This document shows positions 1-64,000 of a DNA stretch of 64,000 bases, in pieces. The DNA lies in assembly GCA_965218285.1 (NCBI GenBank), contig OZ244616.1, forward strand, positions 5,635,757-5,699,756. The letters are read 5' to 3'. Positions within the stretch are counted from its first letter, which is position 1; every line of letters begins with the position of its first letter. The DNA comes from Candidatus Poribacteria bacterium. Lineage in GTDB: Bacteria > Poribacteria > WGA-4E > WGA-3G. Both the position numbers and the translations under genes were made by a program. The notes beneath the pieces are model-generated. The model made no database searches. It was not told the DNA's origin and saw only the letters and a program-made list of their open reading frames with translations.

Positions 1-1
1 T

Positions 2-1630
2 TATATTCTCAGAACAGGATTACCAACCATTGACAATTCTGACCTATATGTTGGGCAAATTCAACACAGTTACGGTATTGGAGATGGGCAACGGTTTACC
101 TACGGATTAGATGTGTTGCTCACTCGTCCGGATACTGAAGGCACGATTAATGGTGCTAATGAAGAAAACGACGACATCAACGAGATAGGCGTTTATTTGC
201 AGTCGGAAACCAATATCCTGCCACAGTTAAAGTTGCTTGCTGCAGGTAGAGCGGATAATCATAACCATCTCAACGATATTGTGCTATCACCGAGGGTCGC
301 ACTTGCGTTTCAACCAAACGATGACCATAACATCAGGGTAACCTATAACCGCGCTTTCAATACGCCAGGAACTTCAAACCTATTTCTTGATATTCTGTCA
401 AAAGAAAACCCATTTATGGTAGGAATCGATATACGGGCACAGGGTGTCCCCTCCGAAACGGGATTTACTTTTAAAAGAAGTGTAGATGGTCGACCAGAGT
501 TTCGATCCCCCTTCTCACCCTCAGGTGACAATTTCATCCCGCTTGATAGCCCCGCATTTACCGACGTCATGTGGAACGTTGCCAGAAGTGCTGTGATGAG
601 TGGCGCGAAACCGGTTTTTGAAGCGGGTTTAGCCGCACAAGGACTTCCTGCAGAGACCGTGGCAGCACTCTCCGCAGGATTTGAAAGTATTATCCCGCAA
701 CAAGTAGCAGGTGTGGAAAACGTTTTACGCGCACTTGATCCAGCAACATCAGGCTTTATTGACGTTGAAGATGTAAATGACGTTGACACGCTTAAGCCAA
801 CCATCACGCAGACTTATGAGGTTGGCTACAAGGGGATTATACTGAATAGATTGGTTTTTTCTGCTGATGTGTATCACTCAAGAATTAACAATTTCATCGC
901 TCCGTTGGCAGTCGAAACTCCTAATGTGTTCTTGGACGCTCCAACGTTAAGTGCTTCTCTCGGTCAGCAGATCGGAGCGGCATTAGCCGATCCGCAAAAC
1001 GCACAACTTGCGCAAGCACTGCTTGCGTTAGACGCACCTACTCAGGGTGGAAACGGCGATGGTTCGCCTATTGATGAGTTGGTAACGTTGTTCGTGGCAG
1101 GAACTGCAAACAACGGTGCTGCTTACATCCCATTTGGCACAGTGACACCCGAACAGGCAGCAGACCCAAACGCTGTCATGCTAACCTATCGCAACTACGG
1201 TGACATATCGCTCAACGGATTAGACCTGAATTTCACCTTTTTCCTCAATCCGAGTTGGAGTCTCGGTGCAAATTATTCGTTTGTCAGCAAAGACCTCTTT
1301 GAGAACGTTGATAGAATCGGTGACATTGCCCTAAATGCACCTAAAAACAAGTACGGTGCGAATGTTCAATACATTAACACGGGGCTTGGATTAGGAGTCG
1401 GACTCCGCGCGCGTTATGTGCAAGGATTTCCTGTCCGATCAGGGGTTTATGTCGGCGAAGTCGAATCGTATTGGACGGTTGATCTAACTGCAGGCTACGA
1501 TATTCCACTCGGTCCCAAGCCACGTCTTTCGGTGACTGTCCAAAATCTGCTGGATCGTAAACACCAACAATTTGTCGGAACACCCGAAATTGGTAGGTTG
1601 GCAATTGCACGTTTGACGCAAACTTTTTAA
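2..1630 (+). CDS. TonB-dependent outer-membrane receptor, C-terminal about 540 aa (5' end lies outside window)
   Basis: Frame is open from position 2 with no upstream stop. Sequence shows alternating amphipathic beta-strand character (e.g. RVTYNRAFNTPG, VGLRARYVQGF) and ends with a terminal aromatic residue (..ARLTQTF), as TBDR barrels do. Confidence 0.55.
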   Translation, partial: YILRTGLPTIDNSDLYVGQIQHSYGIGDGQRFTYGLDVLLTRPDTEGTINGANEENDDINEIGVYLQSETNILPQLKLLAAGRADNHNHLNDIVLSPRVALAFQPNDDHNIRVTYNRAFNTPGTSNLFLDILSKENPFMVGIDIRAQGVPSETGFTFKRSVDGRPEFRSPFSPSGDNFIPLDSPAFTDVMWNVARSAVMSGAKPVFEAGLAAQGLPAETVAALSAGFESIIPQQVAGVENVLRALDPATSGFIDVEDVNDVDTLKPTITQTYEVGYKGIILNRLVFSADVYHSRINNFIAPLAVETPNVFLDAPTLSASLGQQIGAALADPQNAQLAQALLALDAPTQGGNGDGSPIDELVTLFVAGTANNGAAYIPFGTVTPEQAADPNAVMLTYRNYGDISLNGLDLNFTFFLNPSWSLGANYSFVSKDLFENVDRIGDIALNAPKNKYGANVQYINTGLGLGVGLRARYVQGFPVRSGVYVGEVESYWTVDLTAGYDIPLGPKPRLSVTVQNLLDRKHQQFVGTPEIGRLAIARLTQTF

Positions 1631-1702
1631 CGCTCTTCCATCAAATCCCCATGCTTTAGCTTGTGGGATGTAGATGGCGCATGATGTGTGTGAAAAATAA
1701 AC

Positions 1703-1732
1703 TTGACAAACGCCCCGAAAATGTAGTATAAT
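1703..1732 (+). promoter_or_regulatory. consensus sigma70-type promoter inside element left end (TTGACA 1703-1708, 18-nt spacer, TATAAT 1727-1732)
   Basis: Read directly. The same hairpin-then-promoter arrangement recurs in every element of this family. Confidence 0.5.
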
Positions 1733-1899
1733 TATAGCAACTTGCTGGATAGGAATACTACCCTGCATACTTATGCAGGTCCTATCCTTACCAGTAGTAT
1801 GGTGTGTGGCAAGTTGCAAGTGAGACCTTGTCCAACATCTATTATTTCGGTGTCGTTCATGTAAGTCGCAAGCGGAGTAATAACCCCGCGCCTTGTATC

Positions 1900-2088
1900 G
1901 GCACCCCCATTTATTATTTTTTGCAGGCTGGGGTGCCCAGGACAAGAATGCCTGATAAAACCGATCTGATTCGGAATAATAGCCTGCTGGTGGAGCGATA
2001 ATAAGACGGTGGACTCTCTGAGAAAACCGCAGTTGCTACGAAGCCGAGGTCTCCCCTACCTTTAGGTAGTGGGTGGTATCACAATATA
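1900..2088 (+). ncRNA. putative TnpB-type omegaRNA (reRNA) scaffold. Boundaries approximate.
   Basis: Homologous to the region downstream of the tnpB remnant at 30420-30608. Ends in the RE hairpin cccctacctttaggtagtggg. Confidence 0.35.
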
Positions 2089-2092
2089 AAGA

Positions 2093-3025
2093 CTAAGGCT
2101 TTACCGGCTTCACACACCGAAAACCGGCGGGAGAAAAGCTGCTGTCTTCTGGAGCCTGTCTGCTACGCCTGGAAACTCTTACATGATCAGGTCCAAAGAT
2201 AAATCCACCACCACGCGACACACGGGGACTTTTAACATCTTTATAGTTTTTTACTATATCCGTAATGCTATCCGCACCCGCAATCGGATTTCGATCCGGT
2301 GAATCCTTATAAAAATTAGCTTGATATTCATCAAGACACCACTCTTCCAGGTTACCCGCCATATCATACAAGCCATAGTCGTTAGGAGGGTATGACCCTA
2401 CAGATACTGTAGAAGGATTCACCTCGTAATTTGCCATACTGGTATCAATTGAATCGCCCCGCGGGTAATCTTTATTTTTCAAACCACCGCGAGCCGCTTT
2501 CTCCCATTCCGCTTCTGTCGGCAAACGTTTCCCTACCCATTTTGCATAAGCCATTGCTGCATACCAGTCCACATTAACGGGATGATTACCCTGTCCTTCT
2601 GGATAGTCATTTCCATTCCAATAGCCCAGGTAAGTTTCGTTACCTACAAATCTAACATTGTCCTTTTGCCACTCCGGATTAGCATCAAGGAATTTTTTAA
2701 ATTCAGCATTTGTTACTTCGTATTTATCTATATAAAAAGCGTCTACATAGACGGTATGCACTGGGACTTCGTCTGCCTGAGGACCATACGGACCATACTT
2801 TTCAACTTCAACAGGTCCATTGTTTCCCATCTGAAATTTGCCTATGGGAATCAGGACCATACCCGTTTCATCGTTGGCATCAGGATTCGGTGTTCTACAA
2901 CCAATAAAAGATACAAGCACCATGCAAGGAATTGAGATGAATTTTACCATTTTCCAGACATTTTGAAGTGTAACTACTGCAGTACCAGTAGCAGTTCTTT
3001 TTTCGAACGTGTTTTTATTATGCAT
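2093..3025 (-). CDS. formylglycine-generating-enzyme (FGE/SUMF1, DUF323) family protein, probable lipoprotein. True start likely near 2950 (MVKFISIPCMVLVSFIGC).
   Basis: FGE-sulfatase-domain motifs: GMVLIP...F.MG, YIDKYEVTNAEF, RLPTEAEWE.AARGG, YGLYDMAGN..EW. Lipobox FIGC. Confidence 0.65.
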   Translation of the reverse strand: MHNKNTFEKRTATGTAVVTLQNVWKMVKFISIPCMVLVSFIGCRTPNPDANDETGMVLIPIGKFQMGNNGPVEVEKYGPYGPQADEVPVHTVYVDAFYIDKYEVTNAEFKKFLDANPEWQKDNVRFVGNETYLGYWNGNDYPEGQGNHPVNVDWYAAMAYAKWVGKRLPTEAEWEKAARGGLKNKDYPRGDSIDTSMANYEVNPSTVSVGSYPPNDYGLYDMAGNLEEWCLDEYQANFYKDSPDRNPIAGADSITDIVKNYKDVKSPRVSRGGGFIFGPDHVRVSRRSRQAPEDSSFSPAGFRCVKPVKP

Positions 3026-3074
3026 TTTTTCTCCTAAAGAATTAAATTACATCAGAATTTTTACACTCTTCCTG

Positions 3075-3468
3075 TCAAATCCCCATGCTTTAGCTTGTGG
3101 GATGTAGACGGCTAAAATCGTTATTTGTCAAAAAACCTTGACATTTTCACTGACACTTGATATACTCTTTTTAGCAGTCGGCATTGGTTCTGATTGATGC
3201 GGTGGTAGACCGCTTGGCAGTGAAACAATCAGGTAAAAGCCTTGCGATTCAATACTGCTAAAGTTCTTTGTAACATCTATTGCACGTTTAGGATAGCACG
3301 TTTGAAAAGACAGCATCCGCTTGAAAATCACGTGTCAAAATAATTAGTTGCCTTCGGGCAAGTGGCTGGCTTAGCAGCCACTGTGGAGCAGACATAAGAC
3401 GCTTCTTCGGAAACGCTGACTGCTACGAAGCACAAGCCCCAGCCTTTAGGCTGTGGGTACTATGACTA
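3075..3468 (+). mobile_element. ORF-less TnpB-family derivative (LE hairpin, promoter, omegaRNA-like RE)
   Basis: Hairpin ccccatgctttagcttgtggg at 3081-3101 plus atgtagacggc. TTGACA(3138-3143)-17-TATACT(3161-3166). 3' end ...agcctttaggctgtgggtactatgac parallels the other right ends. Confidence 0.45.
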
Positions 3469-3962
3469 AAGCCTTTGCCAGAAGGTTGCATATATGCCCG
3501 TACTAACTCTGGTGATGCACTCCCACACGTAAACGAGTGGGCTTCTTGAAGAAGATCCGCCTCCACAAGGCACAACGACGAACCCAAGTGACGTAGGAGA
3601 TATGCAACACCTACGGTACGCACCACAGATACGACTACAGGGAGAGTTTTGAGTGTGGAACTCCCTGATACGTTACCGCTCAATTAGCGAGTATAACGGA
3701 GACCCTAAAAGTCTCACTTGCGTTTAGGCGAAACAAAACTTTTGTTGTTTCGGTATCTAAATCGGGGTTTTCCCAGCAACAAGCAAAGTCCTCTATGCAA
3801 TTTGGATGGGGAGACACTTTCGTAAGGATACGAAAGATTGCATTGCCTCCCACTGCTTGATACTCCAATTATACCACATTTTTTTGTTTTGTGTCAACTT
3901 TTTTTTTGACTTTGGCACGGGCGTTACTGGGTTGGACCCACAGCTAAAGCAGTGGGATTGTT
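3469..3962 (-). mobile_element. probable minus-strand ORF-less TnpB-family derivative (LE hairpin at 3937-3956, promoter on minus strand)
   Basis: Hairpin cccacagctaaagcagtggg with flank attgttag. On the minus strand it is followed by TTGACA-17-TATAAT (plus-strand complements TGTCAA 3892-3897 and ATTATA 3869-3874). The same hairpin and flank occur at 53061 (+) and 62898 (-). Confidence 0.3.
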
Positions 3963-4589
3963 AGACAATGCCCTTCAGTAAAAGCACTTAATTATTAGGA
4001 TGGCGTCGCGTGGTTTGTTGATGAAGTTACGAACCTCGTTACAGGCAACAATCCAGCAAATGTCTACATGTTTATTTGAGATTTTACATTTTACTATAAA
4101 TCGGATCACTTCGTTATTTGAGCAAGTTTCGTGCCAATGTTTCTAAGAATGCGTAATATTGTGTCAGGAAAGATGAAATTCTATGCATATTTTTATCATC
4201 TGTCTTAAACATAGACTCAGACTAAGTTTATCAAGTGAGCGGATATCTTAATTTTTTCGAGAAAAATCACATTAGCGTTCGTTTTCCAACCTTTGCTTTT
4301 TATGGTGTGCAAAAATTGTGGTAGAGTCCTGCATAAATTGCTGCATTATAGTAAGGTCTATAATTATTTACATAATTTGACCTTTGGACAACTTCAAAAC
4401 ACGACTATAAATGTAAGAGGCGCAATGAATTGCGCGACTACAAACGCAGTAAACCCAAAGAAAAGTGTATAGGTATTTTTGGATTTCACTATAAGCAATT
4501 TTGGTAGTGGATATTTGGAAGAAATTTACCATTAGTAGCAGGCGAACGTAGTCATTATTGGAGTGGGTCGAACTGTCCTTATACTGGAC

Positions 4590-5381
4590 TCAGGTTCTAG
4601 GGTGCTCTACTCTCCTGGCTTTAACAGCATACATAGGCCACGAAAAATAGAAATCGTCCTCAGAGGCTTCAACTGTGTAATGCTTTTTTGCATCATCAGG
4701 TGAAAGTTTAGCAAACGCATCACGGATTTCTTGGACCACTTCTGGTGGGTTTTTCTGTGGACGTACCCACCACAAAAACGACATTTGTGCATTTCGCACA
4801 TGCGCTGTTTTCTCAATCTCAAAATCCGCATTCGCAATCATCGCATCCCACTGAGATGGCGGATACCCAAATACATGAGAATCGTCGCGTAATTTCTCTA
4901 CGCGGTTCTGCCATGCTATTAACTGTTCTGATTCAGGGGAAACGGAATCGACGAGACAAAAAAGTCCAGCTATTCGTAGAACCCGATGGACCTCAGACAA
5001 GAATTTTGGGACGTTTTGAAAATGGTGAGGGGCAAGTCGACAGGTCACTAAATCTAACGACGCAGTAGCAAACGGTAGAGATTCTGCAGCGGCAACAGAA
5101 AACGCGATATTCTCTATCGTTTGTTCCTGTGCGAGTTCGGATGCTTTCGTTACCATCTCCGGTGTTAAATCAGTAGCGACAACATGCGCTACTTTTGGAG
5201 CAAGTGCGAACGCTGTAAAACCTGTGCCTGTCGCAATATCCAGTGCTTTTTCTGTCCCTTTTGGATCCGCAAAGTTAAGGATTACCTCAAGGGTATCACC
5301 TTTTGCATGCGCACTGCTTTGCGCGTAGTACTCAGCATGTTGGCTAAACTGGTCTCGGACAGTGGTATGGATGGATTTCAT
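4590..5381 (-). CDS. class I SAM-dependent methyltransferase
   Basis: Motif I LDIATGTGFTA, acidic motif II VATDL, Methyltransf_11-like layout. Confidence 0.7.
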   Translation of the reverse strand: MKSIHTTVRDQFSQHAEYYAQSSAHAKGDTLEVILNFADPKGTEKALDIATGTGFTAFALAPKVAHVVATDLTPEMVTKASELAQEQTIENIAFSVAAAESLPFATASLDLVTCRLAPHHFQNVPKFLSEVHRVLRIAGLFCLVDSVSPESEQLIAWQNRVEKLRDDSHVFGYPPSQWDAMIANADFEIEKTAHVRNAQMSFLWWVRPQKNPPEVVQEIRDAFAKLSPDDAKKHYTVEASEDDFYFSWPMYAVKARRVEHPRT

Positions 5382-5466
5382 ATATTAGTTGTCGGGTAAA
5401 GAGGATTATTTCAAACTGGAAGAGGCACGATGTATTGCGCGACTACAAACGATTTATGAGAATGCG

Positions 5467-6594
5467 TTAGTTAAAGACAATAACGCCACGGGCATTTTCA
5501 CCGGCTTCCATATCCGCAAACGCCTCATTAATCTGATCAAGTTGATAATGTTTTGTGATCAGTTCATCTAACTTCAACTTCCCTTCCGTATATAGATTAA
5601 GAAGTTTCGGCATATCCACCCGGGGTTGACATGAACCGTAGAACGAACCGATTATCTGCCTTTCAGATGCGACGAAGTGTTGCGCTGGAATGCTGAATTC
5701 CATTTCATGGTGTGCCATTCCAACAATTACCGCAGTGCCAGCAGCGCGCACCATACGATATGCTTGAACGATAGTTTTCGGATTGCCGATGACTTCAAAA
5801 GCATAATCTACGCCGCGACCATCGGTTAATTCACGAACCGCTTCAATAGGATCACATTCAGCAGCGTTGACGACATCCGTAGCACCAAAACGTTTGGCAA
5901 AGTCAAGTTTTTTCTGAGCAATATCAACAGCGATAATCTTTTCTGCTTGTGCAAGCACAGCACCTTGAATGGCATTTAAACCTACACCGCCGGTTCCAAT
6001 AATCGCTACAGAACTACCGGGTTCCACCTTCGCTGTATTGAGAACTGCACCAACACCTGTTGTCACACCACATCCGACAAGCGCAGCTTGCGCTAACGAA
6101 TAATGATTATCTATTTTGACGAGGTTTTGTTGTGGCACGACCATATATTCCGACATCGTTGCAATCCGTGTCATCTGAAGGATACCCTCACCCGATTTGT
6201 TATATAAGCGATAAGTGCCATCTAATTGAAACCCGCGAGGTACATCGTAACTTTCGCAAAGGCAGACTTTCTCCATCTGACACATGTGGCAATCACCGCA
6301 ATATGTGACGAAGGATAGAATTACATGGTCACCCGGTTGGAAATCTGCTACATCCTCACCTACACGTTCAATTATACCTGCGCCTTCGTGTCCGAGTACG
6401 ACAGCAGCATCGTAGTAGATAGCACCCGTAACGACCGATAGATCAGAGTGGCACACACCACTTGCAGCAGTACGGACAAGGACTTCATTGGCTTTCGGTT
6501 CTTCTAAGTCCAGTTCCTCAACAACCACAGGTTGATTATGTTCATACATAACAGCGGCGCGTGTTTTCATCACTCTTCGGACTGGAGACCCCAT
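5467..6594 (-). CDS. zinc-dependent alcohol dehydrogenase family oxidoreductase. True start probably MKTRAAV near 6570.
   Basis: GHEGAGIIERVGEDV zinc-ADH signature, structural-zinc cysteines (CGDCHMC), GTGGVGL Rossmann motif. The first 8 codons of the listed ORF are supplied by an IS-derived repeat. Confidence 0.75.
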   Translation of the reverse strand: MGSPVRRVMKTRAAVMYEHNQPVVVEELDLEEPKANEVLVRTAASGVCHSDLSVVTGAIYYDAAVVLGHEGAGIIERVGEDVADFQPGDHVILSFVTYCGDCHMCQMEKVCLCESYDVPRGFQLDGTYRLYNKSGEGILQMTRIATMSEYMVVPQQNLVKIDNHYSLAQAALVGCGVTTGVGAVLNTAKVEPGSSVAIIGTGGVGLNAIQGAVLAQAEKIIAVDIAQKKLDFAKRFGATDVVNAAECDPIEAVRELTDGRGVDYAFEVIGNPKTIVQAYRMVRAAGTAVIVGMAHHEMEFSIPAQHFVASERQIIGSFYGSCQPRVDMPKLLNLYTEGKLKLDELITKHYQLDQINEAFADMEAGENARGVIVFN

Positions 6595-6908
6595 CCTTTA
6601 GGTTGGGGAGGAAAGCCCGCTCCTTTTATTTTTGGTATTAGGAGTTTAGTTTCCAATCAAATATAACTGAAAACTAAATCCCTAATATGCACAAACATAA
6701 GTTTGCGTTCTCCCTTTCGGGGTGTCTGTTGCCCCATCCAGATCACAGTATCCGAGAGGAATCGGACTTGGGGAGCATCCGAAACATCGTGCTGGCTACC
6801 ACGCCAAGATACTGCGATATTTTACTGTAGTCAACGGTTTAACTTGTGAAGTGGACGCTCGGATTGCGCTTTGCACAAGCCCCATGCTTTAGCTTGGGGT
6901 TATTGACC
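6568..6908 (-). mobile_element. ORF-less IsrB-type element: RE repeat (6568-6624) plus omegaRNA module (about 6715-6908), with no isrB gene
   Basis: 6568-6624 matches 14918-14973 (catcactcttcgg.ctggagaccccatcctttaggttggggaggaaagcccgctcc). 6722-6908 aligns almost base-for-base with 16000-16190, the region between the IsrB start codon and the LE terminus ...ccccatgctttagcttggggttattgac. Confidence 0.55.
6715..6908 (-). ncRNA. orphan IscB/IsrB-type omegaRNA scaffold copy
   Basis: Near-identity to the 5' UTR module of the intact isrB at 15977-16190. Confidence 0.4.
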
Positions 6909-6963
6909 ACTAACCGATGATATTAACCTGTATATTTTCGTGCAATGCTGTGCATTTCACTTC

Positions 6964-8055
6964 TTATACGGTTTGCAAGTTACTCATAGATAGTAACCAG
7001 GGTTCATCTACCAAAGCACGCAGGAATATCCCGCGTGCGCCATTCAAGTCTCTGTTCATCTTGAGTCCTGTGCTATCTTTGATTATCTTTCGTCCGCCGA
7101 GTGATTTTCTAATCTCACCATTCCAAGAAACTGTTTTTGATGTGTATGCTTCACAGACATCAACTACAATACATCCAGTTTCTTCTGCTTTATGTTTTAG
7201 AAATTGTTTGAATCTGTAGTGAGATAGTGTCAACATTTGTCTTGCAGACTTTTTTCGTAGTTTGCGTTTTCCACGCATCACCATATCTGAAGTCTCAAAT
7301 GTGGGGAGCAAGATAATATCAAAGTTATCAACAAGGTATCGTGCAACTTTATGGTGCAATTCATCAACAAGATTTCTGATACGTGTGCGTATTCTGTTTG
7401 CAGCACGTCTCATATTCTTGCGTGATTGTTGAGTCGCTTTTGTTGCATGGGATAAAAGATTATCAAGGTGTGAACAAAGTCTTTGAATCCGATTAATAGC
7501 ATGGTGTCCAAGCCATCCGAAACCACGCTCATGAAAATATGTGAGGAATGTTCTCACGCCAAGGTCTAAAGCAACAACACGTCCGTTTGACTTTCGCTTC
7601 GGAGTTGTCACAGTATAAGATACACATAGATAGTATTTATCATTCTCTTTTACCAGTCGGGAGTCACAGATATTATCAGGTAACATCTCTGACATCTTTA
7701 GCTCACCAAGTAAGGTATGATAGACACCGCGTGGTTTTATAGCAGACTTTGGAATGAAAATACTATCTGATGGATGACGTTTAGACTTGAAAGAAACAGA
7801 TTGAAACTCACCTGTTTTCTTACATTTTCGCTTTGCTTCTCTGACAGCAATAGACTTTATCTGATACGGAGTTTCTTTGCTCCAATCAGGTAGATCGTGA
7901 AGAATGCCTGTTTTTATCGCTTTCCAATTTGCTTTTGTGTCTGTTTCGTTCAACAAAGCAACGGTTTTATCGAGTTTCGGTGTCAAAACCCAATGCTTTA
8001 GCTTTGGGATGTAGACACCGCCCTCTTGTATTAGACCAAAACTTTTTCTTGACAT
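6964..8055 (-). CDS. tnpB: TnpB-like RuvC-fold nuclease (IS200/IS605/IS607 accessory protein). N-terminus probably disrupted; the annotated first ~25 codons run through another element's left end.
   Basis: RuvC-I VVALDLGVRTF, RuvC-II LLPTFETSDM, C-terminal ..CEAYTSKT..NRDLNGARGIF (RuvC-III D.N.A..I motif) with a degenerate zinc finger. The -35 box of an opposite-strand promoter overlaps the annotated ATG. Confidence 0.65.
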   Translation of the reverse strand: MSRKSFGLIQEGGVYIPKLKHWVLTPKLDKTVALLNETDTKANWKAIKTGILHDLPDWSKETPYQIKSIAVREAKRKCKKTGEFQSVSFKSKRHPSDSIFIPKSAIKPRGVYHTLLGELKMSEMLPDNICDSRLVKENDKYYLCVSYTVTTPKRKSNGRVVALDLGVRTFLTYFHERGFGWLGHHAINRIQRLCSHLDNLLSHATKATQQSRKNMRRAANRIRTRIRNLVDELHHKVARYLVDNFDIILLPTFETSDMVMRGKRKLRKKSARQMLTLSHYRFKQFLKHKAEETGCIVVDVCEAYTSKTVSWNGEIRKSLGGRKIIKDSTGLKMNRDLNGARGIFLRALVDEPWLLSMSNLQTV

Positions 8056-8411
8056 AAAACACGATTCTTGCTATAATCTCTTTTCGTAACTCCACGGGTT
8101 GTGAGCAGGCGTTCTGGGTGCTACATACCGAGTGAACTCACGTAAAGTTGCGACACAAGCGGTAGAAGTCTTTGACACCAGATAGTTGCTGATGGAAGCT
8201 TAGAGTGTAATGGGAAAGAGTGGTAGGACACCATCCCGAAAACAGCACTCTCAAAAATGTTCATAAGACACCTTCGGGTGTGCAGGCGGGGCATCGTCTG
8301 TTGGAGTAGAGGGTGTTAGACTTGCTTAGCAAGCAACCCTTGTTGATACCACAATCTACACAGCAGGTGGGACAAAAGAACCCCACTGCTTTAGCTGTGG
8401 GAGTATGTCAG
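7983..8411 (+). mobile_element. plus-strand ORF-less TnpB-family derivative lying between the tnpB body and its N-terminal fragment
   Basis: LE hairpin cccaatgctttagctttggg (7995-8014) plus atgtagacacc. TTGACA(8049-8054)-17-TATAAT(8072-8077). RE hairpin ccccactgctttagctgtggg (8388-8408) plus agtatgtcag, as at 63502-63530. Confidence 0.4.
8049..8077 (+). promoter_or_regulatory. consensus sigma70 promoter (TTGACA-17-TATAAT) on the plus strand
   Basis: Read directly. Confidence 0.45.
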
Positions 8412-8530
8412 TGTAAGTGAAACGTGCAGTGCCCAACCACTGCCGAAGTGTTTCACGTTGTTCTGTTGTCGGATAGACTCTTATCTTCTTTGATTTTGTC
8501 ACGGTAACTTCTGAGCCCGTGCATCCGGCA
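8356..8530 (-). pseudogene. tnpB: tnpB N-terminal fragment (..KKIRVYPTTEQRETLRQWLGTARFTYTD..) directly downstream of tnpA. Same frame as the 6964-8055 body, but separated from it by about 300 bp containing a stop.
   Basis: Canonical TnpB N-terminus pattern (Y.FRLYPT.EQ...L....G.ARFVYN). The listed ORF 8356-8967 ends inside hairpin 8388-8408. Confidence 0.45.
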
Positions 8531-9040
8531 ACTGAAGACATGCAAGATTGCGAGAAGATCCGCTGTGAGTTCTTCTTGTGGACTGTGTTCTGTTTTGTCC
8601 AAAACCACGAGTTCGCCACCGTTTTGTTCAATAAGGTATCGTATAAGGTCGATACCGAAGCGGGCGAGTCTATCCCAATGGGCAATAACAACTTGGAGCT
8701 TATCACCTCGCATAAGCCGTTCCAATAAGGTTCTAAGACCTTTTCTTTTGAAGTTGATACCACTTCCGATGTCTCTGATAACTGCTGCGTCGGGGTAGAT
8801 GCTTCGCATATACGCAACTTGTCGTTCAAGGTCATCTCTTTGCTTTGTGCTGGATACTCTGCAGTAGCAAACAGTTGTAATTGATTTGGATTTGCTTTTG
8901 ATGTATCCTTCAACATCATAGCGTCTGTGTCCGCCTCCTGTGCGGATAATATCAATCTTTCCTTCATTTGCTAACTTCCTTAAATGGTCGGGTGTATAAT
9001 CCAGCAGTTCACTTGCTTTACGGGCTGATACATAAGTCAT
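8453..9040 (-). CDS. tnpA: IS607-family serine recombinase TnpA (MerR-like HTH plus resolvase catalytic domain)
   Basis: N-terminal HTH (ASELLDYTPDHLRKLANEGKI). Catalytic-serine motif YCRVSSTKQ. tnpB starts overlapping its 3' end, as in IS607. Confidence 0.75.
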   Translation of the reverse strand: MTYVSARKASELLDYTPDHLRKLANEGKIDIIRTGGGHRRYDVEGYIKSKSKSITTVCYCRVSSTKQRDDLERQVAYMRSIYPDAAVIRDIGSGINFKRKGLRTLLERLMRGDKLQVVIAHWDRLARFGIDLIRYLIEQNGGELVVLDKTEHSPQEELTADLLAILHVFSCRMHGLRSYRDKIKEDKSLSDNRTT

Positions 9041-9099
9041 ACTATATTATAATATATATCAATAGAAATGTAAAGAAAAATATAGATTTTTAGATACTG

Positions 9100-9999
9100 T
9101 TACTCAACCTCTTTAAGCAATGCCTGTGTTTGCCGATTGGATGTTTTGAAGTACGTCGCTAAGGTTTGTTGTAATTTATCAAGTTGATGACGGTCACTTT
9201 CAAGAGAGTTAATTCGCTTTTCATAACTTTCTAAGTTGGTGAGACGTTCAAAGATATCTTGTAGTAGGTTTTCCAATTCGCGGTAGCGCACCTGCTCTTC
9301 TTCCAATAATTCCATTTTCTCTGCCATTAAGGTGAGCGTTTTCTTAGTCTTGTCCAACTCAGTCTGAAGCGTTCGTGTAAAAACGATTAATTTCTCCAGC
9401 GTATTAGTCGTTTTATAGACCGGTACCTCTGGATCCGTAGGAGGGAAACTTTTGGGGATAACATGGACATCATCTTTTTCTGGAATATCTTCTGAATTAT
9501 CTTCAGTTAAATCTATATCAGTTTTTTGGGGAATACCAAGTTCTGGATTTGGTGGAGTAACAGGTTGAATTTCAAAGACACCTAACAATTTGATATTATA
9601 TGTAGATGGAATATAGTTCTCTTTACGCTCAGTATAAGATATTTGGACACGAAGTTCCTGAGTAATCTTCAGAGAATTCAGACGGGTATGGATATTTCGG
9701 ATCGCAACCTCATTATACCCGAATGCTTGATTCGATTTCGGAGTTAACTGCCGGAGATAACGGTAGAGTTCCATCACATCAGAACTTTCCCGCGAGATAC
9801 CCTCTTTCGTTAAAATTCCGACTATGTCTTCATCTTCAGGATTTGTGGATGTTTGCAAACTCGGTATGACAATGTCCAGAGGCACTTCGCCTTGAATTGC
9901 CTTCATCCCAAGAGTCCAACTGTTCTCTGAAAGTCTACCGCTGAAGGCGATAAAGTCGTAACTTATTGTCATTGTTTTTTCAACCTTATCTTTTTTCAA
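9100..9999 (-). CDS. hypothetical protein with an acidic Pro-rich middle region and a C-terminal coiled coil
   Basis: Long ORF with no recognisable catalytic motifs. C-terminal heptad-like E/L/K-rich segment. Confidence 0.4.
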   Translation of the reverse strand: MKKDKVEKTMTISYDFIAFSGRLSENSWTLGMKAIQGEVPLDIVIPSLQTSTNPEDEDIVGILTKEGISRESSDVMELYRYLRQLTPKSNQAFGYNEVAIRNIHTRLNSLKITQELRVQISYTERKENYIPSTYNIKLLGVFEIQPVTPPNPELGIPQKTDIDLTEDNSEDIPEKDDVHVIPKSFPPTDPEVPVYKTTNTLEKLIVFTRTLQTELDKTKKTLTLMAEKMELLEEEQVRYRELENLLQDIFERLTNLESYEKRINSLESDRHQLDKLQQTLATYFKTSNRQTQALLKEVE

Positions 10000-10095
10000 T
10001 CTTTGAAATCACACAAGCAAGATTTTGGACACCTCACTTGCTTAGTGTTTAGGTGTTTTGGCTATAACTCAAACACAGGTTCCATTTGTGCCCAC

Positions 10096-10320
10096 CATTC
10101 ATCACTCTTCGGGCTGGAGACCTTATCCTTTAGGTTGGGGAGGAAAGCCCGCCTCCTTTTGTTAATAAGTGCAGGTGATTTAATCTTGCACCTGCTACGA
10201 GATGTCTGTGTTGGGTATCGCCCAGACGACGCGACCTGTAGTCAACTGTTTAACTTGTGGAGTGGACGCTTGGTATGCGCTTCGCACAAGCCCCATGCTT
10301 TAGTTTGGGGTTATTGACTC
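10096..10320 (-). mobile_element. truncated ORF-less IsrB-type element (RE repeat plus about 85 nt of the omegaRNA 5' region plus LE terminus)
   Basis: 10096-10150 matches the RE repeat. 10237-10318 matches 16105-16190 (ctgtagt.caac.gtttaacttgtggagtg.acgcttggtatgcgcttcgcacaagccccatgctttag.ttggggttattgac). Confidence 0.5.
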
Positions 10321-10740
10321 TAATCCTTCTAACGCCTTTTGAATAATTTCACTATGATCAAAGGCAAGTTGTGGCAAGCCTGATGTTGAAAACCATGCAA
10401 CTTCCGAGGCATCGGAGCCCGCTACGGTTTTCTGTTGTTCCGATTTAATGATTCCAACGTAGGCGACGGTGATAACACGTCCACGTGGATCACGGTCAGG
10501 ATGTCCAAATGTCCCTATCTGTGTCAATTGCACTTCAGATATACCTGTTTCCTCATGCAACTCGCGAAGAGCACTCTCCTTAAGAGTTTCATCCATTTCC
10601 AGAAACCCACCTGGCAATGCCCACAAGTCTTTGAAAGGTGGATTCTTACGACGAATTAATAAGACTTGTGGATGCAGTGCATCCATCAATAGTACAACAT
10701 CAACAGTAACTGAGGGACGTGGATAATCATAACAATACAC
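10300..10740 (-). CDS. NUDIX hydrolase
   Basis: Nudix box GG.LE..E....A..REL.EETGI (ALPGGFLEMDETLKESALRELHEETGI). The last 5 codons and the stop are supplied by the terminus of the adjacent IS-derived element. Confidence 0.75.
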   Translation of the reverse strand: MYCYDYPRPSVTVDVVLLMDALHPQVLLIRRKNPPFKDLWALPGGFLEMDETLKESALRELHEETGISEVQLTQIGTFGHPDRDPRGRVITVAYVGIIKSEQQKTVAGSDASEVAWFSTSGLPQLAFDHSEIIQKALEGLESITPN

Positions 10741-11000
10741 TTAGAAAATATAATATCAGATTACAACGGTTTGTGTCAACACTTTTATTTTTTATGGGGT
10801 GTGTAAAGTTTTTGTCACAGATGTTCAATTTACCAAGAAAACTTCACTTTTTCTATTGTAGAGCGGAATCAACGCAGCGTGCACGTTTGGCACGTTGCGG
10901 GGTCTCTGTGTCCCGACAGGCTTCTTGTCTGAACCAGGATTTTTAGGATCTTATGTTTATAGAGACAGATATAAACATAACCAGATAGTGCAAAACATTT

Positions 11001-12077
11001 CTATGCCTTGACAATATTCACTGACTGTCCATTTTCTGATGACTCATAGATGCCATCAAGCATCTGCATCAACATTACACCTTGTTCTGCTGAGGAGATA
11101 GGTTCTGTCCCGTCTACTATACACCCTACGAAATGTTTTACTTCTTCATCAAAGCCATTAATTGAGGGTGCTTCAAGCTGCTTATTGAGTTCCTTTCCAT
11201 CTTCCTCTGTGTAAAGCATGAAAGGATTGAGGGTTGCGCCGGCTTTAGTCCCAGCAATTTTAATGTAGTTGTCTCCGGGTAAGTTGAGTGACCACGTCGT
11301 TTCAAGGATTACGGTGGCCCCATTTTCAAAAAGGATTTGGGCAAAGGTTGCATCATCAACATCGTATTTTACGTCTTTTGGCACAAGGTGTGAAAAGTGT
11401 GAATATGCTGCACCCATAACCGCCACGGGTCTTGGTGAACCCATTAACCACCATACACAATCTAAAGCGTGAACTCCAATATCAATAAGTGCTCCACCGC
11501 CAGAACGTTCTTTATCGACGAACCAACCGCCTTTACCGATAGGAATACCACGACGGCGTACATAAGCAGCTTTGCCAAAATAAACGTCACCGAGTTCACC
11601 TTCTTGAACCAGTTGTTTGAGTTTCTGGCTATTTCCGCCGAACCGCTGCACGAGGGCGTACATCAAAGTCTTGCTGTTTTGATGCGCTGCATCCGCTATT
11701 TCTCTGGCTTCCTGTGTACTCCGAGCAGGCGGTTTTTCACAAAGCACATGTTTTCCGGTGTTGAGTGCATCAATAGCAATAGGTGCGTGGAGGAAATTCG
11801 GCAGACAGACACTAACAGCATCAATATCTTTGTTTTCCAACATCTCCAGATGGTTTGTATAGGCATTAGGGATGTCATGTTCCTTAGCTACTTCTTGGGT
11901 ACGCTTTTCATCAAGATCGCAGACTGCAATGACTTCAGAACGAGGGTCAATGGTATAGCCTTTGAGGTGTTGCATCCCGGGCCAACCGAGTCCGACGACA
12001 GCCGCTCTTACCTTTGTGGTTTTATTTTTCATGGTATTTGCTCCTTTACGGATTTTGTTTGTGTATATTATACCCAA
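11001..12077 (-). CDS. Gfo/Idh/MocA family NAD(P)-dependent oxidoreductase. Start probably MKNKTTKVRAAVVG.
   Basis: N-terminal Rossmann AVVGLGWPG, EKP motif (CEKPPAR), typical C-terminal alpha/beta domain. Confidence 0.7.
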   Translation of the reverse strand: MGIIYTNKIRKGANTMKNKTTKVRAAVVGLGWPGMQHLKGYTIDPRSEVIAVCDLDEKRTQEVAKEHDIPNAYTNHLEMLENKDIDAVSVCLPNFLHAPIAIDALNTGKHVLCEKPPARSTQEAREIADAAHQNSKTLMYALVQRFGGNSQKLKQLVQEGELGDVYFGKAAYVRRRGIPIGKGGWFVDKERSGGGALIDIGVHALDCVWWLMGSPRPVAVMGAAYSHFSHLVPKDVKYDVDDATFAQILFENGATVILETTWSLNLPGDNYIKIAGTKAGATLNPFMLYTEEDGKELNKQLEAPSINGFDEEVKHFVGCIVDGTEPISSAEQGVMLMQMLDGIYESSENGQSVNIVKA

Positions 12078-12162
12078 TTAACTTGATTAGAAGTTTTCCG
12101 ATAAAGTCAGCATTGCGAGGAGGACCCAGAGACCTCACGCTACAAATCCCGTTAATTGGGTA

Positions 12163-13404
12163 TTAATCATGGCGAAGTGCTTCGGTTGGGGTGAGACTTG
12201 CAGCTTTGTTTGCGGGATAGATACCGAAAAATACGCCGATGAACGCTGAAACACAGAACGCGATAACAGCTGCCTGAACAGATACAACTGCAGGCCAAGT
12301 TGCATCTTTAATCATGAATGTTGAGATGACCCAACCTGATCCGGTAGCAAGCGCACTGCCAATAAAAATACCGATAAGACCCCCACAAATGCTTAAGACA
12401 ATTGATTCAATCAGAAATTGTATAAGGATGTCGGCACGTCTTGCCCCGATAGATTTGCGTAACCCGATTTCTCGGGTTCTCTCTGTTACGGAAACCAACA
12501 TGATATTCATAATACCGATCCCACCGACAAATAGGGCAATACTGGCAACTGCACCGAGAAGAATCTGAATTATCCGACTTACACTGCCAACCTGCTTTAT
12601 TATCTCCTTGGCCGTAAAAAAATCAAAATATTTTTCATCACCGTGTTGTTGGCGAAAGGCGACTTTGATTTCAGCGACAGCTTGCTCAACTTTATCATAA
12701 CTCTCTGCTTGTGCAAACAGCATGATCCAGCCTTTCTGCTTGCCGATAAAACGCGCCCCCATTGTGGTGATCGGTATAATCACACGATTATCCCACCCCT
12801 CACTTGCCATCTTATTGCCTTTTGCCTCCATGACTCCGATGACGGTGAACCGTTCTCTGTCAATTTTTAACTCCCTACCAATAGGATCATCCATCTGAAA
12901 TAGGTCTTTATGCACTTCAGAACCGATCAAACAGATAGGGTCATCCCGTCCCATGTCTTCTTCGGTAAAAAACCTTCCTGAATCAACATACCAGTTATTG
13001 ACATCTTGAAAATAGGGTGTCACGCCATGCACTTGAAGCGATTGATTAACATGTCTGTGTGATACGCGGCGCACCATGCGAGATTGCGCGGTAGCTGTTT
13101 TAAGAGAGGGGCACATTTTAAGTATAAAGGCGAGGTCTTGATACTCAATATATTCCGGATGCTTATTTTTTATATAAGAACCATCTGTTCTACGAATATG
13201 TTCCTTACGGAAGCAGACGATCATGCCTGCGCCACCGACCCGTTCCAGTTCAATCAGTACTAGGTGTTCGGCACCACCGCCGACTGAAACTACAGCGACA
13301 ACAGCCGCAATGCCGATGATGATTCCAAGTGTTGTAAGCACGGAACGTAATTTGTTACGTCTTAGTGCTGCTAAGCCAACGCTAATGCCTTGCGTAATCT
13401 GCAT
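12163..13404 (-). CDS. ABC transporter permease, MacB/FtsX family
   Basis: N-terminal TM helix plus periplasmic MacB_PCD-like domain. C-terminal FtsX 3-TM bundle (..GIGIMNIMLVSVTERTREIGLRKSIGA..). Confidence 0.7.
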   Translation of the reverse strand: MQITQGISVGLAALRRNKLRSVLTTLGIIIGIAAVVAVVSVGGGAEHLVLIELERVGGAGMIVCFRKEHIRRTDGSYIKNKHPEYIEYQDLAFILKMCPSLKTATAQSRMVRRVSHRHVNQSLQVHGVTPYFQDVNNWYVDSGRFFTEEDMGRDDPICLIGSEVHKDLFQMDDPIGRELKIDRERFTVIGVMEAKGNKMASEGWDNRVIIPITTMGARFIGKQKGWIMLFAQAESYDKVEQAVAEIKVAFRQQHGDEKYFDFFTAKEIIKQVGSVSRIIQILLGAVASIALFVGGIGIMNIMLVSVTERTREIGLRKSIGARRADILIQFLIESIVLSICGGLIGIFIGSALATGSGWVISTFMIKDATWPAVVSVQAAVIAFCVSAFIGVFFGIYPANKAASLTPTEALRHD

Positions 13405-13433
13405 AGTTTTCTAAGTTATCGTAACAGGTAATG

Positions 13434-14597
13434 TTACTCAGGTTTCATGGACTCTCCGCTTAATAGAAATGCACGGATGTCATACCTACCAGGACGTTCA
13501 ATCGGCAAATCACCGCTCTCAATCATTAAATCGAGGGGGTTTGCATGTGTCCGCAACGGCAATTGCACCACTTCATGCATACGCGCGGATTCATAGATCG
13601 CCATGATAATCTCAATAGCGGCGCGACCGTGTTTTGCTTCTCCCCGGTGTTCTGGACCGCCAGCAAACCATTCGACTAATTCCTTTGCTTGGGCAACGTG
13701 CTGGTTAGTTCCATCAGAGGGACGTTCTTCCCAATCCGTAGATTTATTGTTGAGGAGACGAACACGTCCCTCTGTCACATCTACAATTCCATCTGCCCCA
13801 TAGACAATGCCACCTTGATAGTTAGGTCTTCCGATCTCTTGCATTAGCATGCCGAGGCACCCGTTCGAAAAACCTACTATTCCAGCACTCCGATCCTCAA
13901 TCTGAATATCGCGTTCGAAACGATCCGTTTTGCGTTCAACATTGCCAATAACCCACTGAGGAGCAGGGTCACTGAGCACATATCGCATCATATCAAAGAG
14001 ATGTGAGCAGTCATTCAACAATCCTTGTCCACCGTGACAAACTATCTGTCTTGGCTCACCAATTGCCCCATCAGCGATGAGATTGCGTGCATCTGTCCAA
14101 GCGGAATTAAAACGACGTTGATGTCCAATCACAAGCTTGACACTATTTCGGCTTGCAGCGATTAACATCTCATCGCACTCACCGAGATTCACCCCCATCG
14201 GTTTTTCACATAGGATTACTTTCGGTCCCCTTGAACACGCTGCAATTGTCATCGGTGCATGAAGTTTGTGCCACGTTGCGATGCTGACAATATCAAGATT
14301 TTCGTTACCTAACATCTCCCGTGCATCCAAATAGCAGTTTTGCTCGGATACGCCGTAGGTGTTTGCAAACTTGTCAAGCGCAGCTTGAACGGGGTCTGCA
14401 AGCGCAACAATTTCTGTTTGTTCAACACCCTGATAGCCACGTGCATGTGCATTGGCAATCCCACCACACCCAATGATTCCGACCCGATATTTTGACGCCA
14501 TTTTCTTCTCCATATCTCCGATTAGTGATTTTTGGCTCATGTCAAGACTAAGTGCGGAGGCTTCTAGAGAATCCAAGTGTACAGCGAGTTTATTCAA
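13434..14597 (-). CDS. Gfo/Idh/MocA family oxidoreductase. Start probably near MASKYRVGIIG.
   Basis: GIIGCGGIANAH Rossmann motif, CEKPMG motif. Confidence 0.7.
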   Translation of the reverse strand: MNKLAVHLDSLEASALSLDMSQKSLIGDMEKKMASKYRVGIIGCGGIANAHARGYQGVEQTEIVALADPVQAALDKFANTYGVSEQNCYLDAREMLGNENLDIVSIATWHKLHAPMTIAACSRGPKVILCEKPMGVNLGECDEMLIAASRNSVKLVIGHQRRFNSAWTDARNLIADGAIGEPRQIVCHGGQGLLNDCSHLFDMMRYVLSDPAPQWVIGNVERKTDRFERDIQIEDRSAGIVGFSNGCLGMLMQEIGRPNYQGGIVYGADGIVDVTEGRVRLLNNKSTDWEERPSDGTNQHVAQAKELVEWFAGGPEHRGEAKHGRAAIEIIMAIYESARMHEVVQLPLRTHANPLDLMIESGDLPIERPGRYDIRAFLLSGESMKPE

Positions 14598-14947
14598 ATA
14601 AAACGCACTTACTTTTTACATGAGCCTGATTTTTTACTATAGACTTATTATTCTTCGGCACACAACGTATGCATGCTAATCGTTATAGAAAACCCACAAT
14701 CATTCTTATGATGTGGTAGATGCCGAATTCTAAAAGCGTATCTGCTGTTAATTCACCACGCGTTTCCCTACCGAATAATCTATTCGTGTAACGTTTCTTC
14801 AAAGACTTCAAGGTTTTGTGCCTGAGCTGCATCGAGGAGCAGCTGTTCCAGGCGTTGCAAATCTTCTATGTTTTGAAGTGCCGGTGTTAAGGCATTCACG
14901 GCTTCTACATGGAATTTCATCACTCTTCGGGCTGGAGACCCCATCCT

Positions 14948-15976
14948 TTAGGTTGGGGAGGAAAGCCCGCTCCTATAGTTAAAATTCAGACGCGTAAGAA
15001 CTTTGAAATCCTGTCGTTTCGCGCCTGTGGTGATTCGTTTCCCATCCAAACTGTAGATAGAAAACAAACCTTTTGCGTTAATACCTGAAAGTCTTGTTAA
15101 TCCGTGTTTGACATGCTTCACCAAAGTGTTCTTGACCAAGCCTTGTGCTAATATGGTGCCACCATATCGCGAACGAATGCCGTTCTTTTGTGGGTTCTGC
15201 CGATGAAGTTCACGTCTTGAAACAGGTATCGGTGCGATGCAGAATATATCTGTGTTGTCGGGGACATCCACCCCACCGACAGTGTGATATGCCAAACACC
15301 AACTATCTACACAGTGTGCATCAAACGTCTCTGTGAGTTTCTTGAAAGACTTCTTGAGTCCAAGTCTATCTCGAAGTTCTTTCGTCTCCCAACCTTGAAG
15401 TGTGAACAATGTCCATCGCTTTTGTATCTCACTATAGAACCAAGACTTTCCGACTTCAAGAGGACTGAAAGAACTATTCCACTTTTTCGCACGTTTGATA
15501 GTCCTTGCTCTAATATCCTCTACACAGACATGTGTGACAGGATACATATTAGACAACCAATCCAAAATACGCAGTTTCCAATCCCATCTCGCACGCGTGC
15601 CAGCCGGTATCCTTTCTTTATTAGCAGGGTGCCGATTAGTTCGGTTCTTTCGGTTTGGACACGAACGACTCCGACGGGTTCTCCGAAGTTCGCGACGCTT
15701 TTCTATTTTTTTACCCACTTTGCTATGTGCATCAGTTTGAACATTCAAATACGTGTGTGCCTCAGACTTCACCGTGAACCCTTCTTTCTTGCTGCCAGGG
15801 TCTACACCTACAGCAATCTCTTGTTTGTATTCTGTTGTTTCGTAGTTTAATCGAATACAGAAGATACCATTATTCCAATACGGGGTCGCCTTACCACTTT
15901 TGATAAGGTGCCTCGCAACTGGCGGAGAAGTGGGCATCAGTTGTTCACCATCCTTAGATTTCACTGGAACGAACAT
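14948..15976 (-). CDS. isrB: IsrB: RNA-guided RuvC nuclease/nickase of the IscB family lacking the HNH insert (342 aa)
   Basis: N-terminal PLMP domain (KSKDGEQLMPTSPPVARHLIKSGKA). RuvC-I AVGVDPGSKKEGFTV. Arg-rich bridge helix KRRELRRTRRSRS. RuvC-II CVEDIRARTIKRA. RuvC-III DAHCVDSWCLAY. No HNH/Cys4 segment. Size typical of IsrB. Confidence 0.7.
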   Translation of the reverse strand: MFVPVKSKDGEQLMPTSPPVARHLIKSGKATPYWNNGIFCIRLNYETTEYKQEIAVGVDPGSKKEGFTVKSEAHTYLNVQTDAHSKVGKKIEKRRELRRTRRSRSCPNRKNRTNRHPANKERIPAGTRARWDWKLRILDWLSNMYPVTHVCVEDIRARTIKRAKKWNSSFSPLEVGKSWFYSEIQKRWTLFTLQGWETKELRDRLGLKKSFKKLTETFDAHCVDSWCLAYHTVGGVDVPDNTDIFCIAPIPVSRRELHRQNPQKNGIRSRYGGTILAQGLVKNTLVKHVKHGLTRLSGINAKGLFSIYSLDGKRITTGAKRQDFKVLTRLNFNYRSGLSSPT

Positions 15977-16190
15977 GTCGTTAGAACTCCTTTTCAGGGT
16001 ATGTGTTTCCCCATCCAGATCACAGTATCCGAGAGGGATCGGACTTGGGGGGCATCCGAAACATCGTGCTGGCTACCACGCCAAGATACCACGATATATT
16101 ACTGTAGTACAACGGTTTAACTTGTGGAGTGAACGCTTGGTATGCGCTTCGCACAAGCCCCATGCTTTAGCTTGGGGTTATTGACCTTCA
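15977..16190 (-). ncRNA. IsrB omegaRNA (5' of isrB, same strand). Guide segment expected immediately beyond 16190.
   Basis: About 215-nt conserved structured module between the LE terminus and the start codon. Copied without the ORF at 6715-6908, 10237-10320 and 30635-30800. Confidence 0.5.
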
Positions 16191-16411
16191 ATAATGTTAA
16201 GATGGACTTAATCGTAGCATCCCTCGCCCCTTGGGTGATGAATTCTTCGCGTAGAAGTTGGTAATATTTAGATTCACGCATAAACTCCTCCGGTATGATG
16301 GTGCTTCGGAAGAACTCCCTATATCCTCTGATAAGGAGGATATAGGGGGTTGGAAACTGATAAAGGGTCTATGACCAACGATCCGACAATTCTATAGTTT
16401 CGAATTTGAAA

Positions 16412-19400
16412 CTACTGATTTGCTTGGACAATTTCCGCGTGTGTTTTACCGAAATAGGAGGCAACCTGAACGAGGTCAAGGATATTTACCTCACCATCCA
16501 TGTTCACATCGCCAGAAAGTCCTTCGCCAGATTCGCCGAATTGGTTTGCAACCGCAACCAAATCCAAGATATTCACCGTGCCATCTGCATTGAGATCCCA
16601 CGGCACTGGTTCAATCGTAGTATTAGTTGTAAGTTCAGCAGTTTTCGTGCTATCACCTTGCGAAGTTGCCGTAACTTTGGTTTCATATTCACCTGGTTTT
16701 GTGAAGAAATCACCTGCTGCTGTAAATATAACTTCAGCAGAAGCACCGGCAGCAAGCATAATTTCCAACTGACTTGTAGTAGGTTCCTGATCGGCAGATT
16801 CACTGAATGATCCAAGGACGCTACCTTCAATGCCTACTTCAGCAGAAGATCCAAGCACTACCGTATCTTCTGTGTTACCGGTGTTTGTCACTGTGAGGGT
16901 ATAACTGACACCTGCAAGCATATCCATCGTTGCGCCTTTGAGTTCACCTTCACTTTGCAACGTAACGCCGTAAACAGGGAGAATAGTTGTCTTTGTTGAA
17001 ACCTCCGCAGTTTTCGTGCTATCGCCTTGCGAAGTAGCCGTGACTTTGATTTCATATTCACCTGGTTTTGTGAAGAAATCACCTGCTGCTGTAAATATAA
17101 CTTCAGCAGAAGCACCGGCAGCAAGCATAATCTCCAACTGATTTGTAGTAGGTTCCTGATCGTCAGATTGGCTGAATGAACCAAGAACACTCCCTTCAAT
17201 CCCAAACTCTGCAGAAGATCCAAGCACTACCGTATCTTCTGTATTACCGGTGTTTGTCACTGTGAGGGTATAACTGACACCTGCAAGCATATCCATCGTT
17301 GTGCCTGTGAGTTCACCTTCACCTGTCAATGTAACACCATAAACAGGGAGAATAGTCGTGTTCGTTGAAATCACAGCAGTTTTCTTGCTATCACCTTGCG
17401 AAGTTGCTGTAACTTTGATTTCATATTCACCTGGTTTTGTGAAGAAATCACCTGCTGCTGTAAATATAACTTCAGCAGAAGCACCGGCAGCAAGTATAAT
17501 CTCCAACTGACTTGTAGTAGGTTCCTGATCGGCAGATTGGCTGAACGAACCAAGAACACTCCCTTCAATCCCAAACTCTGCAGAAGATCCAAGCACTACC
17601 GTATCTTCTGTATTACCGGTGTTTGTCACTGTGAGGGTATAACTGACACCTGCAAGCATATCCATCGTTGCGCCTTTGAGTTCACCTTCACTTTGCAACG
17701 TAACGCCGTAAACAGGGAAAACAGGGAGAATAGTTGTCTTTGTTGAAACCTCAGCAGTTTTCTCGGTATCGCCTTGCGAAGTAGCCGTAACTTTGATTTC
17801 ATATTCACCTGGTTTTGTGAAGAAATCACCTGCTGCTGTAAATATAACTTCAGCAGAAGCACCGGCAGCAAGCATAATCTCCAACTGATTTGTAGTAGGT
17901 TCCTGATCGGCAGATTCACTGAATGATCCAAGGACGCTACCTCCAATGCCTACTTCAGCAGAAGATCCAAGCACTACCGTATCGTCTGTATTACCGGTGT
18001 TTGTCACTGTGAGGGTATAACTGACACCTGCAAGCATATCCATCGTTGTGCCTTTGAGTTCACCTTCACCTGTCAATGTAACACCGTAAACAGGGAGAAT
18101 AGTCGTGTTTGTTGAAACCTCAGCAGTTTTCGTGCTATCACCTTGCGAAGTTGCCGTAACTTTGGTTTCATATTCACCTGGTTTTGTGAAGAAATCACCT
18201 GCTGCTGTAAATATAACTTCAGCAGAAGCACCGGCAGCAAGCATAATTTCCAACTGACTTGTAGTAGGTTCCTGATCGTCAGATTCACTGAACGAACCGA
18301 GAACACTCCCTCCAATCCCAAACTCTGCAGAAGATCCAAGCACTACCGTATCTTCTGTATTACCGGTGTTTGTCACTGTGAGGGTATAACTGACACCTGC
18401 AAGCATATCCATCGTTGCGCCTTTGAGTTCACCTTCACTTTGCAACGTAACGCCGTAAACAGGAAGAATAGTTGTCTTTGTTGAAATCACAGCAGTTTTC
18501 GTTTTATCGACTTGTGAGGTTGCTGTAACGTTAACTTCGTACTGACCAGCAATCGCAAGGTCATCACCGGAAATCGTTAATATTATTTCTGCTGAAGCCC
18601 CCGCGGCAAGCGATACAACGGTCTGACTTAAGGTAGCAGCATCACCTGACGTTGTTAAATCTATCACGTCATCTGTGTTACTAATATTTGTGATTTTGAG
18701 GGTATAACTGACACCTTCCCTTGCATCAGATGTCTCGGTGGTCAAGACTCCTACGCCAACTAACGTAACACCATGAACAGGAAGAATAGTTGTGGTCGTT
18801 GAGACCGCAGCCGTTTTCGTGTTATCTCCCTGTGAGGTAGCTGTAACTTTGACTTCATAATCCCCTGCAGTTGTAAGCACAGCATCGGAAACAGTCAATG
18901 TCACTTCAGTTGAAGCACCCGCGGCAAGCGAGACAGATGTTTCACTTAAGGTCGCTGTGGCATCGCCTGACGTTGATAAATCTACAACGTCATCTGTGTT
19001 GCCGGTGTTCGCGATGGTGAGCATATAACTGATACCTTCACTTGCATCAGATATTTTAGTAGTCAACTCATCTACACCTGCTAACGTAACACCATAAACA
19101 GGGAGAATAGTTGTGTTCGTTGAAATCACAGCAGTTTTCGTTTTATCGACTTGTGAGGTTGCTGTAATCTTAACTTCGTAGTTGCCTGCTGTCGCAAGGG
19201 CATCACCAGAAAGCGTTATTGTTACTTCCGCAGAAGCACCCGCAGCAAGCGACACAGATGTCTGACTCAAGATAGCAGCATCATCTGATGATGTTAAATC
19301 AATGACGTCATCTGTATTCCCAGTGTTCGTGGCGGTGAGCATATAACTGACGCCTTCACTTGCATCAGTTGTTTCACTGGTCAATTCACCTACGCCTGCT

Positions 19401-22400
19401 AACGTAACACCATAAATCGGGAGAATAGTTGTTTGGGTTGTGACCTCAGCCGTTTTCTCCTCATCCCCTTGTGAGGTTGCTGTAACGTTAACTTCGTAGT
19501 TGCCTGCTGTCGCAAGGGCATCACCAGAAAGCGTTATTGTTACTTCCGTAGAAGCACCTCCGGCAAGCGACACGGATGCCTGACTCAATGTAGCAGCATC
19601 ATTTGATGATGTTAAATCAATGACGTCATCTGTATTCCCCGTGTTCGTGGCGGTGAGCATATAACTGACACCTTCCCTTGCATCAGATGTCTCGGTGGTC
19701 AAGACTCCTATGCCAACTAACGTAACACCATGAACAGGAAGAATAGTTGTGGTCGTTGAGACCGCAGCCGTTTTCGTGTTATCTCCCTGTGAGGTAGCTG
19801 TAACTTTGACTTCATAATCCCCTGCAGTTGTAAGCACAGCATCGGAAACAGTCAATGTCACTTCAGTTGAAGCACCCGCGGCAAGCGAGACAGATGTTTC
19901 ACTTAAGGTCGCTGTGGCATCGCCTGACGTTGATAAATCTACAACGTCATCTGTGTTGCCGGTGTTCGCGATGGTGAGCATATAACTGATACCTTCACTT
20001 GCATCAGATATTTTAGTAGTCAACTCATCTACACCTGCCAACGTAACACCATAAACAGGAAGAATAGTCGTTTGGGTTGTGACCTCAGCAGTTTTCTCCT
20101 CATCCCCTTGTGAGGTTGCTGTAACGTTAACTTCGTAGTTGCCTGCTGTCGCAAGGGCATCACCAGAAAGCGTTATTGTTACTTCCGTAGAAGCACCTCC
20201 GGCAAGCGACACGGATGCCTGACTCAATGTAGCAGCATCATTTGATGATGTTAAATTGATGACGTCATCTGTGTTTCCAGTGTTCGTTATGGTGAGCGTA
20301 TAGGTGACACCTTTACTTGCATCAGATGTTTCGGTCATCAAATCGCCTACACTTGCCAACGTGACACCGTAAACAGGAAGAATAGTCGTGGTTGTTGTAA
20401 CCACAGACGACATCGTGCTATCGCCTTGCGAGGTAGCGGTAACCGTAACTTCGTAGTCCCCCGCTGTCGCGAGGTCATCACCGGAAGTCGTTATCGTTAC
20501 TTCCGCAGAAGCACCTGCAGCAAGCGAGACAGAAGTCTGACTCAATGTAGCAGCATCATTTGATGATGTTAAATTGATGACGTCATCTGTGTTTCCAGTG
20601 TTCGTGGCGGTGAGCATATAACTGATGCCTTCACTTGCATCAGATGTTTTACTGGTCAATTCACCTACGCCTGCTAACGTAACACCGTAAACAGGAAGAA
20701 TCTTCGTGTTCGTTGAGACTTCTGACGACATCGTGTTATCGCCTTGCGAGGTAGCGGTAACCGTAACTTCGTAGTCCCCCGCTGTCGCGAGGTCATCACC
20801 GGAAGTCGTTATCGTTACTTCCGCAGAGGCACCCGCAGCAAGCGACACAGATGTCTGACTCAAGATAGCAGCATCATCTGACGTTGTTAAATCAATGACG
20901 TCATCTGTGTTGCCGGTGTTCGTGGCGGTGAGCATATAACTGATACCTTCACTTGCATCAGATGTTTTAGTAGTCAACTCATCTACACCTGCCAAGGTAA
21001 CGCCATAAACAGGGAGAATAGTCGTGGTCGTTGAGACCTCAGCCGTTTTCTCCTCGTCCCCTTGCGATGTCGCGGTAACCTTGACTTCATAATCGCCCGC
21101 TGTCGCGAGGTCATCACCAGAAATCGTTATTGTCACTTCCGCAGAAGCACCTGCAGCAAGCGACACAGAAGTCTGACTCAATGTAGCAGCATCACCTGAC
21201 GTTGTTAAATCTATCACGTCATCTGTGTTGCCGGTGTTCGTGACGGTAAGCATATAACTGACACCTTCACTTGCATCAGATGTTTCAGTGGTCAACTCAC
21301 CCACACCGGCTAATGTAACGCCGTAAACAGGGAGAATAGTTGTCTTTGTTGAAACCTCCGCAGTTTTCGTGCTATCGCCTTGCGAAGTAGCCGTGACTTT
21401 GATTTCATATTCACCTGGTTTTGTGAAGAAATCACCTGCTGCTGTAAATATAACTTCAGCAGAAGCACCGGCAGCAAGCATAATCTCCAACTGACTTGTA
21501 GTAGGTTCCTGATCGTCAGATTGGCTGAACGAACCAAGAACACTCCCTTCAATCCCAAACCCTGCAGAAGATCCAAGCACTACCGTATCTTCTGTATTAC
21601 CGGTGTTTGTCACTGTGAGGGTATAACTGACACCTGCAAGCATATCCATCGTTGCGCCTTTGAGTTCACCTTCACTTTGCAACGTAACGCCGTAAACAGG
21701 GAGAATAGTTGTCTTTGTTGAAACCTCCGCAGTTTTCGTGCTATCGCCTTGCGAAGTAGCCGTGACTTTGATTTCATATTCACCTGGTTTTGTGAAGAAA
21801 TCACCTGCTGCTGTAAATATAACTTCAGCAGAAGCACCGGCAGCAAGCATAATCTCCAACTGACTTGTAGTAGGTTCCTGATCGTCAGATTGGCTGAACG
21901 AACCGAGAACACTCCCTTCAATCCCAAACTCAGCAGAAGATCCAAGCACTACCGTATCTTCTGTATTACCGGTGTTTGTCACTGTGAGGGTATAACTGAC
22001 ACCTGCAAGCATATCCATCGTTGCGCCTTTGAGTTCACCTTCACTTTGCAACGTAACGCCATAAACAGGGAGAATAGTTGTGTTCGTTGAAATCACAGCA
22101 GTTTTCGTTTTATCGACTTGCGAGGTTGCTGTAATCTTAACTTCGTAGTCACCTGCTGTCGCAAGGGCATCACCGGAAGTCGTTATCGTTACTTCCGCAG
22201 AAGCACCTGCAGCAAGCGAGACAGAAGTCTGACTCAATGTAGCAGCATCATTTGATGATGTTAAATTGATGACGTCATCTGTGTTTCCAGTGTTCGTTAT
22301 GGTGAGCGTATAGGTGACACCTTCACTTGCATCAGATGTTTCGGTCATCAAATCGCCTATACTTGCCAACGTGACACCGTAAACAGGAAGAATAGTCGTG

Positions 22401-25378
22401 GTTGTTGTAACCACAGACGACATCGTGCTATCGCCTTGCGAGGTAGCGGTAACCGTAACTTCGTAGTCCCCCGCTGTCGCGAGGTCATCACCGGAAGTCG
22501 TTATCGTTACTTCCGCAGAGGCACCCGCAGCAAGCGACACAGATGTCTGACTCAAGATAGCAGCATCATCTGACGTTGTTAAATCTATCACGTCATCTGT
22601 GTTGCCGGTGTTCGTGACGGTAAGCATATAACTGACACCTTCACTTGCATCAGATGTTTCAGTGGTCAACTCACCCACACCGGCTAATGTAACGCCGTAA
22701 ACAGGGAGAATAGTTGTCTTTGTTGAAACCTCCGCAGTTTTCGTGCTATCGCCTTGCGAAGTAGCCGTGACTTTGATTTCATATTCACCTGGTTTTGTGA
22801 AGAAATCACCTGCTGCTGTAAATATAACTTCAGCAGAAGCACCGGCAGCAAGCATAATCTCCAACTGACTTGTAGTAGGTTCCTGATCGTCAGATTGGCT
22901 GAACGAACCAAGAACACTCCCTTCAATCCCAAACCCTGCAGAAGATCCAAGCACTACCGTATCTTCTGTATTACCGGTGTTTGTCACTGTGAGGGTATAA
23001 CTGACACCTGCAAGCATATCCATCGTTGCGCCTTTGAGTTCACCTTCACTTTGCAACGTAACGCCGTAAACAGGAAGAATAGTTGTCTTTGTTGAAACCT
23101 CAGCAGTTTTCTCGGTATCGCCTTGCGAAGTAGCCGTGACTTTGATTTCATATTCACCTGGTTTTGTGAAGAAATCACCTGCTGCTGTAAATATAACTTC
23201 AGCAGAAGCACCGGCAGCAAGCATAATTTCCAACTGACTTGTAGTAGGTTCCTGATCGTCAGATTGGCTGAACGAACCGAGAACACTCCCTTCAATCCCA
23301 AACTCAGCAGAAGATCCAAGCACTACCGTATCTTCTGTATTACCGGTGTTTGTCACTGTGAGGGTATAACTGACACCTGCAAGCATATCCATCGTTGCGC
23401 CTTTGAGTTCACCTTCACTTTGCAACGTAACGCCGTAAACAGGGAGAATAGTTGTCTTTGTTGAAACCTCCGCAGTTTTCGTGCTATCGCCTTGCGAAGT
23501 AGCCGTGACTTTGATTTCATATTCACCTGGTTTTGTGAAGAAATCACCTGCTGCTGTAAATATAACTTCAGCAGAAGCACCGGCAGCAAGCATAATTTCC
23601 AACTGACTTGTAGTAGGTTCCTGATCGTCAGATTGGCTGAACGAACCGAGAACACTCCCTTCAATCCCAAACCCTGTAGAAGATCCAAGCACTACCGTAT
23701 CTTCTGTATTACCGGTGTTTGTCACTGTGAGGGTATAACTGACACCTGCAAGCATATCCATCGTTGCGCCTTTGAGTTCACCTTCACTTTGCAACGTAAC
23801 GCCGTAAACAGGGAGAATAGTTGTCTTTGTTGAAACCTCCGCAGTTTTCTCGGTATCGCCTTGCGAGGTTGCTGTGACTTTGATTTCATATTCACCTGGT
23901 TTTGTGAAGAAATCACCTGCTGCTGTAAATATAACTTCAGCAGAAGCACCGGCAGCAAGCATAATCTCCAACTGACTTGTAGTAGGTTCCTGATCGTCAG
24001 ATTGGCTGAACGAACCGAGAACACTCCCTTCAATCCCAAACCCTGTAGAAGATCCAAGCACTACCGTATCGTCTGTATTACCGGTGTTTGTCACTGTGAG
24101 GGTATAACTGACACCTGCAAGCATATCCATCGTTGCGCCTTTGAGTTCACCTTCACTTTGCAACGTAACGCCGTAAACAGGGAGAATAGTCGTTGTGGTC
24201 GTGATTTCAGCGGTCTTTGCGTTATCGCCTTGCGAGGTTGCTGTGACTTTTGCCGCATAATCACCAGCAGTGGCAAGCGAAGAACCGGGGATCGTCAATA
24301 CGACATTCTCTGAAGCACCTGCAGCGAGCGGGACAGAAGTTTTGTTTAATGTAGCTTTAGCGATGCCCGATACTGCTAAACTTATCTTATCGCTTGTATT
24401 CCCGGTGTTTGTGACTCGGAGGGTATACTTCATTCCACCACTTGCATCTGTCGTTTCGGTTGTCAAGTCACTTACCCCTGTTAACGTAACCTCATAAACA
24501 GGAGGAACAGTCGTTGTGGTCGTAACTTCTGCAGTTTTCGTGCTATCTCCCTGGGAGGTTGCCTTAACCTTGACTTCATAATCGCCTGCTGTTGTCAAAA
24601 CATTACCGGAAACGGTCAATGTTACGTTCCTTGCAGCACCTGCATCAAGCGGGACAGTGGTTGGACTTAGGGTAGCAGAAGCATCGCCTGAAGTACTCAA
24701 ATTTATCGTATCGTTTGTATTACCGGTATTTGTGACCTTGAGTGTATATGTGACTGCAGCACTTGCATCTGTTGTTTGGGTTGTCAAAGAGCCTACGCCG
24801 GCTAACATAACACCGTAAACAGGAACTTCTGATGTGTTACTTTGGGTATAGATGTAATCACCCGATGTGCGAAAATCGCCATTTGCAGCGTTTCCTGTAG
24901 CATAAAACGTAATAGGTCCCACATCATTAGTAGGGGCAGTCCATTTAAACGTCCACTGGTTTTTGTCTCTTGTTCCGCTTGCACTTCCTTGAGTAGTCTG
25001 CTTAATATATTGTTTACTGTTTGCTGCTGTAACCTGTGTATTCCCATTATTCGCTGGAGTAAAGGTGCCAGCACGTGCGCCATTGCCGTTCAGCGCGGTC
25101 ATCTCAAATCCCCATCGACTTTGCCCGGAACGTGATAAATCAACAACAATATCATACATCTCACCCGGCAAATAGGTTCTAGGGACTCCTAACATCAGTG
25201 AACCACCTGCAGCGTTCAGATCGTTGCCGACGTGGCAGTTTTTACAGGTGCCTTCACCGGGAGCTTCAGTTAGTCCATCTGGTGGACCACTAGAAAAAGC
25301 AAATACACTGCTGTTGCTTGCAGCAAAAAAGAACACCATTACACTGCAAATAGAAAAGATTTTTTTCAGATAATTCAA
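16412..25378 (-). CDS. giant secreted repeat protein (2988 aa). Signal peptide, then an N-terminal about 170-aa domain with a CxxCH motif (PSCyt1-like). Then about 25 tandem CARDB/DUF11-like Ig-fold repeats of two subtypes (about 100 and 115 aa). C-terminal type-I dockerin.
   Basis: SP MNYLKKIFSICSVMVFFFAASNSSVFA. Motif GTCKNCHVG....GGSLML. Repeat consensus PVYGVTL..G.L....SDAS.GVSYTLTVTNTGNTDD...L.....A.LS..SVSLAAGAS.EVT.T.SGD.L.TAG.YEV.VTATSQ. C-terminal DLNADGTVNILDLVAVANQFG ... DVNMDGEVNILDLVQVASYFG (duplicated calcium-binding dockerin segments). Confidence 0.8.
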   Translation of the reverse strand: MNYLKKIFSICSVMVFFFAASNSSVFAFSSGPPDGLTEAPGEGTCKNCHVGNDLNAAGGSLMLGVPRTYLPGEMYDIVVDLSRSGQSRWGFEMTALNGNGARAGTFTPANNGNTQVTAANSKQYIKQTTQGSASGTRDKNQWTFKWTAPTNDVGPITFYATGNAANGDFRTSGDYIYTQSNTSEVPVYGVMLAGVGSLTTQTTDASAAVTYTLKVTNTGNTNDTINLSTSGDASATLSPTTVPLDAGAARNVTLTVSGNVLTTAGDYEVKVKATSQGDSTKTAEVTTTTTVPPVYEVTLTGVSDLTTETTDASGGMKYTLRVTNTGNTSDKISLAVSGIAKATLNKTSVPLAAGASENVVLTIPGSSLATAGDYAAKVTATSQGDNAKTAEITTTTTILPVYGVTLQSEGELKGATMDMLAGVSYTLTVTNTGNTDDTVVLGSSTGFGIEGSVLGSFSQSDDQEPTTSQLEIMLAAGASAEVIFTAAGDFFTKPGEYEIKVTATSQGDTEKTAEVSTKTTILPVYGVTLQSEGELKGATMDMLAGVSYTLTVTNTGNTEDTVVLGSSTGFGIEGSVLGSFSQSDDQEPTTSQLEIMLAAGASAEVIFTAAGDFFTKPGEYEIKVTATSQGDSTKTAEVSTKTTILPVYGVTLQSEGELKGATMDMLAGVSYTLTVTNTGNTEDTVVLGSSAEFGIEGSVLGSFSQSDDQEPTTSQLEIMLAAGASAEVIFTAAGDFFTKPGEYEIKVTATSQGDTEKTAEVSTKTTILPVYGVTLQSEGELKGATMDMLAGVSYTLTVTNTGNTEDTVVLGSSAGFGIEGSVLGSFSQSDDQEPTTSQLEIMLAAGASAEVIFTAAGDFFTKPGEYEIKVTATSQGDSTKTAEVSTKTTILPVYGVTLAGVGELTTETSDASEGVSYMLTVTNTGNTDDVIDLTTSDDAAILSQTSVSLAAGASAEVTITTSGDDLATAGDYEVTVTATSQGDSTMSSVVTTTTTILPVYGVTLASIGDLMTETSDASEGVTYTLTITNTGNTDDVINLTSSNDAATLSQTSVSLAAGASAEVTITTSGDALATAGDYEVKITATSQVDKTKTAVISTNTTILPVYGVTLQSEGELKGATMDMLAGVSYTLTVTNTGNTEDTVVLGSSAEFGIEGSVLGSFSQSDDQEPTTSQLEIMLAAGASAEVIFTAAGDFFTKPGEYEIKVTATSQGDSTKTAEVSTKTTILPVYGVTLQSEGELKGATMDMLAGVSYTLTVTNTGNTEDTVVLGSSAGFGIEGSVLGSFSQSDDQEPTTSQLEIMLAAGASAEVIFTAAGDFFTKPGEYEIKVTATSQGDSTKTAEVSTKTTILPVYGVTLAGVGELTTETSDASEGVSYMLTVTNTGNTDDVIDLTTSGDAATLSQTSVSLAAGASAEVTITISGDDLATAGDYEVKVTATSQGDEEKTAEVSTTTTILPVYGVTLAGVDELTTKTSDASEGISYMLTATNTGNTDDVIDLTTSDDAAILSQTSVSLAAGASAEVTITTSGDDLATAGDYEVTVTATSQGDNTMSSEVSTNTKILPVYGVTLAGVGELTSKTSDASEGISYMLTATNTGNTDDVINLTSSNDAATLSQTSVSLAAGASAEVTITTSGDDLATAGDYEVTVTATSQGDSTMSSVVTTTTTILPVYGVTLASVGDLMTETSDASKGVTYTLTITNTGNTDDVINLTSSNDAATLSQASVSLAGGASTEVTITLSGDALATAGNYEVNVTATSQGDEEKTAEVTTQTTILPVYGVTLAGVDELTTKISDASEGISYMLTIANTGNTDDVVDLSTSGDATATLSETSVSLAAGASTEVTLTVSDAVLTTAGDYEVKVTATSQGDNTKTAAVSTTTTILPVHGVTLVGIGVLTTETSDAREGVSYMLTATNTGNTDDVIDLTSSNDAATLSQASVSLAGGASTEVTITLSGDALATAGNYEVNVTATSQGDEEKTAEVTTQTTILPIYGVTLAGVGELTSETTDASEGVSYMLTATNTGNTDDVIDLTSSDDAAILSQTSVSLAAGASAEVTITLSGDALATAGNYEVKITATSQVDKTKTAVISTNTTILPVYGVTLAGVDELTTKISDASEGISYMLTIANTGNTDDVVDLSTSGDATATLSETSVSLAAGASTEVTLTVSDAVLTTAGDYEVKVTATSQGDNTKTAAVSTTTTILPVHGVTLVGVGVLTTETSDAREGVSYTLKITNISNTDDVIDLTTSGDAATLSQTVVSLAAGASAEIILTISGDDLAIAGQYEVNVTATSQVDKTKTAVISTKTTILPVYGVTLQSEGELKGATMDMLAGVSYTLTVTNTGNTEDTVVLGSSAEFGIGGSVLGSFSESDDQEPTTSQLEIMLAAGASAEVIFTAAGDFFTKPGEYETKVTATSQGDSTKTAEVSTNTTILPVYGVTLTGEGELKGTTMDMLAGVSYTLTVTNTGNTDDTVVLGSSAEVGIGGSVLGSFSESADQEPTTNQLEIMLAAGASAEVIFTAAGDFFTKPGEYEIKVTATSQGDTEKTAEVSTKTTILPVFPVYGVTLQSEGELKGATMDMLAGVSYTLTVTNTGNTEDTVVLGSSAEFGIEGSVLGSFSQSADQEPTTSQLEIILAAGASAEVIFTAAGDFFTKPGEYEIKVTATSQGDSKKTAVISTNTTILPVYGVTLTGEGELTGTTMDMLAGVSYTLTVTNTGNTEDTVVLGSSAEFGIEGSVLGSFSQSDDQEPTTNQLEIMLAAGASAEVIFTAAGDFFTKPGEYEIKVTATSQGDSTKTAEVSTKTTILPVYGVTLQSEGELKGATMDMLAGVSYTLTVTNTGNTEDTVVLGSSAEVGIEGSVLGSFSESADQEPTTSQLEIMLAAGASAEVIFTAAGDFFTKPGEYETKVTATSQGDSTKTAELTTNTTIEPVPWDLNADGTVNILDLVAVANQFGESGEGLSGDVNMDGEVNILDLVQVASYFGKTHAEIVQANQ
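16860..24230. repeat. intragenic tandem repeats, about 300-345 nt units, many copies more than 95% identical at nucleotide level (e.g. 21310-21576 equals 22684-22950)
   Basis: Identical antisense ORF artefacts recur every about 340/370 nt in the ORF track. Direct sequence comparison confirms this. Confidence 0.85.
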
Positions 25379-25496
25379 AACGTCTCCTTATGCATGTACG
25401 CGAAAAAACGCCCCACCGCCGACGCCAATTGGGTTGATTCGCAATCGGAAAACCAGCAGTCGGGGCGTTTTTGTTAAAACGTCTAAGTCACTAAAC

Positions 25497-28205
25497 TTAT
25501 TTTAGGATGACCATTCGACGGGTAGCAGAGAAATACTGAGTTTGGAGGGCATAGAAATAGATGCCGCTCGAAACATGTTCACCTGCTGTATTTTTACCAT
25601 CCCAATAAGCAGCACTGGAGTTTGTCGTGTATGCGCCAGTTGACTTATGACCGAGATTTAGCGTCCGAACCGAATGACCGGAAACATCAAAAATCTGAAT
25701 CGTTACGTTGGAACCGCGATTCAGTTGATAAGGTATCCAAGTCTCAGGGTTGAACGGGTTCGGGAAGTTTTGTCCTAGCATGGTTTCTTTAGGACGCACA
25801 TCGCCAACACGCATCTGGACACTCATAAATGCATTGTGAATATCCGTAGTTTGGACTGTGCGTTGGAACGGACCGGACACAATAGTGCCACGTTCGTCAA
25901 GAAGTGCGATCTCAACTTTATCACCGGCTTCGACAACACTCTTATGATTTAGGTCTGCCCATACAGCAGAGACGTATCCATCTTCGCTTGAAACTTTCTC
26001 GGTTGTCGTAACGCCTGTGCGGATGTTTTTGGCAACCATGGTGTAAGACGCACCAGTCTCTTTATTCTGTAAGTCGCTGGCAACTATAAACGCCCAAGCA
26101 CTCTTAGTTGCAGAGATCTTAGGTGCTGCAGCTGCGCTTTCCGTAGGCATTTCAGCCGGTTCGTTTGACCACGCAGTACCAGAAAACGTTACCGTTCCAC
26201 CTGCAGGTGTATTGACAATATATCCCTTTCCACCTTCAATACCAAAATTGTAGCCACCTTCAATACCAGCAACATAACCAACGAAACTCTGCGTTGCTGC
26301 ATTTAACTTGATGACAACTGTCGAACCTAACATATCGGCAAGAGATTGTGCAGTGTAAGGTTCTGCAGGCATTAACGGAACAGAAATCATGTTCAATCCC
26401 GCTTCAAGTGTGACATCATAGGTAGGTAGCGGTGGTGGTGGTTCTACTGGCACTACTTCCGGTGCTGGGACATAAGGTGCGATCATCAGCATTGCTGTCG
26501 GTTCTGTCCAAGCAAAAGATGCAGCAACATCACCAACACCTTGGATACCAGCGTGATGTGTAATTACGCCACCTTCTGTGGGAACACGTGCATTGCTACC
26601 CATCGGGTCTTCATCCGCAGGTAAACCGACTGGACCGGGAATATCAGTCCCGCGCTCGGTATTCTGTTCACTACCTGCGTCGTAAGATCTGAGTTCCAAA
26701 GTCGTTGAAATCGGCATACCTGCTTCATCAAAGAGTGCTAAGTCTGTAGTCCCGATGAATGCATCATTTGTTGAGACCAACATTGTCGCAAGAGAAAGCG
26801 CAGAGTTCATCGCATCTGCTGTTAACATAACCGTGACTGAAGCACCGGGTAAGACCATGCCTTCTCCGACAGTACTGTTTGCGCCTGCAGCTACTGTGAG
26901 TGCGGCGAGCCCTGAGACATCTCCACCTTCAGCAAGCGCGACAAGAGCAGCATTAGCGGGTTGACCGACTTCGTAGAGCTTGATACCTGCAGCATGCGTT
27001 GCAAAGATTGGTGGTGAGAAGATTTGTCCACCCATTCCCGGTTCACCTGTGGTGAGGTTGGTCAGGGTAATACTGAATATTTGTGGTTCGGGAACAACGG
27101 GTTCAGGCACTACGACATCATCCACTGGAGGTGTATCATCTGCCGGAGGCGTATCATCTGCCGGAGGTGTGTCATCCGCAGGTGGCGTGTCATCTGCTGG
27201 AGGCGTATCATCCGCAGGTGGCGTGTCATCTGCCGGAGGTGTGTCATCCGCAGGTGGTGTGTCATCTGCCGGAGGTGTGTCATCCGCAGGTGGTGTGTCA
27301 TCTGCTGGAGGCGTATCATCCGCAGGTGGTGTGTCATCCGCAGGAGGCGTATCATCCGCAGGTGGCGTGTCATCTGCCGGAGGCGTATCATCCGCAGGTG
27401 GCGTGTCATCCGCAGGTGGCGTGTCATCTGCTGGAGGCGTATCATCCGCAGGTGGTGTGTCATCTGCCGGAGGCGTATCATCCGCAGGTGGCGTGTCATC
27501 TGCCGGTGGTGTGTCATCCGCAGGTGGTGTGTCATCTGCCGGAGGTGTGTCATCCGCAGGTGGTGTGTCATCTGCCGGTGGTGTGTCATCCGCAGGTGGT
27601 GTGTCATCTGCCGGAGGTGTGTCATCCGCAGGTGGTGTGTCATCTGCCGGAGGCGTATCATCCGCAGGTGGTGTGTCATCTGCCGGAGGTGTGTCATCTG
27701 CCGGAGGCGTATCATCCGCAGTGGGAACAGTAACCGATCCATCTGCAGTTGTACTTTCCAAAGCACTTCCGCCGGCACCGGAGATAAGTACATCTGTCAA
27801 GGTAATAGCGGACGCTTTTACCTCAACGACTTCAAACGTTACCGTAGCGAGAGTGTGATCACCATCCGGTGCATTACCGAATGCGTAAAATTCAACTTTA
27901 TTCTCAGATATAGTAACAGGGTCAACACCGGGAAGTGCAGGCTTAGGAAGATACTCTCCATAAGCAATAGAAACATAACTGAGAGCAGTTGAATCAAAAT
28001 TTACATCAACTTCGTAGCCTGCGACACCTGCGCCACCCGCGATATTAATATTCACGGTGAGTTGTTCCCCGACTGCCGGGGATTCAATCGTAGCGGGATC
28101 AACAGAAACGGTGGCTGCACCGTAACTCATCGCTGTCCATCCCAATAACATTACAACAGCCATTAAGGAAAATAGTATATTCCTATTGAAAAGCTGGTTT
28201 TTCAT
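25497..28205 (-). CDS. secreted modular surface protein: signal peptide, cohesin-like domain, (DDTPPA)x35 linker, Spondin_N-like domain, beta-sandwich region, T9SS C-terminal sorting domain (Por_Secre_tail)
   Basis: SP MKNQLFNRNILFSLMAVVMLLGWTAMSYGAA. Cohesin-like ..GYEVDVNFDSTALSYVSIAYGEYLP...ENKVEFYAFGN...TLATVTFEVVEVKA. Spondin_N-like FSITLTN.T..Q.FSPP..ATH..G..LYE.GQPA..AL..LAEGG...L...TND.F.G. C-terminal FPNPFNP.T.I.Y.L......IQIFD..G..V..L....WDG.N..GE.VSSGIYFY. Confidence 0.7.
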   Translation of the reverse strand: MKNQLFNRNILFSLMAVVMLLGWTAMSYGAATVSVDPATIESPAVGEQLTVNINIAGGAGVAGYEVDVNFDSTALSYVSIAYGEYLPKPALPGVDPVTISENKVEFYAFGNAPDGDHTLATVTFEVVEVKASAITLTDVLISGAGGSALESTTADGSVTVPTADDTPPADDTPPADDTPPADDTPPADDTPPADDTPPADDTPPADDTPPADDTPPADDTPPADDTPPADDTPPADDTPPADDTPPADDTPPADDTPPADDTPPADDTPPADDTPPADDTPPADDTPPADDTPPADDTPPADDTPPADDTPPADDTPPADDTPPADDTPPADDTPPADDTPPADDTPPADDTPPADDTPPVDDVVVPEPVVPEPQIFSITLTNLTTGEPGMGGQIFSPPIFATHAAGIKLYEVGQPANAALVALAEGGDVSGLAALTVAAGANSTVGEGMVLPGASVTVMLTADAMNSALSLATMLVSTNDAFIGTTDLALFDEAGMPISTTLELRSYDAGSEQNTERGTDIPGPVGLPADEDPMGSNARVPTEGGVITHHAGIQGVGDVAASFAWTEPTAMLMIAPYVPAPEVVPVEPPPPLPTYDVTLEAGLNMISVPLMPAEPYTAQSLADMLGSTVVIKLNAATQSFVGYVAGIEGGYNFGIEGGKGYIVNTPAGGTVTFSGTAWSNEPAEMPTESAAAAPKISATKSAWAFIVASDLQNKETGASYTMVAKNIRTGVTTTEKVSSEDGYVSAVWADLNHKSVVEAGDKVEIALLDERGTIVSGPFQRTVQTTDIHNAFMSVQMRVGDVRPKETMLGQNFPNPFNPETWIPYQLNRGSNVTIQIFDVSGHSVRTLNLGHKSTGAYTTNSSAAYWDGKNTAGEHVSSGIYFYALQTQYFSATRRMVILK
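27122..27720 (-). repeat. 18-bp tandem repeat x about 34 (encodes DDTPPA hexapeptide linker)
   Basis: ggaggcgtatcatctgcc / ggtggtgtgtcatccgca periodicity read directly. Only synonymous third-position variation. Confidence 0.85.
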
Positions 28206-28519
28206 AAAACACTCCTTAACTAAATTTATTTACATTGTAACTTTTCTCTACCTTTCGGTACAGGTTTGATTTTCTCGTTTGAGGGGGAGTTCACCGGAAA
28301 CCTACGGGGCACCATTCGCTTCAACTTGCCACTACTATAAAAACAAAGGCGAATCGCTCAAACGTAACTTTTCACTTAACTGATAAGTTTATTCTAACGT
28401 AAAAACGTTGTTAAGTCAAATTAGATTTCAAATAGATAGAACATTTTTTGATAAGTTAGGATACTCTAATTTCAATTATACTACAAATTACAAAAATAAA
28501 GCAAATTAAAATAACCCTA

Positions 28520-28747
28520 TTAGGTTACACGAAGCGCAAGTTGATTCCAAATATCACCTAATTTTGAAATGGCTTTGTAAACGGGATAAATTGCCTCCCA
28601 CATCGCCTTGCGAGCTGCAGTAGCAGTCTGCTCATCACCCTTGGCAACAGCAGTTCTGAGTTGATGTCCCATCTCCTCTTGAACCGCTGCACACGTTTGT
28701 GTGAGTTCTGCAAGTCGTTGTGCTGCATGTATTTGACGTGTTACCAA
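28520..28747 (-). CDS. small hypothetical ORF (75 aa), low support
   Basis: ORF only. Lies at the edge of a 1.4-kb AT-rich noncoding region. Confidence 0.15.
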   Translation of the reverse strand: MVTRQIHAAQRLAELTQTCAAVQEEMGHQLRTAVAKGDEQTATAARKAMWEAIYPVYKAISKLGDIWNQLALRVT

Positions 28748-29246
28748 TTCCGCTGATATTTCTCAAAATCGCCAGGAACCCACTAACTATCAAGGCTAAA
28801 AGAGTATAACAACATGAAAATGCGCTTTGTCTTGGACAGTTTTGCTTGATTTTTGCGTATTCATGACCACTCTAATTGACAATACAGTGTTATTAGGATT
28901 GAAAATCAGGAGAAAATCTAAAATCATATCCGATTTTCAGAAAGCATTTTCATGACATCAATTCAAGAGAACCCTTGTCTATATTGACATCTAAGCCACT
29001 TGAGAAATGTAAGTTAATTATAAGTTAAAACTAATTTAATATAAAATTAATTTTTATTTGTCTTTATATTAATAAAGAGGACTCCATAACGGAACATATC
29101 AGTTTGTCTATGTTGTACATATTTACCAACACCTATTCTATGTGCGTCCAAGGTTTTGGTTCGCTACTCCGACACTTGAAGTTTCATATTGAACGGATAT
29201 TAGTTTAACATTAAACTTAATTTTAAGCAAATTATTTTTTTATCTA

Positions 29247-29478
29247 TATATCCTACACTCCGCACTTCTGATTTCCGATTTTCGGTATTTATTTCTCAAA
29301 CCTGCGTGGTCCCTACATTGAGTAAGCAATTTCAGGTGAACCGGAAAAAAGACAAGTGGAAAATAGAATCTTAATTCACAACTCCAAATCTCCCCTACCC
29401 TGTGCGAATCCTTTCGTGACGCGGGTTTGTCGTAAAAATACCAAAATGTGTCAAAACAAGTGCGGAGTGTAGGATATA
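29247..29478. mobile_element. 232-bp MITE-like element with perfect 21-bp terminal inverted repeats (atatcctacactccgcactt)
   Basis: 29247-29267 is the exact reverse complement of 29458-29478. AT-rich interior. No ORF. Confidence 0.45.
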
Positions 29479-29644
29479 CATTCATAATATGTCTTAAATT
29501 GCGTTCTCCAAATTGCTTTTAAGTTAATATGCCATTTTTTTGAAAAAATGTCAAGCAAATAGTTTTGATGTCCAGGGTTATTTAGTTTTAAGAATTATCA
29601 GTTGATGAGTGTTACTGATAGTTTATTTCGTAGGTCGGGTAGAG

Positions 29645-29884
29645 CGGTAGCGAAACCATAGGCGTCAATTTAAGGAAAGAACTCGTTTGTAGTCGCGCAC
29701 TTCATAGTGCCTCGGACATTCAAAGAAAAGAGGCGCTATGAATTGCGCGACTACGAACGCTGATATTCTCGTCCTTTGCGTTATTTGAGATGTTGATACA
29801 AAAAGGTGCGGTTAGGAAACCGCACCTACCGGGTTGGGAACCGCTAAATTGACGCTTATGGTGCGGTTAGGAAACCGCACCTAC
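29645..29884. mobile_element. MITE of the ggtgcggtt-palindrome TIR family (type 2 interior with a 29-bp-stem hairpin). Left TIR truncated.
   Basis: Shares ataggcgtcaatttaaggaaagaactcgtttgtagtcgcgca...gaggcgctatgaattgcgcgactacgaacgctgatattctcgtcctttgcg with the units at 45412-46524. Right end has two copies of ggtgcggttaggaaaccgcacc. Confidence 0.5.
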
Positions 29885-29939
29885 CAGGTGTGTTCATATA
29901 TTAATTTTGGCTATATATTATTAACGTGTGTGACAAAAT

Positions 29940-30040
29940 GCGCCCAAAAAGTCGCGATTCGGAGATCGCTCCTACAGCGGAGAGTCTTGAGCAAAAGTTC
30001 AAAATTATTGGAAAACTAAATAACCCTGCCTTTAGCCGAA
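29940..30040. repeat. partial copy of the cagggctatttagtt-TIR MITE family (compare 49002-49123)
   Basis: aaagtcgcgattcggagatcgctc...aactaaataaccctgc matches the interior and right end of the 49-kb copies. Confidence 0.3.
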
Positions 30041-30243
30041 TTGATCTTTACTTTAACGATCTTCCGTCAAATCCCCATGCTTTAGCTTGCGGGATGTAGA
30101 TGGCAACCTTTGGTTTACTTCGTGAAAAAAGATTTGACTTTTTTCTAAAGATGTTGTATGATTAGAGTATCAAGTTGACAGGCATTTTCAGCGTAGTCGC
30201 AAGACTATGTGCCTGTCTTACCCACTGAAAAGGGGTTAAGTGC

Positions 30244-30474
30244 TTGATACTTGAGACATCGTCCATGAAAACCTATAAATATGAGTTTTCTCATCAATCT
30301 AACTTGATACAGATTGGCAATCTGATAGACGATGGACATAGCGTACATGTCCATTTATTGCGTCTACAACCGCTTTCAGACCGATATTGGACATGTCCAG
30401 AATGCAGCACACACCACGATAGAGACGTAAATGCTGCCATAAACATTTTGCAGGCTGGGGTGCCCGTGTCTTGA
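30244..30474 (+). pseudogene. tnpB: internally deleted tnpB (76 codons: N-terminal segment fused to the zinc-finger/RuvC-III C-terminus)
   Basis: [21 protein letters not shown] is a canonical TnpB C-terminus. The RuvC-I/II regions are absent. Confidence 0.6.
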
Positions 30475-30608
30475 TGCACGATAAAACTGCTCTGATGCAG
30501 AATAATAGCCTGCTGGTGGAGTGATAATAAGACGGTTGACTCTTTGAGAAAACCGCAGTCGCTATGAAACCTAAGCCCCTACCTTTAGGTAGTGGGTGGC
30601 ATCACAAT
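30440..30608 (+). ncRNA. putative TnpB-type omegaRNA (reRNA). Boundaries approximate.
   Basis: Overlaps the tnpB 3' end and runs to the RE hairpin cccctacctttaggtagtggg, as in characterised IS605/IS1341 TnpB systems. Duplicated at 1920-2088. Confidence 0.4.
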
Positions 30609-30634
30609 TAGAATATGATATAATTACCACTAAA

Positions 30635-31052
30635 GTCAATAACCCCGCGCTAAAGCATCGGGGCTTGTGCGAAGCGCATGCCAAGCGTCCACTCCACAAG
30701 TTAAACGGTTGACTAGACGATATATCGCGGGTCTTGTCGTGGCAGGAAACCACAAGATGTTACGGATGCTCCCCAAGTCTGTATCCGCTCTGATCCCGTG
30801 ATGTCGATGGGGAAACATATACCGCGAGAGCGTGGGCTTATAGCCATTATTTTCTGGTAAAGACATCGTGTCAGGTCAAGTAAGCGAGTAGTGACAGTCT
30901 CACTGAACGAAGCAGCACAACTGAATCCAGACTCCCAGTGTGCAGGTGGAGATAAAACAGCACTCCCCCTTTTGGGGACAAATTATAACTATAATAGGAG
31001 CGGGCTTTCCTCCCCTGCCTAAAGGCGAGGGGTCTCCAGCCCGAAGATTTTG
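30635..31052 (+). mobile_element. ORF-less IsrB-type element in plus orientation (LE/omegaRNA module at 30635-30800, RE repeat at about 30995-31052)
   Basis: Reverse complement of 30635-30800 aligns to 16020-16190. Reverse complement of 30997-31048 matches the RE repeat (ggagcgggctttcctcccc..cctaaagg..ggggtctccagcccgaag). Confidence 0.5.
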
Positions 31053-32294
31053 ATGAACTGCGGTCGGGAGAAATATATGAGTAGCAGTCCTGCTTATAAT
31101 CTGTTAGCTGAAACGTTAGAAAAACACGGAATTCAGGTTGAGGCAGTTAAGGCACACCTCAAACAACAACATATTGAAACACCATCATGGGGTTACGGTA
31201 ATTCTGGCACCCGATTCGGCGTGTTTGAGCAACCCGGTTTAGCAAGGAACGCTGCCGAACGTTTGGAAGATGCCGCCACCGTGCACCGATTCACTGGTGT
31301 TGCACCTACCGTCGCGCTTCACATTCCATGGGACAAAACTGATGACTGGGGCGCATTGAAACAATACGCCGCAGATGTCGGCATCGGTATCGGTGCGATT
31401 AACCCGAACGTCTTTCAAGACCAAGTGTACAAACTCGGTAGCGTCTGCAATCCGAATGCAGAAATACGCCGTCTTGCAATTGATCACATGTTAGAATGTG
31501 TTGACATCATGGAGAAAACGAGGTCAGATTTACTCAGTTTATGGTTTGCCGATGGCACTAACTTTCCTGGGCAAGCCAACTTCAGAAAACGTAAGCAGTG
31601 GATGACAGAAGCGTTAGGTGAAGTGTACGATGCACTTCCTGATGCCACCCGCATGTTGATTGAATATAAGTTCTTTGAACCGGCATTCTATCATACCGAT
31701 TTAGCGGATTGGGGTACTGCTTACCTTATGGCAACAAAACTGGGTCCGAAAGCACAAGTCCTCGTTGATCTCGGTCATCATCCGCAAGGCACCAATATTG
31801 AATTTATCGTTGCATATCTAATTGACGAAGGTAAACTTGGCGGATTCCACTTCAACTGTCGAAAATACGCAGACGATGATCTGACCGTAGGGTCTATTAA
31901 TCCACAAGAACTCTTCCTAATCTATACTGAACTTGTTGCCGCAGAACTTGATCCTGAAACAGAAACCGACATCGCTTATATGATTGACCAGAGTCATAAT
32001 TTGAAACCGAAGGTTGAAGCGAGCATCCAATCGGTTTGCAATCTGCAAAAAGCTTATGCAAAGGCACTGTTAGTTGACCGCGATGCATTGGCAGAAGCAC
32101 AAGATGCAGCAGACTTGGTTGAAGCAGAGAGCATCTTACAACGCGCCTATGAAACAGATGTTAATCCACTACTTGAGCAGGTACGTTTGGAGATAGGGCG
32201 GGACCCGCACCCGCTGACAGCGTATCGGAAAAGCGGATATTATGAGAAAATTAGTAAAGCACGCGTCGGTGGCGAGAGTCAAGGCTGGGCATGA
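31050..32294 (+). CDS. xylose-isomerase-like TIM-barrel sugar isomerase, probable L-rhamnose isomerase (P. stutzeri type). Likely true start MSSSPAY at 31078.
   Basis: About 410 aa. Motifs [14 protein letters not shown] and ALHIPWDK recalled from L-RhI-type enzymes. Metal-binding His/Asp/Glu pattern (DLGHH, DQSH). Confidence 0.45.
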
Positions 32295-32348
32295 GGAACA
32301 TTAGAGCGTATCTCGTAAATACAATATGTTGGTATTCACTGCGTTTAA

Positions 32349-32441
32349 CTTAACCTACAGTGTATATAAGAGGCGCAATGAATTGCGCGACTACAAACCT
32401 ACAGTGTATATAAGAGGCGCAATGAATTGCGCGACTACAAA
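32349..32441. repeat. tandem duplication (2 x 44 bp) of ctacagtgtatataagaggcgcaatgaattgcgcgactacaaac. Contains one arm of the 29-nt MITE hairpin.
   Basis: Read directly. The same arm occurs singly at 4416-4445 and 5423-5450, and as hairpin pairs at 29690-29760 and throughout 45412-46524. Confidence 0.5.
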
Positions 32442-32550
32442 CGCGCCTCTTTTCAAGTCAACATTCCATGAAAATCGGGCGGACAAAGCCTTCCTACCAT
32501 TTTTGCTTCGGCAAAGTCAATATGCGAAAACCGACAGATAGAGTTATGAA

Positions 32551-33225
32551 ATGAATAAAGAACATCTGAAAAAAATTGCTGCAGAAAAAGCCACTGAGGA
32601 GATCCGAGAGGGTATGGTTGTTGGATTAGGTACCGGCTCTACCGTCTACTACGCGCTATTGAAACTTGGAGCAATGGTCCGAGATGGGCTTAATATCATC
32701 GGAATTCCTACATCCGATGGCACAGAGAAAATCGCCATTGAACAAGGTATCCCACTTTCAACACTTGCTGCTCATCATACAATAGAATTAACAATTGATG
32801 GTGCCGACGAAGTGGATGCACACTTAAATTTAATTAAGGGTGGTGGTGCAGCACTTGTCAGAGAAAAGATTATTGCCAATGCCTCAAAACGAATCCTGAT
32901 TGTTGTTGATGAAAGTAAGGTTTCACACATTCTCGGCACCTCGTTCGCGCTACCAGTTGAAATTGTGCAGTTCGGTTGGGAGGCAACAAAACGTGTGGTC
33001 GATAAAATATGCGGACAAACAGAATTACGCGGCGGAATTCAAAACCCGTTGATTACAGATAACGGAAACTATATTTTGGATTGCCACTTCAATGGAATTC
33101 CTGAACCTGAAAAGATTGAGTTACAACTGAACAACATCCCCGGTGTCGTTGAGAACGGTATTTTTGTGAATCGCGCGGGCAAAGTTATTATCGGTACACC
33201 TTCCGGTATCCGATACATGGAGTAA
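32551..33225 (+). CDS. rpiA: ribose-5-phosphate isomerase A
   Basis: GLGTGST motif, DGADEVD, KGGGAAL, about 224 aa. Confidence 0.8.
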   Translation: MNKEHLKKIAAEKATEEIREGMVVGLGTGSTVYYALLKLGAMVRDGLNIIGIPTSDGTEKIAIEQGIPLSTLAAHHTIELTIDGADEVDAHLNLIKGGGAALVREKIIANASKRILIVVDESKVSHILGTSFALPVEIVQFGWEATKRVVDKICGQTELRGGIQNPLITDNGNYILDCHFNGIPEPEKIELQLNNIPGVVENGIFVNRAGKVIIGTPSGIRYME

Positions 33226-33230
33226 CATCA

Positions 33231-34055
33231 ATGGTCCGACATCTGATCTTGTTCTGTTTACTGTTTTCTGTTTCTCTCACGTTCTCTGGTCCCGTTAGCG
33301 GTGAGATATTTACTGACAGTGGATTGATGGATATTCCAACAGGTAAGGTGCTAAAACACGGCATTTTTGGGGCGGGTGTATCTGCGTTCTTCCAAAATTC
33401 ATCAGATTTTCCGGGCGATGCTGCGGCGTTCCGACTCAACTTCGGGATGTTTGATAGGGTTGAATTCGGCTTGTCAAACCTATTGCTTCAGGATAAAAAC
33501 TATTCTCGTTATGCTTTTGCTCACTTAAAAGCGCAACTTTTAGCGGAGTCAGGGTTAATCCCTAATGTGGCATTAGGTATTGAGAATCTCGGCGATGAAG
33601 TCAGTCACAAGTGGAAAACCTACCAATCCGAATCAGCATTCCTCGTTATCAGTAAGACGTTCAATCTGCCACGAATCCATCTAATTTCAGGACACATCGG
33701 TGTCGGTAATCACCGTTTTGCTTCTGGCGACCGTCCTGTTGGACTATTCGCGGGTATTAGCACAGAATTTCACCCGGCTTTCGCCAGAGGCGATATTGCA
33801 CTCAGTTTGGAATTTGATGGAGCGGGTATAAACGGTGGTGTACGTCATACTGCCGATAGTGGATTACAAGTTGCGCTCGGTGTTGAGACATTGAACAAAC
33901 CGGAAGATATCCGCTACCTCATCTCAATTTCATGGACAAATGCACAGATGATGGAACAGATAGCAGGCGCGAAGCGACTTGCACGACAGGCAGGGAAACT
34001 CGCAAGTCAGGCTAAACGCACACAAACGAAAGAAGAAGAAACGTCAGAACGGTAG
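33231..34055 (+). CDS. hypothetical exported protein
   Basis: N-terminal signal peptide (LILFCLLFSVSLTFSGPVSG). No recognisable catalytic motif. Confidence 0.4.
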   Translation: MVRHLILFCLLFSVSLTFSGPVSGEIFTDSGLMDIPTGKVLKHGIFGAGVSAFFQNSSDFPGDAAAFRLNFGMFDRVEFGLSNLLLQDKNYSRYAFAHLKAQLLAESGLIPNVALGIENLGDEVSHKWKTYQSESAFLVISKTFNLPRIHLISGHIGVGNHRFASGDRPVGLFAGISTEFHPAFARGDIALSLEFDGAGINGGVRHTADSGLQVALGVETLNKPEDIRYLISISWTNAQMMEQIAGAKRLARQAGKLASQAKRTQTKEEETSER

Positions 34056-34066
34056 GACAATTCTTC

Positions 34067-35014
34067 CTACTTTACCTCAATAGATTCCATTGCATTCTGA
34101 AGCGACTTGAGCAACTCTCCTAAGAAATCTTGCGGCGGTACAAGGATAATTTCAATTCTACGATTTTTTGCCTTCGCCTCCGCCGTTTCTGCCATATCTA
34201 TCGGTTGGTAAAACGCATATCCCGTTGCTGCTAAACGTTCTGGAGCAACTTTGGCATTTTCTTGCAGATACTTTACTGCGGAGATTGCCCGCTGTGTTGA
34301 GAGATCCCAGTTCCGTAGTGCCGAACCAGCGATCGGGTTGTTGTCTGTATGTCCTTCAATACGAATTGCGTAATCTGAATAATCAGCGTTTAGCAGGACC
34401 TCTTCTGCAATTGCGTCAAGGAGCTTTTTGCCTTCTGTACTCAGAACATCGCTACCTGTTTCGAACAGAATTTTACCTTTGACGTCAAGCGTCAGTCGTC
34501 CTGCTTCATCCAACACAGCCCCGACTGTATCTTTAAACCTATCTTGGATAGCCGCTATTGAACGTTGTGATTGATCGCGAATCCGCTGCAATTCGGTTTC
34601 AATCTTGGTCAGTTTTGTGCGGAGACTCTCCTTTTCGCTTTCAAGCGCGCTTTTGTCCTGTTGCAGTTTGTTCCGTTCAGCAGCAATTTTCCGTGCTGCT
34701 TCGCTGGCATTTTCCAATATTTCTTTCGTTTGGCTCAGTTCAGTCTGCGTGCCTTTGAGATTCTTCTCGGTTTCAGTTAACTTCTTTTCCAACTCGGTTT
34801 TCGCAGTTTCAGTCTCTTGCAATGTTGTCTTGGTCGTAGACAAGTCTGTTTCAGTAGCAGACAGTTCTGTCTGGGTCTGCTCAAGTTTGTCAGAAGTTGT
34901 ATAAAGTAAAACACCCAGCACGATTGCTGCAATAACAGTAATGATTATAGATATGACTGCAATGATTCCTTTTTTACCCATCTTATTCTCCTTGTAAGCT
35001 AAGTATGATATCAA
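34067..35014 (-). CDS. OmpA/MotB-domain protein with an N-terminal TM helix and coiled coil. Start probably MGKKGIIAV at 34981.
   Basis: C-terminal OmpA-like motif ..RIEGHTDN.PI.....NW.LS..RA..V..YL. Ends RRIEIIL. Confidence 0.7.
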   Translation of the reverse strand: MISYLAYKENKMGKKGIIAVISIIITVIAAIVLGVLLYTTSDKLEQTQTELSATETDLSTTKTTLQETETAKTELEKKLTETEKNLKGTQTELSQTKEILENASEAARKIAAERNKLQQDKSALESEKESLRTKLTKIETELQRIRDQSQRSIAAIQDRFKDTVGAVLDEAGRLTLDVKGKILFETGSDVLSTEGKKLLDAIAEEVLLNADYSDYAIRIEGHTDNNPIAGSALRNWDLSTQRAISAVKYLQENAKVAPERLAATGYAFYQPIDMAETAEAKAKNRRIEIILVPPQDFLGELLKSLQNAMESIEVK

Positions 35015-35279
35015 AACTATCGTATTTTGATGTCTTATTCTTTTTTGTTATGTCGCACACGGTGCAACGGTGGATAAGGATATAATCACCCTGCTTCATG
35101 GTGAACCCAATCGGTTCCATTAATCCGCAACAGGTCTCAGCGCGATCACCTGGATGGACATCTACATGTTGACTCCAGAGACATTCCGGACAGTGGTTGG
35201 TATAGCCATTTCCCTCCACAAATACACCGCAATTCCCGCATGTAAAATCTTCAATGTGACGTTGAAATTTCTTGTTCAC
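34983..35279 (-). CDS. RNHCP-domain zinc-ribbon protein
   Basis: FTCGNCG....YTNHCPECLWS.H.D...GDRAETCCGLM ... HRCTVC cysteine pattern. Confidence 0.5.
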   Translation of the reverse strand: MNKKFQRHIEDFTCGNCGVFVEGNGYTNHCPECLWSQHVDVHPGDRAETCCGLMEPIGFTMKQGDYILIHRCTVCDITKKNKTSKYDSFDIILSLQGE

Positions 35280-35297
35280 GAACTGTCATCTGCTCCT

Positions 35298-35498
35298 TTA
35301 GCATGTGTGATTCGGTATAAAAACACCACATTCTTCATGTGCTGCTTCGTTGAAACTCTGTGCCTTTCGTTGGAGGTAGGAGTTGCCTTTATACCCAGTT
35401 TTTCGCGAGATTTCAACATTAAAATGCTCAAGAATTTTAGTCGCAACTGTATCACTGAGTCTATCCTCAATCGCAAGAATTACGTTTTTTAATCCCAT
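35298..35498 (-). CDS. small ORF (66 aa) immediately downstream of the AAA ATPase. Possibly a truncated partner-protein N-terminus (DUF4276/TOPRIM-like VILAIEDRLSDTVATKIL).
   Basis: The 4-bp overlap with the ATPase gene suggests translational coupling. The ORF ends 18 bp before the next gene. Confidence 0.3.
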   Translation of the reverse strand: MGLKNVILAIEDRLSDTVATKILEHFNVEISRKTGYKGNSYLQRKAQSFNEAAHEECGVFIPNHTC

Positions 35499-36637
35499 TC
35501 CAATAAACTCAATTGTTTGGGGTATCTGGTTAACACGATTTCACCCACTGTAATCCCATTTTTAAGGAGGACACACACTTCCTCAAAATCGGAGGCGGGT
35601 TTAACCACTGTCCCTCCTTTGCCAGGTGTGAGCATTAGTACTTCTCTACCATCAATGCCAGGTTCAATAAGAAGCACATCACTTTGTGTGCTAATTAAAA
35701 CTTGGCATCCACTGTTTCTCCGCATCCGAGAAATCAGAGGAGCAAGTTGAGAAACAATTCCGAGATTCAATGAGAGTTCAGGTTCTTCTAACAATACTAT
35801 TGAATCGTTTTCGAGAAGTGCCCACAAGAGTCCAATAAGCCGAAGCATCCCATCCGAAAATTGATCTTCTTGATGTCCATCTTCATTTGAACCCCAGTGC
35901 GAATAATGTGCCTGTAAATGTGGTTGTCCCGTCGTTTTGTCGCGAACAAATTCCAATTTTTCGAACTGTGGAACTGCTACTTTAAGGGCATATTCAATTT
36001 TTTTGAGACAGGAACGGCGGGTGCTCGGATGGGTACTTGCGACTCTTTCAAGAAATCCCTGCCCAAAGGGATCGTCTTCAATAATTTTGCCCTGAATTGC
36101 ATCCGAAAATCGGATAAATTGTGGCACCAGATGGAGATAGGTGACGTGTCGGAGGAATCTGCCAATCTCTCGGAATTTTGCATTGGAACCACTCTGTTCA
36201 AGGGCGGTCTGGGTAAGGCGATCTGGATCCTGGTTATCGTCTGAATCGGGTCTATCAAGAAGCAGTTCACCTTCTCTCCAGACGCGTTCATACGTGAGAT
36301 AGGCTTGGCAATCGTCGCGAGTCTCTTGGCGAAATCCTACACCATATTGCCACGTAGCAGGTTCATCTGGTGTTTCCGCGATGTGAATTTCGATTGCAAC
36401 TTCTGGTTCATGTCCCGCGGACAAACACCTTATTTTGGAGACACCGCCCCGATCTTTGACTGCTTTCTGAAATCCACCACCATCCACTTTGACAATATCG
36501 CGGAGAAAGCGGAAAATGTCAAGCAGATTGGATTTACCTGATGCGTTTGGACCAACGATAAACTGCCGCTCCCTAAGGGGAACATTAACCTGTTGAAAAT
36601 TTCGCCAGTTTTTGGCAATAAGTCGATTGATTATCAT
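35489..36637 (-). CDS. AAA_21/ABC-type ATPase (SMC-like P-loop ATPase)
   Basis: Walker A GPNASGKSN. ABC-signature-like FSDGMLRL. Walker B IVLLEEPE. D-/H-loop STQS. No transmembrane or transporter partner. Confidence 0.7.
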   Translation of the reverse strand: MIINRLIAKNWRNFQQVNVPLRERQFIVGPNASGKSNLLDIFRFLRDIVKVDGGGFQKAVKDRGGVSKIRCLSAGHEPEVAIEIHIAETPDEPATWQYGVGFRQETRDDCQAYLTYERVWREGELLLDRPDSDDNQDPDRLTQTALEQSGSNAKFREIGRFLRHVTYLHLVPQFIRFSDAIQGKIIEDDPFGQGFLERVASTHPSTRRSCLKKIEYALKVAVPQFEKLEFVRDKTTGQPHLQAHYSHWGSNEDGHQEDQFSDGMLRLIGLLWALLENDSIVLLEEPELSLNLGIVSQLAPLISRMRRNSGCQVLISTQSDVLLIEPGIDGREVLMLTPGKGGTVVKPASDFEEVCVLLKNGITVGEIVLTRYPKQLSLLEWD

Positions 36638-36778
36638 AACAAGTTTCCTCTACAATAGATATGTTCGCGAACGTGATGTGAAAATGATAACATGATTAAG
36701 TAATAGATTCCAACCAAAACACCCGTGAAGATTCCAGCAGAAAAGCAACACTATCAGATAGTTTCTCAAGCCATATCT

Positions 36779-38962
36779 TTACATATCTAAATAAGGTGTC
36801 ACATCCCAAAGCAAGATAGTGCCATCAAAACCGCCACTTGCCAGCAGCGTGCTATCCGGTGAAAACGCAAGTGACTGAACGTCTGTCGTATGTCCCCAGA
36901 AGGTATGGATATTCTCACCGGTAGCAACGTCCCACAGACAGATTGCCATTTTCTTCGTTCCACCCCACCATGCACCAGAGGCAAGGTGCCTACCGCACGG
37001 TGAAAATGCAAGCGCATAAGCCCTTTGGTTGTTCTCAGGCTGCGGTATCGTCCGAATTAGACTCAAGTTTTCAGCAGACCACAAACGGATTTCTCCTTCT
37101 ATTGCACCAGCAATCACATTGCCACATGGCGAAAAGGTTATTCCCCGAATTGTATCACAAGTTTCTGATGCAGCAATTTCTTCACCGATCTCAACATCCC
37201 ACAGTCGAACAATTCCATTCCATCTACCCAATACCAATTGCCTTCCATCGGGGGAAAACATCATAGAAGTAACGTCATCACTATGTCCTGTGTCTAATTC
37301 CATATTTTCGTGAGACTGAATATTCCAGATATAGAGGGGACGCTCATCATTACCATCCTTGTTTGACGTGACACGCGCCATCGCAATCCTATCGCCCGTA
37401 GGTGCAAATACTATAGGACATGATAATCCAGGTATTGAGATACTATCAATTATCTTATTAGGTTTTCGTATATCACACACTTTAAGTGAATTTTCATCGG
37501 TTCTGTCAACCACAAGTAAACTGCCATTAGCCAAGAAAGTGAAAGAACGTATATGTCTATCTTTCATCAATATTTTATGTCCGTGCTTGCCTTCAACATT
37601 CCAAAATACAATGCCGTTCCGCACACCCGTGCTTGCTAACGTCTTTCCATTCGGTGAAAACGCTAACGGTTCTGGAAAACATGTAGGTTCACGAAGCGTT
37701 AAAAATGTATGCGTTTTATCAGATGTTGCCGAATTATTAGAAAGTGTGTGAGCAATTGCCAATTGTGGGCATTCTGAAAACCACTCCGCCCCAATGCTTT
37801 CCGTTTGTCGTTCATAAGTGCTAAGTTTTTCGCAGCGATCCACATCCCATACTTCGATTATTTCAGTACTACGAGGGAACACCGTGGTATATAGTGTGCC
37901 TTCCGGTGAATAGAACGGTTTTACCCACGGCATGTATCGTCCCGCATTCTCAGAAGCAACCTTTTTTAGCATCCAGCGTAAAAAGTTCACTAACAAATTC
38001 TTTGAATCAACTCCATAGTACGTATAATCCTTCTTCTGCACACCCGTTGTGATTTCCCATACTCGTAAGGTCCCGCCGCTATCACTTGAGGCGAGAAACT
38101 GTCCGCACGGTGAGAAGATGAGATTATCAACCCGATTTTTGTGTTCTCTAAAACAAGCGATGCGATCCTTTGTTTCTATATCCCACACTGAAACACAGCG
38201 GTGAACGCCGACTGCACCATTTTCAGTATCGTCAGGACTTGCACACGCCAGCAAACGACTATCTGGTGAAAAAGTGAATTTTCCGCCAGCAAACTTGGCT
38301 ATCCGTTCACCAGTCTCCGGATGCCATAGGTAGGTATATGGTTCTTTTGTTGCAACGCTAACTATGTTGTCATACGCTTCCACAGGAGTAGTGAATGTCG
38401 CAGCGATGATTTTGCTATTAGGTGAAAATGCAAGTTCGAAAGTAGTGTTACGATCTTTTCCTCTTGCATCTGGTTGAGGTTGAGAAACACATTCACCACA
38501 CTTAGCACCAAACACCTCAATAACGCTCATATTCGATACAGCAGTGGCAACCCACTTACTATCCGGTGAAAAAGCAATATAATCAGCCGCTAAATATATT
38601 TTCCGCTTCATTTTCGCGAGGCAATCGCCGCTTTGAACATCCAGTACCTTAACGATGCCGTCCCAATTTGTTATTGCAATTCGCTTACCATCCTTTGAGA
38701 ACTCAACGCCGTTAATCAGTCCTTGTTCTGTTTCCCACAACGCAATCGGTAACATTGACGAAACATCGTACCACCAGAGTCCCATGCCAGTCCCAGCGAC
38801 AAAATGAGTGCCATCCGGGGACAGTGCAACATCACCTAAGGATGCGTGCCTACTGTGTGTCCCTTTACCCAACCGGAAAATTGCCCCCTCCGGTAATGCC
38901 CAGGTTGTTCCTGTAGTGTCGTTTGGTACGACATTAAATGGTGCGGGTTTTGGGTTTGACAT
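36779..38962 (-). CDS. WD40-repeat beta-propeller protein (727 aa, at least 12 blades)
   Basis: Recurrent GH...V..FSPDG.......DG..R(L/V)WD motifs. Confidence 0.8.
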   Translation of the reverse strand: MSNPKPAPFNVVPNDTTGTTWALPEGAIFRLGKGTHSRHASLGDVALSPDGTHFVAGTGMGLWWYDVSSMLPIALWETEQGLINGVEFSKDGKRIAITNWDGIVKVLDVQSGDCLAKMKRKIYLAADYIAFSPDSKWVATAVSNMSVIEVFGAKCGECVSQPQPDARGKDRNTTFELAFSPNSKIIAATFTTPVEAYDNIVSVATKEPYTYLWHPETGERIAKFAGGKFTFSPDSRLLACASPDDTENGAVGVHRCVSVWDIETKDRIACFREHKNRVDNLIFSPCGQFLASSDSGGTLRVWEITTGVQKKDYTYYGVDSKNLLVNFLRWMLKKVASENAGRYMPWVKPFYSPEGTLYTTVFPRSTEIIEVWDVDRCEKLSTYERQTESIGAEWFSECPQLAIAHTLSNNSATSDKTHTFLTLREPTCFPEPLAFSPNGKTLASTGVRNGIVFWNVEGKHGHKILMKDRHIRSFTFLANGSLLVVDRTDENSLKVCDIRKPNKIIDSISIPGLSCPIVFAPTGDRIAMARVTSNKDGNDERPLYIWNIQSHENMELDTGHSDDVTSMMFSPDGRQLVLGRWNGIVRLWDVEIGEEIAASETCDTIRGITFSPCGNVIAGAIEGEIRLWSAENLSLIRTIPQPENNQRAYALAFSPCGRHLASGAWWGGTKKMAICLWDVATGENIHTFWGHTTDVQSLAFSPDSTLLASGGFDGTILLWDVTPYLDM

Positions 38963-38993
38963 TGTATTAATGTATTAATTCCTTACTATACAG

Positions 38994-39747
38994 ATCGCTG
39001 AGGCACGGGGACCTTGCGCTACACTTTTTTGACTGCGCTGAGGCACGGGGACCTTGCGCTACACTTTTTTGACTGCGCTGATGCACGGGGACCTTGCGCT
39101 ACACTTTTTTGACTGCGCTGAGGCACGGGGACCTTGCGCTACACTCTTTTTTGACTGCGCTGAGGCACGGGGACCTTGCGCTACACTCTTTTGACTGCGC
39201 TGGGGCACGGGGACCTTGCGCTACACTTTTTTGACTGCGCTGGGGCACGGGGACCTTGCGCTACACTCTTTTGACTGCGCTGGGGCACGGGGACCTTGCG
39301 CTACACTCTTTTTTGACTGCGCTGGGGCACGGGGACCTTGCGCTACACTTTTTTGACTGCGCTGGGGCACGGGGACCTTGCGCTACACTCTTTTGACTGC
39401 GCTGGGGCACGGGGACCTTGCGCTACACTTTTTTGACTGCGCTGATGCACGGGGACCTTGCGCTACACTTTTTTGACTGCGCTGATGCACGGGGACCTTG
39501 CGCTACACTTTTTTGACTGCGCTGGGGCACGGGGACCTTGCGCTACACTTTTTTGACTGCGCTGATGCACGGGGACCTTGCGCTACACTTTTTTGACTGC
39601 GCTGGGGCACGGGGACCTTGCGCTACACTTTTTTGACTGCGCTGATGCACGGGGACCTTGCGCTACACTTTTTTGACTGCGCTGGGGCACGGGGACCTTG
39701 CGCTACACTTTTTTGACTGCGCTGAGGCACGGGGACCTTGCGCTACA
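38994..39747. repeat. tandem array of about 19 copies of a 40-42-bp unit gcgctg(a/g)(g/t)gcacggggaccttgcgctacac(tc)ttttttgact, with no intervening unique spacers
   Basis: Read directly. Unit-length jitter (40/41/42) and 3 variable positions. Lies between the WD40 gene start and the M20 peptidase gene end. Confidence 0.85.
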
Positions 39748-39753
39748 ATGTAC

Positions 39754-40995
39754 TTACGAAAGTGATGCACGCGTCATAAAGGTTGCATAGATAGCAGAAG
39801 TCCGCACCAGATCAGGAATATGAACCCGTTCATTTATTGCATGACCTCCCTCACCCCTCGGTCCATAGCCAATTCCCGGCAAGCCTATATTGACAAAATA
39901 GTGCAAGTCTGTAAAACCAGTAGTGCTTTTAAATCGCGGTTGATTGTATCTTATAGTACGCACTGCATTGGCAAAATCTTGCGCTAAAGGAGATTCGGTA
40001 TCCGTTAAGCACGGTTCAATTCGTAAAATAACTTGCACTTCAGTCTTCAAATCCGAATAGTACTCACACGCCCCTAAAATCGCCTCCCGTAACTCAAGTT
40101 CAGCAAACTCCAATTTTTCATTCGGTGTAACCCGTCGATCAATCGAGAACGTGAGACGTGCCGGAACAGTGTTGACTTTATCTCCCTCAGTTCCACAAAA
40201 CGTTCCGCCAATGTTCAACGTCGGATAACGATCAGAACCATCAGGCAGTTTAAATGCGCGTTCAGGCGACTTCAAATCCCGTTTAACTCTTTGTAATGCC
40301 GATACAAGTTCAGTTGTTTTCTCAAAGGCATTTATCCCTTTACCCGGCTGTGACCCGTGTGCTGCTTTCCCCTGAACTTCAATTTCCAACCAAAGTACAC
40401 CGTTATGCCCGTTGCCGATGTACATCTCCGATCCACCCTCGCAATTGACAACGTAGTCCGCGTTGACCAATCCCTTCTCAACAATATATCCGGCCCCTAA
40501 CTGACCACCAGTCTCCTCATCACAAGTAAACGAACATTCAATGTTAAACAAAGGCTCTATACCACTCTCCTGCACAGCCTGAATTGCAAATAGAAGGGCA
40601 GCAATAGCATCCTTCATATCATCGGCACCGCGCCCGTAAAGCCATTCACCTTCAATCTTTCCGCTAAACGGATCATTGAAACGCCACTCCCCTGCCACTG
40701 GCACTACATCGTAATGTGCATTGAAATGTACTGTTTTTTCTGCACCAACATCCCAGCGTGCAATCAGGTTCAACCGTGGATGGCTTGATGCGTTTGAAAT
40801 CACTTGTTCAGCCTGTCGTTTTGGAACCTTCACAACTTTTGTCTTCATCCCCAACGTCTTGCACTTCGCTTCAAGTAACTCAACAATCTCGGCATAATTC
40901 TCACCCGGTGGATTCACAGTAGGAATTCTAACGAGTTCTTGTAGCAACCTACACAACGAAACTTGATTGTCCTTAATATAGGTTTGTACAGACAT
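39754..40995 (-). CDS. M20-family metallopeptidase (ArgE/DapE/succinyl-DAP desuccinylase-like)
   Basis: HFNAHYDVVP, GRGADDMKD, dimerisation-domain layout, HG..PG metal-site motifs. Confidence 0.7.
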   Translation of the reverse strand: MSVQTYIKDNQVSLCRLLQELVRIPTVNPPGENYAEIVELLEAKCKTLGMKTKVVKVPKRQAEQVISNASSHPRLNLIARWDVGAEKTVHFNAHYDVVPVAGEWRFNDPFSGKIEGEWLYGRGADDMKDAIAALLFAIQAVQESGIEPLFNIECSFTCDEETGGQLGAGYIVEKGLVNADYVVNCEGGSEMYIGNGHNGVLWLEIEVQGKAAHGSQPGKGINAFEKTTELVSALQRVKRDLKSPERAFKLPDGSDRYPTLNIGGTFCGTEGDKVNTVPARLTFSIDRRVTPNEKLEFAELELREAILGACEYYSDLKTEVQVILRIEPCLTDTESPLAQDFANAVRTIRYNQPRFKSTTGFTDLHYFVNIGLPGIGYGPRGEGGHAINERVHIPDLVRTSAIYATFMTRASLS

Positions 40996-41024
40996 ATCTC
41001 ATGTCTCCTTTAGCAGTTCCCTGT

Positions 41025-41438
41025 TTAGGGGACAACTGCTTGGTCACCCGAAGACAAATGCCCAACCGTTTCACCGGTTTCCGTAAAGGTACGTGTCACC
41101 TCAACAGAGGCGTACGTCCACAAAATCTTCATTGAGGCATTGCTTTCATTCCAAAACCGGTGCGGGATACCAGCAGGAACAAACGTTGTGTCGTAGGTAT
41201 TCATTGTAAAGATTTCGCCATCAACTTCGCAGGTGGCTTCACCTTCAAGAATTGTCACAGATTCATCGCAGTTATGGTAGTGGCGAGCGATCACAGCCCC
41301 TGGTTCAAACATTGTAATGCCATTCGTGAGCGATGTAGAATCAAGCCATTTACCTGCTAACGGCACCGTTTTCACACCGGTGCCACGGTCAATAGGGTTC
41401 TGTTTATCAAAATCAATTACATGTGCTTTTGTGCTCAT
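41025..41438 (-). CDS. cupin-domain protein
   Basis: Cupin_2 motifs: G.V.ARHYH...E..TILEGE and P.GIPHRF. Confidence 0.65.
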   Translation of the reverse strand: MSTKAHVIDFDKQNPIDRGTGVKTVPLAGKWLDSTSLTNGITMFEPGAVIARHYHNCDESVTILEGEATCEVDGEIFTMNTYDTTFVPAGIPHRFWNESNASMKILWTYASVEVTRTFTETGETVGHLSSGDQAVVP

Positions 41439-41536
41439 TTTGGACAGTCTCTCTTAACGTGTATTTGTCATATTTTCACACAAATACACAAAAATTTCAA
41501 CAACTAATACCCAATTAACTGGATTCTAATCTATCA

Positions 41537-41928
41537 GTGCGGTTAGGAAACCGCACCATTGGCGTCAATTTAAGAAAAGTCTGTATTTTTTTGAACACCC
41601 CTCAATAAGCATGATTATTGAGACTGTCCCATATTTAGTCCCGTAGGGACGATATGTTTATAGTACACCGTCCAGACACGTCTCTTTAGCTCCGTCCGAG
41701 CGACATATCCCGATTGGTAACCCATTGCTATAAACATTCCGCCCCTACGGGGCTGAAGAGATTGGGGTTACCACGTTTTCTATAAACATATCGTCCCTAC
41801 GGGACTAAAGAGGGTTTCTCATATTTGAAAAACCGCTAAATTGACGCCAATGGTGCGGTTAGGAAACCGCACCTACCGGGTTGGGGACCGCTAAATTGAC
41901 GCTAATGGTGCGGTTAGGAAACCGCACC
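41537..41928. mobile_element. MITE of the ggtgcggtt-palindrome TIR family (type 1 interior with nested 28-bp inverted repeats tagtcccgtagggacgatatgtttatag)
   Basis: TIRs ggtgcggttaggaaaccgcaccattggcgtcaatttaag at 41537 and the reverse complement cttaaattgacgccaatggtgcggttaggaaaccgcacc at about 41835-41874, plus an extra TIR copy to 41928. Near-identical copy at 51162-51499. Confidence 0.55.
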
Positions 41929-42193
41929 TACCGAGTGGAATCAAGTTAATTGGGTATAACGCCCATTATTAGTAGCAATATGTATATGAATTTGTAAATT
42001 CAGTTGCTATTAAGTAAAAAGTATGTTATAATTCATTCATAAAGTACTAAATATATCCATAAACAGACACTGAGCAAGAAGATTACCACTTAAATTGCTT
42101 GAACGTGCTCACTTTGAGTACCTATCTTGGATGCGCGCCATAGTCTGCAGCATCGTTCTAAATTTGATAATTCTTTAAAGTAAAACGAGGCGA

Positions 42194-44095
42194 TTGGTTG
42201 TGAACAAGAGCACAAAAAACATGTTCGTGTGGTTTATTTTGGGATTGGTTGTTGTTGTCGCTATCTACCAACTTGTCAACCGTAGCGACCAAGTTTACGA
42301 GTTAGCAACATCCGATTTTCATAACTACATAGGACAGGATAAGAACTTCTTTGAAGGCTATCTAATTCTTGATGACGAGTGGGTTGAAGGTAAGTTTGCA
42401 GAGAATTACCGGCCAGGAATTATACAAGACCTAACGTATAAAGAAGCACTCCTCCCCCCAAAGTGGCAGGGAGGTTTTAAAGCAAGTCGTGATACAAATG
42501 ATGATTACAATATACAAGAGAAACTTGATAAATCCCGTATTCCCTACCAAGTAAAGCCAAGGTCTAATTTTCCGGATTTTTTACTCATTTTTGGTACAAC
42601 AGTAGTGCCCTTGTTAATATTTTTAGGTTTGATGATATTTCTATCCCGCCAGATGCAAGGGAGCGGAAATCGTGCGCTCTCTTTTGGCAAAAGCAAGGCA
42701 AGACTCCATACTGAAAATGAAAACAGAGTTACCTTTGAAGATGTAGCAGGGGTTGACGAGGCAAAAGATGCACTTGAAGAGGTTATTGAATTCCTTAAAG
42801 CACCTAAGAAGTATGAACGTCTGGGTGGAATCATTCCCAAAGGTGTATTGTTAGTTGGTCCTCCCGGTACTGGCAAAACAATGCTGGCGCAAGCTGTCGC
42901 AGGTGAAGCGGATGTCCCATTTTTTAGCATTAGCGGCTCCGACTTTGTCGAAATGTTTGTCGGTGTTGGCGCATCAAGAGTTCGCGATCTGTTTGAGACT
43001 GGAAAGAAAAGCGCACCTTGTATTATTTTTATTGATGAATTGGATGCGGTTGGACGCCATCGCGGTGCAGGTATCGGTGGCGGACACGACGAGCGAGAAC
43101 AAACCTTAAACGCACTGCTTGTACAGATGCAGGGGTTTGAGCCGTCTAGCAACGTTATTTTGATCGCAGCTACGAACCGTCCCGATGTCCTGGACCCTGC
43201 CTTATTACGGCCCGGTAGATTTGATCGACAAATCATTGTTGATCTGCCTGATGTCCGTGGTAGACAAGCAATTCTCGTTGTCCACACAAGAGACCCCTAT
43301 AAAATTGCCGATGATGTCAGATTGGAGATTTTAGCAAAAGCGACACCAGGATTTTCAGGTGCAGATCTGAAAAATATGGCGAACGAAGCCGCACTGCTCG
43401 CTGCGAGACAGGACAAAGATATGATTGACATGGCATGCTTTGATGAGGCTAAAGATCGTGTCTTGATGGGACCTGAACGTCGTAGTTTGGTCATCAGTGA
43501 TGAAGAGAGACGCATCACAGCATATCATGAAGCAGGACATGCGCTCATGCTGCATTTTGTGCCAGAAAGCGATCCTAACTATAAATGTACAATTGTACCC
43601 CGTGGTAGAGCTCTCGGTGTAACCGCTAAACTCCCACTTGAAGAACGGCATAATCTAAGTAAGAAGGGACTCCTTGCCCATATTATCTTCGCGTTAGGGG
43701 GTCGAGTTTCTGAAGAAATTATTTTCGGCGAACAGACAACCGGTGCGCAAAACGATTTTGAACAGGCGACTCATCTTGCACGTCGAATGGTCACTCAGTG
43801 GGGTATGAGTCCATTAGGACCATTGACTTTCGGCAGAAGAGACGAGCAAATCTTTCTCGGTAAAGAATTGGCAATTCACCAAGATTATAGTGAACAGACC
43901 GCTATCGCTATTGATAAAGCAGTTTACGACATCGTAATGGAATGTTACGACAAAGCGAAAGAGATTATAGAGATAAACTTGGAAGGCTTGAAACTACTTG
44001 CAGACGCCTTGTTAGAACACGAAACTCTAATTACCGAAGAAATTGAAGACATTCTTGGTCCACGGCCACAATTGCCAGCTAAACCCCTTATATGA
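42194..44095 (+). CDS. ftsH: ATP-dependent zinc metalloprotease FtsH
   Basis: N-terminal TMs, AAA module [18 protein letters not shown] zinc site. Confidence 0.9.
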
Positions 44096-44943
44096 ACTGC
44101 CGAGGCAAACAACTCGTTTTTGGCGACAGCACCCATATCATGGGTGTCCTAAATGTCACCCCCGATTCATTTTCGGATGGTGGTGAATATCTAAACTTTG
44201 ATACTGCCGTTTTGCGTGCCAAGACCATGGTAGCAGAAGGAGCAACGATTATTGATATCGGAGGGGAGTCGTCTCGACCGGGGGCAGAACCGGTGCCAAC
44301 AGAAGTAGAATTGGATCGAGTCATACCGGTTATCCGCGCACTCGTTTCTGAACAACTGGACGTTCCACTCTCCATTGATACCACAAAAGCGGTTGTAGCA
44401 CAACGCGCACTTGAAGTTGGGGCACACATCATAAACGATATTACAGCACTTCGCGGAGATACTGCGATGGCACACGTCGCAGCTGAAATGGAAGCGGGTG
44501 TTATTCTGATGCACATGAAGGGCACACCGCGCACCATGCAACGTACCCCGCGGTATGAAAATGTCGTAAACGATATTTACGAGGCATTAGCGAATTGGAT
44601 TAGTGATGCCACGCAAAACGGTATTGACCCGAACCGAGTTATTATAGACCCCGGTATCGGATTTGGCAAAACTACTGAACAGAACCTACAGATTTTAAAA
44701 CACCTTGACGTATTCAAACGGCTAAACAAACCAATATTAATCGGCACATCGCGAAAATCCTTTATCGGCAACCTGTTAGATCTTCCCGTAACCGAAAGGG
44801 TTGAAGGTACTCTCGCAACGGTGTGCTGGGCAATTGCACATGGAGCAGATATTGTACGTGTTCATGATGTCCAAGCCACTACCCGAGCGGCACGGATGAC
44901 AGATGCCCTTTATCGCCAATGTGAAACCAACTTAGAAAAATAG
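44092..44943 (+). CDS. folP: dihydropteroate synthase
   Basis: IMGVLNVTPDSFSDGG start motif, pterin-binding TIM barrel. Overlaps the ftsH stop. Confidence 0.85.
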   Translation: MNCRGKQLVFGDSTHIMGVLNVTPDSFSDGGEYLNFDTAVLRAKTMVAEGATIIDIGGESSRPGAEPVPTEVELDRVIPVIRALVSEQLDVPLSIDTTKAVVAQRALEVGAHIINDITALRGDTAMAHVAAEMEAGVILMHMKGTPRTMQRTPRYENVVNDIYEALANWISDATQNGIDPNRVIIDPGIGFGKTTEQNLQILKHLDVFKRLNKPILIGTSRKSFIGNLLDLPVTERVEGTLATVCWAIAHGADIVRVHDVQATTRAARMTDALYRQCETNLEK

Positions 44944-45336
44944 ATGCTCCAACAAAAGATTCATGGGATCGGCATAGATATTATTGAAGTTGAACGGATT
45001 AGACGTCTCTGTCTGCGATGGGGCAGTAAGTTTGAGCATCGCGTCTATACGTCTCAGGAACTTACCTACTGTGGAAAAACCTCTACTCGTTATGCAAGAC
45101 TTGCCGTTCGGTTCGCTGCAAAGGAGGCAACTCTGAAAGCACTTGGTACTGGCTTAACGGTTGGGATGTATTGGCAGGATGTAGAAATTTGCGCCAATGA
45201 TGTTGGAAAACCATCACTCGTGTTACACGGACAAGTTGAGCAATGTGCCGCAGAACTCGGTATTGTTTCGACCTTTGTCAGTCTGTCACACGCTGTCGAT
45301 TATGCTGTCGCGCAGGTGACACTTTGTTCAGCTTAG
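44944..45336 (+). CDS. acpS: holo-[acyl-carrier-protein] synthase (4'-phosphopantetheinyl transferase)
   Basis: GIGIDIIEVERI and FAAKEATLKALG AcpS signatures, about 130 aa. Confidence 0.7.
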   Translation: MLQQKIHGIGIDIIEVERIRRLCLRWGSKFEHRVYTSQELTYCGKTSTRYARLAVRFAAKEATLKALGTGLTVGMYWQDVEICANDVGKPSLVLHGQVEQCAAELGIVSTFVSLSHAVDYAVAQVTLCSA

Positions 45337-45411
45337 TAGAATTAAACATGAAAACATAACCTAAGTTCAACTAATACCATATTAACAGGATTTATCTCAT
45401 TTTTCTTGGTA

Positions 45412-46524
45412 GGTGCGGTTTCCGAACCGCACCATTAGCGTCAATTTAAGGAAAGAACTCGTTTGTAGTCGCGCAATTCATTGCGCCTCGGACATTTGAA
45501 GAAAAGAGGCGCTATGAATTGCGCGACTACGAACGCTGATATTCTCGTCCTTTGCGTTATTTGAGATGTTGGGACAAAAAGGTGCAGTTAGGAAACCGCA
45601 CAGTCTCTTATGGAATATGCGTCCGATAACCATTTTCGCGAACGCCTCGGTGCGGTTCCAAACCGCACCATAGGCGTCAATTTAAGGAAAGAACTCGTTT
45701 GTAGTCGCGCAATTCATTGCGCCTCGGACATTTGAAGAAAAGAGGCGCTATGAATTGCGCGACTACGAACGCTGATATTCTCGTCCTTTGCGTTATTTGA
45801 GGTGTTGGGACAAAAAGGTGCAGTTAGGAAACCGCACAGTCTCTTATGGAATATGCGTCCGATAACCATTTTCGCGAACGCCTCGGTGCGGTTCCAAACC
45901 GCACCATAGGCGTCAATTTAAGGAAAGAACTCGTTTGTAGTCGCGCAATTCATTGCGCCTCGGACATTTGAAGAAAAGAGGCGCTATGAATTGCGCGACT
46001 ACGAACGCTGATATTCTCGTCCTTTGCGTTATTTGAGGTGTTGATACAAAAAGGTGCGGTTAGGAAACCGCACCATAGGCGTCAATTTAAGGAAAGAACT
46101 CGTTTGTAGTCGCGCAATTCATTGCGCCTCGGACATTTGAAGAAAAGAGGCGCTATGAATTGCGCGACTACGAACACTGATATTCTCGTCCTTTGCGTTA
46201 TTTGAGGTGTTGATACAAAAAGGTGCGGTTAGGAAACCGCACCATAGGCGTCAATTTAAGGAAAGAACTCGTTTGTAGTCGCGCAATTCATTGCGCCTCG
46301 GACATTTGAAGAAAAGAGGCGCGTGAATTGCGCGACTACGAACGCTGATATTCTCGTCCTTTGCGTTATTTGAGGTGTTGATACAAAAAGGTGCGGTTAG
46401 GAAACCGCACCTACCGTAGTTGGAAACTGCTAAATTGACGCCTATGGTGCGGTTCCAAACCGCACCTACCGGACCTGGAGGATCACTAAATTGACGCATA
46501 AGGGACGGTTAGGAAACCGAACCT
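45412..46524. repeat. tandem array (about 4.5 units of about 245-310 bp) of the ggtgcggtt-TIR MITE family, type 2. Each unit holds a perfect palindrome (ggtgcggtt-loop-aaccgcacc) and a 29-bp-stem hairpin (gtttgtagtcgcgcaattcattgcgcctc ... gaggcgctatgaattgcgcgactacgaac).
   Basis: Read directly. Units more than 95% identical. Immediately downstream of acpS. Confidence 0.7.
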
Positions 46525-46599
46525 ACGAAGCGTCCAAGTAATTCTAAAATCTACTATAGGTCGAACTCACGTTGGGTAAGCATCTCCGTTACATTTTCA

Positions 46600-47163
46600 T
46601 GACGGCTCCCAAAGCTAAAGCATTGGGTTTCCTTTAGTTCCTTCTCCGTTCTGAACTTTGGAAGGTGGGCATCTTTTGCATATTGTGATATGCTTCTGGG
46701 CTTTTACCGAGTGTTCGTCTGGTTTTTCAGCTGATAGAAAACTCGCCCATCGACTTGATAAACCTCAGCAATGTTGAGGTGGCACCCGCCAGCGGTGCGA
46801 CTACAGGGTCCTTGCTAAGCCCCAATTGAGCAACCCTGATACTTTGGTTCTTTAGCGTTCCGTTTAGTTCGCGGTTGTGGAGGGTTCTCCTACACAATCT
46901 CTAAAATGCGAATGCAGAACTCATCACAAACGAATGAAGGATCATAACCTTCGACGTATAGTCCGAATGTGGTATTGTTGGATTTACCAACACCAACTCT
47001 GTCCAAACAATTGGATTGGATAGGACACCTACGGGAAGTAGGCGATTGCTTTCCTATCCAGTTGGTAGAAATATAATACCACATTTCTTGAAATAAATCA
47101 AGGTTTTTTTGATAAATTGAGACGTTAGCGGTGTTTCATCCCAAAGCTAAAGCATTGGGCTTT
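46600..47163 (-). mobile_element. minus-strand ORF-less TnpB-family derivative (RE-type hairpin 46608-46627, LE hairpin 47138-47157 with minus-strand promoter)
   Basis: Both hairpins are cccaaagctaaagcattggg, the complement of the 7995-8014 LE hairpin. On the minus strand the 47-kb copy is followed by atgaaacacc and TTGATT-17-TATTAT. The 46.6-kb copy is followed by gagcc, an RE-style flank. Confidence 0.4.
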
Positions 47164-47221
47164 CACACCGAACGTTTGGTAATCTCTCTGATTCTCACAT
47201 TGTCACATTGTCAAAAGCGGT

Positions 47222-48412
47222 GTGTCTACATATATCTTGGAGTACGCCAGAACAGTGAAAAGAAAGTTAGATTTTTTGCAGAATTGGATTATATCACCAC
47301 AGCGTTTACAAATCTTGTTGTTAATTTTGGTGTTCTACCTATTCCTCTGTTTTTCTATTTCTGTAGGAATTGCCTCAGAGGTTAATACAACAGCAGAATC
47401 AGATGGATTTCTCAAACAGTTGCTTGGTGCTGAACATCGTGGAATGGGTGGTAGTTTTGTCGGATCGTCCGGAGGTGCAAATGCTCTCGGTAACAATCCT
47501 GCCGGTATCAGTGCTGCCCGAGGAGACCGGTTTGTTATTCAAATGACCCGTTTCCCGCGTACTATTGTCCTACTTTCCAAACCGAATTTTAATGCGAACT
47601 ACGAAGATTATAGGCGATATGAACAACGTGCATCTGGTATTGAAACTCTGAATTGGGCATTTCCTATGGGCAAATTTGGCACAATGGGTGTCGCTTTATC
47701 TACGGCACATGAGGGACCCTTTCGTCGCGTCAACCATCAAGGCAAAGCTTTAAACAATTTTCCAGAAAATAACCTTGCAATTGGACTCGGTTACGGTATA
47801 AATTGTTTTGAGGGCACCGTTGTTGGATTTGATGCGAAGTGGCTACGTTCTAAGGTCACCGACACGTCGGGTGACGAACATTTCGGACGTGGTTACGCGT
47901 ACAATGTTGGACTCATTCAACGTTTTGGTGATGCAATTCAGGTAGGCATTGTCGTTCGTAATTTAAGTAATGGGTTATCGTTTGTTGATCCTGCTATTCC
48001 AGATAATATTCGCCGTGATGTAATTGCCGGTGTAGCTTATCAGCGTGAAATTTTTTCAAACATAAATGTTCGCCTCGGATTAGATGTTCATCCACCTTTC
48101 AGTGATGGTGTCCGAACCAATCTCGGAGTTGAGGTTTGGTATCGCGATCGCATGGGTGGTAGAATCGGATACCTCAGGGATACTGAAAAACGTTACGCCT
48201 CGGTTATCCTTTTGGAAGATAATACGTTTGAAATGGAGGAACGTACGTGGAAAACGGAAGGTCTCTGCTTAGGATTTGGAGTTCGGGTAGCAAACATAAC
48301 GTTAAATGCCGCTTATACTCCCCAGTTTAAGCCGACTGTCTCCGAGAATGAACGTATTCACATCGTCCAAGGCACTTCTGTTTACACCTTTTCAATTGGA
48401 CAGGATTTTTAA
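47222..48412 (+). CDS. PorV/LptO-like outer-membrane beta-barrel (T9SS-associated, FadL-like)
   Basis: Signal peptide then ..LLGAEHRGMGGSFVGSSGGANALGNNPAGI.. (PorV-type GMGGA....NPAG motif). C-terminal ..TFSIGQDF terminal-Phe barrel signature. Confidence 0.5.
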   Translation: MSTYILEYARTVKRKLDFLQNWIISPQRLQILLLILVFYLFLCFSISVGIASEVNTTAESDGFLKQLLGAEHRGMGGSFVGSSGGANALGNNPAGISAARGDRFVIQMTRFPRTIVLLSKPNFNANYEDYRRYEQRASGIETLNWAFPMGKFGTMGVALSTAHEGPFRRVNHQGKALNNFPENNLAIGLGYGINCFEGTVVGFDAKWLRSKVTDTSGDEHFGRGYAYNVGLIQRFGDAIQVGIVVRNLSNGLSFVDPAIPDNIRRDVIAGVAYQREIFSNINVRLGLDVHPPFSDGVRTNLGVEVWYRDRMGGRIGYLRDTEKRYASVILLEDNTFEMEERTWKTEGLCLGFGVRVANITLNAAYTPQFKPTVSENERIHIVQGTSVYTFSIGQDF

Positions 48413-48549
48413 TCGGTCAAGTAACAAACATTGAATATGATCCAAACCCAATTATCGCAATACGGATTCAGCATAGTGTGCTGGAAACTTTCCAAGCACA
48501 ACTTCAGAACATTGGAAATACAACAATAAGTTTACAGTAAGGTTATAAC

Positions 48550-48999
48550 TTGTCGGAGGGATGCATGTTGAGTACGGTAAGATATACAACCACACATGAA
48601 TGGATTGAAGTTGTTGATACAGAGGGAACTATCGGCATTACAGAACGTGCCCAACACCTGCACGGTGAAATTGTTTTTGTTAATATATCCCCTGAACAAG
48701 AATGTGAACAAGGTGAAATTATTGGGAGAATTGAAACCGAAACAGGAGGGAATTTTTACCTCTATGCACCAGTCGCAGGAGAAATATACGAAGTCAACAC
48801 GTCACTTGAAGAAGAGGTAGAACTTATCAACAGTTTGCCTGAAAGCGATGGATGGATTTGCAAAATCTACATTGACAATCTTAGCGAACTTGACTCACTT
48901 CTGACTCTTGAAGATTATGAAGACTATGAAGAAGATGAACTGGATGAAGGTGAGTACTTACCAGAAACCGATTTTTTTGAAAATATTGACGACTATTGA
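48550..48999 (+). CDS. glycine-cleavage H-protein-like protein lacking the lipoyl-lysine, with an acidic C-terminal tail
   Basis: VRYTTTHEWIEV.DTEGTIGITE.AQ..GEIVFV ... YAPVAGEI.EVN ... DGWICKI align to GcvH. The conserved E-S-V-K-A is I-E-T-E-T here. Confidence 0.6.
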   Translation: MSEGCMLSTVRYTTTHEWIEVVDTEGTIGITERAQHLHGEIVFVNISPEQECEQGEIIGRIETETGGNFYLYAPVAGEIYEVNTSLEEEVELINSLPESDGWICKIYIDNLSELDSLLTLEDYEDYEEDELDEGEYLPETDFFENIDDY

Positions 49000-49001
49000 T
49001 T

Positions 49002-49123
49002 CAGGGCTATTTAGTTTTAGACTTTTTGTCCATTTTAGACGAAAAGTCGCGATTCGGAGATCGCTCGGATAGGGGAAAGTCTTAGATTGAAAATCTAAAT
49101 ATTCGGAGAACTAAATAGCCCTG
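49002..49123. mobile_element. 122-bp MITE with TIRs cagggctatttagtt / aactaaatagccctg (copy 1)
   Basis: Inverted termini read directly. Starts immediately after the gcvH-like stop codon. Confidence 0.45.
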
Positions 49124-49180
49124 CTATTGATTAGCGTTGCTGGCAATAAAAATACGTCGCACAAGACTCAGCTATTGATT

Positions 49181-49302
49181 CAGGGCTATTTAGTTTTAGA
49201 CTTTTTGTCCATTTTAGACGAAAAGTCGCGATTCGGAGATCGCTCGGACAGGGGAAAGTCTTAGATTGAAAATCTAAATATTCGGAGAACTAAATAGCCC
49301 TG
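49181..49302. mobile_element. 122-bp MITE copy 2. Part of a 175-bp tandem duplication (49008-49182 and 49183-49357) that also duplicates the last 15 codons of the downstream methyltransferase gene.
   Basis: Direct comparison of the two blocks. Confidence 0.45.
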
Positions 49303-50235
49303 CTATTGATTAGCGTTGCTGGCAATAAAAATACGTCGCACAAGACTCAGTTTTGGGACAGGAATAATAGTTTCGACTTGATATCCCAAATCATTCAGTT
49401 GCTGAGTAAGATCTCGAATGTCAATAAAACCGGCTTTCGGTGCACAGGTTCGCAGATTTGCTAATATTTCTGCCGTTGCGGTTGAATCTTTAACAAGATT
49501 TATGCCGTAAGGCAGATCTGTGGCAATTGCGTTGAATGTTCCCTGTACCGTCCTCGCATCCTCTAATTGCACGTCAGCTGTGAGTCCATAGTGTGCAAGA
49601 TTCTTCGTTGTTGCACCGACCATGCGCGGGTTGATATCGTAACCGGTTACCCGTAGACCACTATGTGCAGCAGACATAACAATCGTGCCGGTACCACAAC
49701 ACGGGTCAAGAATATGTTCACCCGGAGAAGCCACAAGGTTGACGAGAGCAAGTGCTAACCTTGTAGGAAGTGAGCTGGAAGTCATATAAGGTCTATGAAT
49801 ATACTTAACCCATATTCCATCGGATTCAGATAGGAGATGACCGAACCAGATTTTATCGGGAGTGACAACGGTTAGATAGACAACTTGTGGAAATGACAAA
49901 TTCGCTTTGCCACTAATCATATTTCCTATCTGCCGTGCCAATGCCATAGAGTCAAGGTCTATATTACGCGGCTTTTTTACAACGGATACCCGAAATTCGT
50001 CCGCATGTAAATCTGCAGAACGGATGTTTGCACAGAGTTCTGCAACGTTTGTAGTTTCGAAAATGATCTCGGTGCAACTTTTAAGATAAGCACCTCGGCG
50101 CACATCAACACAGGTGTCGGAAATCGCGATACCATGTTCATCTGGTGCAGCACCCATCAATGCAACCGATTCTGCGGATGCCAGTTCGTCCAGTTGAAAC
50201 GGAATCGCTACAAGGTAAAGATACTTTTGAACCGT
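49303..50235 (-). CDS. THUMP-like/UPF0020-family class I SAM-dependent RNA (guanine-N2) methyltransferase. Listed ORF start at 50352 is probably an over-extension.
   Basis: Motif I DPCCGTGTIV, motif IV DLPYG (N6/N2-type), GYDIN.RMV. Confidence 0.55.
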   Translation of the reverse strand, partial: TVQKYLYLVAIPFQLDELASAESVALMGAAPDEHGIAISDTCVDVRRGAYLKSCTEIIFETTNVAELCANIRSADLHADEFRVSVVKKPRNIDLDSMALARQIGNMISGKANLSFPQVVYLTVVTPDKIWFGHLLSESDGIWVKYIHRPYMTSSSLPTRLALALVNLVASPGEHILDPCCGTGTIVMSAAHSGLRVTGYDINPRMVGATTKNLAHYGLTADVQLEDARTVQGTFNAIATDLPYGINLVKDSTATAEILANLRTCAPKAGFIDIRDLTQQLNDLGYQVETIIPVPKLSLVRRIFIASNANQ

Positions 50236-50236
50236 C

Positions 50237-51130
50237 ATGTGTTTTATGATACCACAAACAGATGGAAATAACAATGTTAGAAAGGAAAACATGATGCCAG
50301 AGACTGAGATAATTAGGATCGGACATAGTCCTGATTCTGATGATGCCTTCATGTTCTACGCCCTTGCTAAAGGGCTTATTGACACTGAACCTTACGAAAT
50401 TGTCCACGTTGTTGAGGACATCGAAACTCTAAATAAACGCGCATTGGCAGCAGAACTTGAAGTTACTGCGATTTCCGTTCACGCATACGCCTACGTTGCA
50501 AATGATTATGCACTTATGCCGTGCGGCGCAAGCATCGGGGATCAGTACGGACCGCTCGTCGTTTCTAAAGCACCGATGGAAGACCTTACCGGCAAACGTA
50601 TTGCAATACCGGGAGAGATGACCACCGCGTATTTAACAATGAAACTTTTTCAACCGGATGTTGAAGTAGAAACATACCGTTTTGATAAGATTATTGAGGC
50701 TGTTCAGGATGGTAAAGTTGACGCAGGACTCATCATCCATGAAGGACAATTAACCTACGCACGCGAAGGTCTCCACAAAATCGTGGATTTGGGAGAATGG
50801 TGGTATGAGGAAACTGGATTGCCACTTCCTCTCGGAGCAAATGTTATCCGCCGCGACCTTGGTCCCGAGAAAATTCGCGTTATAACATCCTTGTTAAAGC
50901 AGAGCATCCAATATTCACTTGAACATCGTGAACGTGGACTTGAATACGCAATGACCTACGCACGAGACATGGAAACCGAACTTGCAGACAAGTTCGTTGG
51001 GATGTATGTTAATGATTATACCTTGGATTATGGAGAAAGCGGCAGAATTGCTGTGCAAGAATTGCTCAACCGTGGACACGAATCGGGTGTGATTCCCCAC
51101 CGTGTGGATGCCGATTTTGTTGATCTCTGA
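50237..51130 (+). CDS. MqnA/MqnD-family menaquinone (futalosine pathway) biosynthesis protein. Start probably MMPETEI at 50291.
   Basis: IRIGHSPDSDDAFMFYAL matches the SPCPND.F.F.AL signature of PF02621. PBP-like fold and length. Confidence 0.55.
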   Translation: MCFMIPQTDGNNNVRKENMMPETEIIRIGHSPDSDDAFMFYALAKGLIDTEPYEIVHVVEDIETLNKRALAAELEVTAISVHAYAYVANDYALMPCGASIGDQYGPLVVSKAPMEDLTGKRIAIPGEMTTAYLTMKLFQPDVEVETYRFDKIIEAVQDGKVDAGLIIHEGQLTYAREGLHKIVDLGEWWYEETGLPLPLGANVIRRDLGPEKIRVITSLLKQSIQYSLEHRERGLEYAMTYARDMETELADKFVGMYVNDYTLDYGESGRIAVQELLNRGHESGVIPHRVDADFVDL

Positions 51131-51161
51131 TATGTTAATGTAGGATTGTAAAGTACCGGTA

Positions 51162-51499
51162 GGTGCGGTTTCCTAACCGCACCATAGGTGTCAATTTAAG
51201 GAAACGTCTATGTTTTTATGAACCCTTATCAATAGGCATGGTTATTGATATTGTCGGACATTTAGTCCCGTAGGGACGATATGTTTATAGTACACCGTCC
51301 AGACACGTCTCTTTAGCTCTGTCCGAGCGACATATCCGGATTGGTAACCCATTGCTATAAACATTCCGCCCCTACGGGGCTGAAGAGATTGGGGTTACCA
51401 CGTTTTCTATAAACATATCGTCCCTACGGGACTAAAGAGGGTTTCTCATATTTGAAAAACCACTAAATTGACGCCTATGGTGCGGTTTTCTAACCGCAC
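51162..51499. mobile_element. MITE of the ggtgcggtt-palindrome TIR family, type 1 (second copy)
   Basis: About 97% identical to 41537-41874, including the internal nested inverted repeats. Confidence 0.55.
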
Positions 51500-51549
51500 T
51501 GCGTAAAATAAAATAGGCTTGTTATAATTCTCATCCTAAAGGTCTTGCT

Positions 51550-51762
51550 ATGGACGCGAAACGTCGCAGAAGTTTTCAGTTAGAAGATGATAAAGGTAAT
51601 AAACTTGCAACTGGTATTATCTATGATGAGGGTAATGTTCAGGTGCTGTGGCGAGTAGATCGCGGGTACACGGCTGAACAATATGCATCTCTCAATCCAA
51701 TATTAGATTTGATGCCGGGAGTGGTTGTCCTTCGCCTTCAAGGTTCCGAGTGCACATCTTAA
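51550..51762 (+). CDS. small hypothetical protein (70 aa)
   Basis: ORF with plausible spacing. No motif. Confidence 0.25.
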   Translation: MDAKRRRSFQLEDDKGNKLATGIIYDEGNVQVLWRVDRGYTAEQYASLNPILDLMPGVVVLRLQGSECTS

Positions 51763-52682
51763 CGTAGTCTCCGGTCAGCGAACTTAATAACCTGTCCGCT
51801 TTCTTGTGCGATGTACATATAACCGAGTCCATCTAATGTCACACCTTCTTGATCATTCCCTGGCAATAGGTATCGATGAAGCAAAGTGCCATCTCGTTTG
51901 AGTTCAACCAATAGGTTTGTTGTATCGCTGATTAACACAAGATAATCCGCTTGGGCATCGTAGGCGAGTCCAGATATATCAATGAAATCCATTTCGAAAA
52001 AACGGACAATAATCCCTTCTGCTGCTTGTGCTTCAGAAGTGTTAAGCGGCACGACCACTTCACATACAACTGAAGGCTCCCCGTTAGGTTTGAGATTAAC
52101 GGACTGATTACCGATCCAGAAAGTACCACCCTCTGGATGTGAAGTATCCGGTACGAATGTGATCGCTTCTACCCCCATGCCTCCCTCTTTCAGGAGTGTT
52201 TTGCCTTCAAAAGAACGGTTGATTTTAAATTCTCTACGAATCGTGAGTATTTGCGGATCAATCTCCAAAATCATTTCATCGTCTTCAACAACTGTGTAAA
52301 GCCATCCTGTGCCCGGATCCATCGTAATTCCTTCAAGGTCACGCGCTTGCAGATCCTTCGTTTTGATCTTCGTGCCATCAGGTCGGATTTCATGAATAAA
52401 ACCCCCATCATCTACCACAAACAGAGTTTTCCGCAACGGATGATAGGTTACCCCCGATGGTTCAGCAATTGGTACTTTGCTAATATTGCCTACCCAAGTA
52501 TAGGGAAGTTCAATTGTGAAAGAGGCGGCTCTCTTTTTTCTCTCGGAATCCTCAATTCTCAAGAGAAAGTAGACCATGAACGCGCTAATACCCATAAAGC
52601 AGAATAGAATAAAAATTTTGTAATAACGCATCGGTATTACTCTGAGTCTTTGAGTAGAAGATTTGCTAAAGTATGGAGACAA
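51759..52682 (-). CDS. SdiA-regulated/phytase-like beta-propeller domain protein with an N-terminal TM anchor
   Basis: EPSGVTYHP...LFVVDD.G.I.EI..DG......DLEGIT.D....LYTV.E.. repeats typical of PF06977. Confidence 0.55.
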   Translation of the reverse strand: MSPYFSKSSTQRLRVIPMRYYKIFILFCFMGISAFMVYFLLRIEDSERKKRAASFTIELPYTWVGNISKVPIAEPSGVTYHPLRKTLFVVDDGGFIHEIRPDGTKIKTKDLQARDLEGITMDPGTGWLYTVVEDDEMILEIDPQILTIRREFKINRSFEGKTLLKEGGMGVEAITFVPDTSHPEGGTFWIGNQSVNLKPNGEPSVVCEVVVPLNTSEAQAAEGIIVRFFEMDFIDISGLAYDAQADYLVLISDTTNLLVELKRDGTLLHRYLLPGNDQEGVTLDGLGYMYIAQESGQVIKFADRRLR

Positions 52683-52689
52683 GGATTGT

Positions 52690-53088
52690 TGACATCTCCC
52701 ACACCTTGAGGAGTGGGATTCTTAGGTCTTATATCAGTCCTTAATGTTTCTGAATGCCTTGTTCTTGCTTCTGCATCCACTGCTCCGTAGTTGAGTCTAA
52801 CACGGACTCCACAGGCGTTTAGACTCTCCCAGTGTCCCCAGGCGAGTTATTAGTGAATGTGGTAGGGATGTTGTAGTAACAACATATATTAAGTGTTCTC
52901 TACCACATTCTAATGTTTTGAGTGATTTCGCACCAGCACCACATACCTTATCACGGATGGGGACAGGACTCAACACAGGTAAGTGTTGAGGTGATAACCC
53001 TGTCCAACGATGCTACATATAGTATATACTATTTCGGTGCAAATGTCAAGCGTTTTTTGACCCACAGTTAAAGCAGTGGGATTATTAG
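52690..53088 (-). mobile_element. probable minus-strand ORF-less TnpB-family derivative bounded by two cccac..gtggg att.ttag hairpins (52698-52717, 53061-53080), with a minus-strand TTGACA-17-TATACT promoter (plus-strand complements 53044-53049 and 53021-53026)
   Basis: Hairpin-plus-promoter arrangement identical to 3937-3956/3869-3897. Hairpin family shared with 62898. Confidence 0.35.
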
Positions 53089-53330
53089 TTAATTCCCTTC
53101 AGTCCACGGCAATTAGATTCACGAATGTCCTAAAAAATGTGATGTGCATCAATTTCTTGCTTCTTGTAAAACTATCATATTTTATCTGAAATGTCAAGGT
53201 AAAAAAATATTACTTGCTTTCTCTTTTTCCTTGACAAACCTTTAATTTAATGATATAATAAATTGTTAAACTTGATACAATAGATATAATGATACAATAG
53301 ATATAATGACCTTCAGCGAAGGGCAGAAAT

Positions 53331-54749
53331 ATGGCGAGCAGGCCAAGGTTAGTTGTTGAAGTCTTTGAGCACGTCAACTATCAAGGACGCAAGATAACCC
53401 TAATAGAATCCATTCCAAATACTATTGAGATTGGTGCCCAAGACGTTATCTCTTCAGTTAAGATATACAAGGGACCCAGTTTCAGTGCGTCACCAAACTA
53501 TAAAGCGATTTTTCATGAGCACGTAAGTTATCAAGGAAGACGACTGGTTTTAGCACCAGGATTCTATCCGAATATCCATGAGATACCTTACAACTTCGGT
53601 GATGCAATATCATCTATAGGTTTCAGTCCTGCTGCGCATCCGACGCCGCCGGAGTATGGAGCAGTTCCTATTATCATTGAGGTGTTCCAAGATAATGATT
53701 TCAGTGGTCAGCGAAGCGTTATCTTACGGGACATCAGTTCAATGTTCGAAATTGGCATGAATGATGTGATATCCTCTATCCGTATTCAACGCGGTCCGAA
53801 TTTTCCTTTTAGCGGATGCCATGTCATCTTATACGAACATGTGAATTTCGAAGGACAGCGGATTAATTTAGACCTTAACTCTCGACAATACCAACAAGCA
53901 ATTAGGAATCTTCGCGCCCTTCCCCACTCACAATCGTTTTCTGACATCATATCTTCCATAAAGATTGTACCGTTAGGTGTTTTTCGTGTGTTAATTGTTG
54001 TTAGCGACAACCTAACTGGCGAACCTGCCGTTTTGGAGTCTCTCACTATTCTTGAAGGTTTAGTATTTCAATATACAACAGTCAAAATAAACGACAACCC
54101 CGATAACAGAGGCGATGCAAAGAATGCTATAAAACTTTCCAGCATAAACCTCTCTAATTTCGACATCATCTGGTTTACTTGGAATGCTCCAGGACATGAT
54201 GGAGAGTATTTCGTTGAAGACGCTGATGATGCAATCAAAGACTTCGTCAGAAAAGGCGGCATTGTGTGGGCATCGGCTATGGATAACAACATTGTCCCGC
54301 CTGATGGTGTACATAACCCTGAACCTACATGGCGAGGTGATTGGCTACCTGTGGATCAGCATCCAATCACAATTACAAATTCCAACGATTCAGACGTAAC
54401 CATTACTGAGGATGGGCAAAGAACGGGAATGTTTACATGGCCCCATAAGATCAATGTTGACGGTTTAGTAACTGACGACCATTGGGTTACGAATGACTCA
54501 AGTTACCGCAAGTTGGCGGTCAGAGAAGATAATGGTGATGCTGTCAGTATTGTGTTGCCGTGGGGTGAGGGGTACTACGTCGGTTTCGCCATAGATACAC
54601 GGGATGCACATCGTACAGCTGTCGCTAGACCTTTAATTGAAAATATCCTCTGTTATTTAGCAAACCTCGCGTGGCAAACCTCTCCACGACAACCGCTTAA
54701 GGGACGTCTTCGGACAGATCAAAAAAACAGTGAAATAATCTTCCAATAG
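53331..54749 (+). CDS. protein with three N-terminal beta/gamma-crystallin-like Greek-key domains plus an about 250-aa C-terminal domain of unknown function. No signal peptide.
   Basis: VFEHVNYQGRKITL...DVISSVKIY; IFHEHVSYQGRRLVL...DAISSIGF; VFQDNDFSGQRSVIL...DVISSIRIQ; ILYEHVNFEGQRINL...DIISSIKI (Y/F..NF.G....L......SS.). Confidence 0.55.
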   Translation: MASRPRLVVEVFEHVNYQGRKITLIESIPNTIEIGAQDVISSVKIYKGPSFSASPNYKAIFHEHVSYQGRRLVLAPGFYPNIHEIPYNFGDAISSIGFSPAAHPTPPEYGAVPIIIEVFQDNDFSGQRSVILRDISSMFEIGMNDVISSIRIQRGPNFPFSGCHVILYEHVNFEGQRINLDLNSRQYQQAIRNLRALPHSQSFSDIISSIKIVPLGVFRVLIVVSDNLTGEPAVLESLTILEGLVFQYTTVKINDNPDNRGDAKNAIKLSSINLSNFDIIWFTWNAPGHDGEYFVEDADDAIKDFVRKGGIVWASAMDNNIVPPDGVHNPEPTWRGDWLPVDQHPITITNSNDSDVTITEDGQRTGMFTWPHKINVDGLVTDDHWVTNDSSYRKLAVREDNGDAVSIVLPWGEGYYVGFAIDTRDAHRTAVARPLIENILCYLANLAWQTSPRQPLKGRLRTDQKNSEIIFQ

Positions 54750-54790
54750 AAGCAATTTCTAAAAGTGATGTTTTACCATAGGAGAAATTA

Positions 54791-57100
54791 ATGCGTCTCA
54801 TTCTTGCTGTTATCTTTTTAATTCTTGTTGTGAGTGTCATCGGTTATTTCGCCTACGACCTACTGATCGATGCGAATGACCAAGGTAACGCTCTGCGTTG
54901 GATGGGTGTTATAGCGGTCGTCTTCGTTGGAGGGTTGGCAGCAATTGTCGGTTCTGTTATCCGATATAGGATACCGAAAGCTGATGTCGCCTTGGTAAGA
55001 ACAGGTGGGGCAAGGGAAAAGATCGTTTATACCAGTGGTCTCTGGGTCAACACAATTATCCATGAAATTAAAGAGGTTTCTCTCAACACCATGCGAATTG
55101 AAGTTGTTCGTGAACAATCTGATTCCTTGATCACCAACGACTTCAACCGTGCCGATGTTGAAGTCGTCTTTTTTCTTAAGGTTACTCCAGAAGAAGATGG
55201 AGTGGATATGCTAAAAGCCGCCCAAGCCCTCGGTGATAAGTCAATGACACCGGAAACAATCCGTGAGTTGATTGAACCGATGTTAGATGGTGCATTGAGA
55301 AGCGTTGCTGCCGAAAGTGAAATTCAAGATCTCCTTCAAAAACGACTCGAATTTGCGGACAAAGTTTCAGATGCTTGTGGAGAAAGTCTGAAAGAACATA
55401 ACGGATTGACACTTGATACTGTTTCCATCATCCGAGTTGATCAAACACCCGTTAGCCAGTTAGATCCCACCAACCGATTTGATGCTGTCGGTATACGAGA
55501 AATCACTGCAATTACTGCTGAACAAGAACGTGAAAAAGAACGTATTGACCGAGAAAAAGAGGTTGCAATCGTACAAATTAATGTTGATAAGGATCTCCAA
55601 GAATTTGGATTGGAACAAAGTAGAGCCTGGGGGGAATCTGATCAACAGAAAAATATTGCTATCTATGCTGCAGATCGTGAAGCTGAAACCATCAAATTCC
55701 AGTATGAGATGGATCAGAGTATTCAAGAACGTGAATACGAAATGAAACTTGAGATTGAACGCGCCCGTATTGCTCAAGAAGAAGGCATGCAGTTGCGAGA
55801 AGTTGAGCAAGAACTCGCTGTGCAAACTGCTAAGTACGCACAAGAACAACAGGTACAACAACGCGAAATTGAGAAGAACCTCGTCGTTGAAACCGCACAG
55901 ATTGACCAAAACAAAGTTGTCCAACTCGCTGAAATACAACAGCATCTCACTGTTCAAATGGAAAAAATCGAACAGGAACAAACGATTGCTGTTCGTGATA
56001 TAGAAAAAGAGTTGTTCGTAGAGAAAGCGCGTATCGCTCAGGAAGAGGGCGTTATGTTGCGAGATGTTGAACGAGACTTGACCGTGCAAACCGCTAAGTT
56101 CGCACAGGAACAACAAGTGCAACAACGCGAGATTGAAAAGAACCTCGTCGTTGAAACCGCACAGATTGACCAAAACAAACATGTTGAACTTGCAGAAATC
56201 GCCAAGACATTAAACGTTGAAGTCAGCAAGATAAGTATGGAACAACAGATCCAAGAACGTGATATAGAAAAAGAGTTGTTCGTAGAGAAAGCGCGTATCG
56301 CTCAGGAAGAGGGCGTTATGTTGCGAGATGTTGAACGAGACTTGACCGTGCAAACCGCTAAGTTCGCACAGGAACAACAGGTGCAACAACGCGAGATTGA
56401 AAAGAACCTCGTCGTTGAAACCGCACAGATTGACCAAAACAAACATGTTGAACTCACTGAAATTGCCAAGATGTTGTCAGTGGAACAGTCCCGTATCAAT
56501 CAAGAATTACGCGTCGCTCTCACTGATGAGGACAGGAAAATTGAGGTTGCAGGCAAGCAACAACTTACAGCACTTGCAGAGAAAGAGCAGTTAGTTGCTG
56601 AAGCAGAACGTGTCGGAGCTGAAGTTGATGTTACTGCGACTGAACAGGTGAAAGGAGCTGAATGGCAACGCGATGTAGCGATCATCGGTGCCGAAGCACA
56701 AGCACAGCCGATTGAACGTCTTGCGGATGCTGTGTTGTCGGAAGCCCGTGCCAAAGCACAAGGTGAAATGGCTGAATACGAAGCCCGGAACGTTGCTGAA
56801 CAACGTGTTCTTGTTCAAGAAGCTATCCTTGAACTGATTGAGGAAGCACCAGAGATTGTTGAACAACTCATGCGTCCCGTAGAGAAAATCGACAGTATCA
56901 AGATTCTTGATATGGGTAATAATGATGGTAAAGGTGGCATCAACCGCAGCAGCATGGGGCGTCTTGCGAATGCGTTGCTTGACACAGGGGCAATATCACC
57001 GATGCTTAAGGAACTCTTTAACTTTGCTGATGTTGATGCCGAACAGATAACAGACAAAATCGCAGAATACCTTGCTGACCTTGTTAACCGCCCAAGTTAA
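54791..57100 (+). CDS. flotillin-like SPFH/band-7 membrane protein with a long coiled-coil containing three near-identical about 79-aa internal repeats
   Basis: N-terminal TMs, SPFH core (IPKADVALVRTGG...), EIEKNLVVETAQIDQNK.V.L.EI... repeated. 56000-56230 is near-identical to 56240-56470 at nucleotide level. Confidence 0.6.
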   Translation: MRLILAVIFLILVVSVIGYFAYDLLIDANDQGNALRWMGVIAVVFVGGLAAIVGSVIRYRIPKADVALVRTGGAREKIVYTSGLWVNTIIHEIKEVSLNTMRIEVVREQSDSLITNDFNRADVEVVFFLKVTPEEDGVDMLKAAQALGDKSMTPETIRELIEPMLDGALRSVAAESEIQDLLQKRLEFADKVSDACGESLKEHNGLTLDTVSIIRVDQTPVSQLDPTNRFDAVGIREITAITAEQEREKERIDREKEVAIVQINVDKDLQEFGLEQSRAWGESDQQKNIAIYAADREAETIKFQYEMDQSIQEREYEMKLEIERARIAQEEGMQLREVEQELAVQTAKYAQEQQVQQREIEKNLVVETAQIDQNKVVQLAEIQQHLTVQMEKIEQEQTIAVRDIEKELFVEKARIAQEEGVMLRDVERDLTVQTAKFAQEQQVQQREIEKNLVVETAQIDQNKHVELAEIAKTLNVEVSKISMEQQIQERDIEKELFVEKARIAQEEGVMLRDVERDLTVQTAKFAQEQQVQQREIEKNLVVETAQIDQNKHVELTEIAKMLSVEQSRINQELRVALTDEDRKIEVAGKQQLTALAEKEQLVAEAERVGAEVDVTATEQVKGAEWQRDVAIIGAEAQAQPIERLADAVLSEARAKAQGEMAEYEARNVAEQRVLVQEAILELIEEAPEIVEQLMRPVEKIDSIKILDMGNNDGKGGINRSSMGRLANALLDTGAISPMLKELFNFADVDAEQITDKIAEYLADLVNRPS

Positions 57101-57475
57101 CAGGTACGCTTTTTTAGGTTCGGCTGCGGGTGTCGTTCGTTAACACCAAAAGTAGTGCACACTTGCCGTTCGAATTGCACCCGTATACAAGCGGAAAGTC
57201 ATAAACCCATGCGCCATCAGAGACTTCTTACCAGACAAAAACGCACAAAACGGCAAAGGTGTCGTACATGCCGTTCCAATAATGGAAAGCGCGCGTGTCC
57301 GGCTCTCAGCGGCATGGTCATCTGCCCGGAATGCTGTAGTGCCAAACGCGCCAAAATACCTGGTTGCGACCATCACTGCCGTTATTATAGTCCGCTCATC
57401 GTAAAAAGCCGAAAAGTTGCCTCCCCCGAATTTCCACTACATCTATGCCTTGTCAGTCGTTCACGAGATACCGGC

Positions 57476-58525
57476 ATGCTTATTGTCGTTGGCACCCGTA
57501 AACGACCTGATGGAAATCTTAAGGCTATGTTTGTCCTGCTTGACCTTTGGAAGAAAGGGGTTCGAGATTGCTTCTACGATGCTAACCTTTCCGAAAAACA
57601 GTTTGAACGTGCATGTCAACGGTTCGGGAATAGTTATGTTGAACCCGACCAAGCGTTACCAGAAGAAAAAAAAGAAGAAACTGACGCGGAAAATATAGAC
57701 GCGAAGCATGAACCAATTCGCATTCCAAGAAATACCCTTATCATTGAGGCAGAAACTGCAATGCATTTTGATAACGGTGTAAATATTGTGGAAGACGAAG
57801 AAGCCTCTAATCGAAGAGCAATTGATAGCGCGAGAGGTGCTCGCGCTATTTATGAAGTAAACATCCCGAAAACTGGTAAATGGTATGTATGGATTCGCAC
57901 CTACTATAAAACCAGCAGTCAAGACTCCTATTGGATCGGCATTGAAGATGTAGCACCATATCCTTGGGACCAAGAGGGTGGACCGAACGCGATCAAAATT
58001 TGGGCTGTCCCCGGCGATAACTCCAAATGGAATAGATGGTTGTGGGATACTTCAACACATCCGCTCGGTAAGAAAATTCCCGGCTATTTTAACGTCAAAC
58101 ACAAGGGGTACTACCGCCTCTGGTCAAAAGGCAGAGAGCCAGGTACACGCTTAGACCAAATTTTGCTGACACGTTCCCGTAGATTCAATCCGCAAAACGC
58201 TTCCGAAGGGAAACCTATCCCTGTGCTAACAGTACCACATCCCTATGAACCTGCTACCTTTGAAGAATGCAGGAAATTAATTCGGCATGCAGTTGAGATT
58301 TCAAAAGCAGTTGAGACAGAATTTCCTTGGGAATTTAAATACTGGCTAAACGATATATGGGGCGATATTAGAAAATTTCCTGAACTTGAAGGTTCGCTCT
58401 ACAAATGCCATAAATGTGAAGAAGATTTGCCGGACCAAGCAGTCGATCTCATCAAACAACATGCCCATTCTACCGACATCCAATTTTATATCTTATGCAG
58501 GAAATGTGGTGGTGAATTTGATTGA
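57476..58525 (+). CDS. hypothetical protein with a C-terminal CxxC...CxxC zinc ribbon. The listed ORF start (57155) is probably an over-extension.
   Basis: Trp/Tyr-rich central region (WYVWIRTYYK...YWIGIEDV...WNRWLWD). KCHKCEE...CRKCGGEF. Confidence 0.35.
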   Translation: MLIVVGTRKRPDGNLKAMFVLLDLWKKGVRDCFYDANLSEKQFERACQRFGNSYVEPDQALPEEKKEETDAENIDAKHEPIRIPRNTLIIEAETAMHFDNGVNIVEDEEASNRRAIDSARGARAIYEVNIPKTGKWYVWIRTYYKTSSQDSYWIGIEDVAPYPWDQEGGPNAIKIWAVPGDNSKWNRWLWDTSTHPLGKKIPGYFNVKHKGYYRLWSKGREPGTRLDQILLTRSRRFNPQNASEGKPIPVLTVPHPYEPATFEECRKLIRHAVEISKAVETEFPWEFKYWLNDIWGDIRKFPELEGSLYKCHKCEEDLPDQAVDLIKQHAHSTDIQFYILCRKCGGEFD

Positions 58526-60686
58526 GAAGTCTTTTGCTTTGCGGCTGTTCTGTTTGGCATGTCTGCTCACGTTTACCACACTCAGCCTTGCTGCCCCGCC
58601 TCATCCCCATCTCTACTTTGACGTTGATCCGGCTAATGGAGAATTGAAGCCAAAAACCGCCACTGGACTTAATTCTGAGCTTGGTGTTTCAGCATATTTA
58701 CAAGCGTTGGATGGCTGTTGCTTCTCAAAAGAGTTGAGCGTCCTACAATCGGACGGTATAGAATATGTCCTAGCTCTCAAAATTGATTTTAGCGATCAAC
58801 CGGGCAAGAGAACCAGTGCGGAATTCAATACGTATCTATTCGCTGAAAAAGGGGTTTCATTAAAATCCTACTTTCGCGAAAACTCTTACAACCAGATGGA
58901 TGTGCAACCGGGACCCGTTGGAGGTGTTCTACCTGCTGGAGATACATGGATTCGTGCAAAGAATCCAATGCATTATTACGGAGAAGGAAGAATACATGTC
59001 CCACGGTATCAGGAACTAATCGCCGAAACGTGTCGTGCTGTAGATGCTACCGTTGATTTTTCAAAGTACGATCGTGATAAAGATGGAGTCGTTGACCATC
59101 TTTTTGTGATTCATGCGGGTAACGACGAAGCCTCTACAGGTGTAGTTGAGGATATCTGGTCTGTCTTAACACCAAACGTCAACATCATCGTTGATGGTGT
59201 TCGAGTTGATACTGCCATCATTGTCGCTGAAGAACCAGATTTTGATAAACCGCACTTAGGCATCTATTTTCACGAATTCTTCCACGACTTCGGTGCACCA
59301 GATGTCTATGGGTTAAACTTCACAGATGCTCGTGACCATAAGTGGGGATTGATGGGAGCATTCGGACCTTATCAGGGACCGGACATTGCCGGTATAGGAA
59401 ATGGGTTGGCACCCAGTCACATCATCGGTTATCTGAAATGGGACTTTGATGCGCGTCCCGAAAATGGGCGCGTCGGATGGATTGAACCTGTTAACATCAC
59501 ACAAAGTGGTCAGGTATCTATTCCAGCTTTTGAACTGCTTCCTAAAACAGACAAACTTTTCAAAATTGACATTCCACTTACGCGGGAAGCGCATAGCATC
59601 CTCAATAGTGAATCTTCTATTTCAAACGCTGCGGTTAATAGAGAATTTTTCCTTATTGAAAACCGCTATAAAGACTCTGGTGCTACTTTTGATGTCTATC
59701 TTCCCGAATCTGGCATCCTCATCTGGCATATTGATGAGACACAGGTGCGCCCACTTGGTAGTTATGATGCTGGACAACAGATTTGGCTTGAAGACCCAAA
59801 TGACCCCGAGCACCTTGGCATCCGACCTGATGACCCCGGCTTTATAGACATTCAAACCATTACTGAAGGTGCAGCCTATTCTGCGGATGACAACCAAACC
59901 GCCTTCACCCCAGGAACTTTGCCTAACAGTAGTGCGAACGATAGGACACCTTCCGGTATATCTATCACTAATATAGGTCCTGAGGGTATAATCATGCAGC
60001 TGCTCGTCTCATTTGGCGATACCTATGAACCGAACAACACCATAGAAACAGCATTTCCAATCTTCTACAACCAGCCATACTACTCCTTTTTATATGATGC
60101 TTCGGATATCCAAGATTTTTATCAAGTTGAGGCTGCTGGTGGCATAACAATTCGCGCTACGTTGTCAGAAATACCAGCGGACAAGAATTACCGTCTATCT
60201 CTTCTGAAGGCAACAGGTGAGACATTGGCAACAGGTGAAAAAGCTACCGATGCACTCGGATACCAAATTCTCTACCAACCCACTACACAACAAACGTTAT
60301 ATCTCATGGTAACATCCGATGGTGGATTCAGCAGCGTTGGGTCATATAGATTATCAGTAGAACAGATAGAACCTGAATCTTTCGCGCTTGCAAAGACCCG
60401 TGTTTATCCAAATCCTTTTCGTGCACCGGTAACGGAGATGACGTTTGCATATCAACTTTCTGCCTCCCAATCCGCAGAGACCGTGTCGCTTGAAATCTTT
60501 ACAATTAAGGGTGAAAAGGTCTACAGTAAAACACATCAGGCTGTGTTCGCTCCCGGTAAATTTCAATGGAACGGTTCGAACCTACGTGGAACTCCGCTTG
60601 CTTCCGGTATCTACATTTACAACATTACAGCAACCCAAGAAGATTCCGTCGTTAGAGACATCGGTAAATTTAGTATCCTCAGATAA
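58507..60686 (+). CDS. M6-family (immune-inhibitor-A-like) zinc metalloprotease with a pre-peptidase C-terminal (PPC) domain and a T9SS C-terminal sorting domain. Start is probably a GTG/TTG near 58507-58519, ahead of the signal peptide.
   Basis: HEFFHDFGAPDVYG (HExxH+D, M6 type). PPC domain EPNNTIETAFPI...YQV. C-terminal VYPNPF......F.Y.L......V.L.I.TI.GE.V......GIYIY sorting domain. Confidence 0.65.
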
Positions 60687-60727
60687 TTTTCCCTATTCTG
60701 TAGGAGCGACCTTTGATTTATATAGAA

Positions 60728-62659
60728 TCAGATCCAACTATACACTGATGACCGCAAAATTAAGCTCAACAGTGGCCAAAAACACCCCATCAACGCTTCC
60801 CCTAAAACCAACCCGATGAAAAACGGTATTGCCCGTCGATAAGCTTTGATCCCTCCGTTCCGCAAAATAATCCATTTTGCTACCATGGCAATTAGCAGCG
60901 GAAACCAGATTATATCAGTTGTCCCGGGGGCAACGCCAATAACATAACCTGCAGGGTGAAGTGGACACCAGACAAAACGTGATCGGAGAAACATAATACC
61001 TAAATTTGCGGCAAACGTTAACCCAAGCACAGTTGTTGCTAACCAATCCATTGGCTTTGGATTCACCAACCACGATGACAAGAAATTATATGTATCTGCC
61101 CCACCAGCGTGGATCTGTTCGGAACCTGCAGCCACACCCTCACGGTATATCGCGTAGGGATAGAGAATTAAGCTTGACAGAATACCGACGAGGCTTGCAA
61201 TGACTAACACGATGAACATCGTTCGGTTTCGGACACCGGTCCGTTCCCCAAGTTTGAACGCTTCCAACTGATCAGGCATAGGATGTGTGCGGAATGAAGC
61301 ATAACTTGCGCCGCTAAGCCAATTCAATAATGAGAGCATTGTAAGATTACCGGCACGTAGCCTCCGTGTGCCAAGAAGTGAAATCATCATGTATTGTGGT
61401 GTCAGATAGCCGATTGCGTGTATCGGCGGACCGAGTTCTGCACGCATACGGGTCAGACCGATAACAATTATCAGGTAAATACTGATGAAAACTGAAAATG
61501 CCCATAAAGACATGCCACCCCGAATACACAAAATAGCAAGCAAAAGCAAGCATAACCCCAATGTAACTAAAGTGCTGCGGTAGGAAAATGCCTCATTTTG
61601 TGTCCGCTCACGATTCTGTCGAATTACTTGTGAAAACACCGATGCAAAATACTTTCTCCCATTCCAACACGCTATAGCAAGGAGTGCAACCAACGCACCA
61701 GCACCTTGCTCCCCTAAAAATGGGTACCCTTGCAACTTTGAAACACCTGTTGCACTTCCAAATATCAGTTGCACCTTCTTCATCAAATAGAAGAACGAAC
61801 ATGAAAACGCTAAATCAAGTGGTAGAATGAACGAAAAGCCTATTAGGTAAGGATGAAACCGAAGCGGCGTGTTCCCCATGGCGTTCCACGGTTTCTGTGT
61901 GAAATAGATATTAAGGTTATATTTTTTTACAGGTATTTCGGGTAGTACTGGAAAAAAGAATTGTAACCCATTGAGTAGGTTTATCCCCATCGCTATGCCG
62001 AAACCAATCCAAAGCAGACGGTTTCTGAAGATACGACGGTTTGTCGTTATTTCAAGTGGAATCTGTATTATCGGATATGCAAGTTTTTCGTTTTCTATCC
62101 ACTGTTTACGGATCAAAGATGTCAAGCAGAGGAAGATTAGCATCAGCAGAAAGATAACTGCCGACCACGAAAGAATAGGGACAATCCAATATTGCACATA
62201 CCCCTCGGTAAAGAAGTTGACATTGCCCTCATAGAAATCGTTTACCGTTTTTGGATGTTTGACAACAAGCCATTCAGGAAGATGGTGAAAAAGCAGTGCT
62301 TCCCAATCATTCTCAGCAGTCGCAAAGCGAAAGGCGTACGGAATAAGCCCCATAAGCCGCGGAATACAATCGTGACCAGAAAACGCACTGCCGACTGCGA
62401 GCATGCTGTAAACAACGATCAGGTCGCGCTGCGTCAGCGAAAGACTCGGCGCAAAACTACGTATCCACATGTTTAGCACCGTGATGATAAAAATACCGAA
62501 CATGACATTAACAGACATAGCGACTGTTGTCAGATGTGCGGTGTGCCAGATCATCTCTACATAAGCTATCCAGTAACTATTGGCGATGATCAGAACAGTA
62601 CCAATTAATACTGCCCGTTTAGCTATTGGAGACGAGGGCTGAAAGTTTGTTTGACGCAT
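60728..62659 (-). CDS. large polytopic integral membrane protein of unknown function (at least 14 predicted TM helices)
   Basis: Hydrophobic periodicity throughout. No transporter signature recognised. Confidence 0.45.
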   Translation of the reverse strand: MRQTNFQPSSPIAKRAVLIGTVLIIANSYWIAYVEMIWHTAHLTTVAMSVNVMFGIFIITVLNMWIRSFAPSLSLTQRDLIVVYSMLAVGSAFSGHDCIPRLMGLIPYAFRFATAENDWEALLFHHLPEWLVVKHPKTVNDFYEGNVNFFTEGYVQYWIVPILSWSAVIFLLMLIFLCLTSLIRKQWIENEKLAYPIIQIPLEITTNRRIFRNRLLWIGFGIAMGINLLNGLQFFFPVLPEIPVKKYNLNIYFTQKPWNAMGNTPLRFHPYLIGFSFILPLDLAFSCSFFYLMKKVQLIFGSATGVSKLQGYPFLGEQGAGALVALLAIACWNGRKYFASVFSQVIRQNRERTQNEAFSYRSTLVTLGLCLLLLAILCIRGGMSLWAFSVFISIYLIIVIGLTRMRAELGPPIHAIGYLTPQYMMISLLGTRRLRAGNLTMLSLLNWLSGASYASFRTHPMPDQLEAFKLGERTGVRNRTMFIVLVIASLVGILSSLILYPYAIYREGVAAGSEQIHAGGADTYNFLSSWLVNPKPMDWLATTVLGLTFAANLGIMFLRSRFVWCPLHPAGYVIGVAPGTTDIIWFPLLIAMVAKWIILRNGGIKAYRRAIPFFIGLVLGEALMGCFWPLLSLILRSSVYSWI

Positions 62660-62897
62660 TCTGTCTTGTAGAGGAAGGTAAGATATAGTCGTAGGTACGG
62701 TTTCTGTGTCGAAACAGTTGAAGGCAATATATCAAAAAATAATGGATATATTTTCTATAGTATGTTATACTAAGCAATCAGAACTGTCAAGGTGAAAATC
62801 AGGGTGATCTGTTTTTAGCTTTTGCTAATATTAAGCGCGTGTTTCCGACACAATTCGCTCCTGCCTTTCCAGTATTTTGAAGTGAGTACTTAACAAT

Positions 62898-63530
62898 CCC
62901 ACTGCTTTAGTTGTGGGTCAAAAAAGTGTTTAAAGTTCTTGTTTTATATATGCAATTATGTTGGACTAATTAGACCGTTCAGTAGTCCGTGCTGATACAC
63001 GGACTATGCCTTATCGGAGGGAACGGAATCCTGTCAGAACGGTATATCATAATGTTCAAAACACACAAGATAGCGTTAAATCCAAATAAAAAGCAACGTG
63101 CGTGGTTTGCTCAACAATGCATCTATGATTGGTATTGAAACACTGAAAATAACGAACATGCTAAAGAACAGGAAATTAGCAAAAGCGTTATCTGATAGTG
63201 CGTTAGGTGGGTTTCTCACTAAACTCAAATGCAAAGCGGAAACGCTTGGTATTCCAGTTATTGAGGCACCACAATTCTTTGCGTCAAGCAAGACGTGCAG
63301 CAGTTGTGGACATAAGAAAACAGAGTTATCATTGGCAGAACGGCAATACAATTGTGATGTGTGTCAATACACAGAAGATCGTGATGTTAACGCTGCCAGA
63401 AATCTAAAACAACTCGCCGCGGGATACGCGGAGAGTCTAAACGCTTGTGGAGTCTAAGTCAGACCTCCACAAGAGGAGGCATCGGATGAAGAAGCAAGAA
63501 GCCCACGACTTTAGTCGTGGGAGTATCACA
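62898..63530 (+). mobile_element. TnpB-family element with disrupted tnpB: LE hairpin 62898-62917 (-35 box mutated), N-terminal tnpB fragment, fused C-terminal fragment, omegaRNA-like RE with hairpin 63502-63521
   Basis: MFKTHKIALNPNKKQRAWFAQQC (63052-) is a TnpB N-terminus that hits a stop after 28 codons. 63098-63457 ends ..CSSCGHKK....YNCDVCQY.EDRDVNAARN (zinc finger plus RuvC-III). RE flank gtgggagtatcac. Confidence 0.5.
63052..63457 (+). pseudogene. tnpB: tnpB pseudogene (N-terminal and C-terminal pieces in different frames, RuvC-I/II missing)
   Basis: See above. Confidence 0.5.
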
Positions 63531-63848
63531 ACTTTGATCATAGAATTTCAAATGTTTAATAACAAACCTGATTCTCTTCACATAAGTTAAATATATATTG
63601 ACTTTTAAATTTTTTAATGTATAATTTATTCAGGCTTACGTAAAAATCCAGCAAATTGCTTTCAAGTACATATCCAAGAAAGGATCCTGGATTAAAATTT
63701 AGCAAACGTAAGTCCTATTATCATACCGAATTACCCCGATTTGTCCTGTGAGGTCCCCGTGCCTTGCAATGCTAACTTTATCAGCAAACTTCAGATCCAG
63801 TTAATTTGGTATCAGTTGTTTTATATAAAATAAATAGGAGCACTTGGA

Positions 63849-64000
63849 ATGGAACTTGCTTTTGAAAAAGACGAATTCTTATATGCACTTCAAATGGTGC
63901 AGGGTGTAGCAGGTGGACGTAACACGTTACCAATTCTTTCAAACGTCCTGATTCGTGCACAAGATGGGAACATAGAATGTGCAGCGACTGATTTGGAAAT
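63849..64000 (+). CDS. dnaN: DNA polymerase III beta subunit (sliding clamp), N-terminal 50 aa. Continues beyond window.
   Basis: MELAFEKDEFLYALQMVQGVAGGRNTLPILSNVLIRAQDG is the canonical DnaN N-terminus. GGAG RBS 9 nt upstream. Confidence 0.8.
   Translation, partial: MELAFEKDEFLYALQMVQGVAGGRNTLPILSNVLIRAQDGNIECAATDLE

Follow-up and report, generated by a model that had tools for sequence, protein, structure and literature searches.

IS607 is a common bacterial mobile element. Elements with a Y1 (HUH) transposase insert as single strands, by 'peel-and-paste', 3' of a target motif which is not duplicated. IS608, which inserts 3' of TTAC, and ISDra2, which inserts 3' of TTGAT, both carry subterminal hairpins and leave no duplication. 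Protein-less derivatives of the IS200/IS605 family, known as PATEs, have been described in Geobacillus stearothermophilus; their ends match those of elements with TnpB and IscB, and they often carry omegaRNAs that are used in trans (Meers et al. 2023, PMC10055086). In IS607 elements a structured RNA has been reported which spans the 3' end of tnpB and the right end of the element (Zedaveinyte et al., bioRxiv 10.1101/2023.11.20.567912).

The locus described here lies in a 64-kb stretch of DNA, referred to as the window, from a Candidatus Poribacteria genome. Its arrangement is, very probably, that of a nested insertion, ie a non-autonomous IS200/IS605-type mini-element inside the tnpB gene of an IS607 copy which is most likely dead, with an independent IsrB-type module next to it.

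The IS607 copy and its interrupted tnpB

The IS607 copy lies on the minus strand and comprises the following features.

6914..9109, minus strand: IS607-family element, 1755 bp without the 441-bp insert that it contains
9046..9074, minus strand: candidate promoter upstream of tnpA, TTTACA-17-TATAAT, 11/12 in a consensus scan, a pattern match only
8453..9040, minus strand: tnpA, IS607-type serine recombinase of 195 aa, from Pfam and NCBIfam
8412..8502, minus strand: tnpB 5' fragment, Pfam HTH_OrfB_IS605 (1.4e-10) and alignment to intact homologues
7971..8411, plus strand: the 441-bp insert, assigned as a protein-less IS200/IS605-type mini-element (PATE), mapped against an intact copy base by base
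6964..7970, minus strand: tnpB 3' part, Pfam OrfB_IS605 and Cas12f1-like TNB

As this element has neither terminal inverted repeats nor hairpin ends, its boundaries were set by comparison among eight loci. The sequence shared by these independent loci runs exactly from one boundary to the other, and outside it they diverge. The left end begins GGTTGAGTAAC at 9109 and the right end closes with ...GGTTAATATCATCGG at 6914, so that in the eight loci compared the element runs GG...GG (GGTTGAG... / ...ATCGG) with no inverted repeat. The identification in the earlier note of an IS607 serine recombinase at 8453-9040 is confirmed by the agreement of Pfam (Resolvase, 8.9e-19, with an N-terminal MerR-type HTH) and NCBIfam (transpos_IS607, 170.9 bits against a cut-off of 110). 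Comparison with homologues and the resulting substitution list gave one change specific to the window, R122W (codon TGG at 8677-8675), which falls within the otherwise conserved stretch AHRDRLARFG.

The tnpB gene is in two parts. Its 5' fragment, which opens with GTG, holds 30 codons (MTKSKKIRVYPTTEQRETLRQWLGTARFTY) and breaks off after base one of Asn31. The GTG at 8502 is likely to be the start of tnpB, and overlaps the end of tnpA (8453) on the same strand. The N-terminus had been placed at about 8530-8416; the Pfam match upholds its identity, but the extent is revised, with a likely start at 8502 and native sequence as far as 8412. The 3' part takes up the Asn31 codon at its second base and runs to the stop. 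The ORF over this body opens at 8055, whereas homology to TnpB restarts only at 7970 (KTVALL...). The body, frame and ORF proposed earlier for 8055-6964 are retained with that restriction, and the first 28 codons of the ORF are indeed mini-element sequence, as had been suspected. The two halves share one frame, with stops between them. Exact-protein look-ups gave no record for either tnpB fragment, so the source contig is absent from the collection searched.

Removal of 7971-8411 in silico gives a continuous TnpB of 365 aa in which the Asn codon is restored. The rejoined protein scores 144.5 bits with NCBIfam guided_TnpB (cut-off 100) and is covered over 100% of its length by intact homologues at 93-98% identity; RFTY-N-KTV is unbroken in every TnpB homologue compared. 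An intact IS607 copy is found in a related genome (locus L001, 5857-7635), and the window copy matches it with 98.9% and 97.5% DNA identity on either side of the insert. The earlier proposal that a mini-element had inserted into tnpB is thus borne out twice, by the TnpB restored on excision and by the empty site in the related genome.

The body might instead have been a naturally short TnpB with its true start at 8055, 8412-8502 being an unrelated remnant. An ATG-initiated ORF of 363 aa does occupy 8055-6964, and some homologues in the databases are annotated with lengths of 336-363 aa. Those short homologues are, however, gene calls from an internal Met which still have the unbroken ...YVYNKTV... 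reading, the first 28 codons of the window ORF derive from the mini-element, and the fragment and body are collinear with a single intact gene at the identities given above. The unbroken homologues and the collinear L001 copy refute a short subfamily that truly starts at 8055, and the idea can be given virtually no credence.

Two further lesions are present in tnpB. Relative to 12 homologues and to L001 there is a deletion of 21 nt (seven codons, IAVRDAC) at about 7851, and P174L (CTT at 7563-7561) alters the RuvC-I DPG motif beside the catalytic Asp (GAC at 7566-7564). Both fall in columns which are invariant, or nearly so, in the homologues. A functional TnpB is marked by a continuous ORF with the HTH_OrfB segment and by intact motifs, and the window copy has neither. 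Because of the insert after 30 codons, the seven-codon deletion, P174L and the TnpA R122W change, the split tnpB is judged from its sequence to be most likely dead and the IS607 copy to be decaying.

In common with other IS607 elements, the window copy has tnpB downstream of a serine-recombinase tnpA and overlapping it, lacks terminal inverted repeats, and has a structured RNA that spans the 3' end of tnpB and the right end; it differs in being interrupted and mutated (bioRxiv 10.1101/2023.11.20.567912).

Junctions, ends and relatives of the insert

The insert lies in the opposite orientation to tnpB, inside the Asn31 codon, and has three recognisable features.

7978..8020, plus strand: left-end subterminal hairpin, outer stem GGTGTC/GACACC, inner CCCAA-CTTTAG loop-TTGGG
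8049..8077, plus strand: sigma-70 promoter, TTGACA-17-TATAAT, 12/12 in a consensus scan, with an upstream TG
8369..8411, plus strand: right-end module, a CCCCACTG-CTTTAG-CTGTGGG hairpin and then AGTATGTCAG

The filled site in the window reads GGTTTTAT[CGAGTTTCGG...GTATGTCAG]TGTAAGTG, with the insert in brackets, and the empty site in L001 reads GGTTTTATTGTAAGTG, ie TTTTAT|TGTAAG across the point of insertion. Compared base by base, the two sites place the insert directly 3' of TTAT with no target-site duplication. Previously this element had been given 430 bp at 7983-8411; the right edge at 8411 holds, while the left edge moves to 7971 and the length to 441 bp. TTAT lies 5' of the left end in eight of nine flanks when the window is included, ie in seven of the eight full-length relatives, the exception (L004) having TTAC. 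An in-frame peptide repeat in the hairpins, PQLKQW / PKLKHW, was considered as a target duplication and rejected, as it is what the two ends of the mini-element encode when translated in the frame of tnpB.

Many elements in this genome have hairpin ends that are nearly identical, which can confuse assemblers, and the split could in principle be a repeat-induced chimera. The junctions, however, fall exactly at the canonical termini after TTAT, with host bases neither lost nor gained. Since such exact junctions are what transposition gives and mis-joins do not, an assembly artefact is highly improbable.

The plus-strand hairpin-and-promoter content described in the earlier note is recovered, with hairpins at both ends and a perfect sigma-70 promoter. 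Folded as single-stranded DNA the left-end hairpin has -11.9 kcal/mol (z = -4.2), and its outer stem covaries among the other cassettes of the window (GGTGTC/GACACC, CCATC/GATGG, CCGTC/GACGG). The right-end hairpin is present but at z = -1.0 has no significance on its own. Both hairpins read CTTTAG on the plus strand, in the same orientation. With up to three mismatches allowed, the window has 12 occurrences of the hairpin motif CCCAAGCTAAAGCATGGG, against 0.02 expected. The promoter points to the right end of the mini-element and then to the antisense strand of the IS607 tnpB and tnpA. Between it and 8411 there is no terminator-like site, and promoter-like hexamers occupy the equivalent relative position in the four other cassettes.

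The ends have close relatives. Compared with a 1447-bp tnpB element at L001 4100-5546, the insert is 95.7% identical over its start (69 of the first 71 bp) and 97.7% identical over its last 43 bp, the right-end module at 8369-8411 matching L001 5504-5546. Over the first 75 bp and the last 43 bp, identity to the ends of such 1.4-kb elements is 95-98%. The terminal 33 nt of the right end are identical in nine full-length Poribacteria elements of about 1.4 kb, and every match to the right end comes from a Candidatus Poribacteria MAG, for which reason a cyanobacterial source was rejected. These relatives are tnpB-only elements of the IS200/IS605 type, in which tnpB reads toward the right end. Because of its hairpin ends, their likeness to those of tnpB-only elements and its TTAT flank, the insert is, by its sequence features, a non-autonomous mini-element of the IS200/IS605 type (PATE).

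Recurrence is seen for the ends of the mini-element only. The longest ORF in the insert (57 aa) has no homologues by protein word search, and tblastn with both IS605-type TnpB families detected no TnpB remnant there. Remnants of tnpB do survive in other cassettes of the window, among them sequence from the tnpB 3'-end/omegaRNA region. The interior (8042-8368) gave no match in Rfam, to L001-type elements by blastn, or to the L003-type 3' region by nhmmer, and no second copy was found by blastn in the window and 19 further loci. An exact 31-mer from the promoter region had 0 matches in the JGI metagenomes, and a left-end 31-mer had one metagenome match, to an unrelated left end. Single-sequence folds of the insert gave no significant signal against shuffles (plus strand z = -0.5, minus strand z = -1.55).

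An intron-like insert, of the IStron or another self-splicing type, would be removed from the tnpB mRNA so that TnpB was still made. The shared frame of the two halves would suit this, and IStrons of the IS605 and IS607 families, as well as ORF-less PATEs with IStron ends, exist (10.1101/2023.11.20.567912). Against it, no intron of group I or group II was matched by Rfam on the plus or the minus strand, even at E up to 10, and the sense strand of the mini-element, as judged from its promoter and the direction of tnpB in its relatives, is antisense to the interrupted gene. The 5' junction of a group I intron is expected after U, and on the tnpB strand it follows A. The minus-strand fold is that given above, and tnpB bears further lesions. 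Repair by splicing is on this evidence very improbable indeed. Having no group I intron, the IS607 copy in the window is no IStron.

For the preferred reading, that of a transposed mini-element, the closest models are IS608, ISDra2 and the PATEs. Like IS608 and ISDra2, the insert is placed 3' of a tetranucleotide, has its subterminal imperfect palindromes on a single strand and leaves the target unduplicated. It differs from them in its TTAT target and in the absence of a Y1 tnpA from both element and window (a crude motif search of the 64 kb found no Y1 (HUH) transposase), and its full-length relatives carry tnpB alone. The likeness to PATEs (PMC10055086) lies in the retention of only the hairpin-bearing left and right ends, in ends that also occur on elements with TnpB or IscB/IsrB in the same genome, in a fixed short target motif, here TTAT, without target duplication, and in movement dependent on a transposase in trans. 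Differences from PATEs (PMC10055086) are the perfect promoter, the interior of about 330 bp which is unlike both end-sharing TnpB families, the Poribacteria host lineage and the target, which is the tnpB of an IS607 element.

On this reading the mini-element integrated just 3' of TTAT in the Asn31 codon without duplication, as Y1 'peel-and-paste' elements do. It retains only the hairpin ends that such a transposase recognises, a strong promoter and about 330 bp of other sequence, and a Y1 TnpA encoded elsewhere would move it in trans. Its insertion parts the first 30 TnpB codons from the remainder, probably with loss of TnpB function, and transcription may proceed from its promoter.

The IS607 right end and the adjoining IsrB-type module

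Beyond the tnpB stop the following features were mapped.

6914..7060, minus strand: IS607 right-end RNA structure, a predicted TnpB-type omegaRNA scaffold, from RNAalifold over eight loci
6571..6907, minus strand: separate IsrB-derived mini-element consisting of omegaRNA, spacer and far-end hairpin
6697..6907, minus strand: IsrB-type (HEARO-like) omegaRNA module, Rfam HEARO RF02033
about 6585-6612, minus strand: far-end hairpin of the IsrB-derived mini-element, its far end common to 14940 and 10122

The right-end RNA overlaps the 3' end of tnpB and continues 50 nt past the stop. Over the eight loci RNAalifold gave 41 pairs, of which 15 have compensatory changes, with 96% of cells paired. None of 500 shuffles reached the observed values, and slid controls gave at most 2. 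In the window the sequence of this RNA is identical to that of the intact L001 copy, and its guide position begins at 6913 (TTAGTGGTCAATAACC...).

The earlier note had an IsrB-type omegaRNA module at 6715-6908, lying there in place of a TnpB-type right end and omegaRNA. A module is present, at the corrected coordinates of 6697-6907, but it replaces nothing, as the IS607 right end is present to 6914 with its own RNA structure intact. The module starts 6 nt past that end and is a separate IsrB-derived mini-element, adjacent to IS607 by chance. The mini-element terminates in ...GAGTG, followed by ATGAA.

Like the HEARO/IscB-IsrB omegaRNA (RF02033), the module aligns over the full length of the model and has the 5' GUCAA...CCCC-CUAAAG-GGGG hairpin. 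It is 91.5% identical to 15987-16186 (HEARO, 28.4 bits), which is directly upstream of an RRXRR ORF of IscB/IsrB type at 14948-15976; this ORF matches the N-terminal half of NCBIfam IscB with 94 bits (cut-off 175) and is without the C-terminal half of the model. It differs from HEARO in scoring 30.5 bits (E 8e-4) against a gathering score of 83, which makes it a divergent relative at best, and in having no adjacent protein gene at 6697-6907. At gathering thresholds Rfam found nothing in the whole window. At E up to 10, over 6400-9200, it gave only this weak HEARO match, with nothing in the insert and no intron.

A possible guide RNA and the effector of the orphan cassettes

A more active role for the mini-element is also conceivable, in which it is a working carrier of guide RNA and a homing parasite, its omegaRNA directing an IS605-type TnpB in trans to empty IS607 copies. 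The flank TGTAAGTGAAACGTGCAGTG past 8411 would then be the guide of a read-through RNA, an uninterrupted IS607 would be cut at TTAT+TGTAAGTGAAACG (TTAT+TGTAAGTGAAACGTGCAG), and the mini-element would be copied in by recombination. The perfect consensus promoter, free of terminators up to the right end, is consistent with this, as is a right-end module identical to the one in full-length TnpB elements, where the direction of tnpB is toward this module. The target of TTAT plus 20 nt is unchanged in the intact IS607 of L001, PATEs often encode omegaRNAs used in trans (PMC10055086), and other cassettes in the window keep sequence from the tnpB 3'-end/omegaRNA region. However, the match of the insert to end-sharing TnpB elements is limited to the last 43 nt; its interior is unlike the 3'/omegaRNA region of either the L001 type (blastn) or the L003 type (nhmmer), and its plus strand folds no better than shuffles. 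No second copy of the interior was found for covariation, and a cognate intact tnpB is absent from the window. The balance makes a working guide carrier unlikely. The fuller proposal, of a protein-less guide-RNA vehicle whose guide is complementary to intact IS607 tnpB (TTAT + TGTAAGTGAAACGTGCAGTG), which homes into every uninterrupted IS607 copy via an IS605-type TnpB supplied in trans, and whose antisense transcript dampens tnpA and tnpB, is slightly less likely again. If true, such a vehicle would represent an RNA-guided conflict between two transposon families.

The split tnpB had also been proposed as the effector for the many orphan TnpB-type omegaRNA cassettes. These cassettes have IS200/IS605-type ends, which in relatives flank TnpBs of their own, and the window holds no cognate intact tnpB for ends of this kind. 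Identity between the IS607 TnpB and the TnpBs to which such ends belong is only 22-24%; by this comparison the IS607 protein is not the natural effector of the cassettes, and the proposal is not supported.

One insertion sequence landing in another is a commonplace event. For the poribacterial IS200/IS605 lineage, base-exact boundaries and a TTAT target motif are now available. The boundaries and the covariation-supported omegaRNA structure are now given for an IS607 lineage common to Poribacteria and cyanobacteria, and should be useful in annotation and in the mining of compact RNA-guided nucleases. As the split tnpB is in all probability dead and does not partner the cassettes, the effector of the cassettes should be sought among IS605-type tnpB genes elsewhere in the genome, together with a Y1 tnpA.

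The interrupted tnpB and its empty site

Domain searches recovered all the parts that the earlier note had named in the IS607 copy, namely a tnpA, a TnpB N-terminus and a TnpB body ORF.

9040-8453, minus strand: tnpA, IS607-type serine recombinase (Pfam Resolvase, 8.9e-19, plus a MerR-type HTH)
8055-6964, minus strand: tnpB body, a 363-aa ORF with OrfB_IS605 and Cas12f1-like TNB domains

The tnpA product scored 170.9 bits against NCBIfam transpos_IS607 (cut-off 110). The TnpB N-terminus (Pfam HTH_OrfB_IS605, 1.4e-10) lies in a second frame, which reaches a stop at 8356; this frame is common to both tnpB pieces, with several stops between them. Removal of the insert in silico, the check proposed in that note, gave a continuous TnpB. 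As a protein-database query the joined protein returned 2974 matches, the best of which span 100% of its length; BLASTP identity reaches 93%, or 98% over aligned columns. The junction sequence ...GTARFTY-N-KTVALLNE... is uninterrupted in every homologue. It is also present in the shorter database entries (336-363 aa), whose starts were called at an internal Met. A genuine start at 8055 is thereby excluded, and the alternative of a naturally short TnpB beginning there is refuted.

The closest TnpB homologue lies on L001, a contig from a related strain that is syntenic to window 44.8-54.8 kb (93-97% identity) and carries its IS607 at a different place. L001 5857-6556 matches window 9111-8412 at 98.9% identity, and L001 6557-7635 matches window 7970-6913 at 97.5%. 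As the matches stop at 8412 and resume at 7970, the window-specific insert is 7971-8411 (441 bp); the mini-element proposed within tnpB is thus borne out by an empty site, with its left edge moved from 7983 to 7971. Read on the plus strand, GGTTTTAT is followed directly by TGTAAGTG in the empty site; in the filled site the insert (CGAGTTTCGG...GAGTATGTCAG) stands between the two. No base was gained by duplication and none lost, and the insertion point is within the AAT codon of Asn31. Because these junctions are canonical, it is unlikely that the split tnpB is an assembly artefact.

Besides the insert, a 21-nt deletion and 14 substitutions set the window copy apart from L001. In a comparison with 12 homologues three changes proved peculiar to the window: a deletion between 9-nt direct repeats that removes IAVRDAC from TnpB; P174L in TnpB, within the ALDPGVR RuvC-I motif; and R122W in TnpA, within the stretch AHRDRLARFG. 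With these lesions and its N-terminal 30 codons detached, the TnpB is, judged from its sequence, very probably non-functional.

Ahead of the TnpB start, the TnpB frame also has no stop for about 120-160 codons, over most of tnpA in the +1 frame (window 8967-8503, minus strand), both here and in all seven related IS607 loci (L001 and L012-L018 being those listed). The open frame persists in many homologues in the database, called at 502-549 aa, with identity there down to 39%. Between one and three +1-frame stops were observed per tnpA, against means of 5.5-8.5 in synonymous-codon shuffles; the depletion is significant (P <= 0.005) in six of seven tnpA genes (those of the window and of five related loci, out of six tested), and the other frame shows none. 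The open frame could mean an extended TnpB isoform, a frameshift fusion or an overlapping gene.

At window 48412 the related strain has a 5-kb cluster (L001 2633-7629) that is absent from the window, which marks the site as an insertion hotspot. It comprises a 298-aa OrfB remnant, a 1447-bp tnpB element, a small Impact_N gene and the intact IS607. A tandem array of five or more units of about 170-236 bp, about 90% identical, occupies window 45400-46420; one more unit lies 16 kb off (29655-29830), and only one unit stands at the syntenic place in L001.

The IS607 right end and the IsrB-derived elements

Sequence shared by eight loci (TnpB identity 65-98%) places the IS607 ends at GGTTGAGTAAC (window 9109) and ...GGTTAATATCATCGG (window 6914), directly outside which the loci diverge. 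Over the last 150 nt or so the consensus fold has 41 pairs; 15 show compensatory changes, and 96% of cells are paired. None of 500 shuffles attained the observed values, and slid controls gave at most 2. This agrees with the published layout, in which IS607 omegaRNAs overlap the right end (10.1101/2023.11.20.567912). With this stretch identical in the intact L001 copy, the window's IS607 still has its TnpB-type right end and omegaRNA, and nothing has taken their place; the earlier view that an IsrB-type module stands there instead does not hold.

Against Rfam HEARO that module (6697-6907, minus strand) gives an alignment over the full model, but its 30.5 bits (E 8e-4) fall short of the gathering score of 83. 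A copy with 91.5% identity at 15987-16186 immediately precedes a 342-aa ORF with an RRXRR domain; the match of this ORF to the IscB model is confined to the N-terminal half, as would fit an IsrB-like protein.

14948-16186, minus strand: apparently intact IsrB-like locus, the 342-aa ORF and the preceding HEARO-like RNA (28.4 bits)
6571-6907: IsrB-derived protein-less mini-element
~10117-10318: a second such element
~30635-31020: a third such element

The far-end hairpin of the IsrB locus (14940-14958) recurs at 6585-6612, and with the HEARO-like RNA it makes 6571-6907 an IsrB-derived mini-element of its own. Since it begins 6 nt past the IS607 right end, it sits in the IS607 guide position. The ends at 6571, ~10117 and the intact locus (14940) finish in ...GAGTG and border on ATGAA, which may be a 3' target-adjacent motif. 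The ATG at 6571 is likely the start codon of an alcohol-dehydrogenase-like gene, whose entire upstream region the mini-element would then supply.

Orphan cassettes and their effector

Four further IS200/IS605-type cassettes have the order hairpin-promoter-RNA-hairpin.

1641-2072, plus strand: cassette
3073-3456, plus strand: cassette
30066-30595, plus strand: cassette
46607-47172, minus strand: cassette

In the alignment, promoter-like TTGACA/TATAAT hexamers stand at the same relative position in all four, and the outer left-end stem covaries among them. A tnpB 3'-end sequence is still recognisable in at least one, and on sequence they look like deletion derivatives keeping the omegaRNA region. 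A RuvC-III remnant (DRDVNAA) is still encoded at 30418-30461, and 46607-47172 has an 84% identical copy at a different site in L001.

The IS607 TnpB had been put forward as their effector. Its identity to the IS605-type TnpBs found with cassette-type ends is only 22-24%, and its RNA terminus (GGTTAATATCATCGG) bears no resemblance to theirs (GGGAGTATGTCAG), so the cassettes are not natural partners of this TnpB. No intact IS605-type tnpB was found in the window, only two remnants of the L003-type, one of the two TnpB families that have the insert's right-end module (the other being the L001-type). At 63019-63500 (plus strand) an internal deletion joins residues ~1-37 to ~253-395 (67% identity), with a right-end hairpin at 63504-63521; a separate remnant of about 100 nt from the 3' region lies at 52741-52844 (minus strand). 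Both are intermediate in form between a full-length element and a mini-element. No Y1 enzyme turned up when the window was searched with a crude motif; the cassette effector and the Y1 transposase presumably lie elsewhere in the genome.

Identity of the insert

The ends of the insert resemble those of the 1447-bp L001 element (4100-5546): identity to one end of that element is 95.7% over insert bases 3-71, and to the other end 97.7% over the last 43 bp of the insert. The L001 element encodes a 389-aa TnpB reading from left end to right end. The right-end 33-mer, searched for as an exact match in GTDB genomes, was found nine times, always in Candidatus Poribacteria MAGs, and the matches with enough upstream sequence are tnpB-only elements of about 1.4 kb. 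TTAT directly precedes the left end in the window and in seven of eight full-length relatives. A hairpin with loop CTTTAG occurs on the same strand at both ends (left end, z = -4.2), and the longest ORF, of 57 aa, has no homologue found. The fixed 5' tetranucleotide, lack of duplication and subterminal hairpins are hallmarks of the IS200/IS605 family and of PATEs, the derivatives of that family without a protein gene. According to Meers et al. (PMC10055086), PATEs have ends in common with TnpB and IscB elements resident in the same genome, and they 'often encode omegaRNAs' that act in trans.

The identical right-end module occurs on the L001-type and L003-type TnpB families, only 28% identical to each other, so these ends act as an exchangeable transposase-recognition module. 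This suggests that recognition ends were exchanged, or converged, among co-resident elements in Poribacteria. The terminal 37-43 nt and similar left ends are found in both (L001 4100-5546 against L003, L005, L008, L010 and L011).

8049-8077, plus strand: sigma-70 promoter, 12/12 matches plus an upstream TG, at the start of the interior (8042-8368)

No terminator-like site was found between this promoter and the insert right end, so transcription would leave the insert antisense to IS607 tnpB and tnpA. The interior differs from the four cassettes, with no similarity to them, to either TnpB family or to Rfam; it has no second copy in any collection scanned, and its single-sequence fold is not significant. 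An intron-like insert is disfavoured: it matches no intron model, is antisense to tnpB and has the wrong 5' junction base for group I, and the tnpB carries additional lesions. The most interesting of the readings left is that the insert is a homing guide-RNA vehicle, which is mechanistically possible because the TTAT+guide target is unchanged in intact IS607 copies, although no sign of an omegaRNA scaffold was found in the interior.

The insert is a poribacterial IS200/IS605-type PATE within the tnpB of a decaying IS607 copy, beside an IsrB-derived mini-element to which it is unrelated; the nested insertion is real, cleanly resolved and ordinary.

Follow-up and report, generated by a model that had tools for sequence, protein, structure and literature searches.

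An IsrB transposon with a candidate omegaRNA scaffold in its 5' leader in Candidatus Poribacteria

Overview

We describe a locus in Candidatus Poribacteria that is, with a probability that we put at about 0.88 from its sequence, a 1265-bp non-autonomous IS200/IS605 (ISC1-type) transposon with an intact isrB gene and an omegaRNA scaffold in the 5' leader of that gene. The element ends in hairpins and is inserted at an N|ATGA target within a small host gene whose orientation it shares. It was analysed within a 64-kb stretch of DNA (the window), and the features are listed in Table 1. The locus adds a well-defined IsrB-omegaRNA family from these sponge-associated, uncultured bacteria, for which the ends, the TAM, the guide position and an RNA model backed by covariation are given. 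Poribacteria were not mentioned in the 10 top-ranked literature matches for a search pairing them with IsrB, IscB, TnpB or IS200.

Table 1. Features of the element, its insertion site and the gene-less copies, with positions in the 64-kb window
Feature	Position	Strand	Basis or remark
Whole non-autonomous IS200/IS605-superfamily (ISC1-type) element, 1265 bp	14921..16185	(-)	Extent of similarity
isrB CDS, 342 aa	14948..15976	(-)	Single ORF
IsrB domain order: PLMP, RuvC-I, bridge helix, RuvC-II, short linker replacing HNH, RuvC-III, putative TAM-interacting domain	14948..15976	(-)	Pfam and PDB 8dmb alignment
Putative omegaRNA scaffold, ~218 nt	15968..16185	(-)	HEARO alignment and covariation
Predicted scaffold parts: S1, SL1, SL2, long-range stem, two inner hairpins, adaptor and nexus pseudoknots, SD hairpin, start-codon hairpin			
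Putative guide-encoding flank, CCATCTTAACATTATTGAAG	16186..16205	(-)	5' flank differs in every copy
TAM-side transposon end	14921..14973	(-)	Two-tier hairpin, then AAGAGUG
TAM ATGA (host target, outside the element)	14917..14920	(-)	Junction motif in 52 loci
Interrupted host ORF, 3' part (MKFHVEAV...)	14780..14920	(-)	Restored-protein alignment
Interrupted host ORF, 5' part (MRESKYYQLL...ILTLLK)	16186..16281	(-)	Same orientation as isrB
Mini copy A, 337 bp	6571..6907	(-)	TAM ATGA 6567-6570; 91.5% identity over 200 nt
Mini copy B, 216 bp	10103..10318	(-)	TAM ATGA 10099-10102
Mini copy C, 418 bp	30635..31052	(+)	TAM ATGA 31053-31056; 82% identity; nhmmer E 1e-45

The encoded protein is a full-length IsrB homologue

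The 342-aa protein contains all of the PLMP, RuvC and Arg-rich motifs quoted in an earlier reading of the DNA made without database searches (the sequence-only reading): GEQLMPTSP (LMP at residues 13-15), VGVDPGS (D59), the Arg-rich stretch KRRELRRTRRSRSCPNRKNRTNR after RuvC-I, CVEDIR (E153) and DAHCVD (H221, D224). Its assignment to IsrB was borne out by homology. RRXRR (PF14239; E 3.7e-30, 105 bits, residues 3-157) was the sole Pfam domain reported, and the best solved relative was the IsrB of Desulfovirgula thermocuniculi (DtIsrB, PDB 8dmb; E 1.4e-36), which is colinear over residues 3-316 with 33% identity (311 aligned residues, 10 gap positions). Solved IscB chains aligned with the N-terminal 110-166 residues only. 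The RuvC D/E/D residues, whose conservation the sequence-only reading had proposed to check, were invariant among 37 homologues (D59, E153, D224), as was H221. The four residues align with VDPG, TEDVR and THANDA of DtIsrB, and a presumptive catalytic role is assigned to the residues from the RuvC motifs of Cas9 and IscB. L13, M14 and P15 are conserved, the first proline of PLMP being glutamine in this protein, and the bridge helix KRRELRRTRRSRS aligns with TRRNLRRARRYRK of DtIsrB. At the C-terminus the alignment to 8dmb ends at residue 316, leaving the last 26 residues unaligned; the GKRI motif with the equivalent of DtIsrB R323 is conserved.

The reported lack of an HNH domain was also upheld. 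The linker between E153 and H221 is 67 residues long, holds neither cysteine nor histidine, gave no HNH match in Pfam, and is colinear with the HNH-linker region of DtIsrB. These alignments show that the protein is homologous to IsrB over its full length, that its RuvC residues are intact and that it lacks HNH. An AlphaFold2 model built from 37 aligned close homologues (mean pLDDT 54, pTM 0.41) was too low in confidence for fold comparison.

IsrB had been described as rare in the sequence-only reading, a view contradicted by the 3198 database proteins homologous at E<=1e-3. Homologues are 339-355 aa long, and the subfamily is multi-copy in many Poribacteria genomes, with copies 96-99% identical. 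Codon alignment indicates that isrB is under purifying selection (dN/dS 0.16-0.18 at dS of about 0.48; <=0.09 in deeper pairs).

Transposon ends, TAM and insertion site

Among the four copies in the window and the 52 Poribacteria loci that were parsed, similarity breaks off exactly at GTCAAT... at one end and immediately before NTGA at the other end. The extent of 14918-16190 given previously was corrected to 14921-16185, positions 14917-14920 being the TAM and G16186 onward the guide-encoding flank. Family members measure 1256-1303 bp. The parse of the ends covers 52 of 81 loci, from which the start-codon statistics below also derive. In the predicted fold, the TAM-side hairpin has an outer stem CGGGCU/AGCCCG and an inner stem CCCCAACC-UAAA-GGAUGGGG that contains the isrB stop codon; this end is conserved in all four window copies (4/4), and both stems covary across subfamilies. 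The traits of the ISC1 group were seen, namely subterminal imperfect hairpins, no terminal inverted repeats and no target-site duplication.

The last conserved tetranucleotide in the 52 loci was ATGA in 46, GTGA in 3 and ATGG in 3, which points to an NTG(A/G)-type TAM 3' of the target. This motif agrees with the NTGA, NTG and NTGG TAMs of IsrB (PMC9581776) and with the ISC1 target N|ATGA (PMC4810608). A boundary with GTGA as the TAM (element end ...GAAGA) was considered and rejected, as conservation continues through ATGA in all subfamilies and this boundary adds one residue relative to intact host homologues.

Joining position 16186 to 14920 restores a 78-aa host ORF that aligns without gaps across the junction to intact homologues of 55-65% identity. 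The insertion is supported by this colinearity with paralogous intact host proteins only, and no empty site was recovered: a metagenome scan for the predicted joint CATTATTGAAGATGAAATTCCA gave one contig, a chance match in an unrelated response-regulator gene, and exact look-ups of the adjacent oxidoreductase, tried with two start codons, gave no match. Look-up of the 46-aa fragment led to another contig (L082) with the same insertion, to which a read-through fragment (P0138) also points in a 6.18-Mb genome. The 5' part of the host ORF is the likely source of read-through transcription into the element; nothing resembling a promoter was detected upstream of the scaffold on the element's minus strand.

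No Y1 transposase TnpA was detected in the 64-kb window by tblastn with approximate IS200 and IS608 TnpA queries, and the element is therefore regarded as non-autonomous. The locus, previously called complete, is a complete unit of nuclease and guide and an incomplete transposon. With the same approximate queries, a TnpA homologue was found beside one of 80 related loci (L027, 5632-6018; E 4e-33), and the upstream end linked to it resembles the reverse complement of the TAM-side end in architecture. Transposition requires just the ends and TnpA in trans (Meers et al., bioRxiv 10.1101/2023.03.14.532601).

A covarying RNA scaffold in the isrB leader

The sequence-only reading placed a conserved module of 215 nt upstream of the gene, where an omegaRNA is expected. 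The module is real and so placed, and its length is 209 nt, from G16185 (GTCAATAACCCC...) to the ATG at 15976. In a permissive search, the Rfam HEARO model (RF02033) aligned with the scaffold over its full length and where expected (28.4 bits, E 6.6e-4), and mini copy A scored 30.5 bits, likewise over the full model. At gathering thresholds Rfam gave zero matches across the whole 64-kb window, the HEARO gathering score being 83 bits. The covariance-model comparison proposed by the sequence-only reading thus yielded a full-length match, though at a score well below the threshold, and the candidate scaffold RNA resembles HEARO below curated membership (28-30 vs 83 bits). A 15-bit cut-off was applied to such RNAs by Meers et al. 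(bioRxiv 10.1101/2023.03.14.532601). Because no curated RNA family was reached at threshold, the evidence for the RNA rests on covariation in 66 related copies.

RNAalifold alone gave 28 pairs and missed S1 and SL2; the final structure was written by hand and then tested with slid-partner and shuffle controls. Across the 66 Poribacteria copies, 91.4% of cells pair in this structure vs 31-42% in the slid controls, and compensatory changes occur at 33 of 56 pairs. Both pseudoknots, adaptor and nexus, are supported by covariation; the adaptor is 86% paired, one of its pairs being AU31/GC21. The start-codon hairpin was not countable by column, as MAFFT shifts its register between subfamilies. SL1 (CCCCAAGC-UAAA-GCAUGGGG) is the transposon hairpin, which in DtIsrB is dispensable for nicking (PMC9581776). 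The covariation identifies the isrB leader as a conserved structured RNA, and its stems and two pseudoknots are those that an IsrB omegaRNA should have.

Each copy has its own sequence on the 5' side of the scaffold, and CCATCTTAACATTATTGAAG is unique in the window. Taking the guide position from PMC9581776 and Meers et al. (bioRxiv 10.1101/2023.03.14.532601), the guide would start at 16186, instead of beyond 16190 as had been proposed, with the TAM ATGA on the opposite side of the element. Its length, judged by the guides published for IsrB and IscB, would be 16-20 nt.

Gene-less copies in the window

BLAST and nhmmer found exactly four copies of the module in the window (nhmmer E 1e-22 to 1e-71), a similarity that chance would not produce. 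Three of these, mini copies A, B and C, have both transposon ends and lack the protein gene, in line with the three gene-less recurrences reported in the sequence-only reading, except that mini B does not repeat the whole module. In mini A the scaffold is essentially intact by a helix-by-helix check, with compensatory changes; two of the five adaptor-pseudoknot pairs are broken, and a 13-codon isrB remnant is retained. Mini C keeps the scaffold helices and both pseudoknots, several of them through compensatory changes, and has lost the SD and start-codon hairpins. Mini B keeps both ends together with S1, SL1 and SL2; only the initial ~85-105 nt of its scaffold remain. The putative guide flanks are GTTAATATCATCGGTTAGTG for mini A and ATGATATAATTACCACTAAA for mini C. 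The ATG of the TAM serves as start codon for a zinc-ADH gene at mini A and for an AP_endonuc_2-family gene at mini C, and the TGA of the TAM at mini B would be the original stop codon of a NUDIX gene (10300-10740).

Insertions at host start codons

About a third of family members among the 52 parsed loci sit exactly between the Shine-Dalgarno sequence and the start codon of a host gene. The TAM ATGA is very often the host start codon, ATG plus A, and the genes so occupied include infB, murJ, leuC and argJ, with essential genes among them. This pattern may be new, and it is relevant to the coexistence of essential host genes with guide-RNA transposons that depend on transcription from outside. 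Directly 5' of the covarying TAM-side hairpin, whose 3' foot is 7-10 nt from the ATG, is a purine-rich GGAG. One speculative explanation, which we rather doubt, is that the TAM-side end acts as a portable translation-initiation module, folding of the hairpin bringing the SD sequence and the start codon to a working distance. If true, the element could occupy transcribed 5' leaders without killing the gene, and the ribosome-binding region of the host would be taken as guide.

Proposed mechanism and alternative explanations

We propose that transcription from the host gene enters the element and would give an RNA whose first 16-20 nt (16186 upward) form the guide, followed by the ~218-nt scaffold. 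IsrB would bind this omegaRNA and recognise DNA with a match to the guide followed by ATGA, which is the scarless joint expected after excision of the element by a Y1 transposase acting in trans. A nick made in the non-target strand at the joint would then favour recombinational restoration of the element (restorative homing), a process demonstrated for TnpB and IscB and not for the nickase IsrB (PMC13565253). Minis A and C could provide IsrB with guides of their own in trans, and mini B would be a mobilisable remnant only. PATE-like elements that carry an omegaRNA and no ORF have been described, as has the dependence on transcription from outside (Meers et al., bioRxiv 10.1101/2023.03.14.532601). 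The mini-elements in the window provide a natural test of whether their guide RNAs can serve IsrB in trans, and the scaffold, shorter than that of the solved IsrB, may interest those who seek compact nickases.

The locus might instead be a recently dead relic, in which the ORF and RNA look intact, RNA-guided nicking is gone (through lack of expression, for example, or because the guide is not produced), and copies persist by TnpA-driven spread alone. That ends plus TnpA in trans suffice for transposition (Meers et al.) would fit this, as would the lack of a promoter-like site on the minus strand within the element upstream of the scaffold. We nevertheless consider it unlikely, given the purifying selection on the protein, the invariant catalytic residues, and compensatory changes that keep an RNA structure of about 200 nt, including pseudoknots for which TnpA has no need. 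Domestication as an IsrB-like host factor, such as an RNA-guided regulator that is no longer mobile, has a reported parallel in TnpB relatives that became transcription factors (PMC10705468); with both transposon ends and the catalytic residues intact, many near-identical copies at differing sites per genome, and a host ORF interrupted by the copy in the window, it appears very improbable here. A locus fixed in synteny across all relatives, with ends in decay, was not observed.

Two further explanations concern the parts of the locus. If the upstream module were a transposase-recognised single-stranded DNA end joined to an ordinary 5' UTR, with no guide-RNA scaffold, covariation would still be expected of the DNA hairpins, and SL1 is indeed a transposon hairpin dispensable for nicking in DtIsrB (PMC9581776). 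We give this little credence, however, as subterminal hairpins suffice for IS200/IS605 ends, whereas the covariation here spans the whole 200 nt, with long-range stems and two pseudoknots that match published features of IsrB omegaRNAs, and the HEARO model aligns end to end. Matches of the N-terminal half to NCBIfam guided_IscB and to several IscB structures might suggest an IscB or other Cas9-like protein with a diverged HNH domain, hence a double-strand nuclease rather than a nickase. These matches end before RuvC-II, and the NCBIfam match scores 94, short of the cut-off of 175; the short RuvC-II to RuvC-III linker devoid of cysteine and histidine, the full-length colinear alignment to the IsrB of 8dmb and the homologue lengths of 339-355 aa leave this explanation almost no room. 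We thus retain the reading of the locus as a non-autonomous transposon with IsrB and its omegaRNA.

Comparison with known systems

The DtIsrB-omegaRNA complex (PDB 8DMB; Hirano et al. 2022, PMC9581776) shares with the Poribacteria system the domain order of PLMP, RuvC, bridge helix, no HNH and, putatively, TI domain, in proteins of about 350 aa, with R314 of Poribacteria IsrB equivalent to R323 of DtIsrB. Common to both are also an omegaRNA in the 5' leader, a transposon hairpin, an SD sequence in the terminal hairpin, adaptor and nexus pseudoknots and an NTGA-type TAM. The two differ in the scaffold (262 nt in DtIsrB vs about 218 nt), in the PLMP motif (QLMP in the protein described here), in the TAM (TTGA vs ATGA) and in the arrangement of the pseudoknots, which is 'group B' in DtIsrB and 'group A' here (SL2 is the partner of the first inner hairpin, and the stretch preceding the SD hairpin that of the second).

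ISC1-1_MA of Microcystis aeruginosa (Kapitonov et al. 2016, PMC4810608), likened here by its described features, is likewise a single-gene element of about 1.3 kb with an HNH-less IscB1 (= IsrB). It has the 5'-GTCA terminus, subterminal hairpins, no target duplication and N|ATGA insertion, and is non-autonomous; its host belongs to the phylum Cyanobacteria rather than Poribacteria. With the IscB-HEARO systems (RF02033; OgeuIscB and others), the Poribacteria locus shares a homologous PLMP/RRXRR N-terminus and RuvC-I, and its RNA aligns to the whole HEARO model with the same initial GUCAA...CCCC motif, whereas the HNH domain is absent from the Poribacteria protein. Minis A-C are two-ended and gene-less like the PATE-like ORF-less derivatives of G. 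stearothermophilus (Meers et al. 2023) and standalone omegaRNAs (PMC9581776), and the scaffold is preserved in minis A and C, where the flank of each copy would be its guide. They differ in deriving from an IsrB element, and use of their RNAs in trans by IsrB is putative. The locus leaves the current picture of OMEGA systems unchanged, and the element is an ordinary, well-formed example of the described ISC1/IsrB transposons with N|ATGA targets.

An intact IsrB without an HNH domain

The isrB gene is a single ORF encoding 342 aa, in which all motifs quoted in the sequence-only reading were present. Its only Pfam match is RRXRR (PF14239, E 3.7e-30), the module at the N-terminus of IscB and IsrB, and the NCBIfam model guided_IscB covers residues 5-156 only (94 bits versus a cut-off of 175). 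The best solved-structure match by far was Desulfovirgula thermocuniculi IsrB (DtIsrB, PDB 8dmb, E 1.4e-36), with a colinear alignment over residues 3-316 (33% identity, 10 gap positions); matches to IscB structure chains were confined to the first 110-166 residues. D59 (VDPG), E153 (VEDI), and H221 and D224 (HCVD) were invariant in an alignment of 37 homologues and line up with the corresponding DtIsrB motifs. The 67-residue interval between E153 and H221 contains neither cysteine nor histidine, and the protein therefore lacks an HNH finger, as had been proposed. Codon-level comparison with paralogues gave dN/dS of 0.16-0.18 at dS ~0.48, with values under 0.1 in deeper pairs; the protein is under purifying selection. 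The AlphaFold model was of too low quality for use.

Element boundaries and target-adjacent motif

Copies of the element begin with GTCAAT on the 5' side (GTCAGT or GTAAAG in subfamilies) and differ in all sequence upstream, so the scaffold starts at G16185 and the guide would be read from 16186 upward. At the other end, the terminal conserved tetranucleotide was ATGA in 46 of 52 parsed loci, GTGA in three and ATGG in three, while the few preceding bases vary among subfamilies. These junctions agree with the published IsrB target-adjacent motifs (TAMs) NTGA, NTG and NTGG (PMC9581776), and are the same as in ISC1-1_MA, with target N|ATGA and a 5'-GTCA terminus (PMC4810608). Given conserved limits on both sides, the span of 14918-16190 first assigned to the element narrows to 14921-16185, with ATGA at 14917-14920 as host target. 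The length of 1265 bp lies within the family range of 1256-1303 bp. Joining 16186 to 14920 restored a 78-aa ORF, colinear and gapless across the junction against intact homologues (55-65% identical). An alternative boundary, which adds one residue relative to these homologues, was rejected. A direct empty site was looked for by metagenome scan and by neighbouring-gene and fragment look-ups, and was not found.

A covarying omegaRNA scaffold

The Rfam search gave no match at curated thresholds anywhere in the window. When searched permissively, the HEARO model (the omegaRNA family of IscB) aligned along all of its 211 positions to 15925-16185 (-) with 28.4 bits, and likewise at full length to mini A, one of three ORF-less copies (30.5 bits). 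Covariation was analyzed in 66 distinct leaders, drawing on 80 related loci from species-representative genomes, several of which share one genome; 79 are titled Poribacteria and one (L038) only 'uncultured bacterium'. A structure of 56 pairs was drawn by hand, comprising the guide-adaptor stem S1, the transposon hairpin SL1, SL2, a long-range stem, two inner hairpins, an SD hairpin and a five-pair 'nexus' pseudoknot (CCCCA/UGGGG), with slid partners and 500 shuffles as controls. Paired cells amounted to 91.4% (31-42% with slid partners), and 33 pairs showed compensatory changes. The covariation score of 0.335 was reached by none of the 500 shuffles and compares with at most 0.073 in the slid controls. 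A second pseudoknot, 86% paired, connects the loop of SL2 with that of the first inner hairpin; in 21 sequences one of its pairs is GC instead of AU. A weak profile match to the SL1/SL2 part (E 0.003; CCCACAGCCTAAAGGCTGGGGCTTGTGC) at 3428-3460 may be a remnant or the end of a related element.

Three ORF-less copies

BLAST and profile searches placed the block upstream of the isrB ATG at four sites in the window: at 16185 together with the gene, and at 6907, 10318 and 30635 in gene-less form, confirming the three gene-less copies noticed earlier. A second, shorter block just beyond the stop codon is present at the same four places. The recurrence of the upstream block is real and far beyond chance. 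Nearly all helices survive in minis A and C, in several cases by way of compensatory changes, with two mismatches in the adaptor pseudoknot of mini A; mini B retains only S1, SL1 and SL2.

Mini B (10099-10318 with its TAM) lies at the end of a NUDIX gene, inserted at the stop codon, and the gene now extends six codons into the element; the TGA of the TAM would be the original stop codon. In the flank upstream of mini C (30615-30634), TATAAT is located 9-14 nt from the junction and an SD is absent, which may indicate a transcript with no leader or a very short one and, with it, a very short guide. A tnpB gene in the same orientation ends 56 nt upstream of mini A, whose guide-encoding flank therefore falls in the 3' tail of this tnpB region, the place at which a TnpB omegaRNA would be expected.

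Features in the window and their positions
Feature	Position (strand)	Remarks
isrB ORF	14948-15976 (-)	342 aa
TAM-side hairpin	14921-14973 (-)	two-tier
Mini A	6571-6907	both ends, own flank, ATGA (6567-6570)
Mini B	10103-10318	both ends, own flank, ATGA
Mini C	30635-31052	both ends, own flank, ATGA (31053-31056)
Weak scaffold match	3428-3460 (-)	
TnpB	6964-8055 (-)	363 aa; OrfB_IS605 and Cas12f1-like TNB; best solved relative mimivirus TnpB-like protein L79 (9b0l, E 3e-18)
NUDIX gene	10300-10740 (-)	
2988-aa ORF	16412-25378 (-)	adjoins the interrupted small ORF on its upstream side; built from ~22 repeat units (106-123 aa); signal-like N-terminus; dockerin-like C-terminal segment (DVNMDGEVNILD)
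36/108-nt tandem repeat	27118-27721	16.6 copies of 36 nt, 91% matches; within 902-aa ORF 25497-28205 (-)
40-bp tandem repeat	38996-39747	18.7 copies, 95% matches; mostly between ORFs 36779-38962 and 39754-40995
REP-like units	45412-46526; 29684-29886; 41837-41957; 51134-51198; 32352-32442; 4405-4446	palindromic GGTGCGGTTAGGAAACCGCACC and GTAGTCGCGCAATTCATTGCGCC; composite 169- and 236-bp tandem blocks plus dispersed copies

Insertion at host start codons

In 19 of the 52 parsed loci (37%), an SD motif in the 5' flank precedes the junction by 5-16 nt and the ATG of the TAM opens an ORF of at least 100 codons; only 4.7% of other ATGA sites in the same loci combine both. Pfam domains of these ORFs (ArgJ, aconitase-family/LeuC-like, IF-2, MurJ, LarA_N, BatA, ADH) begin at profile position 1-3 within the first 1-32 residues, which identifies the TAM ATGs as true start codons, in some cases of essential genes. 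Genes with an element at the start codon include infB, murJ, a leuC-like gene and argJ. Minis A and C have their TAMs at equivalent positions, mini A before a zinc-ADH gene and mini C before an AP_endonuc_2-family gene. At the argJ start codon, GTCAAT-type and GTAAAG-type elements occur in different Poribacteria genomes (junctions at about 3556 and 3584; L012 and L023 versus L027), which means either that an old insertion has been inherited vertically or that one site has been used repeatedly.

Purifying selection against insertions within genes, combined with the element's dependence on transcription from outside, could account for much of this enrichment. A further hypothesis comes from the two-tier hairpin at the TAM-side end, which is also seen in L002, L027 and L044. 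Its outer stem covaries (CGGGCU/AGCCCG, CGGUGU/ACACCG, CGGAUU/AAUCCG), with GGAG or AAGG abutting the stem on its 5' side and the ATG 7-10 nt away on its 3' side. This geometry might provide the host gene downstream with a ribosome-binding site bridged by the hairpin; constraint on GGAG is ambiguous, since it also codes for conserved C-terminal residues of IsrB.

Mobility and proposed mechanism

Single 6-Mb contigs hold many copies with 96-99% protein identity, which point to a recent spread of the element. With tblastn and IS200 and IS608 TnpA queries, no Y1 transposase was found in the window or adjoining 79 of the 80 related loci, as is usual for iscB and isrB elements (Meers et al., bioRxiv 10.1101/2023.03.14.532601). 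The sole homologue (L027, 5470-6018), from a locus truncated at the 3' end of this gene, is a candidate autonomous partner. Immediately preceding it is TCTTCGG...AAACCCCCAAGCTTTAGCTGGGGGA, an end similar to the TAM-side end in reverse complement, with the same CTTCGG-hairpin architecture. This fits the view, published by Meers et al. (same preprint), that the transposase's right end is the one on the omegaRNA side.

Judging from the characterised family, transcription from the interrupted host gene would run into the element, in which no internal promoter-like site was seen. The leader would fold into the scaffold, the upstream 16-20 nt would serve as guide, and IsrB would bind this RNA. The complex would then recognize the scarless joint, consisting of a guide match and ATGA, that TnpA excision would leave in the donor, and nick its non-target strand, favouring restoration of the element by recombination. 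The restoration step has been demonstrated for TnpB and IscB, not for IsrB (PMC13565253).

The window also contains several repeats (see table); REP-like units such as those listed are often mobilised by IS200/IS605-like Y1 transposases.

Relation to known systems

The locus belongs to the ISC1/IsrB elements, which were defined in 2016 and characterised in 2021-2022. The description of IsrB as rare is unsupported, with 3198 database homologues at E<=1e-3 and 118 relatives among species-representative genomes; Poribacteria were named in none of the 10 top-ranked papers of a single search combining Poribacteria with IsrB, IscB, TnpB or IS200. Minis A, B and C are PATE-like derivatives, a kind already described (Meers et al., bioRxiv 10.1101/2023.03.14.532601). 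The scaffold shares with the IsrB omegaRNA of Hirano et al. (PMC9581776) the dispensable transposon hairpin, the adaptor and nexus pseudoknots and an SD inside the terminal hairpin, and its pseudoknot partners follow their 'group A' arrangement. At ~218 nt (16185-15968), it is shorter than the 262-nt scaffold of DtIsrB.

What the first reader, a model, noticed from the sequence alone, without database searches (positions are those of the whole stretch)
16412..28205. Adjacent cohesin-bearing T9SS-sorted scaffold and dockerin-terminated 2988-aa adhesin: a candidate non-cellulosomal cohesin-dockerin surface complex
Two co-directional genes appear to form one operon. The upstream product is a secreted protein with an N-terminal cohesin-like domain, a flexible (DDTPPA)x35 stalk, a Spondin_N-like domain and a Por/T9SS C-terminal sorting domain. 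The 117-bp intergenic gap carries no obvious terminator.

The downstream product is a Sec-signal-bearing 2988-aa protein made of about 25 CARDB/DUF11-like Ig repeats. It ends with a textbook type-I dockerin and has no T9SS sorting domain of its own.

In established cellulosome biology, a dockerin binds a cohesin on a cell-anchored scaffoldin. Here the 'scaffoldin' would be anchored by T9SS/LPS attachment rather than by an SLH domain or sortase, and the cargo is a giant adhesin rather than a glycoside hydrolase. I do not recall this combination (cohesin plus T9SS sorting domain, dockerin on a CARDB-repeat giant) being described.
Basis: partly seen in the sequence, partly recalled or inferred. 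Interest (0 to 1): 0.8.

Follow-up and report, generated by a model that had tools for sequence, protein, structure and literature searches.

The report
Cohesin-dockerin surface tether in Poribacteria
Two neighbouring genes of a sponge-symbiont bacterium (Poribacteria) encode a surface anchor protein with a cohesin "socket" and a long stalked protein ending in a dockerin "plug"; the pair is kept together across the phylum, which suggests a cellulosome-type connector reused to display a probable haem-binding head on the cell surface, although the binding itself is untested.

Summary
Both genes are real, on the minus strand. Gene A (28205..25497, 902 aa) has a signal peptide, Cohesin, an acidic Pro-rich stalk, Spondin_N, an unassigned middle region and a T9SS type-A tail. 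Gene B (25378..16412, 2988 aa) has a signal peptide, a Reeler-like head, 24 Ig-like repeats and a two-loop dockerin, with no T9SS tail.

- The stalk has 32+1 repeats, not 35.
- The repeats do not score as CARDB.
- The head was missed.
- The 118-nt gap does carry a terminator-like hairpin, found in 68/68 related loci.

The organism is Candidatus Poribacteria. The A-then-B order recurs in about 65 of 84 related loci. B orthologues range from 271 to 2978 aa, so head plus dockerin is the conserved core and the Ig repeats are a spacer. In other phyla the same head ends directly in a T9SS tail, so the dockerin stands where an anchor signal normally stands.

No complex model could be run and co-variation tests were inconclusive. 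A T9SS-anchored cohesin scaffoldin was already inferred for Cloacimonadota in 2021.

The head has an invariant C-X(2-4)-C-H motif, and its best fold match is cytochrome f. It is probably a haem domain, not an adhesin.

Verdict: new variant of a known kind.

The parts
25497..28205 (-). Gene A, 902 aa: the T9SS-sorted, single-cohesin anchoring protein
   Evidence: ORF; translation; domains; orthologues in 80+ Poribacteria loci.
28119..28205 (-). Sec signal peptide of A (aa 1-29, MKNQLFNR...SYG|AAT)
   Evidence: Read from the sequence. The N-terminus is conserved in homologues. The cleavage site is inferred.
27726..28097 (-). Cohesin domain (aa 37-160)
   Evidence: PF00963 at 44.5 bits against a cut-off of 24.1. 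AF2 pLDDT 83.7, with cohesins as the top Foldseek hits (2xdh TMt 0.76; type I cohesins).
27123..27716 (-). Acidic Pro-rich stalk: 32 x DDTPPA plus 1 x DDTPPV (aa 164-361)
   Evidence: Repeat count. The 18-bp DNA repeat is reported by TRF as periods 36 and 108. Stalk length varies from 15 to 503 aa among orthologues.
26493..27077 (-). Spondin_N (FS) domain (aa 377-571)
   Evidence: NF038123 at 128.5 bits (cut-off 40); PF06468 at 30.6 bits (cut-off 24).
25776..26483 (-). Middle region of A (aa 575-810), conserved but unassigned
   Evidence: No Pfam family at E <= 0.01. My own HMM finds it in 83 loci.
25506..25766 (-). T9SS type-A C-terminal sorting domain (aa 814-900; begins NFPNPFNPET)
   Evidence: TIGR04183 at 30.3 bits (cut-off 23). 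PF18962 at 25.6 bits, just under its cut-off of 27. FlgD_ig at 32.6 bits (cut-off 27).
25400..25476 (-). Conserved branched hairpin followed by U6 in the A-B gap (terminator- or attenuator-like)
   Evidence: Fold of -41.5 kcal/mol, z -2.9. Present in 68/68 loci. Occurs once per locus, so it is not a generic repeat. 79% column identity and 97.6% of cells paired. No Rfam match.
25384..25388 (-). AGGAG ribosome-binding site, 5 nt before B's TTG start
   Evidence: Sequence. Orthologues have ATG or TTG at the same place.
16412..25378 (-). Gene B, 2988 aa: stalked, dockerin-terminated protein
   Evidence: ORF; translation; domains. Head and dockerin lie in one uninterrupted ORF in 64 of 71 loci.
24824..25300 (-). 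Head domain (aa 27-185): choice-of-anchor V / Reeler-like beta-sandwich
25232..25246 (-). CKNCH motif (aa 45-49), a candidate haem c attachment site
   Evidence: C, C and H are invariant in 57 homologues from several lineages, with 2-4 residues between the cysteines.
16619..24820 (-). 24 Ig-like repeats (123-aa and 106/107-aa types), a variable-length spacer
   Evidence: TRF periods of 369 and 318 bp; unit boundaries; choice-of-anchor T, FixG_C and DUF11-type scores. Absent or few in 38 of 65 orthologues.
16451..16597 (-). Dockerin (aa 2928-2976) with two Ca-binding loops, DLNADGTVNILD and DVNMDGEVNILD
   Evidence: PF00404 at 30.1 bits (cut-off 22.9). PDB relative 2y3n_B, E 1.7e-8. The two halves are 15/21 identical. 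Consensus over 61 orthologues.
28391..28419 (-). Best sigma-70-like promoter match upstream of A (TTGACT-17-TAGAAT)
   Evidence: 10 of 12 matches. This is a consensus match only; the total count of such sites is no higher than in shuffles.

Best explanation
The window comes from a Candidatus Poribacteria genome (sponge symbionts).

Gene A is exported by Sec. Its type-A C-terminal domain then takes it across the outer membrane through a type IX secretion pathway and leaves it fixed to the cell surface. Its N-terminal cohesin is held away from the cell by an acidic, proline-rich stalk.

Gene B ends in a canonical two-loop, internally symmetric dockerin. This dockerin binds A's cohesin in a calcium-dependent way, so B hangs from A.

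The conserved parts of B are its N-terminal head and its dockerin. The 24 Ig-like repeats are a spacer of evolvable length that pushes the head far from the cell, on the order of 100 nm or more. The head is a Reeler-family beta-sandwich with an invariant C-X(2-4)-C-H. It most likely carries a covalently bound haem, arranged as in cytochrome f. The payload is therefore more probably a surface-displayed redox or haem domain than an adhesin.

A conserved hairpin plus U-run between the genes probably lets only part of the transcripts continue into B, or stabilises the A message.

Shown: the domains, the gene order, conservation across the phylum, replacement of the anchor by a dockerin, and the fold similarities.
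Inferred: cohesin-dockerin binding, surface location, haem attachment, and the role of the hairpin.
For: Domains:
- All the key domains score above curated cut-offs.
- The cohesin model matches only cohesins at the top of the PDB search.
- The dockerin is related to a cellulosomal dockerin.

Taxon:
- All 80 best genome loci are Poribacteria MAGs, out of 216 relatives found.

Conserved pairing:
- Cohesin-spondin-tail gene followed 120-180 nt later by head...dockerin on the same strand. 71 loci have the head, and in 64 of them head and dockerin share one ORF.
- B length ranges from 271 to 2978 aa while head and dockerin persist.
- In L003 two different dockerin proteins follow the cohesin gene: one with a YWTD propeller, fn3 and LTD, and one with the head.

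Anchor substitution:
- Outside Poribacteria the head occurs as a protein of about 280 aa ending in a T9SS tail, as a stand-alone gene.

Independent lineage:
- In L086 a head+dockerin gene lies 2.6 kb from a Cohesin+T9SS-tail giant.

Uniqueness in the window:
- Within the 64-kb window there is only one cohesin and one dockerin.

T9SS context in the window:
- A PorV/PorQ-family protein (E 3e-21) and an M6 protease with a T9SS tail.

Spacer lengths:
- Stalk length in A and length of B correlate, rho 0.41, n 61.

Head:
- Invariant C-X(2-4)-C-H.
- A predicted mature N-terminus A|Y/F lies 17-18 residues before the first Cys.
- In L086 the head gene sits in a cluster with a CytoC_RC-like dihaem protein and other CxxCH proteins.
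Against: - No direct or modelled evidence of binding exists.
- The mirror-tree and column-association tests show no cohesin-specific signal beyond shared ancestry.
- Poribacteria dockerins are very alike, and many other cohesin and dockerin proteins exist in these genomes. The pairing may therefore not be exclusive.
- B has no known signal for crossing the outer membrane, so how it reaches A on the surface is unexplained.
- The PorV-like protein is below its curated cut-off (76 against 90 bits), and no core T9SS component was seen.
- PF18962 scores just below its cut-off for A's tail.
- For the haem reading: no cytochrome family scores in Pfam. The nearest sequence relative, F-spondin reelin-N, is not known to me as a haem protein. 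Copper-binding YcnI is also among the fold matches.
Confidence: 0.65

Rival explanations
1. A is a general docking post. Its cohesin accepts many of the near-identical Poribacteria dockerins (on WD40, LRR, YWTD-propeller, ConA-like and other proteins). B is only the partner that happens to be encoded next door. The system is a promiscuous surface network, not a dedicated pair.
For: - Dockerins of unrelated Poribacteria proteins share the VNILDLV.VA..FG pattern of B.
- Those other dockerin proteins are diverse.
- Many multi-cohesin and cohesin+dockerin+tail proteins exist in the same clade.
- In L003 a different dockerin protein is inserted next to the cohesin gene.
- No cohesin-specific co-variation with the dockerin was found.
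Against: The strict A-then-B adjacency, with a conserved junction element, across about 65 loci argues for a privileged relationship.
Confidence: 0.2
2. The two genes are neighbours but their products do not touch. B's dockerin binds a cohesin encoded elsewhere, for example one of the multi-cohesin T9SS scaffoldins, or it serves only as a calcium-binding stabilising module. A's cohesin serves another partner.
For: - Other cohesin proteins exist in the same genomes: OZ246958.1 and CBDBMC010000001.1 each gave two loci, and there are multi-cohesin proteins.
- A terminator-like hairpin separates the genes.
- No interaction evidence exists.
Against: - The neighbourhood is conserved over a phylum while both spacers change length.
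- The dockerin stands exactly where other phyla have the T9SS tail.
- Cohesin+tail and head+dockerin genes co-occur again in an independent lineage.
Confidence: 0.1
3. It is a cellulosome-like polysaccharide-degrading complex, as proposed for other uncultured phyla.
For: Cohesin and dockerin are the defining cellulosome modules. A similar inference was made for Cloacimonadota (PMC8542988).
Against: - A has a single cohesin and no carbohydrate-binding module.
- B has no glycoside hydrolase or other catalytic CAZyme domain.
- The neighbours are oxidoreductases, MacB and a cupin.
Confidence: 0.02

Closest known systems
Cell-anchoring scaffoldins of clostridial cellulosomes (cohesin plus SLH or sortase anchor, e.g. 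C. thermocellum OlpA/OlpB/SdbA). This comparison rests on my own knowledge plus the PDB hits 3ul4, 4dh2 and 1ohz.
   Same: A secreted, cell-attached protein presents a cohesin that captures a protein ending in a duplicated calcium-binding dockerin. Cohesin fold and dockerin sequence pattern are the same.
   Different: Here the anchor is a T9SS type-A C-terminal domain on a diderm cell instead of SLH or sortase on a monoderm. There is one cohesin, no CBM and no enzymes. The cargo is a stalked non-catalytic protein, and it must also cross an outer membrane.
Predicted T9SS-anchored scaffoldin system of Ca. Stygibacter (Cloacimonadota), Williams et al. 2021 (PMC8542988)
   Same: A cohesin-bearing protein with a T9SS C-terminal domain is inferred to hold dockerin proteins on a diderm surface. 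One non-enzymatic dockerin protein (halomucin-like) is mentioned.
   Different: That system has a 3755-aa multi-cohesin/CBM scaffoldin and mostly hydrolase cargo. It was read as a degradative complex, and no conserved two-gene module was reported. Here there is one cohesin, a dedicated neighbouring cargo, a different phylum, and conservation across the phylum.
Non-cellulosomal cohesin-dockerin modules (the survey of Peer et al. 2009, cited in PMC8542988; the Archaeoglobus fulgidus cohesin 2xdh is the best fold match)
   Same: Single cohesins and dockerins in organisms that do not degrade cellulose.
   Different: In most of those cases the partners and roles are unknown. Here a specific partner is indicated by conserved adjacency and by anchor substitution.
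Choice-of-anchor V proteins with a T9SS tail in other phyla (Eisenbacteria, WOR-3 and unnamed metagenome bacteria)
   Same: The same head domain with the invariant Cys/Cys/His motif, 38-48% identical.
   Different: Those proteins are about 280 aa, end directly in a T9SS tail and stand alone. In Poribacteria the tail is replaced by a dockerin, often with Ig spacers, and the gene follows a cohesin-tail gene.
Animal F-spondin (reelin-N + FS/spondin domain + TSRs; PDB 3coo, 2zou)
   Same: B's head is a sequence and fold relative of the reelin-N domain, and A carries the FS (Spondin_N) domain. These are the two N-terminal domains of F-spondin.
   Different: Here they lie on two chains that would be joined non-covalently. 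The bacterial head has an extra N-terminal C-X(2-4)-C-H segment. There are no TSRs. Outside Poribacteria the head gene has no spondin neighbour, so the pairing may be a coincidence of this lineage.
Cytochrome f (PDB 4ogq_C, 2jxm_B)
   Different: No significant sequence similarity. The head has no membrane anchor and no small domain, and is predicted to be extracellular.

Membership tests
Cohesin (PF00963) | Profile score above the gathering threshold | tested here: met
   44.5 bits against 24.1, aa 37-160, covering 5-139 of 139 profile positions.
Cohesin (PF00963) | Nine-stranded beta-sandwich (jelly-roll) fold | tested here: met
   AF2 pLDDT 83.7, all-beta. The top 50 Foldseek PDB hits are cohesins, TMt up to 0.76.
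Cohesin (PF00963) | Binds a dockerin | not testable with these tools
Only comparative evidence is available.
Dockerin type I (PF00404) | Profile score above the gathering threshold | tested here: met
   30.1 bits against 22.9. PDB relative 2y3n_B, E 1.7e-8.
Dockerin type I (PF00404) | Two duplicated segments, each with a 12-residue calcium loop (DxNxDGxxxxxD) followed by a helix | tested here: met
   DLNADGTVNILD-LVAVANQFG and DVNMDGEVNILD-LVQVASYFG, 15/21 identical.
Dockerin type I (PF00404) | Calcium-dependent binding to a cognate cohesin | not testable with these tools
   Needs ITC or pull-down with and without EDTA, or a multimer model.
T9SS type-A sorting domain (TIGR04183 / PF18962) | Profile score above the curated cut-off, located at the extreme C-terminus | tested here: met
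   TIGR04183 at 30.3 bits against 23, aa 814-900 of 902. PF18962 is just below its cut-off, 25.6 against 27.
T9SS type-A sorting domain (TIGR04183 / PF18962) | The genome encodes the T9SS machinery (SprA/Sov, PorU, PorV, GldKLMN) | tested here: inconclusive
   The window has only a PorV/PorQ-family protein, at 76.2 bits (cut-off 90), E 3e-21, and a second tail-bearing protein. The rest of the genome is not available.
Cellulosome | Scaffoldin with several cohesins and a carbohydrate-binding module, plus dockerin-bearing glycoside hydrolases | tested here: not met
   A has one cohesin and no CBM; B has no catalytic domain.
Spondin_N / spondin domain (PF06468, NF038123) | Profile score above the cut-off | tested here: met
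   NF038123 at 128.5 bits against 40; PF06468 at 30.6 against 24.
Reeler / choice-of-anchor V (PF02014, NF041895) | Profile score above the cut-off, and fold like reelin-N | tested here: met
   [not shown]
c-type cytochrome | CXnCH haem-attachment motif, conserved | tested here: met
   All 57 homologues have C-X(2-4)-C-H: 43 CX2CH, 2 CX3CH and 12 CX4CH.
c-type cytochrome | Covalently bound haem | not testable with these tools
   Needs a haem stain, haemochrome spectrum or a structure.
c-type cytochrome | Match to a known cytochrome sequence family | tested here: not met
   No cytochrome family in Pfam or NCBIfam. Only fold similarity to cytochrome f.
   Not among the 19 Pfam families at E <= 0.1. 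The repeats score as FixG_C (189.6 bits), choice-of-anchor T (202.6 bits) and the DUF11 repeat TIGR01451 (77.1 bits).
Intrinsic (Rho-independent) terminator | G+C-rich hairpin immediately followed by a U-run | tested here: met
   GGGGCG stem end plus U6; present in 68/68 loci. Termination activity was not tested, and the hairpin is unusually long and branched.

The most novel reading that the evidence does not exclude
Poribacteria use cohesin-dockerin pairing as a secretion hitch. B has only a Sec signal and no T9SS tail. It would bind A's cohesin in the periplasm and be carried through the T9SS translocon by A's C-terminal domain. A non-covalent cargo would thus be exported and anchored in one step. 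The same logic would run a phylum-wide display network for eukaryote-like domains (WD40, LRR, cadherin, YWTD propellers). In this locus it would place a cytochrome-f-like haem domain at the tip of a fibril more than 100 nm long, facing the sponge host matrix.
Probability: 0.12. Interest if true: 0.85.

Novelty: new variant of a known kind. Interest (0 to 1): 0.62.

Why it matters
Cohesin-dockerin pairs are understood almost only as cellulosome glue in Gram-positive bacteria. The many non-cellulosomal copies in genomes mostly lack known partners.

This locus offers a clean, testable pair in a diderm phylum:
- A single cohesin on a T9SS-sorted anchor.
- A dedicated dockerin cargo next door.
- Natural length variants, with B from about 270 to about 3000 aa.
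- Relatives in which the dockerin is replaced by a direct T9SS tail.

It also raises a concrete question that nobody has answered: how does a dockerin protein without an export signal cross the outer membrane?

For sponge symbiosis, it points to how Poribacteria may mount their eukaryote-like proteins on the cell surface. It also points to an unrecognised family of probable extracellular haem proteins built on the Reeler fold.

Tried and rejected
No interface prediction was possible.
2. Mirror-tree test on 61 paired loci. The partial correlation between cohesin and dockerin was 0.22, no better than dockerin against the tail or the middle region. Inconclusive.
3. Association of dockerin loop position 11 (L/Q/R) with cohesin columns. 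The top associations are spread over all domains, so they reflect ancestry only.
5. The homologue search with the dockerin returned almost only short fragments, which were useless for cataloguing cargo.
6. An exact look-up of protein A found nothing on record. Close homologues are split into short ORFs because long-read assemblies frameshift in the stalk repeat.
7. I checked whether a spondin gene accompanies the head gene in other phyla. It did not in the two contexts read, so the 'split F-spondin' idea is not general.
8. Rfam and tRNA scans found nothing in the gap or in the rest of the window.
9. Literature: no open-access paper links Poribacteria or sponge symbionts with cohesin or dockerin, or Reeler with CXXCH. 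Peer et al. 2009 is not held.
10. The cellulosome reading was rejected on domain content.
Full report
**1. What is in the sequence**

The stated coordinates hold two ORFs on the minus strand: 28205..25497 (902 aa, ATG) and 25378..16412 (2988 aa, TTG) (translations).

Gene A scores as follows:
- Cohesin at aa 37-160 (44.5 bits, cut-off 24.1).
- Spondin_N (PF06468 30.6 bits against 24; NCBIfam NF038123 128.5 bits against 40).
- T9SS type-A sorting domain at the very C-terminus (TIGR04183 30.3 bits against 23). PF18962 is just short, at 25.6 against 27.
- Between cohesin and spondin lie 32 exact DDTPPA units plus one DDTPPV, not 35.
- A 236-aa stretch before the tail matches no family.

Gene B scores as follows:
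- It ends in a Dockerin_1 domain (30.1 bits against 22.9) with two calcium loops. The two halves are 15/21 identical.
- Its best solved relative is a cellulosomal dockerin (2y3n_B, E 1.7e-8).
- It has no T9SS tail.
- Its body is 24 Ig-like units of 123 aa or 106-107 aa (DNA periods 369 and 318 bp). They score as FixG_C, choice-of-anchor T and DUF11-type repeats, not as CARDB.

An AlphaFold model of the cohesin (pLDDT 83.7) finds only cohesins at the top of the PDB. The first is the non-cellulosomal cohesin of Archaeoglobus fulgidus.

**2. The gap between the genes**

The gap is 118 nt. An AGGAG lies 5 nt before B's TTG, and orthologues carry ATG or TTG at the same place.

The whole gap folds at -41.5 kcal/mol, z -2.9. 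The consensus scan missed it because that scan allows loops of only 3-8 nt.

- A hairpin plus T-run is present in the same gap in 68 of 68 related loci.
- The motif occurs once in the 64-kb window and once per locus in 61 loci, so it is not a generic terminator or a dispersed repeat.
- Forty-five distinct copies align with 79% column identity, including the loop stretches. 97.6% of cells are paired, against at most 58% when the partners are slid. Only one compensatory pair is seen, because the sequence hardly varies.
- Rfam has no match.
- In most loci only about 20 nt separate the U-run from the ribosome-binding site. B is therefore probably transcribed by read-through. I read the element as an attenuator or message-stabilising hairpin that sets the A:B ratio, but this is inference.

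**3. Where it comes from and how conserved it is**

A profile of the cohesin domain found 216 relatives in the species-representative genome set. All 80 loci kept are Candidatus Poribacteria MAGs, many of them complete chromosomes of 5-6.7 Mb.

Close homologues in metagenome protein sets look like short cohesin-only proteins of about 200 aa. That is an artefact: long-read assemblies frameshift inside the acidic repeat (tails such as EETPT turning into LLRKLL), which splits the gene.

I built HMMs from the window's domains and searched six-frame translations of all loci.
- The order cohesin - spondin - middle region - tail, then 120-180 nt, then head ... dockerin on the same strand, recurs in about 65 loci.
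- 71 loci have the head, and in 64 of them head and dockerin lie in one uninterrupted ORF.
- The distance from head to dockerin falls into classes of 271-478 aa (38 loci) and 1016-2978 aa (27 loci). The window's gene is the longest.
- The conserved core of B is therefore head plus dockerin, and the Ig repeats are an expandable spacer.
- The length of A's stalk and the length of B correlate weakly (Spearman 0.41, n 61, not corrected for ancestry).

**4. Evidence that the two proteins work together**

- (a) Adjacency is conserved over a phylum while both spacers change.
- (b) In L003 the cohesin gene is followed by two dockerin genes: a 616-aa YWTD-propeller/fn3/LTD protein and a 365-aa head+dockerin protein. 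The cargo can change but the dockerin stays.
- (c) Outside Poribacteria (Eisenbacteria, WOR-3 and unnamed metagenome bacteria; 38-48% identity) the same head occurs in proteins of about 280 aa that end directly in a T9SS tail and stand alone. In Poribacteria the dockerin thus occupies the place of a surface-anchoring signal. This fits the logic behind the NCBIfam 'choice-of-anchor' names.
- (d) In another lineage (L086/L087) a 246-aa head+dockerin gene lies 2.6 kb from a gene of more than 1796 aa with Cleaved_Adhesin, Cohesin (36 bits) and a T9SS tail.
- (e) In L075 and L077 a different 430-aa dockerin protein is encoded immediately upstream of a 511-aa cohesin+tail gene.
- (f) In the 64-kb window these are the only cohesin and the only dockerin.

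Against this, several points remain open.
- Distance-matrix and column-association tests gave no signal beyond shared ancestry.
- Poribacteria dockerins are very similar to each other, so binding may be promiscuous.

**5. The wider system**

A profile search of 1.84 billion representative proteins gave 7933 cohesin relatives, 469 of them at E <= 1e-30. Of the 145 best, 57 end in a T9SS-type tail by my HMM, and many carry 2-6 cohesins, with or without a dockerin.

Pfam confirms several examples:
- WD40 propeller + 5 cohesins. The T9SS-type tail of this one (P0236) was seen only by my own HMM; it is not among the 25 Pfam families shown.
- 3 cohesins + dockerin + tail.
- Cohesin + YWTD propeller + tail.
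- Beta-helix + cohesin + dockerin + cadherin + LRR + tail.

One of these proteins (P0243) sits on a contig of 5,654,351 bp, the same length as the Poribacteria chromosome OZ242029.1. Other loci show WD40+dockerin+tail, LRR+dockerin+tail and ConA-like+dockerin proteins.

So cohesin plus T9SS tail is common in this clade. The window's pair is the most conserved module of a large cohesin/dockerin/T9SS network that also carries the 'eukaryote-like' domains for which sponge symbionts are known. The window itself adds a PorV/PorQ-family outer-membrane protein (E 3e-21, below the curated cut-off) and an M6 protease with a T9SS tail.

**6. What the cargo is**

The head model is confident (pLDDT 91.7).
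- By profile-sequence search its nearest solved relative is the reelin-N domain of F-spondin (E 2e-5).
- All 57 homologues aligned, from several lineages, keep Cys, Cys and His as C-X(2-4)-C-H: 43 CX2CH, 2 CX3CH and 12 CX4CH.
- Most have a predicted signal-peptidase site A|Y/F 17-18 residues before the first Cys.
- To my own knowledge, in cytochrome f the haem is bound at C21-x-x-C24-H25 and the alpha-amino group of mature residue Tyr1 is the sixth ligand.
- In L086 the head gene is followed by a DUF2231 membrane protein, two proteins with CxxCH-like motifs and a dihaem CytoC_RC-like protein.

I therefore think the head is a mono-haem c domain (about 0.5-0.6 confidence). 'Adhesin' is then not the best description of B.

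The counter-arguments are these: no cytochrome family matches by sequence, reelin-N is not known to me as a haem protein, and a copper site as in YcnI (also among the fold matches) or a disulfide is possible.

One curiosity: A carries the FS (Spondin_N) domain and B the reelin-N-like domain. These are the two N-terminal domains of animal F-spondin, here on two chains that would be joined by cohesin-dockerin. This neighbourhood is not seen for the head outside Poribacteria, so I give it little weight.

**7. Mechanism proposed**

- A is exported by Sec and then by a type IX pathway, and is fixed to the outer membrane through its processed C-terminus. This is by analogy with Bacteroidota and is inferred.
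- Its cohesin sits on a roughly 200-aa acidic Pro-rich stalk.
- B's dockerin binds it with calcium.
- The 24 Ig-like units project the head. At about 4 nm per Ig-like domain and about 0.3 nm per stalk residue, the tip could lie more than 100 nm from the membrane (inference).
- The unsolved step is how B crosses the outer membrane. It could use a type II system and then be captured outside, or it could bind A in the periplasm and be co-exported through the T9SS. The second would be new biology.

**8. Comparison with what is known, and verdict**

The modules are bona fide cohesin and dockerin, but the system fails the definition of a cellulosome: one cohesin, no CBM, no enzymes.

A T9SS-tailed cohesin scaffoldin with dockerin partners, including one non-enzymatic one, was already inferred from MAGs of Ca. 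Stygibacter, Cloacimonadota (PMC8542988). Non-cellulosomal cohesins and dockerins have been catalogued since 2009. I found no open-access paper that connects Poribacteria or sponge symbionts with cohesin or dockerin, but the library is incomplete.

The new elements are:
- the dedicated two-gene module conserved across the phylum;
- the evidence that a dockerin replaced a T9SS tail on the same head domain;
- the spacer-length variation;
- the conserved junction RNA element;
- the cytochrome-f-like head.

I rate it a new variant of a known kind, interest about 0.6.

Noticed in passing
window 25400-25476 (- strand); same position in L001-L076: A 65-75-nt branched hairpin plus U-run between genes A and B. 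It is conserved in sequence (79% column identity, 35 invariant columns) across Poribacteria and occurs once per locus. No Rfam family matches. It may be an attenuator or another cis-regulatory RNA specific to this gene pair.
   Followed up: yes
[not shown]
   Followed up: partly
window 28206-31050: A low-GC (0.38), ORF-poor stretch upstream of gene A. Only the C-terminal third of a cupin gene survives here (28565-28753, - strand, 86% identical to L002). That cupin gene sits intact upstream of the cohesin gene in 57 related loci. A TnpB zinc-ribbon remnant lies at 30244-30474 (+). This looks like a decayed insertion that truncated the cupin gene.
   Followed up: partly
window 6964-8055 and 8356-8967 (- strand): A TnpB/OrfB_IS605 (Cas12f1-like TNB) ORF and a separate HTH_OrfB_IS605 fragment: IS605-family elements in the window.
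   Followed up: no
window 14948-15976 (- strand): An RRXRR-family protein gene lies directly downstream of gene B. It is not at that position in L002 or L003, where an unassigned gene or a GFO_IDH_MocA gene follows. It is probably a mobile insertion.
   Followed up: no
window 47222-48412 (+) and 58386-60686 (+): A PorV/PorQ-family outer-membrane protein (NF033709 76 bits, below the cut-off of 90) and an M6-type metalloprotease ending in a T9SS-type tail. These are hints of a T9SS-like pathway in this genome.
   Followed up: partly
L019:1048-3603, L019:4443-8852, L081:140-2062, L079:12777-16925, L003:12328-14286; proteins P0236-P0303: Poribacteria encode many proteins that combine eukaryote-like domains (WD40, LRR, cadherin, YWTD/LDL-receptor propellers, fn3) or an M36 peptidase with dockerins, one to six cohesins and T9SS tails. 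Some have dockerin and tail, or dockerin, cohesin and tail, in one chain. That would allow chains or lattices on the cell surface.
   Followed up: partly
L086:3586-12326 (= L087): In another lineage a 246-aa head+dockerin gene is followed by DUF2231, two CxxCH-like proteins and a dihaem CytoC_RC-like protein. It faces a Cleaved_Adhesin+Cohesin+T9SS-tail gene of more than 1796 aa.
   Followed up: partly
P0001-P0043; L001:5901-9395, L002:10001-13556: In public long-read metagenome assemblies the orthologues of gene A are split into 2-3 called genes, because of frameshifts in the acidic repeat stalk. Databases therefore show them as short 'cohesin-only' proteins.
   Followed up: yes
window 26493-27077 (gene A) and 24824-25300 (gene B): Spondin_N and a reelin-N-like domain, the two N-terminal domains of animal F-spondin, are encoded on the two neighbouring genes. 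In two other-phylum contexts the head gene has no spondin neighbour.
   Followed up: partly
window 36779-38962 (-), 53331-54749 (+), 60728-62659 (-): A 727-aa WD40 propeller protein, a beta/gamma-crystallin-domain protein and a DUF6785/DUF6784 protein. DUF6785 also follows the cohesin gene in L004.
   Followed up: no
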